Assembly (NCBI RefSeq): GCF_046119375.1
Contig: NW_027362816.1
Span: 2,976,001 to 3,040,000, forward strand
Reading direction: 5' to 3'
DNA length: 64,000 bases
Source of the DNA: Phyllobates terribilis
Taxonomy: Eukaryota
Shown: positions 1 through 64,000 of the stretch, one piece after another
How the letters are laid out: every line of letters begins with the position of its first letter
How positions within the stretch are numbered: the stretch's first letter is position 1
Translations under genes and position numbers: made by a program
The notes under the pieces: model-generated
Databases searched by the model: none
What the model was told of the DNA's origin: nothing
What the model saw: only the letters and a program-made list of their open reading frames with translations

Positions 1-388
1 TGACATGCCAGGCTTGGCTTGTCACTCTCCACAAGCAGAAATGTTATCCCGTAGACATGATTTGTAAAGCTGAAAAGCCCAACCACATCTGCCATTGTTG
101 TATGAGCTTGTATCGTACCGTCCATACTCCGTGAATATTATATGCCTTACAGAATACATGTCTAACTCTGGCTTGTGGGCCAAATCTGGCCCGCAGGGTT
201 GTTATATTTGGCCCGCAATACCAGAACCGCCACCCCCATGTGGGGCTATTATTTGTATGGAGAACTAGGTGGGGCCCATCATACTGTATACTGGTTGACC
301 CGTGACTTAGTCCAAGTTTTTCATTTTGACCCTCTGTGTGTTGGAGCTTGATATCCCTGCCTTACAGCAATGTGCTCAGGATTATATA

Positions 389-1759
389 CACTGCTCAAAA
401 AAATAAAGGGAACACTCAAACATCTCATCCTAGATATGAATGAATGAAATATTCTCATTGAATACTTTGTTCTGTACAAAGTTGAATGTTATGACAACAA
501 AATCACACAAAAATCATCAATGGAAATCAAATTTATTAACCAATGGAGGCCCGGATTTTGAGTCACCCCCAAAATTAAAGTGGAAAAACACACTACAGGC
601 TGATCCAACTTTGATGTAATATCCTTAAAACAAGTCAAAATGAGGCTCAGTATTGTGTGTGGCCTCCACGTGCCTGTATGACCTCCCTACAACGCCTGGG
701 CATGCTCCTGATGAGGTTGCGGATGGTCTCCTGTGCGATCTCCTCCCAGACCTGGACTAAAGCATCCGCCAACTCCTGGACAGTCTGGTGCAAGGTGACA
801 TTGGTGGATGGAGCGAGACATGATGTCCCAGATGTGCACAATCGGATTCAGGTCTGGGGAACGGGCGGACCAGTCCATAGCTTCAATGCCTTCATCTTGC
901 AGGAACTGCTGACACACTCCAGCCATATGAGGTCTGGCATTGTCCTGCATTAGGAGGAACCCAGGGCCAACCGCACCAGCATATGGTCTCACAAGGGGTC
1001 TGAGGATCTCATCTCGGTACCTAATCGCAGTCTGGCGAGCACATAGAGGGCTGTGCGGCCCTCCAAAGAAATGCCACCCCACACCATTACTGACCCACTG
1101 ACAAACCGGTCATGCTGATGTTGCAGGCAGCAGATCGCTCTCCACGGCGTCTCCAGACTCTGTCACGTCTGTCACATGTGCTCAGTGTGGACCTGCTTTC
1201 ATCTGTGAAGAGCACAGGGCGCCAGTGGCGACTTTGCCAATCCTGGTGTTCTGTGGCAAATGTCAAGCGTCATGCACGGTGTTGGGCTGTGAGCACCACC
1301 CCCATCTGTGGACTTCGGGCCCTCATACCACTCTCATGGAGTCGGTTTCTAACCGTTTGTGCAGACACATGCCACAGCTCGCACTGATGTGCCATATTGG
1401 ATGAACTGCACTACCTGAGCAACTTCTGTGGGTTGTACTGTAGACACCGCCTCATGCTACTGTACCTCTAGGGGTGAGAGCAACGGCAAAATGAAAAAGT
1501 GACCAAAACAACAGCCCAAAAGGCTGAGAACAGAGAAATAGTCTGTGGTCACCACTTGCTGAACCACTCCTTTATAGGGGTATCTTGCTAATTGCCTATC
1601 ATTTCTACCAGTTGTCTGTTACATTTGCACAACAGCAGGAGAAATTGATTCACAATCAGTGTTGCTTCATAACTGGACAGGTAGATTTCACAGAAGTGTG
1701 ATTGACTTGGGAGTTACATTGTGTTGTTTAAGTGTTCCCTTTATTTTTTTTGAGCAGTG
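389..1759 (-). mobile_element. Tc1/mariner DNA transposon, defective
   Basis: TIRs CACTGCTCAAAAAAATAAAGGGAACACT / AGTGTTCCCTTTATTTTTTTTGAGCAGTG flanked by TA on both sides. Minus-strand ORF 687..1082 has QDNARPH...WSARSPDLNPIV (D-34-E spacing with the catalytic E replaced by V). Confidence 0.95.
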
Positions 1760-2211
1760 TACTTTGCCAAACTGTCTTTATCTGGTAATACACATCACAA
1801 GAAGGGGTTAAAACAATAAGAGCCCCAGTTTGTTTTCTTGAACCATATACCTTCCATAATAAAACCTTCAGATAAGCTTTAGTGGATCTCCTGAAATGAC
1901 TCTGATAGAGCAGTGGTCCCCAACCTTTTTTGCACCAGGGACCGGCTTGAAGCAAGATCATTTTTCCATGGCCCAGCAAGGAGGGGGTGGGGTGGGCGGG
2001 GCTTTGGTCATATGGGGGCGGGGTAATGGAGGGATTTGGAGTTTAGTGCATACTTATCATATAGTGTAGACCAGGTCCCCGCCAGGAGCTATGCCAGGAG
2101 CCCCACATAATGTGCTGTGCCAGGAGCCGCATCACTGAGGCCCCATCACGCCCTGCAGCAGGACAGGGCAGCTGTCCTGACAGCTGCTGTTCAGCTGCAT
2201 TTACTTCATCC

Positions 2212-3426
2212 CAGGGGCGGACACAGACTGTAGTGGGCCCCTGTGCAAGAAATTTTTGGGGGCCCCCCCCGCCCTTCATAAGGCAACAAAGTTATGTAAA
2301 CATAACCCCCCCATGTGCATCTCTCACCCCCCCATGTGCAGCTCACCCCCGTGCATCTCTCATCCCCCTCCGTGCATCTCTCATCCCCCTCCGTGCATCT
2401 CTCATCCACCCCCCGTGCATCTCTCATCCCCTCCGTGCATCTCTCATCCCCCCCGTGCATCTCTCACCCCCCCGTGCATCTCTCATCCACCCCCCGTGCA
2501 TCTCTCATCCCCCCCGTGCATCTCTCACCCCCCCGTGCATCTCTCATCCACCCCCCGTGCATCTCTCATCCCCCCCGTGCATCTCTCATCCCCTCCGTGC
2601 ATCTCTCATCCCCCCGTGCATCTCTCATCCCCCCGTGCATCTCTCATCCCCCCGTGCATCTCTCATCCCCCCCGTGCATCTCTCACCCCCCCGTGCATCT
2701 CTCATCCCCCCCGTGCATCTCTCATCCCCCTCCGTGCATCTCTCACCCCCCCGTGCATCTCTCATCCCCTCCGTGCATCTCTCATCCCCCCCGTGCATCT
2801 CTCACCCCCCCGTGCATCTCTCACCCCCCCGTGCATCTCTCACCCCCCCGTGCATCTCTCATCTCTCCCCTCCCTCCCATGTGCATCTCTCATCTCTCCC
2901 CTCCCCCCATGTGCATCTCTCATCTCTCCCCTCCCCCCATGTGGATCTCTCATCTCTCCCCTCCCCATGTGCATCTCTCATCTCTCCCCTCCCCCCCATG
3001 TGGATCTCTCATCTCTCCCCTCCCCCATGTGCATCTCTCATCTCTCCCCTCCCCCCATGTGCATCTCCCATTCCTAGTTAATTGTATTTAAAAAAAAATA
3101 AAACTTGTTATACTTACCCCCATGCGATCCTTGCAGAATCCTGGCGCTCGTCCAAATCGCTGACACCAGGTTCTCCTGACTTCCGGCCATGTGACGGCGC
3201 CGTCACATGACCGGAAGTCAGGGGAATCATGAAGGTGCTGCCGCAGCAGCGCAGCGCTTAGATGTCCCGGACCCGGCGCTTAGCATGCGGCCGGGGGCCC
3301 CATGAGGAGAGAGACGCACAAGAGGGGGGCTCCGAGGGGGCTCCTACCGGCCGGGCCCCATACTGGAGTCAGGGCAGTCATGCCCTGATGGCGGCCCTGC
3401 TGGAGGCTGGAGGGGCCCCCTCTCCC
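2212..3426. mobile_element. Nested MITE of the 59031..60089 family, right end missing
   Basis: Starts CAGGGGCGGACACAGACTG, the reverse complement of the 60089 end. Homology continues to about 3426, then switches to the outer element's right end. Confidence 0.85.
2310..3070. repeat. C-rich minisatellite, ~19-22 bp unit GTGCATCTCTCATCCCCCC
   Basis: Tandem array seen directly. It explains the low-complexity ORFs 2110..3091. Confidence 0.95.
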
Positions 3427-3864
3427 CGCGGACCGGCTGAAAAACCCCAACGGCCCGGTCCTGGTCCGCGGACCGGCGGTTGGGGACCTCTGTGATAGAG
3501 GACTCAAACCTGCACTATGTCTACAAGACTGAAGAATGTTCAAGTTACCTCTGTGTCAAAAGAACTGGGGTCAATATGGAGAGTTGTGTCCAGTATAGCT
3601 GCATTTAATCTGTAGTAGTCACTACAAATTACTTGTGAGGCCACATCTAGAATGTGGGATCCAGTTTTGGGCTTCACATTTTAAAACAGTTATTCGGAAG
3701 TTAGAGTCAGTTCAGAGGCAGCAGCTAGATTATTACAAGGGACGGAGACTTCTCATATGTTGAGAGGTTGGAAAAGTTGGGCTTTTTTAGCTTAGAAAAA
3801 CGAAGCCTCAGAGGAGATCTCACTTATATGTATAAATACATGTGAGATCAATACAAAGGACTTG

Positions 3865-4673
3865 TGTAATGGGATGGGTGGTGGAGCCACTGTGCCGTGG
3901 TGCAAGGAGAGACTCGGGAAAATAACTAGGGACCTCACGAAATTCAACTTCGATGTACAGCGGCTTGACTACTCCATGACCCAAGGAGGGGCGAGGAAGG
4001 TGGACCAGGTGCTAATCCGGGTCTGACCTCGGGAAGATAGCAACTGACCCCCAAGGGACAGGAGGCAGGAACAGGCGGGCACGGCTGGTAGACTGGCAGG
4101 CGGGCACGGTTGGTAGACAGGCTGACGGACAGGCAGGTAAATGGAGATACATGCACTGGGACCTGAGAACTAACAAGAGTGTTTAGCAAACAAATTTACA
4201 ACGTTGCACAGGCACCTCCATGTTGGAGGAGGTGCCTTAAGTAGTTTATTTTATTTATTTTACTCACTTACATAGCGCCATTAATTCCACAGCGTTTTAC
4301 AGACATTATGGGCACTGTCCCCATTGGGGCTCACAATCTACATTCCCTATGATTATGTCTTTTGGAGTATGTGAGGAAACCGGAGAACCAGGAGGAAACC
4401 CACACAAACTCCTTGCAGATGTTGTCTTTTTAGTGTAATCCAACCATTGGCCAGGGACATTCAGCATGGCGTGCGGCCCCTTAAGAGGCAGGAAGTGCGC
4501 GTGCCCCCCCAAGCACAGTACTCGGGGATCTGTTAGTTGTGCGTGTACCCCGGGCAGTGTCAGTGTGTAAGGAGGACGGAGGAGTGGAACACTCTTAGCG
4601 GGGGCTGTGGCAGTAAGGGGGTCGGCGTCTCTGCCACAGGAGAGGGGCAGGAGGCAGAGACGCAGGCGCTACA
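3865..4673. mobile_element. Solo LTR
   Basis: TGT...ACA termini and a 5-bp TSD ACTTG (3860..3864, 4674..4678). Confidence 0.85.
4245..4426 (-). mobile_element. V-SINE-like fragment with L2-type tail, nested in the solo LTR
   Basis: GAGGAAACCGGAGAACCAGGAGGAAACCCAC (reverse complement of the V-SINE central domain), tail TGTAAAACGCTGTGGAATTAATGGCGCTATG and A-rich end on the minus strand. Confidence 0.7.
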
Positions 4674-5799
4674 ACTTGCACATGACTTATTCCTTCCAAG
4701 AACCAGGGGCACTCATTACGTTTGGAGGAGAGGAGATTCCGGCAGCTAAATAGGAAAGGGTTCTTTACAGTTAGAGCAGTCAGACTGTGGAATGCCGACC
4801 ACAAGAGGTAGTAATGGCAGACACTAGAACAGTTTTTAAAAAATGGCTGGATGTTTTTATCACAACAAATGGCATTGTGGGTTTTAAATAAACTAGCGAT
4901 AGAGAACGTATAACTGGTGGAGGAAGGTTGACCTTGATGGACCGGAGTCTTTATTCTAACAATCTATATAACACCAGCTACTTAAGCTCGGCTACTATTC
5001 TTTGCGGCCACTGCAGCTCAGCTCCATTGCAGTGACTGACAGAGGGCGGAAATGTAGAGGGAGAAATTGTGCGAATGCCTGTACAGGTCGAATAAACTTG
5101 TTCATAAAATCTGTTATGGCAATCTGCCAACAGCAGGGGGTGCCATTGCGCCCAGGCGTTGTGATGGGAGGGAATAAAGGAGACCACAACCCGGTGATGC
5201 TCAGCAAGAGTCCCTCACTCTGGGAGGGTCAAGAGTATATTTTTATAGGTTTTCCAAGGGGGTTTCCAGAACTGGGGCCCCTCTACAAAGACACTCAATT
5301 GTCTAATTAATCCAGTAGTCTTACTTAATTGGTTACACCCAGTTATGCAACATTACATCTATTACTTATCTACTTTAACATAATACTCTTGGCAGGTGGC
5401 CATCATCATCTCAAGTTCACTTTAAGCAAAGTCATTCTTGTTCTTAAAGTTATATGAAGCTCTCAACCGCCATCTTGGATATCTGTATGTCGCAGCAGAA
5501 ATTCTTCTTAGCACAAAGTCTTATATAATTCAAACACATCACACAATTAATATAAGAATCTGTTCCTTCACAAAATCCTTGCGAAAAGCGCGATATCCAT
5601 TGAAGATGTTGATTATGGTTAAGTGAATCAGCTGCTCAGTGGAACTCTCTCTCATAGTAATGGTTATCTCATTCAGTTGAGTAGGATGGTACGTCAAGAG
5701 GAGGCAAGAACATATACAAGAGAGCAGAAAGTAGTCATAGCTAAGATTGTAACTTTCATTACTGATGCTTTGCAGAGGTGAAATCTAGTACCATTGGAT

Positions 5800-6520
5800 G
5801 AGAGACTTGGGGAGGAAACCTGAATCAAATTAATTTGGAATGGAAAATCTGTGAATCTGAGGAAGTTGGCAAAATTCTGCTTTGACTTCCACATAAAGAC
5901 AGCTATTTATGAAGTGCAACCAAAAGAGTCATTCCACATACAGTTCCTGATGGTTTAATGGGAATGACTCCAAAACATTTACTAGGTGTCCATCATTTTT
6001 GAAGGTTGGTACTGTAAAATCTTTGGAAGTGCACCCCAGCCACCACCATGCTTCACCGTAGGCAGGGTGTTCTTTTTAGCATTTGCTTCATTCATCCTCT
6101 TTCAATAATACTTTTATCCATAGGCCTGAAAATGTTCTGTTTTGTTTCATCGCTCGACAGGACAGAATCCCAAAATTCCTGTGACTTATTGACATGATTT
6201 TGACACTATTAGAGCTGACAACTCTGGTCAGTGAAGGTGTACTTCTTGGAGATGGGTCATGTTTCCTTCAAGTCCAGGTAATGTAGTCAGTGTTCCTGGG
6301 ACTTTGAATGTTTTTAGAGTTACAGCTGGAAGCAGTCTTTACAAGTTCAATATCTTTGCAATTCTTTTGTATTCTTTTCCTTGTTTCCACTAAGCAATGG
6401 TCTCTTCACAACTTTTTCAACCACTCTCGAGAACACAAGAATATTAATGAACCAAAGGGAGTTAACCATAAAGACTGGGCTAAGATTCCTCAGGAATGAG
6501 GCAAAACCGATGTCTGGGTA
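5800..6520 (-). mobile_element. Highly degenerate Tc1 transposase remnant
   Basis: CCACCACCATGCTTCACCGTAGG (reverse complement encodes the TVKHGGG motif). No TIRs found, boundaries approximate. Confidence 0.6.
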
Positions 6521-8234
6521 TGTGGGTATGTAGCAATGTTTACAGCTGGTGATAACTGCCATAATGATAATAATTTTTATTTTTATAGCGCCAACATATT
6601 CTGCAGCACTTTACAATTTTAGGGGGACTTATACAGACAATACAGACGTTACAAAATAAGCATAACTCATATCAAAAGGAGTGAGGGCCCTGCTTGCAAG
6701 CTTACAGTCTATGAGGACATAGGGGGGGCACAAAAGGTATCATGTACATATGTTATATAATATAGCCATAATATACTAAATAGGGTATGTACATAACACT
6801 ACATGAACTGTTCGCCAGTCAGTACGTGTACATTACAGACTATTATGTGCATGAATGGTATGAATTTGAAGAAAATTTTAATATGGGCTAAACTAGGACA
6901 GTTAGATAAGTATGTTAAGGCGATAGGCCAGTCTAAAGAAATGGGTTTTTAGGGCACACTTAAAACTGTGGGTATTGGGAATTAATCGAATTGTCCTGAG
7001 TAGTGCATTCCAAAGAATTGGCGCAACACATGAGAAATCTTGGAGACGAGAGTGGGAAGTTCGGAGGATTTTAGTTTAAAGTCATTGGCAGAACAGAGGG
7101 CATGGGTAGGGTGGTGACTGCGATGAGGGAGGAGATGTAGGGCGGTGCTGAAGCATGGAGCGCTTTGTGAGTAAGCGTGATAAGTTTATATTGAACTCTG
7201 TATTGGATGGGCATAGGGAACAGGCATCGGTGTAGCGGTTGGAGAGGAATATGATCCTGGCTGTTGCATTAAGGACGGATTGGAGATGGGAAAGTTTAGA
7301 AAGAGGGAGACCGATTAGTAAAAAAGTTGCAGTAGTCCAGGCGAGAATGAATAAGAGCTACAGTAAGAGTTTTTGCCGAGTCAAAGGTAAGAAAAGTTAT
7401 GAGTCTAGAGATGTTTTTGAGGTGTAGATGACATGAACGAACGAGTGATTTGATGTGAGGAACGAAGGAAAAATCTGAATCAAACATGACCCCAAGACAG
7501 CGGGCATGTTGCTGGGAGTAAAGGTAGAGCCACAAACGGAAATAGCAATAAAGGGCACAGGTAGGTTAGTGGAGGGAGGAAATACAAGTAGTTCAGTTTT
7601 TGGCAGATTCAGTTTTAGATAGAGGGAGGACATACTGTTAGAGACAGCGGAAAGACAATCACTGGTCTTTTGTAATAATGCAGGGGTGATATCTGGAGCA
7701 GAGGTTTATAATTGGGTGTCATCAGCATAGAGATGGTACTGAAAATCAAATCTGCTGATTATTTGTCCAATAGGAGCAGTGTATAAGGAGAAAAGAAGGG
7801 GGCCTAGGACTGATCCTTGAGGAACACCGACAGTAAGGGGAAGGAGAGAGGAGGAGGAGCGGTCAGAGAGGTAGGAGAACCAGGAGAGAACAGTGTCGTT
7901 GAGGCAAAAATAGTGAGGAGCATAGTGAGCAGGAGCTGGCGATCCACAGTGTTGAATGCTGCAAAGAGATCCAGGAGAATCAGCAGGGAGTAGTGGCCAT
8001 TAGATTTAGCTGTTAGTAGATCATTAGAGACTTTAGGGAGTGCAGTTTCAGTAGAGTCTAAAGAGCGGAAACCAGATTGGTAAGGGTCAAGAAGAGAGTT
8101 ATCTGAGAGATAGCGGATTAGACGGGAGTGGACCAGGCATTCCAGGAGTTTAGAGATAAAGGGAAGATTGGAAACAGGTCTGTAGTTAGCAGCGCAGTTC
8201 TGGTCAAGGGATAGTTTTTTAAGTAATAGATGTA

Positions 8235-9865
8235 CAGTACAGACCAAAAGTTTGGACACACCTTCTCATTTAAAGATTTTTCTGTATTTTCATGACTTTG
8301 AAAATTGTACATTCACACTGAAGGCATCAAAACTATGAATTACCACATGTGGAATTATATACTTAACAAAAAAGTGTGAAACAACTGAAAATATGTCTTA
8401 TATTCTAGGTTCTTCAAAGTAGCCACCTTTTGCTTTGATGACTGCATTGCACACTCTTGGCATTCTCTTGATGAGCTTCTAGAGGTAGTCACCGGAAATG
8501 GTTTTCACTTCACAGGCGTGCCCTGTCAGGTTTAATAAGTGGGATTTCTTGCCTTATAAATGGGGTTGGGACCATCAGTTGTGTTGTGCAGAAGTCAGGT
8601 GGATACACAGCTGATAGTCCTACTGAATAGACTGTTAGAATTTGTATTATGGCAAGAAAAAAGCAGCTAAGTAAAGAAAAACGCGTGGCCATCATTACTT
8701 TAAGAAATGAAGGTCAGTCAGTCCCAAAAACTAGGCAAACTATGAAAGTGTCCCCAAGTGCAGTTGCAAAAACCATCAAGCGCTACAAAGAAACTTGCTC
8801 ACATGAGGACCACCCCAGGAAAGGAAGACCAAGAGTCACCTCTGCTTCTGAGGATAAGTTTATCCGAGTCACCAGCCTCAGAAATCACAGGTTAACAGCA
8901 GCTCAGATTAGAAACCAGATCAATGCCACACAGAGTTCTAGCAGCAGACACATCTCTACAACAACTGTTAAGGAGGAGACTTTGTGCAGCCGGCCTTCAT
9001 GGTAAAATAGCTGCTAGGAAACCACTGCTAAGGACAGGCAACAAGCAGAAGAGACTTGTTTGGGCTAAAGAACACAAGAAATGGACATTAGACCAGTGGA
9101 AATCTGTGCTTTGGTCTGATGAGTCCAAATTTGAGATCTTTGGTTCCAACCACCGTGTCTTTGTGCGACGCAGAAAAGGTGAACGGATGGACTCTACATG
9201 CTTGGTTCCCACCGTGAAGCATGGAGGAGGAGGTGTGATGGTGTGGGGGTGCTTTGCTGGTGACACTGTTGGGGATTTATTCAAAATTGAAGGCATACTG
9301 AACCAGCATGGCTACCACAGCATCTTGCAGCGGCATGCTATTCTATCCGGTTTGCGTTTAGTTGGACCATCATTTATTTTTCAACAGGACAATGACCCCA
9401 AACACACCTCCAAGCTGTGTAAGGGCTATCTGACCAAGAAGGAGAGTGATGGGGTGCTACGCCAGATGACCTGGCCTCCACAGTCACCAGACCTGAACCC
9501 AATCGAGATGGTTTGGGGTGAGCTGGACCGCAGAGTGAAGGCAAAAGGGCCAACAAGTGCTAAGCATCTCTGGGAACTTCTTCAAGATTGTTGGAAGACC
9601 ATTTCCGGTGACTACCTCTTGAAGCTCATCAAGAGAATGCCAAGAGTGTGCAAAGCAGTAATCAAAGCTATATGTGGCTACTTTGAAGAACCTAGGATAT
9701 AAGACATATTTTCAGTTGTTTCACACTTTTTTGTTAAGTATATAATTCCACATGTGTTAATTCATAGTTTTGATGCCTTCAGTGTGAATGTACATTTTTC
9801 ATGGTCATGAAAATAGAGAAAAATCTTTAAATGAGATGGTGTGTCCAAACTTTTGGTCTGTACTG
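8235..9865 (+). mobile_element. Tc1-superfamily transposon, DD38E (Intruder-type), near intact
   Basis: TA TSDs, ~190-bp TIRs starting CAGTACAGACCAAAAGTTTGGACACACC, and a transposase with a single frameshift. There are 38 residues between the second D and the E. Confidence 0.95.
8649..9702 (+). pseudogene. Transposase (paired HTH + DDE) with one +1 frameshift near 8971
   Basis: ORFs 8649..9005 (MARKKQLS...GRPR) and 8923..9702 (WSDESK, TVKHGGG, QQDNDPKH, SPDLNPIE) join if one G is removed from GTTAAGGAGGAGAC. Confidence 0.9.
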
Positions 9866-11759
9866 TATGCTGGCGTGTTTAAAAGAGGAGGGGAAAAATA
9901 CCAGATGAGAGGGAGAGGTTGAATATTTTAGGTAGGTGAGTGGTGACAGCTGGAGAAAGGGACTGAAGAAGATGTGAGGGAATAGGGTCACTGGTGCAGG
10001 TGGTAGGGCCAGAAGATACAAGGAGCCTGGTCACTTCTTCCGTGACTGCATCTTGCTCATTTTCTGACTTTGAACCAATGTTGGAGGGAGGAGCATGCAT
10101 AACATTTGGGGATTGGGAGAAAATTTCCTATCGGATATGGTCAAATTTTTCTTTGAAATAATTGGCCAGATTTTCAGCGCTGAGGTCGGTGGTCGAGGCC
10201 TGTGCTGTTTGATTAAGGAGAGAATGAAAAGTGTCATAGAGGTGTTCAGGATTATTGGACAATAAGATGATGAAGTTGTTAAAGTTGGTTTGTTTGGAGA
10301 GGTGAAGGGCGGAGTTATATGTTTTAAGCATAAATTCATAATGGATGAAATCTTCGGCCAGGTTAGATTTTCAACACAGCCGTTCAGCGCACCTGGAGCA
10401 CCGCTAGAGAAAACGTGTTTGCGGCGTGTGCCAGGGTTGTTGCCATCTATGCCGAGTTGTTCTAAGTGTAGGAGGTGCGGCTTCATCCAGGGCGCATTAC
10501 AATATTTCGTTATAGTGCTTCAGTGCAGGGTCAGGACATGAGAGGGAGGAGATTGGGGCAAATGATGATTGCAACGTTTTCATAAATCTCTGGGTGTTAA
10601 TGGCGCATATATTTCTATAAGTGTGGAAAGTGGGGGTGTCATGAGTGGGGTTACAGTTCTTGACAGATAATGAAAGAAGGTTGTGGTTAGAGAGCGGAAG
10701 AGGAGAGTTAATAAAGTCATGTACTGAGCATAGCCGGGAGAAGATCAGGTCCAGTGTGTTCCCGTCTTCATGTGTAGGAGAATTAGTAAGTTGTGAAAGG
10801 CCGAAGTAAAAGGTTAGCGATAAAAGATGAGCGAAAGATGGGGAAAGGGGATCGCCAATTGGGATGTTAAAGTCCCCCACGATGAGAGTGGGGATGTCAC
10901 AAGATAGAAAATTTGGAAGCCAAGTGGAAAAGTGATCCAGAAACTGATGGGAGGTGCCCGGAGGGTGATACATACATGCCAGTCACAGGGAGAAAGGCCG
11001 GTAGAGTCTGACAGTCTGGACCTCAAAAAGAAGGGAAGATAAGGGAGGGGTACTGGGGGAAAAAGTGCATTTTGTTGAAAGGAGCAGACCAACACCTCCG
11101 CCTGATCTGTTGTTAGTTCTCGGGGTATGAGAGAAGTGTAGGCCACCATATGAGAGAGAGCAGCAGCGGCGGTGGTATCTGACTACTGAATCCATGTTTC
11201 AGTGAGAACAAGAAGGTTAAGGGAATTGAGAGGAAAAAGTCATGGATGTAGGAGAGTTTATTACATGCTGACTGCACATTTCAAAGGGCACAATTGAAAG
11301 AGACAGAAGGCATGCAAGGAATATTAATGAGGTTAGCAGGGTTTCTGAATGTAGCAGGGAAAGGGTTCTACTAAGTACTCAAGATGCAGCTCATGAAGGG
11401 ATGGAATCATTCTTGGATGGCAGGAGTCATTAAATGTGCAATTTTGTGGTGAATTTAGAGAAACCACATGTTATATTAGTTGTGTTGAGCTTTTTATATT
11501 GTTCCTGTTTCATTAGTTTATTGCAAACAGCAAAACGGGTTTGGAAATAAAAGGAATTTGGAAAGGAAGTTGAATAATTTTTATTGCAACTATATGTATA
11601 ATAATTACTTTTATATTTGGCAGCACTTTACAATGCACAGGGTACTTGTACAAATAAGACTTTTCCATAGAATAAGCTTGGTTATTATTCAAGGCAGCTC
11701 ATAAAATGGTAGAGACAGAATCTAAAAATAAAAAACAGAAAATCCCATTGTATGATTTT

Positions 11760-11888
11760 TGCATAATTAATTTGCATTTTATTGCATGATATAAGTATTT
11801 GATCACCCACCAACTAGAAAGAATTCTGCTGGTTTTTCTTTAAGAAGCCCTCCTACACTGCATTCATAACCTGTATTAATTACACCTA
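11760..11888. mobile_element. Tc1 sub-terminal fragment fused to the 3' end of ZNF gene A
   Basis: ATAAGTATTTG...TTTAAGAAGCCCTCCT...CATTCATAACCTGTATTAATTACACCT resembles 45955..46065 of the Tc1 at 45766. Confidence 0.7.
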
Positions 11889-13152
11889 CATTTCCCACAT
11901 TCTGAACATGAAAAAGGCTTCTTCCCTGTGTGGGCTTTCTGGTGGCTATCAAGATACTCTTTCCGAATAAAACATTTCCCACATTCTGAACATGAAAAAG
12001 GCTTCTCCCCGGTGTGGGTTCTCTGATGTTTGAGAAGATTTGATTTGTCTGTAAAACATTTCCCACATTCTGAACATGAAAAAGGCTTCTCCCCTGTGTG
12101 GGTTTTCTGGTGGTTATTAAGATGCGCTTTCCGCATAAAACATTTCCCACATTCTGAACATGAATATGGCTTCTCCCCTGTGTGAGTTTTCACATGCTCA
12201 ATAAGATTTGTTCTCTGATAAAAACATTTCCCACATTCTGAACATGAAAAACGCTTCTCCTCTGTGTGGGTTCTCTGGTGTCGATCAAGATCCGCTTTCT
12301 GAATAAAACATTTCCCACATTCTGAACATGAAAAAGGCTTCTCCTCTGTATGGGTTTTCTGGTGGTTATTAAGATGCGCTTTCCGCATAAAACATTTCCC
12401 ACATTCTGAACATGAATATGGCTTCTCCCCTGTGTGAGTTTTCACATGCTCAATAAGATTTGATCTCTGATAAAAACATTTCCCACATTCTGAACATGAA
12501 AAAGGCTTCTCTGTGTGGGTTCTCTGGTGTCGATCAAGATCCGCTTTCCGAATAAAACATTTCCCACATTCTGAACATAAAAAAGGCTTCTCCCCTGTGT
12601 GGGTTTTCTGGTGGTTATCAAGGTGCTCTTTCCGAATAAAACATTTCCCACATTCTGAACATGAAAAAGGCTCCTTCCCTTTGTGGGTTTTCTGGTGGTT
12701 ATCAAGATACTCTTTCCGAATAAAACATTTCCCACATTCTGAACATGAAAAAGGCTTCTCCCCGGTGTGGGTTCTCTGATGTTTGAGAAGATTTGATTTG
12801 TCTGTAAAACATTTCCCACATTCTGAACATGAATATGGCTTCTCCCCTGTGTGAATTCTCTGATGTATAACAAGATCTGATTTACGATTAAAATGTTTAC
12901 AACATTCTGAACATGATAATGGCTTCACCCCTGAGTGAGCTCTCCGCTCCTTAGCTCCCTTTCTGTGCTCAACATTCTGTAATGAATCAGAAGATAGGAC
13001 CACTTGACCATAAAATAGATCTTTTCTGTGAAGGGCTGATGTTATATCTGAAGCAATGGCATGCTCTTCATATGTATCTGGTGTGATACCATGATCATCT
13101 GCTTTCAAATCTGAGGATATCATATGTCTTTCTGAGTTCATGGTAAAGGCAT
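11876..13152 (-). CDS. Zinc-finger exon of gene A (12 complete C2H2 fingers plus a truncated 13th)
   Basis: ORF 11876..13174 with CSECGKCF-x8-H-x3-H repeats and TGEKP linkers. Acceptor TTCTTGGCAG|AT at 13152. Confidence 0.95.
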
Positions 13153-16100
13153 CTGCCAAGAATAAAACAAACATATTTGTAATAATGTAACTGTATATTT
13201 ATATTGTTAATGTTATATTTATTAGGATTTCTATATGAAATAGCAAAATTCAGTTATTAACCAACTAAAAGTGTGATGCCAAAATAGATCTCAATCTATC
13301 GATAGAGCAAGATACTGATATTAAGACACTACACAGTTTTTCAGCAGTTTTCTGATTTCAGTGTTGATCCTTAAATGCACTTTAGCAGAGCAGGGCAGCG
13401 TGGTGGAGCAGGGCAGCGTGGTGGAGCAGGGAAGCGCGGTGGAGCAGGGCAGCGCGGTGGAGCAGGGCAGCGCGATGGAGCAGGGCAGCGCGATGGAGCA
13501 GGGCAGCACGGTGGGGCAGGGCAGCGCGGTGGAGCAGGGCAGCGCGGTGGAGCAGTATGGTAATGAACAGTAAAGGCCTGACATTAAACCAGATGCAAGC
13601 CTGAATTTATTAATTTATGTGCAATGACAATCTAAAATTATGTCATTCAGTCGAGGCGGAGTAGGAATTTTGTTACACAGCCACCATCTGCCTTTAGCAG
13701 TAGTGGCTGAGTGGCATTTAAATAGTTAGGTACACATTGCTTCCCCCCATGAGTTATTATTGCAGCTGTGGGTCTGGTAAAGTCCCCCGTGGCTGCCATG
13801 TTGGTCCCCAGTGGCTCCCAATGCGCGGACTGTGTACAGAAGACACTGACTGTATGACTGTATGATGTCAGCCAGGTGCGTTTCATTCTGAAATTCTGCG
13901 GCGTTTTAGAGAAATTCATACTTTAATAGACTAGTCGGACAGGCGGGTTCCCGGCGGCTTCTCTCTGCCCGCTGTCTTAGATTGACAGGCCTCTGCCTAC
14001 GTGATCTATTACTTGTATATGGGGAATTATTTTTGCATAACGAGCTGTGGTTTTTAATGGTGTTTTTTTTTGTGTTTTGGTCACTTTTTGATTTTTTTTT
14101 TTATTATGCAGAATAAGTAAAAGCTGCAATTCAGACAGTTTCTCTTTTTTTTTTAATTCTGTTCATCGTGCTACATAAATATTGAAATAGTTTTATACAT
14201 ACAACTTGTTATGAAAATGGTGATACCAAATATGCCAGGTTTGTTTTTCTTCTTTCAAATTAAGCTATTTTTTTATTGGCAGCATTGGCCATTTGGGGAT
14301 TTTTTTCTTGCATTGTTTAACACTTTTTTTAGACTTTATTTACAGAATAATATAATTAATTATTGAGATAATACAGTGCGGAACCACAAAATTTCACCCA
14401 GCATTTCAATTTTTGTTCTCAGATTTTTCATTATAAAGTCTTACTGATAACAGGATTATGACCGCACCCTGAGAGAGGGGATCCGCCCTTCAAGGACAGG
14501 AAACCTACAGGCTTAAAAGGTTGGCACCTCTCCTCCGCATCAGTTGGATTACAGCGCGTGATAGGACCTCCATTGGTTGTTGCCAAAACACAAATCTTAC
14601 CCGCACCACAAATCACAACTAAAACGGTGAACTTATAACACTAGTGAAAGAAGTGCTCACGCACACGTGACAGGAGGGATTATAAGGGTGCTGTCATGGG
14701 TTCTGAAAAAAATCATAAGACTCACCCATGACGGCACCATGACAGAATTATAGAGAAAATTAAGAATTTAGGGAGGGACCACAGCCTGGAGCACCCTTCT
14801 TTCAAAGGTGAGGCCATGCCATCAAATGAAGATTGGCTACTTGTGGATGGTGAATTAGCCCCAGAAAGGAGATTTGGAATCTGCGGGAGGACCCACAAGT
14901 CAGTGACAGACATTGTCCTCAACCATGAAAAGCCCCTGACATGATGGTAGTCTTCATAGGAGTCTTCTTACTGCCAACTCAACTGCAAGTAATTCCTTCA
15001 AGTTTGAAGAACAAAAAACTCTCTTGTCCCCGTCCAAAAGCCCTGGTTTACTACGTCTACTACGGAGCCCACCTGGACAGATTAGTGACACTCAGCCACC
15101 AAAGAAGGGACTGCATTGACATTGGGGATAGCATCAACCTTCCTTCCAGGTGTCCTCTAAAGGAAATGTAATTTCTTAACACATCCTACTGCAAGGCTCT
15201 AGTATGGAACTGGGCTCACAAGACTGCCGGAAGGCACAAAGTTAGAAACCTAGAAGGGACATAGCGCTTCTAAGGGACAGGATGGGGAATTTCAGGGCCC
15301 TTAACATCTGGCCTCGGATCTTTTCTTTTTTATCGCCTGGGAAATGATACTTCTGCACCTCTGAGTCCAGCAGTAGCCCCAAATATTACTGTATTTTTAG
15401 GGGCTCTATCTTTGACTTTTTAAGGTTCAATAGCCAACCTAAACATTCTTAGGTGGATATCACTTCCTGTAACTGACTAGTGCAATGCCAGGTCGAATTG
15501 CCTACAACCAGAAAATTATACAAATACAGGATAATCAATACATTCTTCTCCCGGAGACGGGCCATCACCTCTTCTGGGAAGAGTAACTTTATTGCAGATT
15601 TTACATATTCCATTTTGAATGAAAGGATTCTCAGGAATTTAATAAAGCCCTTCAAATGTATTATCATCCTGAAAGAGCAGTTTGGTTTCTTGATTAGAAA
15701 GAGAGGGGATTAAAATCCCTTCCCTCTTTCTGACACTGAAACTTCTAATAGGACAGCCTTCTGCACCAGCTGAGACTTTGGCCTCTGGGCCCGTTGCCCT
15801 GCTGACAAAGACCTAGAGGGAATTACCACGAATCTTCCATGCGGGATTGAGCGGAACTCCATTTCTAGACCGGATTTTATCAGGCCGAGAATCCAACTGT
15901 TTCCCGATATTTTTTCCCAGGCCGGGAAGAAGGACGAAAGTCTCCCCCCACCTGGGCTGGAAATCACTGACTTTTTTGGAATCCTGGGAAGAGGTTCCGA
16001 ACATGAAGCTGCTACCTTTTCTTCTTTGATCTTTCCATTTGTCTTGATCTGTGGAGGTCTTCCTTCAATTCAACCTTCTTTTCCGGAAGGATCGCTTGCA

Positions 16101-19100
16101 GGCTGGGATGGACAAGTTAGGATATCCCTTTTTAGCATTGCAAGCCTTTTCCAAAGCTGGGCCAAACAGGTGTTCCCCCTCACACGGAATGGCACACAGT
16201 CTCATTCTAGCCTGGAGTTTCCCTGGCCAACATTTTAACCATAAGTGTTTGAAATGTCTGCTGACCTTGCCGCTAAACAAACTTGAATCAGCCGAAGCGA
16301 AGATAGAAAAGCTGCAGCCCCTCGCATAAGTGGGACAGTGGCCAAGATATTGTGTCTTGACATAGTCTTGACATTGTGTCTTTTAACTGGGTTTCCAGAT
16401 GATCCAACCAGATGATTAAGGATCTGGCTGTACATGTAACAGCCATTGTTGGCTCTAGAGCACCAGTCAACATCTCCAATGTACATCTAAGCCGCCTTTA
16501 CTATGGCCGCATCCAGTTTTGGGGCTTTGTCCCTGTTTGACAAGGAAGGCTCATCCAAGGGATATTGTCACGGGTGTGTCGCCACGAAGATCGTCACGAT
16601 TACACAGCCTGACTTCTCGCAGCTGAGTTTTTGGTGTTTTGTGTTTTTCGGCAGTGAGAGAGTTAACTCTCTCTCTCTGTGCTAGACAAGGTCCAGCCTC
16701 GCCCAGCTGCAATCAATGCTGCAGTAGTGGGACTCCTTCAAATGCCTGCCGGTCTGTTAGGGTAGTGTCGGTGAAAGCATTTCATACAGACAAACAGAGC
16801 GGATCGTGGTATTTTGGAGTTCTGAGCTAAGTGTATTTGGTGTGGTTTTTCCCTTCCTCGCTTTATCATTTATCTCCTTTCCCGTTGGTGTTCCCTCTGT
16901 TGTTGTGGTGTAGTTTTTGTATACAAGGTGGTTTTTGGTTTAACCCTTGTACTGTCTCGTTCATCTAAGTACTGAGTGTTGGCATATTATTTCCTGTTCC
17001 CTATTGTTGTGATCGGGGTCCTTCTCAGGACCTCCTGTACGCAGAGACAGCGTGACATTTTCACCGACCCACTAAGATGCTCTCCAGCTACCATGGATCC
17101 AGTAGCCGGTCTAGCTCGGCAGTTGCAGAGTTTGTCCATGGAGCTGGCGGACGTTAGGTCCAAGGTTTTGTATCCCCAAGAGCAAGCAGGACCAGAACCT
17201 AAAGTAGCTCTCCCTGACAGGTTCACTGGGGGGCGGGACAAGTTTTTTTGTTTTCCGGGAGGCATGCAAGTTGTACTTTCGGCTGCGGCCTCGGTCATCG
17301 GGGAGTGAAGAACAAAGGGTGGGAATTGTCATCTCGCTCCTACAAGGGACCCACAATCTTGGGCATTCTCTCTTCCCCCGGGCTCCCCGGCTCTCCAGTC
17401 AGTGGATAGGTTTTTTGCAGCTCTGGGTCTCGTATATGATGACCCGGATCGGATCTCCCTTGCTGAATCTAAGTTACGTAGGATCCAGCAGGGAGATCGT
17501 CCGACGGAGGAATTCTGTTCGGAGTTCCGTAGGTGGGCCACGGACACCCAGTGGAATGACCCGGCTCTTAGGAGCCAGTTTTGTCAAGGTTTATCCGACA
17601 AATTAAAGGATGTTTTGGCACAGTATGACCCTCCCGCGTCACTGGAAGCCGTTATGGCCCTTGCTATTCGCATTGACAGACGGCTTCGGGAGAGGTGCGG
17701 GGTAACTCCACCCTCTGTGATGACTCCACCTTCTACAGGTGTTCCTTATATGGAGGGTTCCCTGGTCAGTCCAGAGGAGCCTATGCAATTAGGAGGGACA
17801 TCATTTCGGGGGAGGGGACCGGTGGTGCGCCATAAGACAGGAAGGTGTTTCTTCTGCGGGAGAAAGGGACATTTTATTGGGGAGTGTCCATCCCGTCCCT
17901 TGCAGAGTGAAGAGTCGTCGGAAAACTGTTGATCCCAGGTTGTGTGGTGGACGGCAATCTGGGAGTAGGTATTTCGTCCCTAGGTTCATCTCAGTTTCTC
18001 GTACCGGCGGAGGTGGTGGTGGGTACGAGAACTGAGAGGATATCTGTTCTTCTGGATAGTGGTGCCGGGGCTAATCTGGTGGACGCTCGGTTTGCCCGGG
18101 TTCAAGGTATGTGATTGAGTGAATTGGCTAAACCCATCCCCATATTCTCGATTGATGCCAGGCCCCTCGGTCAGGGAAGTTTTTTGCAATCTGTGCATAA
18201 CGTAAAACTTCAAGTGGGGGCTATACATAAAGAACTGTTGTCTTGCTACGTATTGGAGGGTCTTTCCACTCCTATAGTGTTGGGCCTTCCTTGGTTAATT
18301 ATGCATAACCCGGTTATTAATTGGCAATCCAGAGAGATAAGCCAATGGAGTAAATTCTGTAATAAAAACTGCATGAATACGGTCATCGGTGCGGTTACTC
18401 CTAGGGTCTTACCTCCATTTCTGGCGGACTTTGAGGATGTACTCTCGGAGAAAGGGTGTCAGGAACTACCTCCTCATCGCGAGTATGACTGTTCTGTAAA
18501 ACTGCTCCCTGAGGCCAAGTTACCTAAAGCTAGGTTGTATAACCTTTCTGGTCCTGAGAGGCAGGCCATGAAGGATTATATTTCTGAAAGTCTGGCTAAG
18601 GGGCATATTAGACCTTCATCTTCCCCGGTGGCCGCGGGGTTCTTCTTTGTGAAGAAGAAAGATGGAGGCCTACGCCCTTGCCTGGATTTCGGTGAACTTA
18701 ATCGGATTAAGGTCCGAGATCCGTATTTGCTCCCACTTATTCCCGATCTCTTTAATCAGATCGTGGGCGCCAAATGGTTCTCTAAGTTGGATCTCGGGGG
18801 GCGTACAATCTGATTAGGATGAAGGAGGGGGATGAGTGGAAGACGGCGTTTAACACTCCGGAGGGGCATTATGAGAACCTTGTCATGCCATTCGGTCTGA
18901 CTAATGCCCCGGCGGTGTTCCAACACTTTGTTAATGACATTTTTCGCCGCCTGGTGGGACAGTTTGTTGTCATATATCTGGATGATATCTTAATTTACTC
19001 GCCGGATCTGGTGTCTCATCAGGAGCACGTTAGGCAGGTGTTACAGATCTTGCGGGATAATAAACTGTATGCCAAATGGGAAAAGTGTGTGTTCGCCGTA

Positions 19101-22100
19101 CAGGAACTCCAGGCTTCCTGGTTTCAGCGTCCGGTTTTCGTATGGACCCTGGGAAAGTGCGGGCAGTTCTTGAGTGGGATCTGCCATAGAATCTTAAGGC
19201 ACTACAACGTTTCCTGGGGTTTGCTAATTATTACCGGAAGTTCATTCGTAATTTCTCGTCCATGGTTAAACCTCTCATAGACATGACAAAAAAGGGGACG
19301 GATTTTTCTAGGTGGTCTGACAAGGCTTGTCAAGCTTTCTCCTCCTTGAAAAAAGTTTTGCCTCGGCACCCATAATCATTCAACCTGATGCGTCACAGCC
19401 ATTCATTGTAGAGGTAGACGCTTCCGAGGTAGGGGTGGGAGCAGTATTGTCACAAGGTTCGTCCCCTGGTAAGTGGCATCCGTGCGCCTTTTTCTCTAAA
19501 AAATTGTCGTCCGCTGAGAGGAATTACGATGTCGGCAATAGGGAACTCTTGGCCATTAAGCTAGCTTTTGAGGAGTGGCGCCATTTTTTGGAGGGGGCAG
19601 TCCATCCGGTCACCGTCATCACCGATCACAAGAACCTGCTATATCTGGAGTCCGCAAAACGTCTGAATCCCAGACAAGCCAGGTGGTCGTTGTTTTTTAC
19701 CAGGTTTAATTTTGTCGTTACATATCGTCCTGGGTCAAAAAATGTGAAGGCGGATGCCTTATCTCGTAGTTTCCCTGGGGCCGGGAATACGGATGACCCG
19801 GTTCCTATCCTTCAAGAGGGGGTGGTGGTGTCGGTAGTATGCTCTGAGCTTGAGGAGGAGGTATTGGAGGCTCAGGGGGATGCCCCTGTTGGACCTCCAG
19901 GGAGACTGTTTGTTCCAGATCAGTTACGACAAAAGGTGATCGAGGCACACCATAACTCAGCTTTGGCAAGACACCCAGGGAGTAAAGCAACTGTGGATCT
20001 ACTCTCGCGTCGGTTTTGGTGGCCTAACTTACATATAGAGGTGGTAAATTTTGTTGCGTCCTGTGGGGTTTGTGCGCGCTCTAAGACCCCACATACCCGT
20101 CCGTCTGGGGCCATCTTACCTTTGAAGATCCCGGAGCGTCCTTGGACTCATCTGTCTATGGACTTTATTACGGACCTCCTGCCGTCTTCGGGTAAAACGG
20201 TCATTCTCGTTGTAGTAGACAGGTTCAGCAAGATGGCACATTTTATCGCTCTTCCTGCTCTTCCAAATGCTAAAACTCTTGCGCAGGTGTTCATTGGGGA
20301 GATTGTGAGGCTTCACGGGGTACCCTCCGATGTGGTGTCGGATCGGGGGTCTCAGTTTGTGTCCAAGTTCTGGAAGGCATTTTGTACTCGGCGGGGGATG
20401 CATTTATCGTTCTCATCGGCTTTTCATCCTCAGACCAATGGTAGACGGAACGTCTGAACCAGAGTTTGGAGACATATCTCCAGTGTTTTGTGTCAGAGAA
20501 CCAGGAGGACTGGGCTTCTTTCTTACCTCTGGCAGAGTTTGCTCTTAATAATAGGCGGAGCGAGTCCACTGGTAAGTCCCCGTTTTTTGGGGCATATGGT
20601 TTTCACCCCCAGTTTTGTACTTTCAGTAGGGGGGCTCTTCGGGGGTTCCTGAGGAGGAACGATTTTCCTCATCACTCACTTCAGTATGGAGAGGGGTGCT
20701 GAAGAATCTGAATACTATGGGGAACCGATACAAACGTATGGCTGATAGGAGGAGAGTGTCTGGTCCGGACCTAAGTGTGAACGATCGGGTATGGTTGTCT
20801 ACCAGGTATATAAAACTTAAGGTTTCCTCCTGGAAACTGGGTCCCAGGTTCATCGGGCCATACAGGATCAGTTCTATAATTAATCCAGTGGCATTCCATC
20901 TTGACCTCCCCCCTACGTTTAAAATTCACAATGTGTTCCACAGATCGTTGCTTAAGAGGTATGTGGCGCCGGTGATACCGTCACCTTTACCTCCCCCTCC
21001 AGTGGTGGTCAATGGTAACTTGGAGTTCCAGGTATCAAAGGTCATCGATTCACGCTTTAATCGCCGGTCCCTTCAGTACCTGGTTCATTGGAAGGGGTAT
21101 GGTCCTGAGGAGAGGATGTGGGTTCCTGCGTCGGATATTAACGCAGACCGATTAGTTCGGGCCTTCCACACGACTCACCCGGATAAACCTGGCCCTGAGG
21201 GTCCGGAGGCCCCTCGTAGAAGGGGGGGTACTGTCACGGGTGTGTCGCCACGAAGATCATCACGATTACACAGCCTGACTTCTCGCAGCTGAGTTTTTGG
21301 TGTTTTGTGTTTTTCGGCAGTGAGGGAGTTAACTCTCTCTCTCTGTGCTAGACGAGGTCCAGCCTCGCCCAGCTGCAATCAATGCTGCAGTAGTGGGACT
21401 CCTTCAAATGCCTGCCGGTCTGTTAGGGAAGTGTCGGTGAAAGCATTTCATACAGACAAACAGAGCGGATCGTGGTATTTTGGAGTTCTGAGCTAAGTGT
21501 ATTTGGTGTGGTTTTTCCCTTCCTCGCTTTATCATTTATCTCCTTTCCCGTTGGTGTTCCCTCTGTTGTTGTGGTGTAGTTTTTGTATGCAAGGTGGTTT
21601 TTGTTTTAACCCTTGTACTGTCTCGTTCGTCTAAGTACTGAGTGTTGGCATATTATTTCCTGTTCCCTATTGTTGTGATCGGGGTCCTTCTCAGGACTAG
21701 ATTACTGAGGTGCAGGGATCCTCAGGAGGTAGGGGTTACGCTGGCGGCCTGGACCTCTGTACCTTTAACAGTACCTCCAGGTAGAGGGATTAGTCAGGGC
21801 CCCAGCTTAGGGTCAGTTTAGGCCCCAGACCTCCTGTACGCAGAGACAGCGTGACAGATATCTCCTCTTAATTGATGGGGAAAGGGAGCCTCTCTTTTCC
21901 ATTCCCTCTAAATTATTTTTTCATTCATAGGAAATGACCTATGCTTTTTTTGTTCCAAGCCTCCAAACATAATGTCCTGAACTGATTTCTCGAGTTTGGA
22001 CTCGACTATCCCCATTGTGGTCCAAACTGCCTTTACGAGTTTGTCCATCTCATCTATAGGAAAACAAAGATGGCCAGCATTACCGTCTGAGGAGGATTCG

Positions 22101-25100
22101 TCATCATTATTTGAAAAGCTAGACACATGCAACCCCGGGACCACTGGCTAGCCCTTTTACTCTTCTTACCTCTATGAACCTCTTCCTGGGAAAGGGATTT
22201 AAGGGACTTCCGCCATGATAATTGATCTTAAATCGGTGGCAGAGTTAGTGGTCTCCTCCGCTACTGTCTGCTCTATACAATACTGGCAAAGTTTTTTTTT
22301 GGTTGGAGTCAGGCAGTAGATTTCTGCAAAGTGCACACTCCTTGTGCTTAGACTTTGCTGTACACTTCTTTCCCTGGCAATAACTGACAAAAAAGGGAAA
22401 GGCTACATCACTGAGTGAGCTTTCACAAAGATCACTTACCAGTGTGAGGCAATCATATAGTACGAGATTTAGAGGGGAACCCACCTCAGCCAAAAGACCA
22501 TCTTTAGAGGCCGAAAACGCGTCTACTTTCCTGGAGCTCCTCTGTCTGCATTCGCCACTGCCTGCAGACCTCTGTCTCTCACAGACACTGCCACCAAAAC
22601 TACTGCTACGGGGTCGACGCTGCTCCGCCTGCTTCTGGGGCTTCTTATCAGGCTGCTGCTGCTCAGTGATATCCGTTATTCTGGAGGGAACAATGAGCAA
22701 GGAAGCACCGATCCATGCTCCTGCCGTCATTTAGATGCCGGAGAAACGCTATTCCCCACCTCTCCAGACCCTTCCGGAACCCCCGGTTCCCACACACTTC
22801 CGGTCAAGCGGCTCACGCTTCATCCAGGCATGCCCCAGTTGTGCAATCTGGTCATGCCCTGGCCGCTGCTAAAATGCTGTTCAGGCGCATCCTGGCATCG
22901 AACATGCCTTCTTCGCATCAGAGAGGCGCGCCTTCAGACCGGAAAACGCCAGCTGGCGTGAATTCCAAGGAAGCAATGCACATGCAGCTGCCCTGTATCT
23001 CGCTTCCAGGCACGTGCCAACACCCGATGAGCCACGCTATCCTCGCCCAGGATGCTGCTCACCTGCGCCCGCACACAACCGTGAAAGTCCTCCTGGACCC
23101 ACTGTGGTGCTTCTAGGGACCCTGGACTGGCCAAGGCAGGGAAAATACCGCTGCCTGAACCGTCCGTCTGGGCCTGGGAAATGATCTTCCGGTACAAAGG
23201 TTCACTCATCAAGGACAGGAAAACAACTGATCTGTGGGAGAGGTGCTGCCCTTTTAAGCCTGTGGGTATCCTGTCCTTGGAGGACGAATCCCCTCTTGTG
23301 GTGCTGTCATGGGTGATCGATAAAATTCATTTTATATAATTCATCAATTATATTTTATTTTACATAATGCATCTGTGGCGCCCCTGCGGGTTCAGTCGCC
23401 ACAGGGGTACTGCATCTTACCCAGAGGTGTGGTATCTCACGCTCAGGTAAGGAAGGAGTACTGCCCAGGACCCTAACACCTCCATCCAACACTACACTAC
23501 TCCAGACCGGCAGGAGGTGCATGATGCGTCGCTTCCTGCTGAGCCCTGTCCGTGGCTGGAGTGGGGGGAACCAAAGTGAGGGGGAACCATGTAGTGGGTG
23601 TAGGTGGAGGAAGAAGTTCAGGGGAGCACTTGTTAGGGATAGTATATAGAGAGAAACCATCTTGAAGAGATCAGGTCAGTCAGAGGAGGACAGTGAGAGG
23701 AGCAGGAGCTCTGTAGAAGCTCTGCTCTGGAGGAGGGCCTAGCCAGAGAAGCACAAGGCTGGAGAGAGAGAGAGAGGAGCAGGAAAGGAATGTGGAATGG
23801 ACCCCAGGGGTACGGGTAGTGCTGGAGGCCACCCGTACGCCCGAATCTGCCAGGAGGTGGAGGGGTCAGGTCGCACAGAGAGGACCGGTCCCTAAACTAG
23901 CAGAGTTCTTTAAGCCTCAACTAGGAAACCGGAGGCTGCAGTATTTCAGGTACTGTAGCCACAAGCCACATCTAATCACCAGAAAGGTGGCCATAGAGGA
24001 CCCAGGGGACAGAGAAGACATCGCCCGGCAAGGTCCACGGCCACTGGCCTGAGACACTGGGTGTGAGGTGCAGGGAGACGGCCAGAGGGAACACACAGAA
24101 GGGGGTCCCGTTACGTACTCCGGAGAGACCTGGGAGCTTGCTGAACCCCTCCCTGAGTAAGCACAGAACGCCGTGGGAAGTTACTTTAGTACTGGTAACT
24201 GGAAGTCTAAGAAACAGTGAGTAAACCCTGAGGACTGCACCTTACTGTCTCTGTGATCATTATCTGCGCCATCCTCTGCACTACACCATAACAGCAACAT
24301 CTACACTGCCCTGGAGCTAAGCTCTACCTGTGGAGAGCTGAACCAACTCTGCTGCATTACCAACACCTCCAGAGGACCTGCTCCGCAGCGGCGGCTCCCT
24401 TTAGCCGCATACCACAGGTGGCGTCACAAACTGTATCTAAGAACTATAAATCCCCTGTAAATATTCCCTGTAAATATTCCCCTTTTGATTAACCGCCCTG
24501 GGTCACGGACCGGGTCACCGCCACTGTGACATCTCCCCTAGCAACGACCGGCCCGGCACCGTGTACCCCACGGCCCAGGGGGCGCGTCACATCTAGTAGT
24601 GCGGGCCTAGGTAAAATAGGAGGCAGGTCAGTGAAGGCACAGTGAGCTGCCATAAGAGCATACAGATGAATATGTAAGCAGCGCACCAGATAGAGCGCCT
24701 CTTACAGGCCGCCCCGAAGCATATCATTATCTCCAAACTGAAAGTAAAGATTACACAAGAACCACAAGATTTCATCAACCAAGGTATCGTATTAACCAGT
24801 GTAATGTCACCCACCAGACAGTGTATGTATTTTACTGAGCACAATCCTGCTGACAGGTGCGCTTTAAGTTGACCAACTCATTCCAGATATTTTTGACCTG
24901 CAGCACTTGCCACAAGAATAGTATCCATGTCGGTGTAACATAAAAGTCATTTAAGTGGCAGTATTCTTTAACCCCTTTACCCCCGAAGGCTGTTTGCACG
25001 TTAATGACAGGCAAATTTTTACAGTTCTGACCCAGTGTCACTTTATGAGGTAATAACTCTGGGACTCTTCAGCGAATCCCACTGATACCAAGACTGTTTT

Positions 25101-28100
25101 TTCATGACATATTGTACTTCATGATAGTGGCAACATTTATTCGATATCACTTGCGTTTATTTGTGAAAAAAAAATCTGAAAATTTGTCAGAAAATTTTGA
25201 AAATTTCGCAATTTTCTAAATTTGAATTTTCATGCCCTTAAATCAGAGAAATATTTTACACAAAATAGTTAATAAATAATATTTACCACATGTCTACTTT
25301 ACATCAGCACAATTTTGGAACCAAATTTTTTTTTTTGTTAGGAAGTTATAAGGGTTAATAGTTGACCAGCGATTTCTCATTTTTCCAACAAAATTTACAA
25401 AACCATTTTTTTTTTAGGGACCACATCACATTTGAAGTGATTTTGAGGGGTCTTTATGACAGAAAATACCTAAAAGTGACACCATTCTAAAAACTGTTCC
25501 CCTCAAGGTGCTCAAAACCACATTCAAAAAGTTTATTAACCCTTCAGGTGCTTCACAGGAATTTTTGGAATGTGGAAGAAAACAATGAACATTTAACTTT
25601 TTTTACACAAAAATGTTAATTTAGACCCAAATTTATTTATTTTCGCAAGGGTTGACTGGAAAAAATTGACCGCAAAATTTGTTGTGCAATTTTTCCTGAG
25701 CACGCCGATACCACATATGTGGGGGAAATCCACTGTTTGGGCGCACTGCAGTTTTAAGAAGGGAAGATGCGCCATTTGACTTCTTGAATGTAAAATTTGC
25801 TTAAATAATTATCAGATGCCATGTCGCGTTTGGAGAGTCCCTGAAGTGCCGAAACAGTGGAAACTGCCCACAACGGACCCTATTTTCGAAACTAGACCCC
25901 TCAAGGAACCTCTCTAGATGTGTGCTGAGCACTCTGAACCCCCAGGTGCTTCACAGAAGTTTATAACGTAGAGCCATGAAAATAAAAAAAAAAATAACTT
26001 TTTCCGCAAAAATTATCTTTTAGCCCCAATTTTTTTATTTTCACAGGGGTAAGAGGAGAAAATTGACCCCCAAAACTGTTATGCAATTTCTTCTGAGTAC
26101 GCAGATACCACATATATGGGGAAAGTACACTGGGCGCACGGCATGGTTCAGAAGGAGAGGAGCACTGTGTGACTTTTTGAACTCAAAATTGGCTAGAATC
26201 AAGAGGGGACGCCATGTAGTGTTTGGGGAACCCCTGATGCGCCTATATAGTGGAAACCCCCCAAGTGACCCCATTTTGAAAACTAGACCTCTTAAGGATT
26301 TTATCAAGGGGCATGGTGAACATTTTGAGCCCAGACGTACGACACAGAATTTGATAACATTAGGTCATCATATTGAATAAGTTGTCATTAGTCTTGAGTG
26401 CAAGTGCTCGCTACTTGAGTTTGCATCGGGTACTCGGGTATGCACCATGTATCGCGGGTGCTCGAGTAACATGTGCAAGGCCCCGCATGTTTCACGGTTG
26501 TTGTTAAGACACCCAAAAAAACATGTGGGGATCGCTCGTGCATGGCAGGCAATCCCCGCAAGTTTTTTTTGGCCGCGAAGCATATGGGGCAGAAACTCGA
26601 GCATGTCACCAGAGCACCCGCTTTACTCGGTGTATACTCGAGCACCCGATGAAAACTCAAGTAGCGAGCACTTGTGCTCAACACTAGTCATCATTTTTTT
26701 CTTTATTTTTAAAAAAATCATAACCCCAACACAACCCTACCCAACCCTAACACAACCCTAACCCTAAGCCTAGCACAGTCCAAGCACAACCCTAACCATA
26801 ACACAAACCTAACCCTAGCACAACCCTAACCCAACCCTAACCCTAGCACAACCCTAACCCTAGCACAACCCTAACCCTAGCACAACCTTAACCCTAGCAC
26901 AACCCTAACCCTAGCACAACCCTAACCCTAGCACAACCCTAACCCTAGCACAACCCTAAACCTAGTACAACCCTAAACCTAGCACAACCTTAACCCTAGC
27001 ACAACCCTAACTCTAGAGTTTATTTTTTTCACCGTTCCTCGTGCGGTATAAGTGATTAGACAACTTTATTCTTCAGGTCGGTGCGATTACAGCGATACCA
27101 GATTCATATCGAGTTTCTATATTTGGCAGCTGTCACACCCTAAAGGGCAGAAAAATATTTTTTCCATATTTCGGCTGAAGAGTCATGTAAGGGCTTGTTT
27201 TTTTGCGGCACAAGTTGACGCTTTTCTTGGTTCCGTTTTCGGGCACATGACATTTTCTGATCACTTTCTATTCTGATTTTTGGGAGGCAGAATAAACAAA
27301 AACCAACAATTCAGGAATTGCTTTTTGTTTTTTTGTTTTTTTTATGCCATTCCGCGTGTGGTAAAATTTATTCTTCGGGTTAGTACGTTTACAGCGGTAC
27401 CACATTTATATTGTTTTTTATGGTTTGGGGCTTTTATACAATAAAAACTATTTTATAGAAAAAAATATTTTTTGTATCGCTTTATTCTGAGGGCTATAAC
27501 TTTTATTTTTCGGCTGATGGAGCTGTATGGCGGCTTGTTTTTTGCAGGACAAGATGACGTTTTCAGCGGTACTATTTTTAATAACATTCGTCTTTTTTAT
27601 CGCGTTTTATTTCATTTTTTGTTTGGCGGTATGATGATGAAGCATCATTTTTTTCTTCGTTTTTTATTTTTTTACCGTGTTCACTATAAGGGTTAACTAG
27701 TGGGACCGTTTTATAGGTCAGGTCGTTCCGGATGTGGCGATACCAAATGTGTGTACTTTTAATGTGGTGGTTTTTTTATAATAATATTTATTTATGAGTG
27801 CAGTATATTTTTATTTTTTCATTATTTTTATTTTTTTTTTATATATTTTTACAATTTTTAATTTTATTTTTCCCCACTTTCTGGCACTTTTTTAATTACT
27901 TTTACCCTTTGTCCCACTATGGGACTTTCACTTTTTGCAGCCTGATCACTTGCATAGCATAGAGATGCAGGAGCATCTCTGTGCTATGCAGGCTGTCAGT
28001 CCTGCACTGGCACAAGTTAGTTAGAACGTGCACTGAGAACGATCTAACTAACTTGCTGATGCCTGGTGACCCGGATGTCGTCATGACGACATCAGGTCAT

Positions 28101-29503
28101 CATGGCAACTACCAGACCCAGCAGACACAGCGCGGGATCCCGGATACAAGGTAAGAGGGGTTACGTCCCCTTGCTCCCGGAATGCTGCAATCGACTTCGA
28201 TCGCAGCATTTTGGGGATTAATGTGCCACTGTGGGATCGCTCCTGGCACATATTACCGGGTGTTAGCCAAAAGGCCCAGGGCACAGGGACGTACTATTAC
28301 TGACATTGTCAGTAAGGGGTTAATAAACAATTAATAGAGAGATTACAAATCCGGACAGGACACAGATTATTACATGTAATACATTTTTTTTTAATCTGAG
28401 ACTTCTCTGCATTTAGTGGTTACTACTCACCTGGGTAGTCATATGTAGGAATCTCATCTTTACACCACTCATCACCCCTCACATATGTCTCTGTAGTATT
28501 AATATGGGTCAGATCTTCACCCTGAAACAAATATTGTAAAAGTCACAGACAGATGATGGAGAAGTCCCATCTATGATCAGCTCTAATCCTGCCATCTCCA
28601 CCGTCCTCATTACACAAGTATAAAACATATAATACTGGTGGATAAAACAAGACTGAACACAAGACCTTCACAGCCGTCTACACATCATAGGGGAGATCTC
28701 ATGACACCTTCTCTCCATCTACCTGATGATCCTGAGGAACATTGGGGTCTTCTTGTTTACAGTCCTGTGGAAGAAGAGGACGGGGACATCTCTCTGGTGT
28801 TGTCCTCTTACTGGATATATCTGGAGGAAACACATACAGGGACTGAATTCATTCTTTACATACAGATAATTATAGGCCGTGTGTATTTAGTCCTGTCTAT
28901 TACCTGGTGATGTGAGGGGCTGGGGAACCTCCATCATGATGTCCTTGTACAGATCTTTGTGTCCTTCTAAATACTCCCACTCCTCCATGGAGAAATAGAC
29001 AGCGACATCCTGACATCTTATAGGAACCTGACACATACAATGATACCATCATCCCCCCGATCCCTTCATAGCGTTACTGTATAATGTCCCAGCATTCACA
29101 GCAGTGTTACCTCTCCAGTCAGCAGCTCAATCATCTTGTAGGTGAGTTCTGGGATCTTCTGCTCATTGATGTCCTCATGTATCAGGGGGTGAGGTGGAGG
29201 CTCTGTGATTGGGTTCAGGGGTCTTCCCCATCCCTCAGACACAGGGACCTGACAGCGCTCACTAGAGGTCTTCTTCACTACTATGTAATCCTGGTTATGG
29301 AGAGACACATTAATAAATCTCACTACAGACATTTCCAGAGTCCTCATCTCTCCAGTTCTGTCCATCTGTTATTCCCATAGATAAGAATGATGTAATGTGA
29401 CGTCATCAGAATCTCTCACCTCTCCAGTAAGCCGGAAGAGGATCTCTAGGGTGAGGTGGAATATCCTCTCCGCCATCTTCTTCTTCTCCTTCTCCTTCTC
29501 CAT
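11876..29503 (-). CDS. FAX/KRAB-like C2H2 zinc-finger protein A (XlCOF/XlCGF-type), 617 aa, 12 fingers
   Basis: Exons 29420..29503, 29111..29290, 28904..29027 ([34 protein letters not shown]-like), 28723..28820, 28431..28521, 11876..13152. All introns are GT-AG with compatible phases (0,0,1,0,1), 1854 nt open in total. Confidence 0.85.
13388..13555. repeat. 18-bp minisatellite GAGCAGGGCAGCGCGGTG, ~9 copies
   Basis: Tandem array seen directly in the last intron of gene A. Confidence 0.9.
17093..17932 (+). pseudogene. Gypsy gag, frameshifted
   Basis: MDPVAGL...[28 protein letters not shown], zinc knuckle [14 protein letters not shown]. Confidence 0.9.
17929..21200 (+). pseudogene. Gypsy pol (PR-RT-RH-IN-chromodomain), disrupted
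   Basis: ORF pieces 17929..18114, 18115..18813, 18819..19280, 19327..20457, 20466..20702, 20696..21292. Chromodomain [16 protein letters not shown]. Confidence 0.92.
23374..24591 (+). mobile_element. Solo LTR-like element
   Basis: TGTGGCGCCCCTG ... GGGGCGCGTCACA termini. The same start motif occurs at the reverse complement of 36026. No clean TSD. Confidence 0.7.
26389..26686. mobile_element. Palindromic MITE nested in the piggyBac-like element
   Basis: Arms TAGTCTTGAGTGCAAGTGCTCGCTACTTGAGTTTGCATCGGG / CCCGATGAAAACTCAAGTAGCGAGCACTTGTGCTCAACACTA. TSD degenerate (GTTGTCAT vs GTCATCAT). Confidence 0.8.
26720..27015. repeat. Telomere-like minisatellite, 17-bp unit AACCCTAACCCTAGCAC
   Basis: Tandem CCCTAA-containing units seen directly. 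Confidence 0.9.
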
Positions 29504-29588
29504 CCACTAAGGTTTAAGGTAAATTTTCTAGAAGATGGAAGATAATGATGAGAACGACTGAATCTACAGGATCCTAAATGGAAGGAAG

Positions 29589-29760
29589 ATGGCTGCTCGG
29601 TGCGCACAGGAGCTGTGATGAGGTCACAGGAGGGGAGGAGTCAGGGGTCACATGATCAGGGGCCTCAGTGGATGCAGGACTCTGCTGTGCTGGTTGTCAT
29701 GGTGCTGGATGAGCTGAAGTTTATGTGTGGGGTCAGGAGGGGTTTACAGTGTGGATGTAG
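29589..29760. promoter_or_regulatory. Conserved upstream module of ZNF A (putative promoter/5' region)
   Basis: Near-identical copies at 47536..47709 and 60261..60437, each upstream of a ZNF paralog. Contains GTCACATGA (E-box), and copies A and C are preceded by AAGATGGC (YY1-like). Function is inferred. Confidence 0.55.
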
Positions 29761-30030
29761 CAGAGCCGCGTGTGTACGAGGTGTACGGAGCAGAGCCGCG
29801 TGTGTACGAGGTGTACGGAGCGGAGCCGCGTGTGTACGAGGTGTACGGAGCAGAGCCGTGTGTGTACGAGGTGTACAGAGCGGAGCCGCGTGTGTACGAG
29901 GTGTACGGAGCGGAGCCGCGTGTGTACGAGGTGTACGGAGCGGAGCCGTGTGTGTACGAGGTGTACAGAGCGGAGCCGCGTGTGTACGAGGTGTACGGAG
30001 CGGGGCCACGTGTGTACGAGGTGTACGGAG
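29761..30030. repeat. CpG-rich 30-bp VNTR, ~9 units
   Basis: Unit GTACGAGGTGTACGGAGC(A/G)GAGCCGCGTGT. Confidence 0.95.
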
Positions 30031-30275
30031 AGGAGTATCCCGAGTTATCTATCTGCACCATCTGAATAGAGCGAGTTCTGTGTCACTAAGATGAATGATG
30101 ATGGGAGTGTATGAAGCTGTCAGTTTCTATGCACCTTCACTTACTTCACTATGGCTGTATACATGTGTGTATGTATTTCAGCCATTAACTCCTTGTTCGG
30201 TCTAAGATGATGTAAGGTGGCTTTCGGACACACAGTTGATGGGAGGTATATATCACAGAGGTGGTTGTCCTAGAC

Positions 30276-31896
30276 CAGGGGTCTCAAACTCAGCTGGGCA
30301 TATGGGCCGCACATGGAAAAACATTTAATTTGGGGGGCCGCATTATTTGCATGACAAAGTGACATTTTTAGTGATACCATTTTATTTTCTATACACCTTT
30401 TGAACTGGTCCTCATCTTGCAGACATGGTCTCCCCTCCAGGTCCCCCATATTGCAGACATGGTCTCCCCTCCAGGTCCGCCATATTGCAGACATGGTCTC
30501 CCCTCCAGGTCCCCCATATTGCAGACATGGTCCCCCATCCAGGTCCCCATCCAGCAGACATGGTCTCCCATCCAGGTCCTCCATATTGCCGACATGGTCC
30601 CCCATATTGCAGACATGGTCCCCCATCCAGGTCCCCCATATTGCAGACGTGGCCTTCATATTGCAGACATGGTCCCCCATCCAACAGACATGGTCTTCCA
30701 TCCAGGTCCTCCATATTGCAGACATGGTCCCCCATATTGCCGACATGGTCCCCCATATTGCAGACATGGTCCCCCATCCAGGTCCCCCTTATTGCAGACA
30801 TGGCCTTCATATTGCAGACATGGTCCCCATATTGCAGACATGGTCTCCCATCCAGGTCCCCCATATCGCAGACATGGCCTTCATATTGCAGACATGGTCC
30901 CCCATCCAGGTCCCCCCATATTGCAGACATGATCCCCCATCCAGGTACCCCATATTGCAGACATGGTCCCCCATATTACAGACATGGTCCCCCATCCTGG
31001 TCCTTATGTTGCAGACATGTCCCCCATACAGGTCCCCATGTTGCAGACATGTCCCCCATCCAGGTGTCCCCCCCATACTGTGCACAGGGCCGCCCCCCCC
31101 CCATACTGCGCACAGGGTCCCCGTCCCCCCATATTGCACTCAGGGTCCCCCTCCCCCCATACAGCGCTCAGGGTCCCAGCCCACCCCATACAGCGCTCAG
31201 GATCCCAGTCCCCCCCATACTGCGCTCAGGGTCCCCGTCCCCCGCCATAGAGCGCTCATGGTCCCCGTCCCCCCATACTGCACTCAGGGTCCCCCCACAT
31301 ACTGCGCTCATGGTCCCCGTCCCCCCATACTGCGCTCAGGGTCCTCGTCCCCCCATACTGCGCTCAGGGTCCCCGTCCCCCCATACTGCACACGGTGCCC
31401 CCCTCCATATACTGAGCACAGGTCCCCTGTGCTGTATTTCACATGACAGAGAAAAAAAAATATATATATTCTCACCTGTCCTCCGTTCCCTCGGCGTCCT
31501 TTCTGCACCTGTGGCCCGCAGGCACAGACCCCGTAACGATCGCGGCTTTCTCCAGCAGCCGCCGATATCAGCGCTGTATTGCAGTGTATTGCCGCGCAGA
31601 GACCGGCTCTCTGCACAGCAATACCAGTGCCAGCCGCCAACCTATCAGAGGCCAGCAGCTGACATCTGTACATGGCAGTGATGTCATACGCCGCCGCGCT
31701 GGGACGCAGAGGTCAGGCCGGTGGCTGGCACTGATATTGCTGTGCAGAGAGACGGTCTCTGCGCCGCAATACACTGTACTACAGCACTGATATCGGCGGC
31801 TGCTGGAGAGAGCCGCGATCATTATGGGGTCTATGTGCCTGCGGGCCGCAAGAAGCAGCCGGAGGGGCCGCATCGGGCCGCGTGTTTGAGACCCCT
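30276..31896. mobile_element. hAT MITE with internal minisatellite and hairpin
   Basis: TIRs CAGGGGTCTCAAAC / GTTTGAGACCCCT, flanked by (T)CCTAGAC. Array CATATTGCAGACATGGTCCCC at 30410..31050, inverted arms at 31520..31840. Confidence 0.88.
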
Positions 31897-33369
31897 AGAC
31901 TGTCTCTAAAGTGCCCTTGTTAGAACTGTTTACTTTGTTTTGCCTCCATTGAATGCCGTTTATTTTCCTTTGCTTGTGATGTGGTTTATGAAGAACCAAT
32001 AACCCAGCAAGGACATATAAATGGAAACAGTTCCCGTGTTACCTCACCACGCACCCAAGTGAGTAGCATTCCCACAATGGGTGTTAGAAATACGGGCAGA
32101 GTTCCCAGGGAACACGTGTGACTGATACAGAGGTACTGCATGCCCTGGACGAAGGCGGCCATAAGCCAGCAAATAACATCAGATAGCATGGAGAACCTAG
32201 TGAAACACCTGGTACAAGCCCAGCTGTAGCAGCAGTACCGACAACAGCTGGCGCAACAGAAGACAAATAAGCTGCTTATGCAACAGAGGTTCGTGGCATG
32301 GTGGTAGATTCGACTCCAAGGTCAGCTGATGATGTCTCCATCCAGAAGGCAGTAAGGAGAGCCCTGCAAAAAATGACCAAGGGTGACGACACAGAGGCCA
32401 TTTTTGAAAGATTCGACGAGAGGGAGAAACTCTCACCAGGGCAATGTGCTGATGCCATACTTAACGGGGGAGCTCCAGAAGGCCTACTCTGACTTAGCCT
32501 TAAAAGATGCGCTTAGGAGTGACAATGACTGTCAGGGTACAACGTGTCCACCGCTTGGCATATCACTGTGACAAACCCCCTCCCTACCAAATGTTTGATT
32601 TGCTGAACCACATTCAAAAATGGTTGCAGGCAGAGACCTCTACCCCTGTGCAGATGGTATTGCGAGTGGTAATGTACCGGTTTGTGCACTCCTTTCCGAG
32701 GCCAATACAGACTTGGGTTGCCCAGGGGGATCCCCGGAATACAGATGACCTGGTCAGACTGTTCGAAAGATATCACGTGGTCGATGGTTCCTTGGGGACC
32801 CCCAAAAAGGGGTGGGTCGTCCAAGATCAAAAGGCTCAGGGGAGGTTATACCAAAGGTTCCAGCTGGCAATATATGCTGGAAATATCACGGCCCAGGCCA
32901 TATAGCACCCCATTGTCCCCTGACTTCCAAGCAGATGGACTGTAGCCTGGGTTGCCACTGTTCATACTATGTGTATCCAGTTTGCAGTGCGATCTTTCCA
33001 CGCAATAAGGGGCCACAAGCTTGTCCTGTAATGGGGAATTGTCGGCAAGTGACTGGACTGCTAGTCTTAGAAAGTTTGTTGACCCTAGTGAGGTACACAT
33101 TTCCTCTCCAGCTGATCCCTGGAAAGAAAGTTGACGTCAATTGCTTTCACGAGGATGCTGTCCTAAACAGTATAGCGCAAGAGCCACGGGCTGACACCAG
33201 GTTTCCCTATTTTATGTTGAGTGGGGAGATATTGTACAGCGTTATTAAGGTCAGAGAGGAAATAGTGGAGCAATTGTTGGTACCCTGACCATGTAGACGA
33301 AGGATGATGGACATGGTCCATTTACATGTCTTGACCATTTGGATGTGGATAAAAGTGGATAAGTGGTTG

Positions 33370-34185
33370 TGCGGAAGTTCTAGTGGCCTGGATGTCACCT
33401 CATATCCAAGGCCTTTCCACTTCATGCCGACTCCAATTCAAAAATATTTCCCGGATCCGCACATTCCTCAACCATGAATCTGCAAAAACACTAGTGCGTG
33501 CCCTCATCATCTCTCTCCTCGACTACTGCAACCTCCTGCTCTGTGGTCTCTCTTCTAACACTCTCGCACCCCTGCAATCTATCCTAAACTCTGCTGCCCA
33601 ACTAATGCACCTGTCCCCCCGATATTCTCCTGTCTCTTCCCGCTGCCAATCCCTGCACTGGCTCCCCATTGCCCAGAGACTCAAGTTCAATACCCTAACC
33701 TTGGCATACAAAACCATCCATAGCCTGTCTCCTCCATATATCTATGACCTAGTCTCCCGGTACCTACTTGCATGCAACCTCCGATCCTCACAGGACCACC
33801 TTCTCTACTCTGCTCCTTTCTCCTCTTCCCACAATTGCATACAAGATTTCTCCCATGCATCCCCCCTACTCTGGAACTCTCTACTCCAACACGTCAGACT
33901 CTCGCCTACTGTGGAAACCTTCAAAAGGAACCTGAAGACCGACCTCTTCCGATAAGCCTACAAACTGCAGTAACCCTCACTGCATGACCAGCTGTACCCT
34001 CACCTACGGTATCCTCACCCCCCTTCTACACTGTGAGCCCTCACGGGCAGGGTCCTCTCGCCTCCTGTGCCAGTCGGTGACTTGTTTTTGTTTAAACTAT
34101 TGTACTTCTTGTCTGCTATGTATACCCCTTTTTCACATGTAAAGCGCCATGGAATTAATGGCGCTATATTAATTAATAATAATAA
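33370..34185 (+). mobile_element. L2 LINE 3' fragment
   Basis: ORF 33383..33955 (ALIISLLDYCN, LHWLPIAQR), tail TGTAAAGCGCCATGGAATTAATGGCGCTATATT(AAT)n. Confidence 0.9.
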
Positions 34186-34667
34186 CCTAGAAGACTAAAA
34201 CTGTACCAAGTGTACATATGTGGCAAGATAGGGAGCCAGTTGAAACTTCGTGTTTTCTGGACAAGCCTGAAGCAGATGTTGAAAGAGTCATAATAGCAAA
34301 GATGCAGTTGAAGGCTCAAAAATAGCAGTGCGGGAGTTGTTGCAGCAGAACAGGGACCTGTTCTTAGATTTGCTATTTTGTACAAAGGTCATAGAACATG
34401 AGGTTCTGATGGAATCCCATGTGCGGGTGAACTTGAAGCCCTATCTAATTCCTGAGGCCTGGCGAGAGCTATTCTCCAAGGAATCTCTGAGTATTTGAGG
34501 AATCAGAGAGGGTGGTGTAGCCCTATTGTCCTGGTTCCAAAACCTGATGGCGAATGGAGGTTCTGTAACGATTATAGGAAGCTGAATGAAGTCCAAGTTC
34601 AACGCATATCAGATGCCGTGTGTAGATGACCTGATCGCGAGACGTGGGCTGGCAAAGTATATAACTT

Positions 34668-36026
34668 TGTGACCCACTACTACTCAGGTAGCGTTAGCCC
34701 TCCGTGGGAAAGGTGTACTCGGACTGCGGGCCGGTGGTAGAGGGGGATGCAGTGATGGCCTTGGCCCAGTCCGTGGCCAGGGCGCACACATTAAAAATAT
34801 GGGGTAGTGGATGAGTGGTTATTTGTCGGCTACGCCACCTGTGGTTTCTGCTGAGGACCACCAGCGCTGCGCCAGTCCTCTGAGGCCGGTGTTCTAGCAG
34901 CTTGGGATGGAATAGCTCCCCGCAGGTGGAGCCAGGCCTCAGGGCAGAGTAGAAGAAGTGCAGTGCAGAGGAATGGTGGGTGCGGTGCCGCGCAGAAATG
35001 AGAGAGAAGAGGCGGTGTATGAAGTCATCCAGGTTTTACTCACGGTAGACTTGTTTTCAGCCACAAAGCTTCTCTTTGTTCCTCACGGCGCGCTGCGGCC
35101 ACCAGGATGGGGTTCAGCTCACTCCGGGTAGCTCGGATGCACCAGACAAAACCCCTCCACCAGTGTGTTCCTCTCACTTGCTGTACTAGAACCGCCTCGT
35201 GCCCCTACTAAGTCCCGTACGGGTACCGCAATGTCCGCTGAAGGTGGCTTGTAGCCCCCGGACCGCCTAGGTCCCTTATTGGTGACTGGTGTGTAAACGT
35301 GGCGTAAGGCTGGGGTCCCTCTGGATAGACGCAGATTAAGGGGATACAGGTGGCGACTCCGCTCCATCCATATTCCCCCTGGGAACCACTTCAGCCTCCG
35401 GACTTTTCTGACAGAGACCTGGAGTACAAAGTCAGATAATCGGGGACCGGTACCCCCTCTTGCGGCAGGAGTCTCTCTGGCGGGGCCAGAATAAGGGTAG
35501 CAGGTGGCGACTCTGCTCCGTCCACATCCCCTGAGATCCTTTCGCCTGTGGAGCTCTTCTCCTCTGCTCCCCTCCTAGGCCTTCTGGTGTGGACTAAGAC
35601 ATAGGACACAGCCAGCTGTAACTCAACTCTGCCCCAGCCCCCAATCTCAAGGCCTGAGACCGGGAATCACAGCCTCCTGAGGCAGATGCAGCTTGTACTA
35701 ACTGTCACCTCCAGGGAACTGCGACAAAAAACCCGGTATTAAAGATGGCATCCATATTTATATGGATGTATTAGTGTAACCGTAAAGTGCTTCCTCCACC
35801 CTACTCACTACAAGGTTCCCCCTACTTTTGGTCCCCCCCTTACTCCTCCATTCAGGACTGGGGTAGCACATTGTGCTCTAAACCCCCTTCAGAATGGGAG
35901 TGTGTAGTGTTGGATGTGTGGTGGGGCCCTGTGTGGTGCTCCATCCTTACCTCGGAGAGGAGATACCACACCTCGTTCCATGAAGTGCAGTACCCCTGTC
36001 GCGACTGAACTCTCAGGGGCGCCACA
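34668..36026 (-). mobile_element. Solo LTR inserted in the RT of the Gmr1-like element
   Basis: Reverse-complement ends TGTGGCGCCCCTG...GGGTCACA. It splits KYI|TTLDL, with TAAC on both sides (2 extra nt on the left). Confidence 0.75.
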
Positions 36027-36759
36027 TAACCACCTTGGATTTAACTAAGAAATATTGGCAAATCCCCATGTCACAAGAAGCCAAGGAGAAGACTGCCTTC
36101 TCTATGCCCAACGGATGTTTCCAATATGTCCGGATGCTGTTTTGTCAAAAGGGAGCCCTGGCCACCTTCCAGAGTGCCATGGACTGGATCCTCGCAATCC
36201 ATAAGAATTACACTGCATCATACTTTATATATTGTAATCTTCAGCCCAGATTGGAGATGTCACCTGCAAAAGGTCCAGTCGGTGTTTGATCCTCTCAGGA
36301 AGGCAGGGTTTTCTATAAATCTGAAAACATTTTGCCATGGGAAATAAAGAGGCCGAATAACTAGGATATGTAGTAGGTAGAGGCGAGATCAAACCCCAGA
36401 TCAGTAAAGTAGATGCAATCCAAAACTGGCCAAGACCACTCTTAAAGAAGCAAGTTAGAGCCTTTCTGAAAATGAAAATAACGGACAGCAGTCATGTAAT
36501 GTGTGGTCTCTAAGTAAAGGTAGTGTGACGGGAGCTAGTTACCCCATCCGCAGATGTCCAATCTTCTTCTGCCTGCCCCTGACATGGAAAAGCTTTTCTT
36601 ACACTGGGATATATAAAATATGACTATCGCAGTGTGTCTCCAAGATGGACTAAAACTTTTATTCTTACAAGCAGGTTTTAAAGAGAATCACACAGGCTAT
36701 TTTTAGCACCCATTGTTCTCACCAGATAATACCCACAGTAGGCTCCCAGACAGCAGTGA

Positions 36760-37384
36760 AGCCCCCGTCTCACATAGCGATATCGCTAGCGATATCGCTG
36801 CTGAGTCACGGTTTTGGTGACTCACCAGCGACCTCACCAGCGATGTCGCTGTGTGTGACACTTTGCAACGATCAGGCCCCTGCTGTGAGGTCGCTGATCG
36901 TTGCAAAGTGTCCTGGACCATTTTTTGGTCGTTGGCCTCCCGCTGGCCAGCACACATCGCTGTGTGTGACCAGCGGGACCAACGATCTGGCTGGTAACTA
37001 TGGTAAACATCGGGTTACTAGGGGCACGCGCGCACTTAGTAACCCACTGTTTACCATGGATACCACTCTGCTACGGTGCGCGGAGGCTCCCGCGCACCGT
37101 AGCAGAGTGGTATCCATGGTAAACAGCGGGTTACTAGGGGCACACGCGCACTTAGTAACCCGATGTTTACCATAGTTACCAGCCTGCTCCTGCTTGCAGC
37201 AGGCTGGTAACGGGAGCAGGACATCGTGGAACGATTCTTTCCACGATATCGCTGCTCCCCTGATCGCTGGTGAGCCTGCCTGTTTGACAGCTCACCAGCG
37301 ATGTATTAGCGATGCAGCAACGATCCCTGACAGGTCGTATCGTTGTCGGGATCGCTGCTGCATCGCTTAGTGTGACGGGGCCCT
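36760..37384. mobile_element. Palindrome-rich MITE (Harbinger-like termini)
   Basis: GCCCCCGTCTCACATAGCGA ... TCGCTTAGTGTGACGGGGCCC inverted ends, nested internal inverted repeats. Confidence 0.7.
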
Positions 37385-37912
37385 TAGGCAACAACCCATT
37401 AATCAGCACATTGTCTGTTTGCCCCTGCTAAGTGAGCACAGGAAGGTGGGGGCCAGGAGTGCTTTGGTCACATCACAAAATGTCCAACAATATGTGATCC
37501 ACAATATTCACCCCACTTTGTAACATTATGTCCCATTAGCTGCATAGGTGCTACGACAACCCCCATGTGGAAAAATCTTGGAGTACGGGGTTGATCCATC
37601 ACAGGTAAATTTGCAATAAAAAAGATGGCATCACTTGCTAACTTCTGCGATCAACCAGTGAGGAGTTATCGCAGAAAATTAGAGATTGAATAAAACCAAG
37701 AAGGGCGGAGACCAGCCCACGTGAGGTCATCACAGGGGAGTGTGTGGGCAGCGCCCCCGTCGGCATAAAAGATCAGGCCGAATATTGATCTATACTCATG
37801 CCGGGTTATACATATTTGTGTAAGCGGGGGTCCTGTTCCATAACGGTTCGTTTGAGTGCTTCCCTCCAGCTAAACTGAATGGTCTCTGCGATCGGCCTAG
37901 TAAGTCCTTCTA

Positions 37913-40900
37913 TTAATCCCTTTTTATTTTGTGTAACTGTATATGCTGTATTAAACATGAACCCTGGGTGAAACATTTCCCACATTCTGGACATGAATAT
38001 GACTTTTCTCCAGTGTTAATTCTTTGATGTTTTTGAAGATCTGGTTTCCGGATAAAACATTTCCCACATTCTGAACATGAATATGGCTTCTCTCCTGTAT
38101 GACTTCTGTAATGTTTATGAAGATCTGGTTTCTGGGTAAAACATTTCCCACATTCTGGACATAAATATGGCTTTTCTCCAGTGTGAATTCTTTGATGTTT
38201 TTGAAGATCTGGTTTCTGGATAAAACATTTACCACATTCTGGACATAAATGTGGCTTTTCTCCAGTGTGAATTCTTTGATGTCTTTGAAGATCTGGTTTC
38301 CGGATAAAACATTTCCCACATTCTGAACATGAATATGGCTTCTCTCCTGTGTGAATTCTTTGATGTTTATGAAGATCTGATTTCTGGAGAAAACATTTCC
38401 CACATTCTGAACATGAATATGGCTTCTCTCCTGTATGACTTCTGTAATGTTTAAGCAAATCTGACTTATTGCTGAAACATTTCGCACATTCTGAACATGA
38501 AAATGGCTTTTCTCCTGTGTGACTTCTTTGATGCATAAGCAATTTAGATTTATGTTCAAAACATTCCCCACATTCTTGACATAAATATGGCTTTTCTCCA
38601 GTGTGAATTCTTTGATGTTTATGAAGATCTGGTTTCTGGATAAAACATTTCCCACATTCTGAACATGAATATGGCTTCTCTCCTGTGTGAAATGTTTGAT
38701 GTTTATGAAGATCTCGTTTCTGGATAAAACATTTCCCACATTCTGAACATGAATATGGCTTCTCTCCTGTATGACTTCTGTAATGTTTAAGCAAATATGA
38801 CTTATCGCTGAAACATTTCCCACATTCTGAACATGAAAACGGCTTTTCTCCTGTGTGACTTCTCTGATGTGAAAGCAATTTATATTTAGTTTTAAAACAT
38901 TTCCCACATTCTGAACAGGAAAATGGTTTCTTCCCTGTGGGAATTATTTGATGTTCGACATCCCTTCTCTGGCTTTCATTTTGCTTAACAGTCTGTGATG
39001 AATCCAAGTAGATGACAGATTGAAAAGGCTCAGATGATTGATTTCTGCTCTGAAGGGCTGGAGGTATAGCTGGAATAATGGCACGCTTTTCATAGGTATC
39101 TGGTTTGACACCACAGTCATCTGCCAAGAATAAATCTGATTTTATTATTTTTTAATATCAATGCCTTATATTTTATAACATTTCTCTATACATAATTCTA
39201 TACAAATCAAAGTATAATGAAACTATGACCTAAGACAGTGGTGAGCCACCTGTGCACAAATCCCATGGTACTGAACCCCTAACGTACCATCGACGAACAT
39301 AATACATATACGCAGAAACTTTTGAGGCAATAAAGGGAGGATTAAAAATAAGCTTTATTACATTACAATCTAAAGCAACAGAGAAAAATACACGCCATAA
39401 AAACAATGAAGATGGGGTATTCCCATCTCTGAGAAACTATACCAATATGTAGTAGGTATAATAAAAATAAGATTAGCAAATATCTCCAATTACAAATGTA
39501 GTATAGTTCTTTTGATTCGCTATGTCGCTTACCCCATGTTCAGGGCATTGCAAGTTAGTTGCTAGTGGTCATAACTATGGATACCTAAGCTACTGCAATG
39601 CTCTGCACATGGGATAAGTGACAAAGAATCAGGAGAACTATACCACATTTCTAATTGGAGTCTGAATAAACCTCGACCTCACACATCGACAGGTACTCCG
39701 AGTGTCCTGGGATCACCACGCTGACGTAGCGACCCTCCATCCCCTTACAGCAAAAGGACATGGTGGCAGAGACCACATTTGTGACTGTGCCGCACACTGG
39801 AATGTTATTGTCAGGGGAGTTCCCGATTCGGACCTCGGCCCCCATCAGTCGCTCCAGACCACAGTCCATCCTGTTAGTTATGGCGATGCTGGATATCTTG
39901 TAGCTCTGGCCCAGGTCCAGCTTCCACCAGGGATCCTTCTCCAGGTTGGTGTGGGTGCAGAAGCCACTACTGAAGTCGGTGTCTTTGTTCCCATCGATGG
40001 CGTTCTTAGCCAATATGCTCCTGGTGGCATACGGATAGTCCGACACCTGGGAGGCCACTCTGGTCCTTGCTATGTTTGTGGCTACAGGTGCCGGAGCGCA
40101 TCCCAGAGCCAGAACCACAGATCCCAGTAGAATCAGAGAAGATGGGGGTCGGTACGTCAGCGTGGTGATCCCAGGACACTCGGAGTACATTTCTAATTGG
40201 AGGCATTTTCTATTATTATTATCCTACCTACTATATTTTGGGATAGGATTTTGGAGGTGAGAATACCCCTTCAAGGCTGTATGCTTAGGACTTATCCAGG
40301 ACTCATCCAGATGCCTCATTCCATTGTTTTTTGTGATTACGTTTATCCCTCTTAAATGGCTTTTTGTATTTTTATGTGTTTTCAACTGCGATCTAATAAA
40401 TTGTATTTTTAATCTCTATATTGTCTCACATTTCTCTGTACACAGTCATGGTTGAAATAGTTGACGCCCTTAAAATTGTTCCAGAAAATGAAGTATTTCT
40501 CCTAGAACATTATTGCAATTACACCTGTTTTGTTATAGACACGTTTATTTCCTTTGTGTGTATTGTCACTGATCTTTTCTAGTGAAATGTTCAATGGAGA
40601 ATCAAAACTGGACCTTGACCAGATTATTACCTGACCCTACTTCTAAACCCTTTTCTGATCTGCCTACATACTTCTTGTTGACCGCAGAATGGTTTGGCTT
40701 CTCACTTGACTGTCCTTCCGGGACGTGTACTGCTGCTAGATATTGACCTTGGCTTCTCCAGCTTAGATGTTCACCTGCCTGACTTCTGTGTGTGGCCCGG
40801 CTCTCTTCTTGACATTCAGCTGTAATCTGGCAACTCACAACTACATTACAATTGGAGACATGGCGCCTTTCTGCAGCAAATAAAATCCCATTTAACCAAT

Positions 40901-42126
40901 GAAACTTTGCTGCCAAAATGCGTTAATCAAAAAAGGTGCAAAAAAAAGCTTTTTTTGTTATGCATCAAATCTATCTGCAAGTAAAATGCACGTCAATTAC
41001 TTGTGTGATCAAACTCATAATATAATGACCACAGGATCTGTGACTTCTCTGTATTTAGTGGTTACTACTCACCTGGGTAGTCATATGTAGGAATCTCCTC
41101 TTTACACCGCTCATCACCCCTCACATATGTCTCTGTAGTATTAATATGGGTCAGATCTTCACCCTGAAACAAATATTGTAAAAGTCACAAACAGATGGAG
41201 AAGTCTCATCTATGATCAGCTCTAATCCTGCCATCTCCACCGCTCTCATTACACAAGTATAAAACATATAATACTGGTGGATAAAACAAGACTGAGCACA
41301 AGACCCTCACAGCTGTCTACACATCATAGGGGAGATCTCATGACACCTTCTCTCCATCTACCTGATGATCCTGAGGAACATTGGGGTCTTCTTGTTTACA
41401 GTCCTGTGGAAGAAGAGGACGGGGACATCTCTCTGGTGTTGTCCTCTTACTGGATAGATCTGGAGGAAACACATACAGGGACTGAATTCATTCTTTACAT
41501 ACAGATAATTATAGGCCGTGTGTAATTAGTCCTATTACCTGGTGATGTGAGGGACTGGGGAACCTCCATCATGAAGTCCTTGTACAGATCTTTGTGTTCT
41601 TCTAAATATTCCCACTCCTCCATGGAGAAATAGACAGCGACATCCTGACATCTTATAGGAACCTGACACATACAATGATACCGTCATCCCCCCGATCCCT
41701 CCATAGCGTTACTGTATAATGTCCCAGCATTCCCAGCAGTGTCACCTCTCCAGTCAGCAGCTCAATCATCTTGTAGGTGAGTTCTAGGATCTTCTGGTCT
41801 TTGATGTCCTCATGTATCAGGGGGTGAGGTGGAGGCCTCGTGATTGGGCTCAGGGGTCTTCCCCATCCCTCAGACACAGGGTTCTGACACCGCTCACTAG
41901 AGGTCTTCTTCACTACTATGTAATCCTGGTTATGGAGAGACACATTAATAAATCTCCCTCCAGACATTTCCAGAGTCCTCACCTCTCCAGTTCTGTCCAT
42001 CTGTTATTCCCATAGATAAGAATGATGTAATGTGACGTCATCAGAATCTCTCACCTCTCCAGTAAGCCGGAAGAGGATCTCTAGGGTGAGGTGGAATATC
42101 CTCTCCGCCATCTTGTCTCTGTCCAT
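37913..42126 (-). CDS. FAX/KRAB-like C2H2 zinc-finger protein B, 590 aa, 12 fingers (finger 11 H->N)
   Basis: Exons 42055..42126 (acceptor at 42195), 41746..41925, 41539..41662, 41362..41459, 41073..41163, 37913..39120. GT-AG introns with the same phases as gene A, 1773 nt open. Confidence 0.88.
39651..40190 (-). CDS. F-type lectin (fucolectin) retrocopy, open 179-aa frame
   Basis: Intronless FTL domain (TNIA...[44 protein letters not shown]). Fucose-binding motif H-x26-R-x-D-x4-R is intact. 16-bp TSD ACATTTCTAATTGGAG at 39645..39660 and 40187..40202. Expression unknown. Confidence 0.85.
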   Translation of the reverse strand: MYSECPGITTLTYRPPSSLILLGSVVLALGCAPAPVATNIARTRVASQVSDYPYATRSILAKNAIDGNKDTDFSSGFCTHTNLEKDPWWKLDLGQSYKISSIAITNRMDCGLERLMGAEVRIGNSPDNNIPVCGTVTNVVSATMSFCCKGMEGRYVSVVIPGHSEYLSMCEVEVYSDSN

Positions 42127-43269
42127 ATCAACCTTTGACAGGAAACTTCTCTTATATAGAAGATCTTCACTGAGAGGATCCGATATTGTAGAGACCTGAA
42201 TGAGAAGAAGATGAGAAGATGTAACGTCATCAATAATTCTATGTAATAATACAATCACTGATTCCGGTATAAAGCAGTAATCTGTGGATCTGATCCTGGA
42301 TGATGCCGGAAGAAGAAGTGGATTTTTATGGCGGCCGTTAATGAGCTTCGCTTTGAGGACCGGAGGAGGTTTGGCCTGAACGCTGCACTCGTGGTGTGAA
42401 CACGGACATAGTAGATTATTTAGGGATATTTTCTTGTCCTGCCCTAAACTTGCTTATTCAAGTGAATAGGTCCACGAAAAAGAACAGCCTGTCCACGGAT
42501 GATAGCTGTGTGTTAAAGAGTTTATCCAGGACTATATTATTTTTATAACTATGGGCAGAAGAAGTAAAAGGCAGATAGTTCCTAACTGCCTGCCTGCCCT
42601 GCCTCAATGTCTGCGGGAACAGAGCGGTCACGGACTGCTCCTGCCAGTGACTCTGCGGCTTCTAATGAGTCACGTAGACGGAGCAGCGGCTTCTCTTTGG
42701 CTCTGCTTTCTTGATGGGACGTGACTGACGACATCACACTGATTGTCAGCTGCCTCCCTGCTGCCTCCCTGCGAGCAGCCAGCGGTCAATCAGAGGGATG
42801 ATTTATTTCACCATGCAAAAAAAAACAGACACAAAATAGACGCATAGTGTGAATAACGGCAAATTCTGAGAGACAATAATGGGGAATCTCCACATACCTC
42901 CACCTGCAGACAGGGCCGCCATCAGGGCATCACTGCCCTTACTGCTGTTTGGGGCCCCGTGAGCAGCAGTACAGAGAGGGGCCGGGTCTAGTCAGGGCCC
43001 CCCTCTTGTGCGTCTGCTCACGGCGCTCCATGCACGGCACTCCATGCTGCAATAAAGTGCCGAGCACTGGGGCGCACACCGCCTTAGATGGCGCACATAT
43101 TGGCACCGAGTTCCTTACTGAAGCTGCGCCGCTGCAGCAGCTCCTTCATACTTCAGGAGTCAGGAGCACCCGGTGGCGGCGTGCACCTCCTCATCGCAAC
43201 AGGAGCGCCAGGATGCTGCAGGGATCGTATGTGGGGTAAGTATGACAATTTAATTTTTTTTTTAAAAAT

Positions 43270-44640
43270 TAAATGGAGTGGGGGGAGGATGAGCTGCACA
43301 TGATGGGGAATTGGGAGTGGAGGGAGGATGAGCTGCACATGGTGGGGAATTTGGAGTGGGAGGAGGATGAGCTGCACATGGGGAATTGACAGTGGGGGAG
43401 GATGAGCTGCACATGGGAATTAGCAGTTGGGGGAGGATGAGCTGCACATCATGGGGAATTTGGAGTGGGAGGAGGATGAACTGCACATGGGGAATTGGCA
43501 GTGGGGAAGGATGAGCTGCACGTGATGGGAAATTGGGAGGGGGGAGAGGATGAGCTGCACATGATGTGGAATTTGGAGTGGGAGGAGGATGAGCTGCACA
43601 TGGGGAATTGGCAGTGGGGGAGGATGAGCTGCACATCGGGAATTATCAGTGGGGGATGATGAGCTGCACGTGATGGGGAATTGGGAGTGGGGAGAGGATG
43701 AGCTGCACATGATGTGGAATTTGGAGTGGGAGGAGGATGAGCTGCACATGGGGAATTGGCAGTGGGGGAGGATGAGCTGCACATGGGGAATTATCAGTGG
43801 GGAGAGGATGAGCTGCACGTGATGGGGAATTGGGAGTGGGGAGAGGATGAGCTGCACATGATGGGGAATTTGGAGTGGGAGGAGGATGAGCTGCATATGG
43901 GGAATTGGCAGTGGGGGAGGATGAGCTGCACATGGGGAATTAGCTGCACATGGGAAATTGGCAGTGGGGGAGGATGAGCTGCACATGGGGAATTATCAGT
44001 GGGGGAGGATGAGCTGCACATGGGGAGTTGGCAGTGGGGGAGGATTAGCTGCACATGGGGAATTAGCAGTGGGGGGAGGATGAGCTGCACGTGATGGGGA
44101 ATTGGCAGTGGGGGAGGATGAGCTGCACGTGATGGGGAATTGCCAGTGGGGGGTGGATGAGCTGCACATAATGATGAGTTGGGAGTGGGGGGAATGTTGG
44201 GTGTGGTGAGGAGGATGAACTGCACATGGGGAATTGGCAGTAGGGGGAGGATGAGCTGCACGTGATGGGGAATTGGCAGTGGGGGAGGATGAGCTGCACG
44301 TGATGGGGAATTGCCAGTGGGGGGTGGATGAGCTGCACATAATGATGAGTTGGAAGTGGGGGGAATGTTGGGAGTGGTGAGGAGAATGAACTGCACATGG
44401 GGAATTGGCAGTGGGGGGTGTGAGCTGCACATGGGGAATTGGGAGTGGAGGGGTGAGCTGCACATGGAGGATTGAGAGTGGGGGGAGGATGAGCGCATGG
44501 TGGATTGGGAGTGGTGGGTGGGAAGAGCGAACGGTGAATTAGGGGTGGGGAGAGCAAATGGTGGATTGAAAAGTGGGAGTGGGGAAAGCACATGATGAAT
44601 TGGGAGTGGGGTGGGGAAAGCAAATGGTGAATGGGGGATG
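43270..44640. repeat. G-rich minisatellite, ~34-37 bp unit GGGGAGGATGAGCTGCACATGGGGAATTGGCAGT
   Basis: Tandem array seen directly inside the hAT element. Confidence 0.92.
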
Positions 44641-45765
44641 AGGGAGAGTAAATGATGAATAGAGGGTGGGGGTGGGGAGAGCAGGAAATAATGAATTGGG
44701 GCAGAGGGTCATGTAAATATAATGAATCGGGGGAGCAGGAGGTACAGAGTGGGGGGCATTGCGGATGCAGGAGTGTGACTGGTAATAAATTCTGGGAAAG
44801 AGTACAGGCTCTAATTAATTTACATATTTATTAGGTGGGGAAAGTGGCTATTTACAGTTATTTGGGGCGCAGGGATGGATTACAATTATATTTGGAATGG
44901 TGGGTTGCATAATGACTAATTATATATTAATGGTGGGTGCACATCTGTATTCAGCTGTGTAATGTAGAAGTTGGGGAATATGCTCTACATAACTGTGTTA
45001 TTTTATTCAAAGACAAGTCCTGGCTGGAAGAAGTGATGGTGGTCTGTGCTGGATGAAGGAGAAAAGTGAAGATGAAGGACTTCAACTAGAGACGTCACTG
45101 GTGAGTCAGTGTATTACATGTACAATGACACTATATACTATGTACAGGGCTCCTGTGTATAATGTCACTGGTGATCACTGTATTACCTGTACACTGACAC
45201 TATATACAGAGCTCCAGTGTATAATGTCACTGATGATCACTATATTACCTGTACACTTACATTATACACTGTATACCATGTACAGAGCTCCGGTGTATAA
45301 TGGCACTTATGGTAATATTAGTATTATGGTTTTTTATTAATGATCAGTATTGTAATAAGGTGACAATGTGGTGGTAACATGTGGTCTGGTCATGGTGTGG
45401 CATTTTTTGTCCCTTCTGTGTGGTATTATTCGGTCACTATGTGGTGGTAATATGTGGTCTGGTCATGGTGCAGCGGTATTCCTTGTATGTGGTATTATTC
45501 GGTCACTATGTGGTGGTAATATGTGGTCCGGTCATGGTGTGGTGGTATTTGATCCTTGTATGTGGTATTATTGGTCATTTTAAAAAATGTGTATGACACA
45601 TTCCCTTAAAGAAAAATAAATAAAAATATACCTAAAAAGAGTATTGGGTACTTTAAGAAAATTTTAATAGGTTAGAATAGAGTAGGGCCCGGCCAGAAGA
45701 GTCTAACTTATCGTGGTGGTGGTTTTAAAAATCTTTTGGCCAAAACAAAAGCTGCTGGCTATGTA

Positions 45766-47293
<1,528 letters not shown>

Positions 47294-47535
47294 TATGTGA
47301 TCTGGTGATCACTGGGAACTGTTAATGTGTGACTGTTGAGGACGGGGTGCAGAAGTGGAGTTTTTCCAAGAGTAGGCGGTGGGACTGTAGAAGGTTCGAG
47401 GGATGGAGGTGGAGCCTGGGCAGAGTCTCAAGGGAGCCTGAAAATTTTGACAGTATGGGGCCCCGAAATTCCTGGTGGCAGCCCTGACTGCAGAGCCGCC
47501 ACCACATACCTCCACCTGCAGAGCCGCCACCACAT

Positions 47536-47709
47536 ATATGGCTGTTCTGTGCGCACAGGAGCTGTGATGAGGTCACAGGAGGGGAGGAGTCAGGGGTCAC
47601 ATGATCAGGGGCCTCAGTGGATGCAGGACTCTGCTGTGCTGGTTGTCATGGTGCTGGATGAGCTGAAGTTTATGTGTGGGGTCAGGAGGGGTTTACAGTG
47701 TGGATGTAG
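47536..47709. promoter_or_regulatory. Conserved upstream module of ZNF B
   Basis: Near-identical to 29589..29760 and 60261..60437. Confidence 0.55.
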
Positions 47710-48782
47710 CAGAGCCGCGTGTACGAGGCGTACGGAGCGGAGCCGCGCGTGTACGAGGCGTGCGGAGCGCAGCCGCGCGTGTACGAGGCGTGCGGAGCGC
47801 AGCCGCGCGTGTACGAGGCGTGCGGAGCGCAGCCGCGCGTGTACGAGGCGTGCGGAGCGCAGCCGCGCGTGTACGAGGCGTGCGGAGCGCAGCCGCGCGT
47901 GTACGAGGCGTGCGGAGCGCAGCCGCGCGTGTACGAGGCGTGCGGAGCGCAGCCGCGCGTGTACGAGGCGTGCGGAGCGCAGCCGCGCGTGTACGAGGCG
48001 TGCGGAGCGCAGCCGCGCGTGTACGAGGCGTGCGGAGCGCAGCCGCGCGTGTACGAGGCGTGCGGAGCGCAGCCGCGCGTGTACGAGGCGTGCGGAGCGC
48101 AGCCGCGCGTGTACGAGGCGTGCGGAGCGCAGCCGCGCGTGTACGAGGCGTGCGGAGCGCAGCCGCGCGTGTACGAGGCGTGCGGAGCGCAGCCGCGCGT
48201 GTACGAGGCGTGCGGAGCGCAGCCGCGCGTGTACGAGGCGTGCGGAGCGCAGCCGCGCGTGTACGAGGCGGACGGAGCCGCGCGTGTACGAGGCGGACGG
48301 AGCCGCGCGTGTACGAGGCGGACGGAGCCGAGCCGCGCGTGTACGAGGCGGACGGAGCCGAGCCGCGCGTGTACGAGGCGGACGGAGCCGAGCCGCGCGT
48401 GTACGAGGCGGACGGAGCCGAGCCGCGCGTGTACGAGGCGGACGGAGCCGAGCCGCGCGTGTACGAGGCGGACGGAGCCGAGCCGCGCGTGTACGAGGCG
48501 GACGGAGCCGAGCCGCGCGTGTACGAGGCGGACGGAGCCGAGCCGCGCGTGTACGAGGCGGACGGAGCCGAGCCGCGCGTGTACGAGGCGGACGGAGCCG
48601 AGCCGCGCGTGTACGAGGCGGACGGAGCCGAGCCGCGCGTGTACGAGGCGGACGGAGCCGAGCCGCGCGTGTACGAGGCGGACGGAGCCGAGCCGCGCGT
48701 GTACGAGGCGGACGGAGCCGAGCCGCGCGTGTACGAGGCGGACGGAGCGGATCTGCGCGTGTACGAGGCGGACGGAGCGGAG
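47710..48782. repeat. CpG-rich 30-bp VNTR, ~36 units in two homogenised blocks
   Basis: Block 1 GTACGAGGCGTGCGGAGCGCAGCCGCGCGT (to ~48270), block 2 GTACGAGGCGGACGGAGCCGAGCCGCGCGT. Confidence 0.97.
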
Positions 48783-48914
48783 CTAAGTTACGTCGCCTCC
48801 TTCTTTCTTTCAATTGGAAACAGAGAGATTTTCTTTGAGGTGCTCAAAGAAAGAAAGAGAGCCTCCTCCACTTAATTATATTATTTACTTTACTGGCTTT
48901 TATGGTGAGCTGGT

Positions 48915-49945
48915 TTTACACCAGGAGAGCCTCCTCCATTATATCTGAGGTACACAGGGAGCGCCTACTCCATTTTATCTGAGGTACACCTGGAGAGCCT
49001 CCTCCATTTTACCTGAGGTACACCAGGAGAGCCTCCTCCATTTTATCTGAGGTACACAGGGAGCGCCTACTCCATTTTATCTGAGGTACACCTGGAGAGC
49101 CTCCTCCATTTTACCTGAGGTACACCGGGAGGGCCTCTTCCATTTTACCTGAGATATACCTGGAGAGCCTCCTCCATTTTACCTGAGGTACACCGGGAGA
49201 GCCTCTTCCATTTTACCTGAGGTACGCCGGGAGAGCCTCTTCCATTTTACCTGAGGTACGCCGGGAGAGCCTCTTCCATTTTACCTGAGGTACGCCGGGA
49301 GAGCCTTCTCCATTTTACCTGAGGTACGCCTGGAGAGCCTCCGACATTTTACCTGAGGTACGCCTGGAGAGCCTCCGACATTTTACCTGAGGTACGCCTG
49401 GAGAGCCTCCGACATTTTACCTGAGGTACGCCTGGAGAGCCTCCGACATTTTACCTGAGGTACGCCTGGAGAGCCTCCGACATTTTACCTGAGGTACGCC
49501 TGGAGAGCCTCCGACATTTTACCTGAGGTACGCCTGGAGAGCCTCCGACATTTTACCTGAGGTACGCCTGGAGAGCCTCCGACATTTTACCTGAGGTACG
49601 CCTGGAGAGCCTCTGACATTTTACCTGAGGTACGCCTGGAGAGCCTCTGACATTTTACCTGAGGTACACCGGGAGAGCCTCTTCCATTTTACCTGAGGTA
49701 CACCGGGAGAGCCTCTTCCATTTTACCTGAGGTACACCTGGAGAGCCTCTTCCATTTTACCTGAGGTACACCTGGAGAGCCTCTTCCATTTTACCTGAGG
49801 TACACCTGGAGAGCCTCTTCCATTTTACCTGAGGTACACCTGGAGAGCCTCCTCCATTTTACCTGAGGTACACCGGGAGAGCCTCCTCCATTTTACCTGA
49901 GGTACGCCTGGAGAGCCTCCTCCATTTTACCTGAGGTACACTGAA
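48915..49945. repeat. 34-bp minisatellite TTTTACCTGAGGTACGCCTGGAGAGCCTCCGACA, ~30 units
   Basis: Head-to-tail units with no unique spacers. Confidence 0.95.
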
Positions 49946-51839
49946 ATAGAGCACATCTTCCATTGTACCCGATGAAAACCGAGCATCCTCCATTTTATCT
50001 CAGGTAGGCTTTGTAAAAGCTCACAGGTTTTTCAATGTAGGGCCTCATTCAGACGTCAGTGATTTTTCTCATACTTAACAATCCAGTCTTATTTTCCTCA
50101 GTGTTTTGGATCAGATTTTCATCAGCGTTTGGTTTTTCAGAGTTGTCATAACGGTAAAAGGTGAACTTTGACACATCATGGGCCTCTTTGGCGCCATTAT
50201 TTGAATGCCCCTCTTATAAAGCTGTCTGACTGTTATATGTGTCTACATGTGGTTATATCCTTAAGAAGTGTCAACTTCGAAAGGTGTCGATAATAAAACG
50301 ACAATTAATACAGTTCTGTGTATCCTGATCCTTTCATCAATCTACCAGCAGCGTGGACCATCCATGTTTTTCCTCCATCTACTTTGGTTTGGTCTGACAA
50401 CCTGTGGATCTGCAGCAGCTGATTACCTACGTCTTGATAACTGTTTTGTGAACACAGCCATACCAGGTTAGCAGAACCCTGTTAAAAATATTTTATTTCA
50501 TACCGGATAAGTCCCTATCGCACTTTCGCTCCTGAGCTCTTGTACAACTTTTAAACATCAGTGATTTTCTCATATTCCCCAATGTGACGACACAGCATTT
50601 GTTCTTGATTAAGCCAGACGTGCTTCTTTGGTGGGTCAAGAAACATAGGCCATTGTTATATGAGCCTTAACGTTGACTCTTGAGTTGACGTTTGTTTCAG
50701 CATATTGTCTTGCTATCCGTGGATGACAGGAACGCAGGTCATTGAACAATTGATTTTTGCTAATATGTTGCTACCATTGTATCAGTCCAGGCAACTTGTT
50801 TACTTGCTAGCAGGGAAGGACAAACTATGCAGTTTGATTAAATACTCAAACAATGAGAGTTGACCACATCTCACCTTCCCCCGGACCTGTGGATGATGGC
50901 CTGAAGAATAGTTGTGACCTATTGAAGGGGGGTGGGGGGGGGAATCTGCCTCTGTTCCCCAGACAGAGAATCTACAGGACGCCAGCTTAAGGGACCACAG
51001 TCCTAGCTGGAAGAATTCAGATCTGCTCAATTGACCATCACCTAACCCTCAAAAACGTTTTGAAGAATCCAGGTTGGGACAATCAGGTCACAGCCTTACC
51101 AAAACCAGGTCAGATCACCAAAGGCAGCATTTGTGTGCAATGTTGATGCTACACAGCCACTCACATATCTGACAATTCATGGAGGCGGTGTTTTGCACCT
51201 GTGCGGCCCCCGCCTTTATCATGGGGTCTGCCGCGTCCGGCTTGTGCTTTGGTGATCTGACCTGGTGTTGGTAAGGCTGTTTTTTTCTTTTTCTGTGATT
51301 TTTTTTGACAATCAGGTCACCAGGCCACATACCTCACTGCACTCGGTTAGCTTCCTAAACTTGCCACTACCTCCTCTCTGTGGGTGCCCGCCAAAAGCTG
51401 GGTGCTACTGGTTGGGGTAGTAGGCATTGGATGCCCTGAAGTCACAGCTGCTCTAATTCCGGCGCGCCAGCGGAAGGGTGAGACTCTGTCTTTTGCACCA
51501 TCTTGTGTATTTGCTGGGACTGTCCTATTTATTATTGTCTGTTTGGTGGTTCAATAAAGTAGTGCCACACTGTTTTACCCTCACCCTATGCTGTTTCAGT
51601 AATATTATGCCCATGGGGAAGGAGTGTGGGAATTCAATGGGATGAGTCCTGGCCGATGCGGTCTATCTAAAGACAGCGGGGCTGTGAACGAGACCACCCA
51701 CAGACCCTCATCTCTTCACACTCCCCCCCCCCCCCCCCAAAAAAAAAGAAGATTTGGCCCAGGACTTTCCCAGTGATTGACAAGTTCCTCCCATAGCGTG
51801 AGACTTGGAGCAGTGTTGAGACAAAGATCTAACTATTGT

Positions 51840-54800
51840 GCCAGAGTCACTGGTATGGTATATGAAGGGAGGTATGTGTCACACTGGTTGCTAGCCTATG
51901 TGAACTAGAACCAATAAACTTTCTGCCAGCATTTTATATGCTGGGGGTTAACTCTTAAAAAGCGTGGTTTTATCGGAATGACAGAGATGGGAGGGATGTC
52001 ATTCCCCATACCTCCACCTCAGGGTGTGGCTGAACAATGTTTAAATGTTCAGTCCTGGTTTTTTTTCTCTGTTGTGAGTTTGGAGTGGCAAAGACTCCAG
52101 ACTGGAAGACCACAGCTCAGAGAGGAGCTGAATGCTGGGACTACAACCTGTGTGGCTAATCCCACACTGCTATGGACTGTGCTTTCGTTTATCTTTTGTT
52201 TTGTTGTTTTGCCAGTAAGGCTGTGTTTAGTTTTGCTGGAGCTGCGGAGATTTATGGCACTAAATAAAGGCTGCAGAGAAAACACGGTTCCTGAGTCTAC
52301 TTCCGGAAGCGACCAAGTGAGGCGTTTTATCTTACCACAGCTGGTGGAGAATGCGGGCAAGATTCCAGGAACACGTGTACCTGCTACAGAGACCGGTGGA
52401 TTTCTTGGGTGAAGGCTGCCAGCCAGCAGGAGACGTCCGGCACCATGGAAGAGCTAATTAAGCACCTGGTGCAGAGCCAGCAGACCATGCAGTAGCAGCA
52501 GTTGCAGAGCATGCAGCAGAGAATGCAACAGCAGCACCGTGAGCAGCTACAGCAGCAACAAGAGACCACTAAGCTGCTGATACAACAAGTTCAGCTCCAG
52601 AAACCGCAGCAACAGGATCAGCATCACCAATAACAGCAGATCGAGTTACTTTTAGAGGCGATCCGTGGCAAGGCGACGGCTTCCGTCAAGTCCAAGTGAT
52701 GATGCATACATCAGGAAGACGGTAAGGAAAGCGTTACAGAAGATGACCCCGGGGCATGATATTGAGGTGTTCCTGACTGTTTTTGAGAGGGTAGCGGAAC
52801 GGGAGAAATTGCCGCTGGAGCAGTGGGTGGAGGTTCTGGCGCCATATTTGACTGGGGACCCGCAGAAGGCTTATTACAATTTGACATTACAGGACGCAAA
52901 GGAATATGCCAAATTAAAAACCAAAATATTGGCACGCTCAGGAGTGACTATGTCTGTCAGAGCACAAAGGGTCCACCACTGGGCGTATGCTGGCGACAGA
53001 CCTCCACGCTCACAAATGTTTGACTTGTTACATCTTGTCCAGAAATGGCTGCAGCCAGAGTCTTCCTCTCCTGCCCAGATGGTTGAGCGTGTGGTAATGG
53101 ACAGGTTCATCCATTCCCTACCCAGGCCGGTGCAGACCTGGGTTGCCCAGGGCGACCGTCGGAATGCAGACGACCTCATAGGTCTTGTAGAGAGATTCCA
53201 AGTGGTTGAAAAATCCCTGGGGATACCCGAGATAGCCAGCTCCCCTTACTGGAGTGCCCAAAAGGGAGTGGGTTCACCACGGAAGGGGTTAAGAGCCACA
53301 ACTGGGGGCATTCCACTTCCACTGAAGGGGCTGCAAGGTCTGTTGTGAAGGATGTGACCTGTTGGCGATGTCGCAATCCGGAACACGTAGCCACCCAGTG
53401 TCATACGTCTGCTGAGCCAATGGACTGCAGTCTAGGGAGACGATGTTCATACTATGCTTACCCAGCCTGCAGTGTGGACTGTCAACCCGGCGAGGGGCCG
53501 CAGGTGTGTGCCGTGTCCGTTAAAGGAGTGATGAACCTAGTGACCTCGATCAGTGCCACCCTTCCCCACCAGCTGATCCCCGCCAGATCTTTGGGCATCC
53601 GCTCCATACATGGGGATGCCAAGAACTACCCGGTGGCCAGAGTGACAGTCGAAACAGACTGTGGCGCCCAATCCCACGAGGTCGGGTTGGTCAAGGACCT
53701 GATACATTCCGTCATATTGGGGCACGATTTTCCCTTGTTCTGGGATTTGTGGGGGAAGGGATCCAGACTCCATCACGGAGACAAAAGCCAGGACCCTAGA
53801 AATACCTCGGTCGACATTGGAAGTGGATCGGTTTCCACTGTGTGTCCTTGTCGGTGAGGACGAGACTGTGACTGAGGAGGCCGACCTCCCTGAGTTAGAG
53901 GTGCCCGGAGAGAACTTTGGGGCAGCTCAAGTTCGGGACTTGACCTTGAAAGGGGCGTGGGACAATGTTACGGTTTGTAATGGTGTTGCTCAAGAGTCGG
54001 GGGCGGTACCCACACTTTGCAATTCAGGGGGTACCAGGTAACCAAACAAAGGTGAAGAGGTAGTGGAACAGCTGTTAGTTCCTGGGCCATACCGTCGGAG
54101 GGTATTAGATATGGCCCACTCACATATTCTAGGGGGGGGGGGGGGACACCTAGGGGTTGAAAAAACTCAGGAGCGAATAGTGAGGAGGTTTTATTGGCCA
54201 GGATGCTACCGGGAGATCTTAAACTATTGTAGGTCCTGCCCCACCTGCCAGATAACCGAGTCCACCTCCCAAGTCCGTAGTCCCTTAGTTCCACTACCTG
54301 TGATAGAAGTTCTCTTTGAGAAGATTGCCATGTACCTCGTGGGTCCCTTAATTAAATCGGCCCAGGGCCATCAATACATCTTGGTCGTCATGGACTATGC
54401 GACCCGGTACCCCGAAGGGGTACCCTTACGGAACTTAGCTCGGGAACTTGTCAACATCTTTGCTAGGACCGGCCTGCTGAAGGAAATCCTGACGGACCAA
54501 GGAACCCCATTCATGAGCAAGGTGATGAAGGAGCTGTGCAAAGTGCTTTAGATCAGGGTTCCCCAACTCCAGTCCTCAAGGCCCACCAACAGGTCATGTT
54601 TTCAGGATTTCCTTAGTATTGCACAGGTGATGGAATTATTGCCTGTGCAGGTGATGGAATTATCACCTGTGTAATACTAAGGAAATCCTGAAAACATGAC
54701 CTGTTGGTGGGCCTTGAGGACTGGAGTTGGGGAACCCTGCTTTAGATTACTCAGCTGCGAACCTGCGTTTGCCATCTGCAAACTGATGGCCTGGTGGAGC

Positions 54801-55017
54801 GCTTCAATAAGACCCTGAAAGCGATGCTCAAAAAGGTCATTGAGAAGGATGGTTGAGACTGGGACTACTTGCTTCCGTTTCTACTTTTCTCCGTCAGAGA
54901 AGTTCCCCAAGCCTTCACTGGCTTCTCTCCATTCGAGCTTCTATATGGCCGGCATCCAAGGGGTCTCCTAGACATCTCCAAGGAAACCTGGGAGGCCGAG
55001 ATCACGCCCCACCGGAG
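51840..55017 (+). mobile_element. Gmr1-like Gypsy, 3'-truncated
   Basis: LTR end TTACCACA at 52339. PBS TGGTGGAGAATGCGGGCA (52342..52359) is complementary to a tRNA-Ala 3' end. SCAN-like gag 52665..53348, PR region, then IN (GHLGVEKT..RFYWPG...CRSCPTCQ; ILTDQG). LTR start approximate. Confidence 0.85.
54554..54739. mobile_element. 186-bp palindromic hAT MITE
   Basis: Near-perfect fold-back CAGGGTTCCCCAACTCCAGTCC... / ...GGACTGGAGTTGGGGAACCCTG, perfect TSD CTTTAGAT. Confidence 0.95.
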
Positions 55018-55199
55018 ATAACATCTGCGTGACAGCATGGAAAATCAGGGATGTTCGTGGGCAGAGCCGATTTTTTTGGCGCGAACAAGTCGGAACCCCG
55101 AATACGAACCCGAATTTCACATGCCGAACAAATTGGCTCAAGACTAACCATGACCTTGTCGTCCTTTTTTTCCTGCAGTAGACAAGTCTGCTTTTTTGC

Positions 55200-58100
55200 A
55201 CTCAAGTCCTAAGAATGACTGAACCCTCTGTCGTTCCAGTTTTGATTTTTATAGGTTTAGCAGTCATCCCAGCCTGGTCAGAATGGTTCTGATTGTTATC
55301 AGTTGACAACTGCAGTGCTCTATTGACCTGCCTACCACTAGAATATCGTCCAAGTAGAGGATTTATTAGGGTATTCTGCTACCGGAGATGCACTGCGACT
55401 TCTATATAATTTTTGTAAATACCCTCAGAGCCATAGATAGGCCAAAGGGTAGCGCTCTGTACTAGAAGTGCCCGACTTGTTCGTTTATATACAAGGCCAC
55501 CCTCAAGAATTTCTGTTCTTCCATATAGATTGGGATGTGTTCATAGGCATCCTTCACATCTAGCAATCTCATATAAAACACTCTGGAAATAGCATTTTAT
55601 GGTCTCCATTTTGAAGGGCCAGTAGACTAGAAATTTGTTCACCCCTTTCTTTCAAGTTCACTATGGTCCTGAAGGTGCCATCTGTTTTTTTTTTATTAGG
55701 AATAGGGGGAATAGAATCCCTTCCCCTGCTCCTGCACTGGCACCTCTGGGAAATTCTCTTATCTCCTGCCTAGTCCAGTATATCATCTAGTACCCGTCCA
55801 AAGAGAAATTCTCCTTCGCATGGAATTGGGCATAGCTTGACCTTGGACTGAACATCTCCCGGCCAGCTCTTGAGCCATAGTGCTCTAAGTGCAGCTTTTT
55901 ATAGGTTTGCCGATCTGTTTGCAAACATCACTGAGTCTGTCGAGGCGTTTGCGAGGAAAGTAGCTGCTCCTTGAATTATATCCTTAGGGACGTTGTTCTT
56001 AATCTTATCCTCTAACTGCTGTAACCAAATCATCATGGATCTGGCCATGCAGGTTGCCCAAACTGCTGGTTTTATTGCCCCTTCTGAAGACTTCCATATC
56101 TGCTTCAGATACACATCCACTTTTTTATCAAGAGGATCTTCAAAGGGCAGGGTAGATCTTTTGGTTGACTTGGCCACCGCCATGTCTATTTTAGGGGTTT
56201 TGTCCCACATGGCTGCTTCTTCCTCATCAAACAGACACCTCCTTTTGGATGACGACGGCAGTGGATCCTTTTTCTCAGGCTTCCTTCATTCCCTATTAAT
56301 GAGCATTTCAATTCTTTCACTAACCGGAAATATGCAATTTTTCTTTTATACCAAACCCCCGAAACATAATGTCCTGGACTGTTCTTGGGGTTTTAGTATC
56401 TGACATGCCCATAGTAGTTCTTTACCAACTTATCTGTGTCTTCTGTAGGAAAACACGGCCTCCCCCCTGTATCACTATCAGAGGATGAGGAAGAAGAGGA
56501 GTCCGATTCGTCTCTATCCTCAGATATTACAGACTCTTCTGAATCAGCGGCCTGCTGTTTGGGTCTTTTCTCCCTTTTACCACTTTCCTGCTGAATCAGT
56601 GAATTAATGGAGTCTGTAACTTCTATCCTAATTATGGATTTTAAATCCATGGCAAAGTTGGGGGGTTTCTTCAGAGGTGGTCTTCAGAATACAAGAATCT
56701 CTTCATATATGTGCTGGGTAAGTTATCGCCGCACATTCTTTATCTTTTAGCTTGGCGCTACACCTCTTAGGCCCCTCCTAGCAAAGAACACAGAGAGAAA
56801 AGGACCTATTCAACATGATGAACATATACGAAGATCACTCACCACTCTGCCGTTCAGTCTAGGGTACCGGAGATGGAGGCTGGATCAGTTCACATGACCG
56901 TTCTCCCCTGGACGTGGTCGACTCACAAACTGCCTTGTTCTTCTGGTTAATCTGTCACTTGTACAGCTGTCACTGCTGCGTCTCTGACGATAACGCAGCT
57001 GCCGTGGTGGCTGTGGCTGCTGCTACGCCTCCAGCATATCCATGGCATCAAGAGGAAATCTAGCGTAGTATAGTTACCCATCATATGAAGGTGACCTTGT
57101 CGCAGTTGATGGGCACACATAAATTGGCCAAATTATGCGCAAAGAACCTTCATTTTTCAAAGTGACATTAGTCTAGATACTATATTTCTTATATATTCAT
57201 GTATGGAGTGCCGAAGTTTTCTGCTATTTAGATTATGTTTTTCTTCAGAGCACCCGAATAGACCAGTGAGCGACCCCTTTCTTTTCTATTAATCAATTTT
57301 GGGATCCCGCTCCTGGAGCATTGCAGCAGGTACGTGTTCACACTATTAGAAGTTTGATAGCCTTTTTTCTGACCATGTGTCCCTCCCATTCAGTCACAGG
57401 TGGTTTTAACTAGCTCTACCAGCCCATACATTGTAGGTTAAAAGCCCAGCAGAGACATATTGTCCATGCAGGCTTGCAGCCCAAGAGTGGCATATCCAGT
57501 GGTAGCGTAGTATAGTTACCCATCATACGAAGGTGACCTTGTCACGGTTGATGGGCACACATAAATTGGCCAAATTATGCGCAAAGAACCTTCATTTTTC
57601 AAAGTGACATTAGTCTAGATACTGTATTTCTTATATATTCATGTATGGAGTGCCGAAGTTTTCTGCTATCAAGAGGAAAGCTGCCGGCCTCCACCATCTG
57701 GTGGTCAACCGTCCACTATATACCGGACGGACGCCACAGCTCCAGCGTCTGCTGCCGACCTCCCCCCAGAAATCTCGCATTATTTCCGGGTCAGACTTTT
57801 CCTTCCAGCGAGCGGTGTGAAGGGAGCATACCGGCGAGCCCTGTTCATAAACAGCCCCTGCATTTTACTGCCGCATTGCTTTCTGGCACACTTCCTCAGC
57901 AGGGCGCGCTAGATATCCCACTAGTGCGCCTCGCGCTTGCGCAGATCTTGGTTGCCATAACTCCAGCGCACTCAACACGGGGTACGCCAACCACGTTCAA
58001 CAAAGTGGTCATGCAACTGCACACCCCAACGTCCTGGCCAGCGGTAGTGTCTCCAGATCTGTCAGCATCCCAGATCCTTGCAGACACCAACCAGACTTGG

Positions 58101-58255
58101 GTAAGTTCAATTGTACCGTTACTTTACTCTCTAGGTTCCTTCAAGGACCGGAAACCATATTGATGAAAAGGAGAGGTACAACCCTTTTGTTCAGTAGGTT
58201 TCCTGTCCTTGATTAGTGGATACCCTCTCTCTCAGGTGGTGCTGTCATGGGAGAA
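55200..58255 (-). mobile_element. DIRS remnant (gag-like ORF1 and terminus)
   Basis: ORFs 55899..56210 (PKIDMAVA...PFEDPLDKK) and 56393..56650, terminus GGTTTCCTGTCCTTG...GGTGCTGTCATGGG at 58196..58250. Further DIRS-like debris at ~50300..51100. Confidence 0.7.
57059..57667. mobile_element. 609-bp insertion with 167-bp terminal direct repeats and a 12-bp TSD
   Basis: Repeats 57061..57227 and 57503..57669, TSD ATCAAGAGGAAA at 57047..57058 and 57668..57679. Confidence 0.8.
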
Positions 58256-58339
58256 GGGGAAAAACAAGACTGACCACAAGACCATCACAGCCGTCTACAC
58301 ATCATAGGGGAGATCTCATGACACCTTCTCTCCATCTAC

Positions 58340-60181
58340 CTGATGATCCTGAGGAACATTGGGGTCTTCTTGTTTACAGTCCTGTGGAAGAAGAGGACGG
58401 GGACATCTCTCTGGTGTTGTCCTCTTACTGGATAGATCTGGAGGAAACACATACAGGGACTGAATTCATTCTTTACATACAGATAATTATAGGCCGTGTG
58501 GTTTTAGCCCTGTCTATTACCTGGTGATGTGAGGGGCTGGGGAACCTCCATCATGATGTCCTTGTACAGATCTTTGTGTCCTTCTAAATACTCCCACTCC
58601 TCCATGGAGAAATAGACAGCGACATCCTGACATCTTATAGGAACCTGACACATACAATGATACCGTCATCCCCCCGATCCCTCCATAGCGTTACTGTATA
58701 ATGTCCCAGCATTCCCAGCAGTGTCACCTCTCCAGTCAGCAGCTCAATCATCTTGTAGGTGAGTTCTAGGATCTTCTGGTCATTGATGTCCTCATGTATC
58801 AGGGGGTGAGGTGGAGGCCCCGTGATTGGGCTCAGGGGTCTTCCCCATCCCTCAGACACAGGGTCCTGACAGCGCCCACTAGAGGTCTTCTTCACTACTG
58901 TGTAATCCTGGTTATGGAGAGACACATTAATAAATCTCACTACAGACATTTCCAGAGTCCTCAACTCTCCAGTTCTATCCATCTGTTATTCCCATAGATA
59001 AGAATGATGTAATGTGACGCCATCAGAATCCAGGGGCGGAACTACTGCCCGTGCAGCCCGTTCATTGAACGGGGGCCCCGAGGGAGAGGGGGCCCCTCCA
59101 GCAGGGCCGCCATCAGGGCATGACTGCCCTGACTCCAGTATGGGGCCCAGCTGGTAGGGGCCCCCTCGGAGCCCCGTTGGGGGGCCCCCCTCTTGTGCAT
59201 CTCTCTCATGGGGCCCCCAGCCCCATGCTAAGCGCCGGGTCCGGGACATATGAGCGCTGCGCTGCTGCGCCTTCATGATTCCCCTGACTTCCGGTCATGT
59301 GAAGGCGCCGTCACATGGCCGGAAGTCAGGAGAACCTGGTGTCAGCGATTTGGACGAGCGCCAGGATTCTGCAAGGATCGCATGGGGGTAAGTATAACAA
59401 GTTTTATTTTTTTTTTAAATACAATTAACTAGGAGTGGGGGGAGATGAGAGCTGCCCACGTGGGGGGGGGGGTGAGAGCTGCCCACGTGGGGGGGGGGGT
59501 GAGAGCTGCCCACGTGAGGGGGGGGGTGAGAGCTGCCCACGTGAGGGGGGGGCGAGAGCTGCCCACGTGAGGGGGGGGGGCGAGAGCTGCCCACGTGAGG
59601 GGGGGGGGCGAGAGCTGCCCACGTGAGGGGGGGGGGCGAGAGCTGCCCACGTGAGGGGGGGGCGAGAGCTGCCCACGTGAGGGGGGGGCGAGAGCTGCCC
59701 ACGTGAGGGGGGGGCGAGAGCTGCCCACGTGAGGGGGGGGCGAGAGCTGCCCACGTGAGGGGGGGGGCGAGAGCTGCCCACGTGAGAGGGGGGGGCGAGA
59801 GCTGCCCACGTGAGGGGGGGGCGAGAGCTGCCCACGTGAGGGGGGGGCGAGAGCTGCCCACGTGAGGGGGGGGCGAGAGCTGCCCACGTGAGGGGGGGGC
59901 GAGAGCTGCCCACGTGAGGGGGGGGCGAGAGCTGCCCACGTGAGGGGGGGTGAGAGCTGCACACGTGAGGGGGAGTGAGAGCTGCACATGGGGGGGTTAT
60001 GTTTACATAACTTTGTTACCTTATGAAGGGCAGGGGGGCCCCCAAAAATTTCTTGCACAGGGGCCCACTACAGTCTGTGTCCGCCCCTGTCAGAATCTCT
60101 CACCTCTCCAGTAAGCCGGAAGAGGATCTCTAGGGTGAGGTGGAATATCCTCTCCGCCATCTTCTTCTTCTCCTTCTCCAT
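58340..60181 (-). pseudogene. ZNF paralog C: FAX/KRAB-like exons 1-4 only
   Basis: Exons 60104..60181, 58728..58907, 58521..58644, 58340..58437 are open with intact splice sites. Intron 4 homology stops at ~58261 against a DIRS terminus, and no exon 5 or finger exon was found between 42196 and 58260. Confidence 0.75.
59031..60089. mobile_element. hAT MITE with E-box minisatellite in intron 1 of copy C
   Basis: TIRs CAGGGGCGGA / TCCGCCCCTG, perfect TSD TCAGAATC. About 20 units of GAGAGCTGCCCACGTGAG(G)n at 59450..59980. Confidence 0.93.
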
Positions 60182-60437
60182 CCACTAAGGTGTAAGGTAA
60201 ATTTTCTAGAAGATGGAAGATAATGATGAGAACGACTGAATCTACAGGATCCTAAATGGAAGGAAGATGGCTGCTCTGTGGCCCAGGAGCTGTGATGAGG
60301 TCACAGGAGGGGAGGAGTCAGGGGTCACATGATCAGGGGCCTCAGTGGATGCAGGACTCTGCTGTGCTGGTTGTCATGGTGCTGGATGAGCTGAAGTTTA
60401 TGTGTGGGGTCAGGAGGGGTTTACAGTGTGGATGTAG

Positions 60438-62049
60438 CAGAGCCGTGTGTGTACGAGGTGTACGGAGCAGAGCCGTGTGTGTGCGAGGTGTACGGAGCAG
60501 AGCCGCGTGTGTACGAGGTGTACGGAGCGGAGCCACGTGTGTACGAGGTGTACGGAGCAGAGCCGTGTGTGTACGAGGCGTACGGAGCAGAGCCGTGTGT
60601 GTACGAGGTGTACGGAGCAGAGCCGTGTGTGTACGAGGTGTACGGAGCGGAGCCGTGTGTGTACGAGGTGTACGGAGCGGAGCCGCGTGTGTACGAGGCG
60701 TACGGAGCGGAGCCGCGTGTGTACGAGGCGTACGGAGCGGAGCCGCGTGTGTACGAGGCGTACGGAGCGGAGCCGCGTGTGTACGAGGTGTACGGAGCAG
60801 AGCCGCGTGTGTACGAGGTGTACGGAGCAGAGCCGCGTGTGTACGAGGTGTACGGAGCAGAGCCGTGTGTGTACGAGGTGTACGGAGCAGAGCCGCGTGT
60901 GTACGAGGTGTACGGAGCGGAGCCGAGTGTGTACGAGGCGTACGGAGCGGAGCCGCGTGTGTACGAGGTGTACGGAGCAGAGCCGTGTGTGTACGAGGTG
61001 TACGGAGCAGAGCCGCGTGTGTACGAGGTGTACGGAGCGGAGCCGCGTGTGTACGAGGTGTACGGAGCGGAACCGCACGTGTACGAGGTGTACGGAGCAG
61101 AGCCGTGTGTGTACGAGGTGTACGGCGCTGAGCCGCCTGTGTACGAGGTGTACGGAGCGGAGCCGCGTGTGTACGAGGTGTACGTAGCGGAGCCGCGCGT
61201 GTACGAGGCGTACGGAGCAAAGCCGCATGTGTGCGAGGCGTACGGAGCGGAGCCGCGTGTGTGCGAGGCGTACGGAGCGGAGCCGCTTGTGTACGAGGTG
61301 TACGGAGCGGAGCCGCGCGTGTACGAGGCGTACGGAGCAAAGCCGCATGTGTGCGAGGCGTACGGAGCGGAGCCGCGTGTGTGCGAGGCGTACGGAGCGG
61401 AGCCGCTTGTGTACGGAGCGGAACCGCACGTGTACGAGGTGTACGGAGCAGAGCCGTGTGTGTACGAGGTGTACGGAGCAGAGCCGCGTGTGTACGAGCC
61501 GTACGGAGCGGAGCCACGCGTGTACGAGCCGTACGGAGCGGAGCCGCGCGTCTGCGAGGCGTACGGAGCGGAGCCGCGCGTGTACGAGGCGTACGGAGCG
61601 GGGCCACGTGTGTACGAGGTGTACGGAGCAGAGCCGCGTGTGTACGAGGCGTACAGAGCAAAGCCGCGTGTGTGCGAGGCGTACGGAGCGGAGCCGCGTG
61701 TGTGCGAGGCGTACAGAGCGGAGCCGCGTGTGTGCGAGGCGTACAGAGCGGAGCCGCGTGTGCACGAGGTGTACGCAGCGGGGCCACGTGTGTACGAGGC
61801 GTACGGAGCAGAGCTGCGTGTGTACGAGGCGTACGGAGCAAAGCCGCGTGTGTACGAGGCGTACGAAGCAGAGCCGCGTGTGTGCGAGATGTTCGGAGCG
61901 GAGCCGCGTGTGTACGAGGTGTACGGAGCGGAGCCGCGTGTGTACGAGGTGTGCGGAGCGGAGCCGCGTGTGTGCGAGGTGTACGGAGCGGAGCCGCGTG
62001 TGTACGAGGTGTACGGAGCGGGGCCACGTGTGTACGAGGTGTACGGAGA
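60438..62049. repeat. CpG-rich 30-bp VNTR, ~54 heterogeneous units
   Basis: Same family as 29761..30030, with identical flanks. Confidence 0.97.
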
Positions 62050-62303
62050 GGAGTATCCCTATTTATCTATCTGCACCCTCTGAATAGAGCGAGTTCTGCG
62101 TCACTAAGATGAATGATGATGGGAGTGTATGTGCATGAAGGAAGCTGTCAGTTTCTATGCACCTTCACTTACTTCACTATGGCTGTATACATGTTTGTAT
62201 GTATTTCAGCCATTAACTCCTTGTTCGGTCTAAGATGATGTAAGGTGGCTTTCGGACACACAGTTGATGGGAGGTATATATCACAGAGGTGGTTGTCCTA
62301 GAC

Positions 62304-63850
62304 CAGGGGTCTCAAACTCAGCTGGGCATATGGGCCGCACATGGAAAAACATTTAATTTGGGGGGCCGCATTATTTGCATGACAAAGTGACATTTTTAGT
62401 GATACCATTTTATTTTCTATACACCTTTTGAACTGGTCCTCATCTTGCAGACATGGTCTCCCCTCCAGGTCCCCCATATTGCAGACATGGTCTCCCCTCC
62501 AGGTCCGCCATATTGCAGACATGGTCTCCCCTCCAGGTCCCCCATATTGCAGACATGGTCCCCCATCCAGGTCCCCCATCCAGCAGACATGGTCTCCCAT
62601 CCAGGTCCTCCATATTGCCAACATGGTCCCCCATATTGCAGACGTGGCCTTCATATTGCAGACATGGTCCCCCATCCAGGTCCCCCATCCAGCAGACATG
62701 GTCTCCCATCCAGGTCCTCCATATTGCAGACATGGTCCCCCATATTGCCGACATGGTCCCCCATCCAGGTCCCCCATATTGCAGACATGGCCTTCATATT
62801 GCAGACATGGTCCCCATATTGCAGACATGGTCCCCCATCCAGGTCCCCCATATCGCAGACATGGCCTTCATATTGCAGACATGGTCCCCCATCCAGGTCC
62901 CCCCATATTGCAGACATGGTCCCCCATCCAGGTCCCCCATATTGCAGACATGGTCCCCCATATTACAGACATGGTCCCCCATCCTGGTCCTTATGTTGCA
63001 GACATGTCCCCCATCCAGGTCCCCATGTTGCAGACATGTCCCCCATCCAGGTGTCCCCCCCATACTGCGCACATGGCCGCCCCCCCCCATACTGCGCACA
63101 GGGTCCCCGTCCCCCCATATTGCACTCAGGGTCCCCATCCCCCCATACTGCACTCAGGGTCCCCGCCCCCCCCCATACAGCGCTCAGGGTCCCAGCCCAC
63201 CCCATACAGCGCTCAGGATCCTCGTCCCCCCCCATACTGCGCTCAGGGTCCCCGTCCCCCGCCATACAGCGCTCATGGTCCCCGTCCCCCCATACTGCAC
63301 TCAGGGTCCCCCCCCATACTGCGCTCATGGTCCCCGTCCCCCTATACTGCGCTCAGGGTCCCCGTCCCCCCATACTGCACACGGTGCTCCCCTCCCTATA
63401 CTGAGCACAGGTCCCCTGTGCTGTATTTGACATGACAGAGAAAAAAATATATATATATTCTCACCTGTCCTCCGTTCCCTCGGCGTCCTTTCTGCACCTG
63501 TGGCCCGCAGGCACAGACCCCGTAACGATCGCGGCTTTCTCCAGCAGCCGCCAATATCAGCGCTGTAGTGCAGTGTATTGCCGCGCAGAGACCGGCTCTC
63601 TGCACAGCAATACCAGTGCCAGCCACCGACCTATCAGAGGCCAGCAGCTGACATCTGTACATGGCAGTGACGTCACACGTCGCCGCGCTGGGACGCAGAG
63701 GTCAGCTGCTGGCCTCTGATAGGCCGGTGGCTGGCACTGATATTGCTGTGCAGATAGACGGTCTCTGCACGGCAATACACTGCAATACAGCGCTGATATC
63801 GGCGGCTGCTGGAGAGAGCCGCGATCATTACGGGGTCTATGTGCCGCATC
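62304..63850. mobile_element. Duplicated copy of the 30276 hAT MITE, right TIR deleted
   Basis: Same left junction GTCCTAGAC|CAGGGGTCTCAAAC. The right end is joined directly to TTTATGAAGAACC. Confidence 0.88.
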
Positions 63851-64000
63851 GGTTTATGAAGAACCAATAACCCAGCAAGGACATATAAATGGAAACGGTT
63901 CCCGTGTTACCTCACCACGCACCCAAGTGAGTAGCATTCCCACAATGGGTGTTAGAAATACGGGCAGAGTTCCCAGGGAACACGTGTGACTGCTACAGAG

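What the first reader, a model, noticed from the sequence alone, without database searches (positions are those of the whole stretch)
16735..17068. Gypsy element with a Tf1-type self-priming signature instead of a tRNA primer-binding site
Seen: no TGG-type PBS follows the 5' LTR. Instead TTTCACCGAC (17059..17068, 1 nt after the LTR) is perfectly complementary to GTCGGTGAAA inside the LTR (16767..16776), which starts 30 nt after a TATA-like TTCAAAT (16737). Established: fission-yeast Tf1 primes minus-strand synthesis with the first ~11 nt of its own transcript, and vertebrate chromodomain elements of the Tf1/sushi group are proposed to do likewise. Inference: transcription starts at about 16767 and the RNA folds back to self-prime.
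Basis: partly seen in the sequence, partly recalled or inferred. Interest (0 to 1): 0.7.

Follow-up and report, generated by a model that had tools for sequence, protein, structure and literature searches.

The report
Self-priming Tf1/sushi retrotransposon, amphibian
This broken jumping-gene copy has, where a host tRNA would normally bind, ten letters that pair with a spot in its own end-repeat, and sister families keep the pairing with different letters, so the group likely starts copying itself with its own RNA, a trick already described for this kind of element.

Summary
Observation confirmed. The element (16566-21856, TSD GATAT, Gag-RT-RH-IN-SH3-chromodomain, reading frames broken) has no TGG after the 5' LTR. 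TTTCACCGAC (17059-17068) is the exact complement of GTCGGTGAAA (16767-16776), which lies 30 nt after TTCAAAT. Of 93 assessable family copies, 79 pair perfectly and 9 more with G-U. In an alignment of 22 copies from three sister families, 5 of 10 pairs show double-sided changes (94.5% of cells paired; 0/500 shuffles); this helix ranks first of 167,910 possible. A TATA box sits 26-34 nt upstream in 10 of 15 family representatives (0.42 expected), and TTCAAAT aligns with TATAAAT of sisters. The start site, RNase H cleavage and priming are inferred from Tf1, not shown. Tf1's flanking 'pretzel' arms were not distinguishable from chance. Self-priming is the published hallmark of the Tf1/sushi group, vertebrates included, so this is a new member of a known kind with good comparative support. 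The scan noted the same signature before in this genome (e1-9302274) and others.

The parts
16561..16565 (+). Left target-site duplication GATAT
   Evidence: matches 21857-21861
16566..17057 (+). 5' LTR, 492 bp, TGTCACG...CGTGACA; lacks 133 bp of U5 (present at about 21695-21827 in the 3' LTR; junction near 17028/17029)
   Evidence: 7 mismatches in 492 aligned bases to the 3' LTR
16737..16743 (+). TATA-position element TTCAAAT (weak; homologous to TATAAAT/TATATAT of sister families)
   Evidence: alignment A1
16767..16776 (+). Predicted self-primer = predicted first 10 nt of the transcript (GTCGGTGAAA)
   Evidence: the start site itself is inferred
17058..17058 (+). 1-nt spacer T between LTR end and PBS (can wobble-pair with G16777; not conserved as a pair across families)
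17059..17068 (+). Primer-binding site TTTCACCGAC, complementary to 16767-16776; not a TGG-type tRNA site
17093..17932 (+). gag (PEG10-like capsid, CCHC knuckle), broken into two frames in this copy
   Evidence: PF03732 E 1.3e-9; zf-CCHC_2 below cut-off; PDB 7LGA PEG10, E 5.7e-13
18115..19280 (+). pol, first part, with reverse transcriptase, in two frames
   Evidence: RVT_1 E 1.1e-25 in 18786-19277
19321..20457 (+). RNase H, integrase zinc finger and core
   Evidence: (best solved relative Ty3 Gag-Pol 7Q5B, E 3.2e-48)
20630..21292 (+). Integrase C-terminus: SH3_Tf2-1 and chromodomain, in a separate frame
   Evidence: PF24626 E 1.6e-18; PF00385 E 8.7e-13
21218..21228 (+). Polypurine tract AGAAGGGGGGG, 3 nt before the 3' LTR
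21232..21856 (+). 3' LTR, 625 bp, with the second copy of the 10-mer at 21433-21442
21857..21861 (+). Right target-site duplication GATAT

Best explanation
This is a broken copy of a chromodomain-bearing Gypsy retrotransposon, likely of the Tf1/sushi group, whose primer-binding site is the exact complement of a 10-mer in its own LTR, and its family likely primes reverse transcription with its own RNA. Shown: the anatomy, the complement, its conservation in the family, double-sided changes between sister families, and the spacing of about 30 nt from a TATA-position element. Inferred: Pol II starts at G16767. Nt 1-10 fold back onto the PBS across about 420 nt of R-U5 (291 nt in this deleted copy). 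As in Tf1, the element's RNase H would cut after nt 10 or 11, and the new 3' end would prime minus-strand DNA into U5. Copying of the primer during plus-strand synthesis may rewrite the PBS, which would explain how often both sides change together (untested). This copy cannot make intact proteins and has multiplied with a segmental duplication, not by transposition.
For: Exact complement at the stated places. The helix has mean pair probability 0.97 when the leader is folded from 16767 (L006 = window copy; MFE). Family: 79 of 93 assessable unique copies pair 10/10 and 9 more with G-U; the LTR 10-mer is the most conserved block nearby (0.994 against 0.90-0.97). Alignment A1, made by sequence alone: 94.5% of 220 cells paired, 5 of 10 pairs and 24 cells changed on both sides, 0/500 shuffles reach these cell counts or the covariation score, slid controls 22-59%; top of 167,910 possible 10-column helices, 0.88 against 0.64 for the next independent one. 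Sister pairs on the Gag tree differ by one double-sided change: GCTAGAGTAT/ATACTCTAGC against GCTTGAGTAT/ATACTCAAGC, and GCGCTCAGAT/ATCTGAGCGC against GCGCTCTGAT/ATCAGAGCGC. TATAWAW at 6 of 7 or better lies at -34..-26 in 10 of 15 representatives, 0.42 expected. Chromodomain and PEG10-like Gag. Literature.
Against: No start-site or primer data exist here. Within the focal family there is no double-sided change; 5 of 93 copies carry a mismatch, and the sample leans to young copies. The focal TATA scores only 5 of 7, and 5 of 15 representatives fail the TATA test. One copy of 22 is discordant (L210). Single column pairs did not rank at the top of an all-against-all scan (the best four ranked 214-649 of 75,566; best rank 9 with strict pairs), and the number of changed pairs alone was not above shuffles (133/500). 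The shuffle control ignores relatedness. Outside A1 the LTR site was found by looking for the best complement, so only the TATA spacing is independent there. The whole leader folds no better than shuffles (z -0.6). The helix was weak (probability under 0.5) in 6 of 24 folded leaders. Flanking arms scored no better than control segments.
Confidence: 0.88

Rival explanations
1. The 10-bp duplex is real and selected, but serves another role (RNA circularisation, packaging, translation control), while a different primer starts DNA synthesis.
For: Covariation shows pairing or templated copying, not priming as such. Tf1's flanking arms were not confirmed.
Against: The 3' strand sits exactly at the PBS position, 1-2 nt after the LTR, in every family where it was found, and the 5' strand at the predicted RNA start. 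No TGG site exists. This geometry is the one shown to prime Tf1.
Confidence: 0.06
2. A host RNA in trans (a half-tRNA or another small RNA ending in the same ten letters) primes, and the LTR match is incidental.
For: Half-tRNA priming exists in some Copia lineages. The host tRNA set could not be obtained: only tRNA-Lys(UUU) came back.
Against: More than 15 different PBS 10-mers each match their own LTR; a trans primer would not require that. A CCA 3' end is excluded by the lack of TGG.
Confidence: 0.03
3. Chance complementarity in one LTR, inherited by all copies.
For: A 10-mer match in one element has odds near 1e-3, and the family is invariant at these sites.
Against: Double-sided changes between sister families, the top helix rank, and the TATA spacing.
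Confidence: 0.01

Closest known systems
Tf1/Tf2 of Schizosaccharomyces pombe (with Tj1, Tosmo1-3, Tcry1)
   Same: Chromovirus; PBS just after the 5' LTR complementary to the predicted RNA 5' end; TATA box upstream of the self-primer; no tRNA site.
   Different: The duplex is 10 bp here against 11 in Tf1: the 11th position is a wobble in 8 and a mismatch in 7 of 15 representatives. The loop runs 200-950 nt. Gag has a CCHC knuckle, which fission-yeast elements lack. The three-duplex 'pretzel' was not confirmed. Priming is shown by experiment only for Tf1.
Vertebrate Tf1/sushi group (GyDB V-clade: sushi-ichi, Amn-ichi/ni/san; Butler et al. 2001, not read, cited through PMC6317226 and bioRxiv 2022.12.06.519325)
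   Same: Vertebrate host, chromodomain, PEG10-like Gag, LTR ends fitting the Sushi motifs TGTYANR...CNTNACA (PMC3601003 Table 3), predicted self-primer of at least 10 nt starting 0-5 nt after the LTR (criterion of PMC6317226).
   Different: No named reference sequence was available, so placement by RT-IN tree is untested. The family itself was not matched to a named element.

Membership tests
Ty3/Gypsy chromovirus | LTRs TG...CA with TSD, gag then RT-RNase H-integrase, PPT | tested here: met
Ty3/Gypsy chromovirus | Chromodomain at the integrase C-terminus | tested here: met
   PF00385 E 8.7e-13, above cut-off
Tf1/sushi group | No tRNA PBS (no TGG after the 5' LTR) | tested here: met
Tf1/sushi group | At least 10 nt starting 0-5 nt after the LTR complementary to a site in the LTR | tested here: met
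   criterion from PMC6317226
Tf1/sushi group | The complementary site is the 5' end of the transcript | tested here: inconclusive
   TATA spacing supports it; only contigs were available, which cannot show starts
Tf1/sushi group | Three-duplex 'pretzel' with arms on both sides of the PBS | tested here: inconclusive
   Arms predicted in some copies, but candidates score 0.89-0.90 against 0.84-0.91 for control segments and show no clean covariation
Tf1/sushi group | RNase H cleavage releases the primer, which primes minus-strand DNA | not testable with these tools
   shown for Tf1 (PMC7175516 passage)
Tf1/sushi group | Monophyly with sushi-ichi/Tf1 in an RT-IN tree | not tested
Indirect: the only PDB hit of Gag is PEG10 and the LTR ends fit the Sushi motifs
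Tf1/sushi group (non-yeast members) | Gag-Pol made by -1 frameshift | not tested
   GGAAAAC lies just before the gag stop; its likeness to a slippery site is recalled, and this copy's frames are broken
tRNA-primed Gypsy elements | PBS complementary to a tRNA 3' end (TGG...) | tested here: not met

The most novel reading that the evidence does not exclude
Amphibian Tf1/sushi elements use a simplified self-priming: a fixed 10-bp duplex that starts at a G placed 30-31 nt below the TATA box and closes loops of 200-950 nt without Tf1's conserved pretzel arms. The PBS is rewritten from the primer in each round, so primer and PBS drift together quickly. Such primer-PBS pairs would give base-exact start-site predictions for many thousands of vertebrate LTRs.
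Probability: 0.3. Interest if true: 0.5.

Novelty: new member of a known kind. Interest (0 to 1): 0.27.

Why it matters
Self-priming in vertebrate elements has been 'implicated' from sequence, with experiments only in yeast Tf1 (PMC4600332 passage). This genome supplies many natural primer/PBS variants, several of them sister pairs differing by one double-sided change. That is strong comparative support and a ready panel for a direct test. It does not change what is believed about the group.

Tried and rejected
RNA evidence: no run on record as RNA was listed. The four guessed-RNA runs laid were contigs, which cover the LTR but cannot show a start. Host tRNA set: the Rfam tRNA search scored 63 candidates, and the 16 loci scanned held only tRNA-Lys(UUU). 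A pattern for the 10-mer before a T-arm gave 0 hits, but its control also gave 0, so it is uninformative. Rfam scan of 16400-17300: three weak matches, all far below gathering scores; no ribozyme. Pretzel arms: several alternative partners, no better than controls. One candidate partner of the LTR end lies in the 133 bp missing from this copy's 5' LTR, so no claim is made on the effect of the deletion. The top hits of PF03732 and PF24626 lay on tiny contigs and were left out of the counts (L091-L150). P0001 and P0002 as queries returned mostly the focal family. Protein homologue search gave six unnamed proteins. One search used a faulty anchor and was redone. One search's PBS column had a gap artefact and was redone. 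The Gag tree is the quick version with short rows. Primary papers were not held: Butler 2001, Lin and Levin 1997 and 1998, Levin 1996, Atwood-Moore 2006, Esnault and Levin 2015.

Full report
Observation. The element runs 16566-21856 between GATAT duplications. The 5' LTR is 492 bp and the 3' LTR 625 bp; they differ at 7 of 492 aligned bases and by 133 bp of U5 missing on the 5' side. No TGG occurs in the 20 nt after the LTR. The duplex is exactly 10 Watson-Crick pairs, with a possible G.U at position 11.

Anatomy. Pfam finds Retrotrans_gag, RVT_1, RNase H, integrase zinc finger and core, SH3_Tf2-1 and a chromodomain, in that order, over six frame pieces, so the copy is broken. The only solved relative of Gag is PEG10; the best of RH-IN is Ty3. 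The genome has 10.6 Gb; an amphibian host is my inference. The same insertion with the same flank occurs at 9 places on 8 smaller contigs. In all 5 other places examined, the 10-kb stretches on both sides match the window in long blocks at 96-99.9%. These are segmental copies and were counted once. A Gag motif shared by the focal and nearby families has 7,427 matches; 20 of the first 30 belong to the focal family.

Conservation in the family. Both sites were anchored by flanking sequence only. Of 101 unique copies, 8 lacked an anchor. Of the other 93, 79 pair 10/10, 9 pair fully with G-U and 5 have one mismatch; none shows a double-sided change. The sample leans to young copies because most came from protein searches. 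The LTR 10-mer is the best-conserved 10-nt block in its 100-nt neighbourhood. At the TATA position, 61 of 94 copies read TTCAAATG and others TTCATAT, TTTATAT or TTCAAATA.

Covariation. From 29 loci of the sister family, 8 had no PBS anchor, 3 had lost the R region and 1 was left out for a long insertion. The remaining 17 were aligned by MAFFT with 4 focal-family copies and one further relative (A1). The two 10-mers fall in shared columns. 94.5% of 220 cells pair; 5 of 10 pairs and 24 cells change on both sides. None of 500 shuffles reaches the paired share, the cell count or the covariation score, though 133 reach the number of changed pairs. Slid partners pair in 22-59%. The helix ranks first among 167,910 possible 10-column helices, although single pairs do not top an all-against-all scan. 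One row (L210) is discordant. Most other departures are CpG-type changes.

More distant families. Elements fetched through DUF4939, SH3_Tf2-1 and a second Gag pattern gave further pairs, each matching its own LTR. Examples: GCCCGAGCAA/TTGCTCGGGC, GCGCTCAGAT/ATCTGAGCGC, GCGCTCTGAT/ATCAGAGCGC, GCTAGAGTAT/ATACTCTAGC, GCTTGAGTAT/ATACTCAAGC, GCCTGAGTAT/ATACTCAGGC and GCTTGTGTAT/ATACACAAGC. Many older loci gave no clear LTR end; only 10 of the first 30 DUF4939 loci showed a perfect 10-mer. For these families the LTR site was picked as the best complement, so the independent test is position: TATAWAW at 6 of 7 or better starts 26-34 nt upstream in 10 of 15 representatives, against 0.42 expected. The focal family is among the five that fail, and three others have TACTTAA at -31/-32. 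All 15 start with G, and none has a Watson-Crick 11th pair. On a quick Gag tree, two sister pairs with support of 99-100 differ by one double-sided change.

Structure. Folded from 16767, the leader forms the helix with mean probability 0.97 in the window copy, and at 0.66 or more in 18 of 24 leaders. Tf1 needs two further duplexes flanking the PBS. Constrained folds predict such arms in some copies, but candidate arms score no better than control segments. This stays open.

Mechanism. Shown: geometry, conservation, covariation and TATA spacing. Inferred from Tf1 (first 11 nt pair with the PBS, RNase H cuts between 11 and 12): transcription from G16767, fold-back, cleavage after nt 10 or 11, and priming into U5. 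My own inference, untested: plus-strand copying of the primer would write the primer's sequence into the PBS, so covariation may be partly templated rather than selected. Either way it implies that the RNA 5' end acts as primer.

Rivals. A full tRNA 3' end is excluded by the missing TGG. A half-tRNA could not be checked, but cannot explain a match of each PBS to its own LTR. A non-priming role for the duplex remains possible until a primer is seen.

Literature and novelty. I saw passages only of PMC6317226, PMC3601003, bioRxiv 10.1101/2022.12.06.519325, PMC4600332, PMC7175516 and PMC2864245; other papers only as search listings; no supplements. They state that self-priming is a common feature of Tf1/sushi elements, from yeast to vertebrates, citing Butler et al. 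2001, which was not held. Searches found no paper showing covariation or an experimental test in vertebrates, but the library lacks the key papers, so absence from print is not claimed. Earlier scan notes report the same signature in this genome and others.

Verdict. A real feature, well supported, of a known kind. Interest 0.27.

Noticed in passing
window 3490-33387 and G000 C391, C200, C60, C36, C56 (second place), C186, C119, C116: The element lies in a segmental duplication of about 30 kb or more, seen at 9 places on 8 smaller contigs; 96-99.9% identity in long blocks in the 5 examined.
   Followed up: partly
window 11876-13198 (-), and 84-bp repeats at 37889-39028: A 440-aa open frame of tandem C2H2 zinc fingers and a second 84-bp array: the duplicated unit looks like part of a zinc-finger gene cluster.
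   Followed up: no
window 15449-16069 (-): Broken frames resembling the start of a DIRS-type reverse transcriptase (likeness recalled; no Pfam hit). The Gypsy element may have inserted into a DIRS-like element.
   Followed up: partly
window 54069-54539 (+): A second, distant Gypsy-type integrase fragment, 27% identical to the focal one.
   Followed up: partly
L191 and L182 (family E): The letters after the LTR, GTATCAGAGC, equal 10 letters of the TGGTATCAGAGC site seen in L108 (its reading as a plant-type tRNA-Met PBS is recalled), yet they pair with the element's own LTR. Six of 9 anchored copies have T at one of these positions. Possibly a vestige of tRNA priming, possibly chance.
   Followed up: partly
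L091-L150, contigs C2755-C8306: The best Pfam hits for Retrotrans_gag and SH3_Tf2-1 lie on tiny contigs; three such Gags form a distant clade and 1 of 60 loci has a TGG-type PBS. These contigs may be foreign DNA in the assembly.
   Followed up: partly
L284-L288, L292, L297: A very young sister family: LTR pairs 98.4-100% identical and many 1,499-codon open frames, with its own primer/PBS pair.
   Followed up: partly
G000 C1:816.9-817.9 Mb and C11:574.0-575.8 Mb: Long arrays of tRNA-Lys(UUU) genes, spaced about 1,050 bp on C1.
   Followed up: no
window 29600-30170, from 47580 onwards, 48780-50070, 43320-44450: Tandem repeats of 30, 34 and about 35 bp; the 30-bp array occurs in more than one place.
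   Followed up: no

Follow-up and report, generated by a model that had tools for sequence, protein, structure and literature searches.

Can a KRAB zinc-finger gene acquire an alternative last exon from a retrocopy of a secreted lectin that lies in its final intron? The question is raised by a locus within a stretch of 64,000 nucleotides of the Phyllobates terribilis genome (contig NW_027362816.1, positions 2,976,001 to 3,040,000; this stretch is referred to below as the window, and its numbering is used throughout). The original prediction was that exon 5 of a KRAB-ZNF gene, here called gene B, could be spliced in frame into a fucolectin copy situated in intron 5, so that a lectin domain would replace the zinc fingers, and that the locus was possibly a nascent chimeric gene.

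Results

The Lectin Copy and the Predicted Fusion Frame

Gene B is encoded on the minus strand. Its first four coding exons (42126-42055, 41925-41746, 41662-41539 and 41459-41362), located by reading that strand directly and by script, are bounded by canonical AG/GT sites, and the third of them carries the KRAB box (profile match 5.6e-11). As had been claimed, exon 5 (41163-41073; 91 nt) begins in phase 0 and ends in phase 1, with a donor GT at 41072-41071. It is followed by an intron of 1952 nt (intron 5; 39121-41072), which contains a MITE-like element and, on the same strand as the host gene, the lectin copy. Beyond this intron lies a zinc-finger exon (37913-39120) encoding 12 C2H2 fingers, with a phase-1 acceptor, CAG/AT, at 39120 (slashes within sequences and between paired coordinates mark exon junctions). 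Script translation of exons 1-5 joined to the finger exon (39120-37913) gave an open frame of 590 aa across five canonical junctions, and in Pfam the predicted gene fits the KRAB C2H2 zinc-finger class (KRAB, 5.6e-11; zf-C2H2, 12 stretches). The finger exon is the predicted normal splice partner of exon 5.

The proposed alternative splice runs from 41073 to 40081. At 40090-40080 the minus strand reads CACCTGTAG/CC, and the exon created by this splice would begin at 40081. As predicted, the joining of G to CC creates an alanine codon, from which the frame continues through the lectin to a TAG at 39653-39651; exons 1-5 joined to 40081-39651 translate to exactly 331 aa. The AATAAA that had been pointed out is present on the minus strand at 39359-39354, i.e., 292 nt past the stop, just outside the MITE-like element and ahead of the finger-exon acceptor at 39120, and the next such hexamers are the two at 39156 and 39146. 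The locus has the layout of a chimeric retrogene, in that the host intron contains a retrocopy of matching orientation whose acceptor is in frame (331-aa open frame). Intron 5 contains about 141-143 AG dinucleotides, and after five of them (40192, 40081, 40069, 40057 and 39982) a phase-1 entry finds the lectin frame open; given the strand and the open upstream frame, an AG in frame before the domain is therefore to be expected.

The lectin ORF itself (39651-40190, minus strand; 179 aa) matched the Pfam families F5_F8_type_C_2 (PF22633; 3.1e-23) and PF00754 (6.4e-14) and the PDB entries 3cqo (2.1e-68) and 1k12 (1.7e-27). Its protein identity to the chromosomal fucolectins of P. terribilis is about 82-84%.

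An Intron-less Copy with a Fossil Exon Junction

Processed pseudogenes are defined by the absence of introns together with a target-site duplication (PMC4151081). The insert, which had been described as a fucolectin retrocopy, shows both, i.e., the loss of both parental coding introns and a target duplication of 16 bp. In the fucolectin gene L001 of Eleutherodactylus coqui, intron 1 is in phase 1 (CCT GGA G/gtgag ... ttctcag/CC ATA GAT) and the second coding intron is in phase 2 (CCA GT/gt...ag/G TGC). Judged against this relative, from which the intron positions were taken rather than from the immediate P. terribilis parent, both introns are precisely missing, the copy being continuous over 40082/40081 and 39796/39795; in a chromosomal P. 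terribilis relative, the 175 aa are encoded over 7.8 kb. Because both parental coding introns are missing, the piece is, as its structure indicates, a processed copy, free of introns, of the mRNA of a single-domain fucolectin. Its direct part comprises, on the minus strand, a remnant of parental exon 1 (40082-40145), i.e., signal-peptide codons and the G of the alanine codon without the first four codons and the 5' UTR, and the F-type lectin domain (39661-40081), in which parental exons 2 and 3 are fused at the second fossil junction, 39796/39795.

The AG proposed as an acceptor (40083-40082, minus strand) is the very end of parental exon 1, and the site coincides with the fossil junction at which that exon was joined to exon 2 (40082/40081), so that no selection is required to explain the AG. 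Nor does the match in frame call for adaptation, since the parental intron and host intron 5 are both in phase 1: with the exon side of the old donor ending in AG, a phase-1 parental intron and a phase-1 host intron produce that match automatically. The notion that the stretch upstream of 40081 is a native intron end, i.e., exon capture at the DNA level, was ruled out, because the stretch aligns to the signal-peptide codons of relatives.

We looked for a poly(A) tract and a complete 3' end in the copy and found neither. The copy stops at ...TCA GAC TCC and abuts the duplicated target without an A-run; it has no 3' UTR and ends about 9 codons short of the parental stop. Next to the exon 1 remnant lies an inverted stub (40146-40186, plus strand; 41-48 nt) of the lectin's own 3' part, 94-96% identical to 39688-39735. 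Standard L1 twin priming is a poor simple fit to this stub, which repeats sequence already present within the direct part, and to the missing poly(A).

Insertion into a MITE-like Element and Probable Multiplication with the Zinc-Finger Array

A palindromic MITE-like element built of inverted pairs (39411-40272), which would measure about 336 nt if uninterrupted, is split by the insert, and the insert is bracketed by a perfect 16-bp target-site duplication. The upstream copy of the duplication, CTCCAATTAGAAATGT (40187-40202, minus strand), gives the 179-aa ORF its ATG (40190-40188), and the downstream copy (39645-39660, minus strand) gives it its stop. The two copies agree at 16/16 positions, where 0.02 matches would be expected by chance, and the 16-mer occurs once in the palindrome arm that is not interrupted (39466-39518), which makes that arm an internal empty site. 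An 886-nt stretch of the locus folds at -395 kcal/mol, compared with -270 +/- 7 for shuffled sequences (z -18), and the fold includes a near-perfect 48-bp stem of lectin sequence. A scan of 37900-42400 with Rfam gave no match.

The identical 179-aa ORF is found, as an exact database entry, at 4 loci on 4 scaffolds of GCA_046119375.1, and the 90% cluster of the ORF also includes three further variants of 179 aa and three of 149 aa. This locus is one of at least seven near-identical copies, and probably of eleven or more. All copies are one-exon ORFs (540 or 450 bp) in or beside KRAB-ZNF gene models, with copy-to-copy protein identities of 98.9-99.4%, and the ORF is unbroken in every annotated copy.

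The reading that we favor, and consider probable, is that of a processed fucolectin copy in the last intron that has been co-multiplied with the ZNF array, exon 5 being normally spliced to 39120. A copy of a single-domain fucolectin mRNA would have been inserted, with a 16-bp duplication, into a MITE-like element already resident in the last intron; gene B, together with its intron and the insert, would then have multiplied along with the zinc-finger array, yielding near-identical copies on many scaffolds. Exon 5 would normally join 39120, the lectin being removed with the intron and the site at 40081 going unused, and any splice from 41073 to 40081 would be rare noise rather than an established isoform.

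RNA Signal and Conservation of the Lectin Copies

As a measure of RNA we used the share of sequence words found in contigs of putative RNA runs, a measure that is blind to junctions. Lectin-region reads, whose absence had been named in advance as evidence against the fusion, are represented, since lectin words occur in putative RNA contigs. The shares for the lectin body were 0.60 in X1 and 0.55 in X2, the two best runs, compared with about 0.58 and about 0.46 for the rest of 39300-41200. In X4, the flank was represented with little of the lectin. The lectin was about 3.5-fold better represented than the flank in X18, a run of undeclared kind, and about 1.7-fold in X3. This excess in X18 and X3 would fit an RNA that carries the lectin without the intron; a stand-alone retrogene fits it equally well.

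Such a retrogene, i.e., a 179-aa ORF transcribed independently from within the intron or the MITE-like element, whose residual hydrophobic stretch could serve as a signal peptide for a secreted lectin, is in our view unlikely. The ORF retains the hydrophobic core of its parent's signal peptide, the ATG and TAG both lie within the duplicated 16-mer, and the ORF, unbroken at seven or more loci, is annotated by NCBI as a separate one-exon gene, 'fucolectin-like'. However, the copies are so nearly identical that their intact ORFs need no selection. No promoter was identified for the ORF, the 48-bp inverted repeat and the MITE arms would form a very stable hairpin, and no Logan-derived protein of at least 98 aa was found to contain this lectin.

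Sister copies also carry changes at conserved positions, i.e., R107W (in the fucose triad; copy P0123), C133R and D66N, and the 179-aa lineage has lost one Cys of a contiguous pair. A test of 48 conserved columns gave 3-5 hits for the retrocopies and 0-10 (mean 2.1) for working genes, with no separation between them because the copies are too recent for decay to have become visible. In a relative-rate count, there were 8 changes on the 179-aa lineage compared with 2 on the 149-aa lineage, a difference that was not significant (p = 0.11).

The Fossil Junction as a Possible Splice Site

The predicted fusion requires that the fossil AG serve as an alternative 3' splice site and that the transcript be cleaved downstream of the AATAAA. 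The resulting 331-aa KRAB-lectin isoform would have neither fingers nor a signal peptide and would be a young chimera of the TRIM5-CypA type, spread across an amplified ZNF subfamily. We regard this as rather improbable. Its strand and frame are right, an AATAAA precedes the next exon, and the domain that would be acquired is complete, with the H-x26-R-x-D-x4-R fucose motif intact as had been stated; the phase-1 ancestry of the junction nevertheless accounts for the match in frame. The residues H80, R107 and R114 of the 179-aa ORF fall in columns that are H in 49, R in 56 and R in 53 of 58 anuran relatives.

The weak polypyrimidine tract noted earlier was borne out, with 59% pyrimidine at positions -18 to -2 of the 40081 site. 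There is an AG-free zone of 95 nt upstream, with no AG between 40180 and 40083, and 40082-40145, which would need to serve as both pyrimidine tract and branch region, is 63% pyrimidine. The substitution G36V (GGA to GTA), common to all four 179-aa variants and specific to that lineage, changes GAG/ to TAG/ and thereby strengthens the acceptor at position -3. On a Shapiro-Senapathy-type matrix, which is crude and a rough guide only, the 40081 acceptor scores -1.2 bits and ranks 17th of 141 intron AGs (the real exon 3 acceptor is also low, at -1.7), but the upstream decoys at 40974 (5.0) and 40870 (4.8) outscore even the true finger-exon acceptor at 39120 (4.3).

No fusion protein emerged from the databases searched. 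There was no protein with both a KRAB and a lectin domain (PF01352 + PF00754) among candidates of 98-490 aa, and no KRAB+lectin product in the NCBI annotation. A near-identical lectin within a longer protein was not found among representatives of 1.84 billion proteins, a weak negative because that search was swamped by multi-domain lectins. The excess of lectin words over flank in X18 and X3 would be in keeping with a fusion transcript, but there is no such excess in X1 and X2, and in X4 the flank outweighs the lectin.

The chemistry of the domain also argues against the fusion. The F-type lectin fold contains disulfides and binds extracellular fucosides; in the eel agglutinin AAA, the fucose-site triad is His52, Arg79 and Arg86, and Cys82-Cys83 form a disulfide, a pair that has been lost in some domains (PMC5712786). 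As the original prediction had it, this copy has DCG in place of the DCC of its relatives, so that the contiguous Cys-Cys pair is absent and reads C-G; Cys occupies these two columns in 43/58 and 42/58 anuran relatives, respectively, and is thus common but not universal. The Asn of the NNNP motif, otherwise invariant, is Ile in this copy. A nuclear or cytosolic copy lacking one Cys of the contiguous pair would be unlikely to function as a lectin.

Taken together, the suggestion of a possible nascent chimeric gene stands as regards the retrocopy and its in-frame potential for 331 aa. The step to a new gene is unsupported, in view of the fossil AG, the weak site, the lack of a fusion product, the multi-copy state and the absence of enrichment in X1 and X2. 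Highly improbable is the strongest version, in which the GGA-to-GTA change has sharpened the fossil junction, functional as a 3' splice site, and the whole amplified KRAB-ZNF subfamily of the poison frog makes a finger-less KRAB-F-type-lectin isoform. If true, it would represent a TRIMCyp-like domain swap multiplied by array expansion, and phase-1 signal-peptide introns would predispose retrocopies of secreted proteins to in-frame capture. A real fusion would be a rare example among vertebrates of a domain captured through retroposition, at an early stage and in many parallel copies.

There is very little chance that the inverted lectin pieces and MITE arms form a long dsRNA in the host pre-mRNA, giving rise to small RNAs against parental fucolectin mRNAs or to an editing substrate: the fold described above is far more stable than its shuffles and includes the lectin stem, but just 41-48 nt of lectin are duplexed in this copy, the chromosomal lectin genes share only about 82% protein identity, and Rfam gave no match.

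Discussion

The reading that we prefer, a processed copy carried along in the last intron of a multiplying KRAB-ZNF gene, makes the present value of the finding mainly cautionary. Intron-less copies keep the parental ...AG at their old junctions, and a copy of a secreted protein therefore has a phase-1 pseudo-acceptor after its signal peptide. Because this pseudo-acceptor is built in, the potential for in-frame fusion with phase-1 host introns is no evidence of a new gene. A practical consequence is that the 'fucolectin-like' models of NCBI on unplaced scaffolds are intronic retrocopies, probably co-amplified with the ZNF array, which affects counts of lectin genes in this genome.

As a lectin, the copy resembles MsaFBP32 (3cqo) and the eel agglutinin AAA (1k12) in sequence and in the basic His/Arg/Arg triad. 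In AAA, however, the contiguous Cys pair contacts fucose, whereas one of the two is Gly in this copy, and compared with the single-domain fucolectins of anurans the native start, the C-terminal tail and the gene context have been lost. As a retrocopy, it is like those made by LINEs in that introns are gone at exact positions and the target duplication, at 16 bp, is of L1-like length. Unlike the usual LINE product, it lacks a poly(A) and a 3' UTR, ends about 9 codons before the stop, has a truncated 5' end with an inverted internal duplicate, and borrows both the start and the stop codon of its ORF from the duplicated target.

Besides TRIM5-CypA, the classic chimeric retrogenes include jingwei and PIPSL. 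In TRIM5-CypA, a processed copy lies on the same strand in a host intron (owl monkey) or 3' UTR (macaque), and splicing to an acceptor inside the retrocopy can swap the C-terminal specificity domain of the host protein, the fusion transcript and its antiviral function having been demonstrated (PMC2924388, PMC3917441). By contrast, the fusion at the present locus is a prediction from the sequence frame, and the insert, which is without poly(A), bears an inverted stub and exists in multiple copies. TRIMCyp also acquired a cytosolic protein, whereas the domain here is an extracellular lectin bearing disulfides. What the two systems share is a same-strand intronic retrocopy with an internal acceptor and, with it, a possible swap of the C-terminal domain.

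Structure of Gene B and the In-Frame Join

Gene B, a KRAB C2H2 zinc-finger gene, was rebuilt by script after direct reading of the minus strand from 39000 to 42420. Its coding exons 1 (42126-42055), 2 (41925-41746), 3 (41662-41539, carrying the KRAB box; Pfam, 5.6e-11) and 4 (41459-41362), all on the minus strand, have canonical AG/GT borders, as does exon 5 (41163-41073), whose 91 nt begin in phase 0 and finish with a lone G at 41073. The normal partner of exon 5 is the finger exon (39120-37913), which has a phase-1 acceptor (CAG|AT) and encodes twelve C2H2 fingers; exons 1-5 and the finger exon, joined by the script, encode a protein of 590 residues.

The original prediction was that exon 5 could instead be spliced from 41073 to 40081, within a fucolectin copy in intron 5 (39121-41072), to yield a KRAB-lectin protein. 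The underlying sequence observation was confirmed in all details. Exon 5 ends in phase 1, and both direct reading and the script showed that its final G and the CC at 40081 form an alanine codon. The joined frame is open for exactly 331 residues, up to a TAG at 39653-39651; an AATAAA is present at 39359-39354 on the minus strand; and the lectin has the motif H-x26-R-x-D-x4-R and the reading DCG.

Read-through of the exon-4 donor (CAG|gtagat) meets a TGA at 41340-41338 after eight codons (41338-41361, minus strand). The end of a 272-residue KRAB-only model given by NCBI at one sister locus matches the offset of this stop exactly, so that a finger-less KRAB isoform made by intron-4 retention is already modelled for the family. 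An ATG at 39300-39298 is followed by TTC GTC GAT G|gtacgt (39286-39300, minus strand), a phase-1 donor that can be joined to the finger exon at 39120; the product, MFVD plus 402 residues, is 406 residues long, and a 406-residue finger-only NCBI model at sister loci has the same offset.

Origin and Insertion of the Lectin Copy

The ORF at 39651-40190 encodes a 179-residue F-type lectin domain (Pfam PF22633, 3e-23) that matches the solved lectins MsaFBP32 (3cqo; 2e-68) and eel agglutinin (1k12; 2e-27), and an identical sequence is recorded for Phyllobates terribilis (assembly GCA_046119375.1). The closest chromosomal fucolectin genes, P0003 and P0127, are 81-84% identical to it, depending on the alignment; P0003 takes 7.8 kb to encode 175 residues, and therefore has introns. 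The parental introns were mapped in one relative, at a fucolectin locus of Eleutherodactylus coqui (L001) with three coding exons. Its first intron, in phase 1, lies within an alanine codon after the signal peptide, between ...GAA CCT GGA G|gtgaga at the end of exon 1 and ttctcag|CC ATA GAT ATA GCA AGA at the start of exon 2, and its second, in phase 2, separates CCA GT|gtaagt from ctccag|G TGC GGT. The window is uninterrupted at both points (CCT GTA G|CC ACA AAC ATA GCA AGG at 40082|40081, and CCA GT|G TGC GGC at 39796|39795), so the lectin copy is processed, and its description as a retrocopy was correct.

Read against L001, the proposed acceptor (40083-40082) is no arbitrary AG: parental exon 1 ended in these two bases, on the exon side of the old donor, and the sequence after them is parental exon 2. 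Host exon 5 and the lectin match in frame because both introns are in phase 1. Intron 5 contains 143 AGs, and from five of them a phase-1 join would enter the open lectin frame, so that some AG in frame before the domain was to be expected anyway. We consider it probable that this is an intronic processed fucolectin copy co-amplified with the KRAB-ZNF array, the in-frame "acceptor" being a fossil exon junction that is unused or marginally used.

The copy sits within a palindromic MITE-like element in intron 5 (arm pairs 39411-39470/40213-40272, 39466-39500/40186-40220 and 39484-39518/39626-39660). A perfect 16-bp direct repeat, CTCCAATTAGAAATGT, lies on both sides of the insert (40202-40187 and 39660-39645; 0.02 matches expected by chance). 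The uninterrupted palindrome arm has a single copy of the 16-mer with the same neighbors, and this internal empty site shows the repeat to be a duplication made on insertion. The 16-mer holds both an ATG and a TAG, the upstream copy (40187-40202) starting the ORF and the downstream copy (39645-39660) stopping it. The insert itself (40186-39661, 526 nt) is atypical. It lacks poly(A) and a 3' UTR; the first four parental codons and the 5' UTR are absent, and so are some nine codons at the parental C-terminal end. It opens with 41-48 nt that repeat, inverted and at 94-96%, its own segment 39688-39735, and this short stub may have arisen through deletions within the palindrome. The last four lectin bases (CTCC) overlap the 16-mer, and microhomology at the 3' junction is possible.

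Sister Copies and Constraint

The identical 179-residue protein is encoded on four scaffolds of 1.8-8.8 Mb each, and three more 179-residue variants differ by one or two residues. Three 149-residue variants, at four more places, start natively with MNLV..., retain DCCPERL and terminate in ...VVIP. All lectin copies are one-exon ORFs (540 or 450 bp) within or next to KRAB-ZNF gene models. For two of the four loci with the identical protein, the gene model that comes next begins 351 bp past the lectin, equivalent to the ATG at 39300 here, and from this same spacing it follows that the flanks are shared too. The simplest reading would be that the lectin entered a ZNF intron once and that the array was then amplified.

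The exon 1-5 cassette of gene B (41036-42114) recurs in the same orientation at 28394-29479 (96.3%), and part of it at 58258-59030 (96.5%), with homology stopping 37 nt past the exon-5 donor. For the finger exon (37971-38955), similarity to its nearest counterpart (11888-12938) is only about 77%. It seems that recombination or duplication acted separately on the array's N-terminal modules and on its finger exons.

Within the 179-residue group the copies are 98.9-99.4% alike, which is too similar for a verdict on constraint. Among 48 columns with conservation of 90% or more across 58 anuran relatives, the retrocopies break three to five and working genes 0-10 (mean 2.1). One cysteine of the contiguous pair, which in the eel agglutinin AAA contacts fucose (PMC5712786), is glycine in all 179-residue copies; the invariant asparagine of NNNP is isoleucine in all lectin copies; and R107W (a triad residue), C133R and D66N occur in single sister copies. 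Eight changes fall on the 179-residue lineage versus two on the 149-residue lineage (p = 0.11). The changes seen in the copies are not reassuring as to function.

RNA Signal and Acceptor Strength

Four presumed-RNA runs from the same organism (X1-X4) contained 0.59, 0.48, 0.34 and 0.29 of 182 words sampled from 39300-41200. The share for the lectin body (40 words from 39661-40145, assumed to be a subset of the 182) was compared with that for the non-lectin remainder. These shares were 0.60 and about 0.58 in X1 (ratio about 1.0) and 0.55 and about 0.46 in X2 (about 1.2), and the signal in both looks like unspliced or intronic RNA. In X4 the lectin share was at most 0.13, an upper bound because the run fell outside the best four of its study, the fourth of which stood at 0.13; the remainder was at least 0.34, and the ratio less than 0.4. 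The values were 0.50 and about 0.30 (about 1.7) in X3, and 0.53 and about 0.15 (about 3.5) in X18, a run of unknown kind. The latter two leave room for RNA with the lectin but without the intron; a stand-alone ORF, a terminal exon joined by splicing, sister copies whose flanks differ, or a parent missing from the annotation could each equally be its source. The NCBI annotation models the lectin as a separate one-exon gene; a stand-alone lectin retrogene seems to us unlikely.

A real KRAB-lectin fusion isoform is in our estimation quite improbable. Its acceptor does have T at position -3, within a Val codon (GTA) present in all 179-residue copies. The same codon is Gly (GGA) in the 149-residue copies, the chromosomal genes and 54 of the 58 anuran relatives, so that a lineage-specific G to T change turned GAG| into TAG|. 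The stretch from 40180 to 40083 is AG-free, and the 62 nt upstream of the acceptor are 63% pyrimidine, because of Leu/Ser-rich signal-peptide codons. However, with a Shapiro-Senapathy-type matrix, which is a rough guide only, the 40081 site scored -1.2 bits (rank 17 of 141 intron AGs), whereas the true finger-exon acceptor at 39120, with 4.3 bits, was exceeded by two sites upstream of the lectin, 40974 with 5.0 bits and 40870 with 4.8. The real exon-3 acceptor scores -1.7, and the matrix thus discriminates poorly. A KRAB-fused lectin would also have no signal peptide and would reside where conditions are reducing and fucosylated ligands are out of reach, an expectation drawn from the established properties of F-type lectins. 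KRAB and this lectin did not occur in one protein among proteins of 98-313 or 154-490 residues, no Logan-derived protein carried this lectin, and no near-identical lectin lay within a longer protein among 1.84 billion representative proteins.

The two upstream sites are strong acceptor-like sites on the minus strand, with first exonic bases at 40974 (cattttacttgcag|A) and 40870 (tttatttgctgcag|A), the latter opening a phase-1 frame of 89 codons. Both are better cryptic-exon candidates than the lectin site.

In the predicted RNA fold of the 886-nt stretch 39400-40285, the MITE arms and a 48-bp stem of lectin sequence enclose the lectin in one very stable hairpin (-395 kcal/mol versus -270 ± 7 for shuffles; z -18), and there were no Rfam matches in 37900-42400; that the locus is a source of double-stranded RNA is very improbable.

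Discussion

The general lesson from this locus has more use than the particular claim of a fusion: when a retrocopy derives from a secreted protein, its fossil junctions act as built-in pseudo-acceptors of phase 1. Compared with a processed copy as defined in PMC4151081, the lectin copy likewise has no introns and is flanked by a target duplication, but has no poly(A). In TRIM5-CypA, splicing adds a retrocopy that lies within an intron of the host gene, and so supplies a new C-terminal domain (PMC2924388, PMC3917441). The mechanism hypothesized here would be the same, and the locus offers the structural preconditions only.

What the first reader, a model, noticed from the sequence alone, without database searches (positions are those of the whole stretch)
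39645..40202. Retrocopy whose start and stop codons both come from its own target-site duplication, with an inverted internal piece and no poly(A)
Seen: the 16-bp TSD ACATTTCTAATTGGAG supplies the ATG (CAT at 40188..40190) in one copy and the TAG (CTA at 39651..39653) in the other. About 40141..40188 is an inverted copy of the lectin's own 3' part (39691..39737) with one substitution and one indel, joined through GATGG microhomology. It adds [15 protein letters not shown] in frame ahead of the hydrophobic leader. There is no poly(A) or 3' UTR. Inference: twin-priming or template switching during target-primed reverse transcription, possibly from a multi-domain F-lectin mRNA with the inverted piece coming from a second domain.
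Basis: partly seen in the sequence, partly recalled or inferred. Interest (0 to 1): 0.7.

Follow-up and report, generated by a model that had tools for sequence, protein, structure and literature searches.

The report
Fucolectin retro-pseudogene with inverted remnant
An intron-less piece of a golden poison frog lectin message, lacking its poly(A) tail, was pasted into a hairpin transposon inside a zinc-finger gene; the "lectin gene" annotated there takes its start and stop codons from the duplicated target DNA, so it is most likely a decaying pseudogene whose inverted end suggests a Penelope-type copying enzyme.

Summary
A 526-bp, GC-rich (56%), intron-less F-type lectin fragment sits between two perfect 16-bp repeats (39645-39660, 40187-40202). 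The 179-codon ORF (39651-40190, minus strand) takes its ATG and TAG from those repeats. Positions 40141-40188 are an inverted copy of 39693-39741, with one substitution and one indel. There is no poly(A) or 3'UTR, and the parent's last ~10 codons are missing.

The host site is a very abundant palindromic MITE. Its other arm, and family members seen in reads, carry the 16-mer once, so the duplication is real. The genome is Phyllobates terribilis. The ORF is annotated "fucolectin-like" on at least 7 scaffold loci, all in KRAB-ZNF genes. Intron-less 149-aa sister copies keep the native start (MNLVSS...). The 40140/40141 junction is therefore probably a later deletion, not the original template switch.

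The two cDNA start points lie 32 nt apart and both DNA ends were primed. Together with the 16-bp duplication and the missing poly(A), this matches Penelope-like-element insertions better than L1 twin priming. That remains inference.

The scan found paralogous, longer head-to-head copies on other DNA of this genome (s1-204902, s1-225788, s1-230056). I could not read them.

The "second lectin domain" idea is rejected. Interest is moderate.

The parts
39414..39644 (.). Host MITE: left arm, loop and the first part of the right arm
   Evidence: Nested inverted repeats I1, I3, I4 and I5. The reconstructed empty element folds at -77.8 kcal/mol against -28.8 +/- 4.5 for shuffles. Summed contig depth is 1e5-8e5 in DNA runs, and contigs diverge before 39414.
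39484..39499 (-). Single copy of the target 16-mer (1 mismatch) in the opposite MITE arm; an internal 'empty site'
   Evidence: (I3, I4). It pairs with the target in the hairpin.
39645..39660 (+). Target-site duplication, left copy. It supplies the last base of the Asp codon, then Ser, Asn and TAG of the ORF
   Evidence: (D13).
39661..39692 (-). 32-nt 'tail': the 3'-most lectin stretch, present in the long arm but not in the inverted remnant. It is the offset between the two cDNA start points
   Evidence: alignment ends at 39693. Compared with the 30-40-bp tail of Penelope-like elements.
39661..40140 (-). Arm A: spliced fucolectin coding fragment, from parent codon 5 (residue 17 of the 179-aa ORF) to about 10 codons before the parent's stop
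   Evidence: It has no intron at 40083/40084, where a genomic paralog contig diverges.
39693..39741 (-). Part of arm A that is repeated in inverted orientation
   Evidence: (I2).
40141..40186 (+). Arm-B remnant: inverted copy of the lectin's 3' part, sense on the + strand. Its antisense encodes the ORF's first 15-16 residues
   Evidence: At the site matching 39729 it keeps the base seen in most other copies and in the related species.
40187..40202 (+). Target-site duplication, right copy. It supplies the ATG (CAT at 40188-40190). Its first 2 nt (AC) are shared with the arm-B end
40203..40272 (.). Host MITE: rest of the right arm
   Evidence: (I1, I4), and depth.
39651..40190 (-). 179-aa ORF annotated in the public genome as 'fucolectin-like'
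   Evidence: The exact protein is on 4 scaffolds, with near-identical variants on 3 more.
37913..39127 (-). C2H2 zinc-finger exon of the host gene, about 520 bp downstream of the insert on the same strand
   Evidence: zf-H2C2_2 4e-90. KRAB-ZNF gene models span the lectin on the same strand at the paralogous loci.

Best explanation
The insert is a retro-pseudogene, and I read its history in four steps.

1. Shown or nearly shown. A spliced internal fragment of a single-domain fucolectin mRNA was reverse-transcribed into a break with a 16-nt stagger. The fragment has no 5'UTR, no last ~10 codons, no 3'UTR and no poly(A). The break lay in the stem of an AT-rich palindromic MITE, inside a KRAB zinc-finger gene and in the gene's orientation.

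2. Inferred, about 0.45. Both 3' ends of the break primed cDNA on the lectin RNA, at two internal sites 32 nt apart, with 2-4 nt or no homology to the target. This gave two arms lying head to head. The geometry matches what Penelope-like-element (PLE) RT-endonuclease does, so a frog PLE acting in trans is the most likely enzyme:
- both strands are cut and extended;
- there are two adjacent internal start sites;
- a 30-40-bp 'tail' sits at one end;
- the target-site duplication is variable, about 10-16 bp;
- there is no poly(A).

3. Inferred, about 0.65-0.7. In the ancestor of the window's subfamily, a deletion removed the centre and most of the second arm. The deleted centre included the native ATG and first four codons of arm A. 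Only 46-48 bp of the second arm remained next to the target duplication. By chance this put an ATG in the duplicated target in frame with the lectin, and the other copy of the target supplies TAG.

4. Largely shown from protein annotation and read depth. The locus then multiplied with its zinc-finger gene, to roughly 10-20 copies.

The 179-aa ORF is an accident of this history and is most likely not a working lectin. It has lost the second Cys of the fucose-contacting Cys-Cys pair, and one copy has lost a binding Arg.
For: Real insertion:
- The 16-bp repeat is perfect.
- The opposite MITE arm has the 16-mer once, and the empty element folds as an almost perfect hairpin with target and partner paired.
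- MITE family members in reads join 39655 to 40190. Others run from ...CTATAC into the target, or from ...TTGGAG into MITE sequence, without any lectin.

RNA origin:
- The ORF is one 540-bp block. By contrast, P0003 (84% identical, same species, chromosome) spans 7849 bp, a Ranitomeya homolog 2617 bp and a Hyla homolog 4604 bp.
- A 225-nt DNA contig, 92% alike, lies on 39917-40083 and then diverges, in two independent DNA runs. An RNA-type contig appears to cross that point.

Truncation at the 3' end: mRNA contigs of a related species run past 39661 into ...SVTNRNKVC / ...SVANGSKNTVC.

Single origin and direction of change:
- The 179-aa and 149-aa forms make one clade (100/99), sister to P0003/P0127.
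- The 179-aa forms (100/100) nest among the 149-aa forms.
- The 149-aa forms are also single 450-bp blocks in KRAB-ZNF loci. They start with the native MNLVSS.
- They lie in arm-A orientation. The next gene model starts 19 nt after their stop, which is the ATG of M169 only in the arm-A context.
- Six of seven fixed differences are derived in the 179-aa line. These include C111G and P112L in the Cys-Cys motif (motif role from PMC5712786).

Copy number: unique flanks and insert have summed depth of about 160-500, against about 12-18 for single contigs.

PLE geometry:
- 32-nt offset.
- PMC11167929: both strands are cut and extended, there are two adjacent internal RT start sites not homologous to the target, the tail is the stretch between them, and cleavage prefers AT-rich/ATT DNA.
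- PMC8557442 and PMC3846280: inverted 5'-truncated copy head to head, variable target duplication, host genes copied in trans.
Against: - I could not read the DNA of any paralogous copy because the assembly file is too large for the tool. That the 149-aa copies share this target duplication and MITE, and that a long second arm exists, rests on gene-model geometry and on unchecked scan notes.
- A search for annotated proteins containing the antisense-lectin ORF was blank.
- The insert has no PLE sequence, pseudo-LTR or hammerhead (Rfam 0 hits). The anole PLE protein needs a binding motif in its own RNA in vitro, so action on a lectin mRNA would be non-canonical.
- Any reverse transcriptase plus hairpin self-priming or end joining could give a similar product.
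- The 6:1 asymmetry of derived changes is not significant (p about 0.13).
- The listed nucleotide differences show about 8 non-synonymous to 6 or more synonymous. That is fewer non-synonymous than pure neutrality predicts, though the list is truncated and mixed with parent-gene contigs.
- A contig from a probable RNA run covers the short form and its flank at the same low depth as the flanks (about 9.5). Transcription, at least as part of the host intron, is therefore not excluded.
Confidence: 0.55

Rival explanations
1. The window's structure is the primary insertion product. One long cDNA came from one break end and a 46-48-nt cDNA from the other (or a short fold-back), and they were joined by microhomology during the same event. 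The 149-aa copies with a native ATG would then come from a separate retro-insertion of the same mRNA.
For: The structure is self-consistent, with 2-nt (AC) and up to 4-nt (CTCC) overlaps at the two outer junctions. I have not seen the DNA of the 149-aa loci. The 179-aa forms sit on a long branch (0.074) compared with 0.006-0.013 for the 149-aa forms. That could mean an older, separate event.
Against: Two independent intron-less insertions of one lectin mRNA, in the same orientation just upstream of ZNF exons of the same gene family, is unparsimonious. The 179-aa clade is nested inside the 149-aa forms and shares R44 with P0125. Unchecked scan notes describe the longer copies as lying in the same MITE with a 16-bp repeat.
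Confidence: 0.2
2. The history is the same, but the enzyme was a LINE reverse transcriptase (L1/Tx1-type twin priming, or hairpin self-priming of the first cDNA strand), not a Penelope-like element.
For: A 16-bp duplication is in the LINE range. Twin priming, and fold-back or inverted duplications at TPRT breaks, are documented for L1, including cDNAs of host genes (bioRxiv 10.1101/2024.12.14.628481; list).
Against: There is no poly(A), and both priming sites are internal to the coding sequence. The nick contexts (TTGGAG/GC and AAATGT/GG) are unlike TTTT/A. In L1 twin priming the inverted part lies upstream of the direct part on the RNA, whereas here the two overlap completely. The 32-nt offset has no LINE explanation.
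Confidence: 0.25
3. No retrotransposon was involved. A cDNA or DNA fragment was captured as filler during repair of a staggered break in the hairpin-forming MITE, for example by polymerase-theta end joining with snap-back synthesis.
For: The palindromic MITE could form a cruciform prone to breakage. The junctions show only 2-4-nt overlaps. Snap-back synthesis gives inverted repeats.
Against: A clean 16-bp duplication with no loss of target bases is typical of enzyme-made staggered nicks. Filler insertions are usually tens of bp, not about 0.5-1 kb of spliced mRNA sequence.
Confidence: 0.07
4. The 179-aa ORF is a young functional gene, a secreted or membrane-tethered lectin-like protein, kept open by selection.
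For: The ORF is intact in at least 7 annotated copies. The His-Arg-Arg triad is kept in most. The hydrophobic leader is retained. The listed differences are not strongly enriched for non-synonymous changes. A probable RNA contig covers it.
Against: The copies differ by 0-2 residues, so an intact ORF proves little. Derived changes hit the otherwise invariant Cys-Cys-Pro motif, and one copy has R107W. The start codon, stop codon and first 16 residues come from target DNA and antisense lectin. RNA depth equals that of the intronic flanks, so there is no sign of a transcript of its own.
Confidence: 0.06

Closest known systems
Penelope-like element (PLE) insertions, including host genes copied in trans (Adineta vaga; anole Poseidon in vitro)
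   Same: A direct copy and an inverted, 5'-truncated copy lie head to head. A 30-40-bp 'tail' sits at one end, equal to the distance between two internal RT start sites (32 nt here). Both DNA strands are primed. The target duplication is variable and fairly long. There is no poly(A). The target is AT-rich.
   Different: There is no pseudo-LTR, PLE sequence or hammerhead in or beside the insert. The known host-gene cases are framed by pseudo-LTRs and keep their introns, whereas this copy is spliced. I found no vertebrate example of a PLE copying a host mRNA in the paper library, but that is not proof of absence.
LINE-1 processed pseudogenes with 5' inversion (twin priming)
   Same: A spliced cDNA of a host gene with a 16-bp target duplication, an inverted segment at the 5' side, and short overlaps at the junctions.
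   Different: No poly(A) or 3'UTR. The 3' end lies inside the coding sequence. The nick sites are not TTTT/A. The inverted segment duplicates the 3' part instead of continuing upstream of it.
Hairpin (snap-back) second-strand priming by reverse transcriptases, and fold-back junctions at TPRT breaks
   Same: Gives inverted duplications of the cDNA, with 2-bp overlaps at the turn.
   Different: Predicts a symmetric centre and gives no reason for a fixed ~32-nt shortfall of one arm. The centre is deleted in this copy, so this cannot be judged here.
F-type lectins (fucolectins; Anguilla anguilla agglutinin type)
   Same: Pfam F5/8 type C / NedA-like domain. His80-Arg107-Arg114 correspond to His52-Arg79-Arg86. 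84% identity to a chromosomal P. terribilis fucolectin.
   Different: The second Cys of the contiguous Cys82-Cys83 pair is Gly. The C-terminal ~10 residues, including a conserved Cys, are missing. The N-terminus is foreign.

Membership tests
Processed pseudogene / retrocopy | Lacks the parent gene's introns | tested here: met
   The ORF is one 540-bp block, whereas homologs span 7849, 2617 and 4604 bp. A genomic paralog contig diverges at 40083/40084.
Processed pseudogene / retrocopy | Flanked by a target-site duplication, with an empty site known | tested here: met
   A perfect 16-bp repeat. The 16-mer occurs once in the opposite MITE arm and in MITE family contigs. No orthologous or allelic empty site was available.
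LINE-1-type retrocopy | 3' poly(A) next to the duplication, and a 3'UTR | tested here: not met
   The insert ends inside the coding sequence at ...TCAGA followed by the duplication. Parent-type mRNAs run on.
LINE-1-type retrocopy | First nick at a TTTT/A-like site | tested here: not met
   The nick contexts are TTGGAG/GCATTT and AAATGT/GGTATA.
L1 twin-priming inversion | The inverted 5' segment lies upstream of, and next to, the direct 3' segment on the RNA | tested here: not met
   The inverted piece equals 39693-39741 of the direct arm, a complete overlap near the 3' end.
Penelope-like-element-type insertion | An inverted 5'-truncated copy head to head with the direct copy | tested here: met
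   The arm-B remnant (40141-40186) faces arm A. Its original length is not known from my data.
Penelope-like-element-type insertion | A 30-40-bp tail at one end, equal to the distance between two internal RT start sites | tested here: met
   The 32-nt offset at 39661-39692. Definition.
Penelope-like-element-type insertion | PLE sequence: pseudo-LTR, hammerhead ribozyme, or RT/GIY-YIG ORF | tested here: not met
   The insert is lectin only. Rfam gives 0 matches in the whole window.
Penelope-like-element-type insertion | AT-rich target with an ATT motif at the cleavage sites | tested here: inconclusive
   The target MITE has GC 0.37 and the 16-mer contains ATT twice. The position of the cut relative to ATT is not defined in the paper text I read.
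Functional F-type lectin | His-Arg-Arg fucose-binding triad | tested here: met
   H80, R107 and R114 are conserved in the alignment. Copy P0123 has W107.
Functional F-type lectin | Contiguous Cys-Cys disulfide that contacts fucose | tested here: not met
   The ORF reads MDCGLERL, against MDCCPERL or a close variant with the Cys-Cys pair intact in all ten homologs aligned and in the 149-aa sister copies. Role of the pair from PMC5712786.
Functional F-type lectin | N-terminal signal peptide and native C-terminus | tested here: not met
   The native MNLV is replaced by 16 foreign residues, and the last ~10 residues are missing. Whether the buried leader still works was not tested.
MITE (host element) | Short, non-coding, palindromic and very high in copy number | tested here: met
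   About 317 bp without the insert. Hairpin at -77.8 kcal/mol, z about -11. Summed depth 1e5-8e5. Its superfamily and its own target duplication were not determined.

The most novel reading that the evidence does not exclude
A vertebrate Penelope-like element's RT-endonuclease copied an ordinary spliced host mRNA in trans, without any pseudo-LTR. It primed from both cut DNA ends at two RNA sites about 32 nt apart and left a head-to-head retrocopy with no poly(A). If so, PLEs would be a second, so far unrecognised source of retrocopies in amphibians, fish and reptiles. Such copies would be recognisable by a 15-16-bp duplication, inverted arms and a 30-40-nt offset.
Probability: 0.3. Interest if true: 0.65.

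Novelty: new variant of a known kind. Interest (0 to 1): 0.42.

Why it matters
There are three reasons.

1. Annotation. At least seven 'fucolectin-like' and four 'fucolectin-1-like / pentraxin fusion protein-like' protein models in the P. terribilis reference are copies of one retro-pseudogene. In the 179-aa forms the start and stop codons are target-site DNA. They inflate the apparent immune-lectin repertoire of a poison frog.

2. Mechanism. Retrocopies that lack poly(A) and are truncated at both ends are poorly explained by the L1 model. This one carries the geometric signature recently shown in vitro for a Penelope-like element. It gives a concrete pattern to search for, which could show whether PLEs make host-gene retrocopies in non-mammalian vertebrates.

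3. Interpretation of inverted pieces. A short 'inverted piece' can be the stump of a deleted palindrome arm, so junctions should not be read as primary template switches without comparing paralogs.

Tried and rejected
- Second-domain origin of the inverted piece. Rejected: it is 96% identical to the copy's own arm, and the parents have a single domain.
- Another lectin copy or a paralogous empty intron in the window. None was found. tblastn and blastn self-searches found only the internal inverted repeat. The block 41036-42114 is repeated at 28394 and 58261, but homology stops at 41036.
- DNA of paralogs, the parent gene and orthologs. Nine look-ups with the look-up of encoding contigs gave no DNA. 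Seven returned gene-model coordinates only because the assembly files are too large. Two found no record of the protein.
- Proteins containing the antisense-lectin ORF, which would have shown an upstream inverted arm at the 149-aa loci. Blank, and uninformative.
- Rfam scan for hammerhead or other RNAs in the window. 0 matches.
- Large ORFs of the window scanned for RT. Only a Gypsy RNaseH-integrase, a Tc1-type transposase and a SCAN domain turned up, with no PLE or LINE RT.
- Growth of a long palindrome from the 48-bp inverted repeat. Rejected on logic: annealing of the short repeats would duplicate the flanks, not the spacer, and could not restore the native ATG.
- Branch-length asymmetry as evidence for two events or a mutational burst. 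The 6:1 ratio has p about 0.13, so it is not significant.
- dN/dS. It could not be computed properly without paralog DNA. The rough count from read differences is inconclusive.
Full report
WHAT IS THERE

The window comes from the golden poison frog, Phyllobates terribilis. The 179-aa ORF at 39651-40190 (minus strand) is identical to an NCBI protein found on four scaffolds of GCA_046119375.1 and 99% identical to XP_073517862.1. It is an F-type lectin domain (Pfam PF22633 3e-23, PF00754 6e-14).

The lectin sequence occupies 39661-40186 (526 bp, GC 0.557). It sits inside AT-rich DNA (GC 0.30-0.37). It is bracketed by a perfect 16-bp direct repeat at 39645-39660 and 40187-40202 (0.02 matches expected by chance).

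- The ATG (CAT at 40188-40190) and the TAG (CTA at 39651-39653) both lie in the repeats.
- Positions 40141-40188 are an inverted copy of 39693-39741, with one substitution and one single-base gap.
- Read on the minus strand, this piece gives [15 protein letters not shown](P) in frame ahead of the lectin's hydrophobic leader.
- There is no poly(A) and no 3'UTR.
- The lectin stops at ...VYSD, whereas related proteins continue SVTNRNKVCS.
- mRNA contigs of a related species run past 39661 into exactly such sequence.

THE TARGET IS A PALINDROMIC MITE, AND THE DUPLICATION IS REAL

The flanks form nested inverted repeats: 39411-39470 with 40213-40272, 39466-39500 with 40186-40220, 39484-39518 with 39626-39660, and 39520-39552 with 39594-39626.

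- With the insert and one repeat copy removed, the ~317-bp element folds into an almost perfect hairpin, at -77.8 kcal/mol against -28.8 +/- 4.5 for shuffles.
- In that fold the 16-mer is paired to a single partner copy (one mismatch) at 39484-39499. This partner is an internal empty site.
- In public DNA runs of the same species these MITE parts have summed contig depths of 1e5-8e5.
- Family members join 39655 to 40190. Others run from ...GAACTATAC into the 16-mer, or from ...TTGGAG into MITE sequence, with no lectin between.

I found no allelic or orthologous empty site.

IT IS RNA-DERIVED

The ORF is a single 540-bp block at all four loci. The closest ordinary genes are much longer:

- P. 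terribilis P0003 (175 aa, 84% identical, on an 817-Mb chromosome): 7849 bp.
- A Ranitomeya homolog: 2617 bp.
- A Hyla homolog: 4604 bp.

In two independent DNA runs, a 225-nt contig that is 92% alike lies on 39917-40083 and then diverges. That point is the signal-peptide/domain boundary (codon 36). A contig from a probable RNA run appears to run on past it: one of its pieces starts at 40066. I could not obtain the parent's DNA, so the other junctions are not mapped.

ONE EVENT, THEN GENE-CLUSTER DUPLICATION

The 90% cluster of the ORF holds seven distinct proteins, all from P. terribilis unplaced scaffolds. Four are 179-aa forms and three are 149-aa forms.

- Every one is a single block (540 or 450 bp) inside or beside KRAB zinc-finger gene models on the same strand.
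- In the window, the C2H2 exon at 37913-39127 lies about 520 bp downstream on the same strand.
- In a maximum-likelihood tree the seven form one clade (100/99), sister to the chromosomal genes P0003/P0127. The 179-aa forms (100/100) nest among the 149-aa forms.
- Depth of the unique flanks and of the insert (about 160-500) against single contigs (about 12-18) suggests roughly 10-20 copies of the whole locus.

THE INNER JUNCTION IS PROBABLY SECONDARY

The 149-aa forms begin with the native MNLVSSLILL. The window form reads [10 protein letters not shown] at the same place.

The 149-aa forms are in arm-A orientation. The next gene model begins 19 nt after their stop, and only in the arm-A sequence context is that the ATG of Met169.

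So the ancestral insert contained the start codon that the window copy lacks, exactly where the inverted piece now abuts. The simplest history is a deletion that removed the centre and most of a second, inverted arm, leaving its last 46-48 bp next to the target duplication.

Because the sister copies have Val, not Pro, at the junction codon, the overlap at the junction can be at most 2-3 nt.

Six of the seven fixed amino-acid differences are derived on the 179-aa line. They include Cys111Gly and Pro112Leu. These fall in the otherwise invariant Cys-Cys-Pro motif, whose disulfide contacts fucose (PMC5712786). One copy also has Arg107Trp. This looks like decay.

Earlier notes of this scan, on other pieces of the genome, describe 1018-1406-bp head-to-head fucolectin copies with a 16-bp repeat in a MITE in a ZNF intron. 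They gave me the deletion idea. I could not read those sequences, so they remain a lead. My own support is the protein and gene-model evidence above.

HOW THE ORIGINAL INSERTION WAS MADE

On the + strand, the left copy of the 16-mer ends ...TTGGAG and is followed directly by antisense lectin. This is as if that 3' end primed cDNA on the mRNA. One paralogous mRNA reads ...GACTCC... there, which would allow up to 4 nt of overlap.

On the minus strand, the other 16-mer copy ends ...AAATGT and is followed by antisense lectin of the remnant, with a 2-nt overlap. Both 3' ends of a break with a 16-nt stagger therefore carry cDNA.

The two cDNAs start at mRNA positions 32 nt apart (39661 against 39693), both inside the coding sequence.

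This does not fit L1:
- there is no poly(A);
- the nick sites are unlike TTTT/A;
- in twin priming the inverted part lies upstream of the direct part on the RNA and does not overlap it.

It fits what is known of Penelope-like elements:
- their genomic copies often carry an inverted, 5'-truncated copy head to head, a 30-40-bp tail at one end, and variable target duplications;
- they can copy host genes in trans (PMC8557442, PMC3846280);
- a purified anole PLE protein cuts and extends both strands;
- that protein starts reverse transcription at two adjacent sites internal to the RNA 3' end, without homology to the target, and the tail is the stretch between those sites;
- it prefers AT-rich DNA (PMC11167929).

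Unchecked scan notes also say that PLE insertions in this genome lie as head-to-head arms within 15-16-bp duplications.

Against the PLE reading: the insert has no PLE sequence or hammerhead, and the anole enzyme needs a motif in its own RNA. I rate the PLE reading at about 0.45 and a LINE or generic RT with hairpin at about 0.25. Repair-type capture is rated low.

IS THE ORF ANYTHING?

The frame from the ATG in the duplication to the TAG in the other copy is 4 + 526 + 7 = 537 nt, or 179 codons. It is an accident of the insert's present length.

- The copies differ by 0-2 residues, so the intact ORFs say little.
- A contig from a probable RNA run spans 39692-40551 at depth about 9.6, the same as the intronic flanks (9.5). 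This argues for read-through within the host gene and not for a transcript of its own.
- A rough count of listed differences, about 8 non-synonymous to 6 or more synonymous, is inconclusive.

VERDICT

This is a retro-pseudogene of a known general kind with an unusual architecture: no poly(A), both ends primed, and a Penelope-like geometry. In this copy the architecture is further obscured by a probable internal deletion. The scan has met paralogous copies before.

Noticed in passing
window 41036-42114, 28394-29479, 58261-59030: A ~1.1-kb block occurs three times in the window at 96% identity, on the same strand. It includes the ORF 41653-42000 (minus strand), which has a frog ZNF-type N-terminal look (...[15 protein letters not shown]). 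Homology stops at 41036, so the lectin-bearing intron part is not repeated here.
   Followed up: partly
window 40407-40607: A second very high-copy repeat lies just right of the MITE, with summed contig depth 5e4-6.5e5 in DNA runs. Contigs diverge before 40442/40460. Its family was not identified.
   Followed up: no
window 37913-39127 and 11888-13102: Two C2H2 zinc-finger arrays with an 84-bp period, both read on the minus strand, about 75% identical to each other. The first is the exon just downstream of the lectin insert. At paralogous loci, public gene models start inside the lectin tail (Met169) and run into the ZNF exons.
   Followed up: partly
window 39753, 39761, 39780, 39887, 39964, 39970: In both DNA runs laid on the window, every contig shows the non-window base at these sites (for example Leu144 instead of Met144). 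Yet seven annotated copies carry the window state. The commoner 149-aa-like type probably dominates the low-coverage contigs.
   Followed up: partly
window 43262-44623 (minus strand) and 60256-62112: Long overlapping ORFs made of proline/serine-rich short repeats (MCSSSSPTANSPCAAHPPP...-type, and extensin-like below the Pfam cutoff). These are probably tandem-repeat DNA, not genes.
   Followed up: no
window 52665-53348, 19327-20457, 8923-9702: A SCAN-domain ORF (2.5e-14), a Gypsy-type RNaseH-integrase ORF, and a Tc1/DDE_3 transposase ORF. No Penelope or LINE reverse transcriptase was seen among the large ORFs tested.
   Followed up: partly
window 57062-57228 and 57505-57671: A small element with ~167-bp terminal direct repeats, flanked by CAAGAGGAAA on both sides. 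Rfam finds no hammerhead there at gathering threshold.
   Followed up: partly
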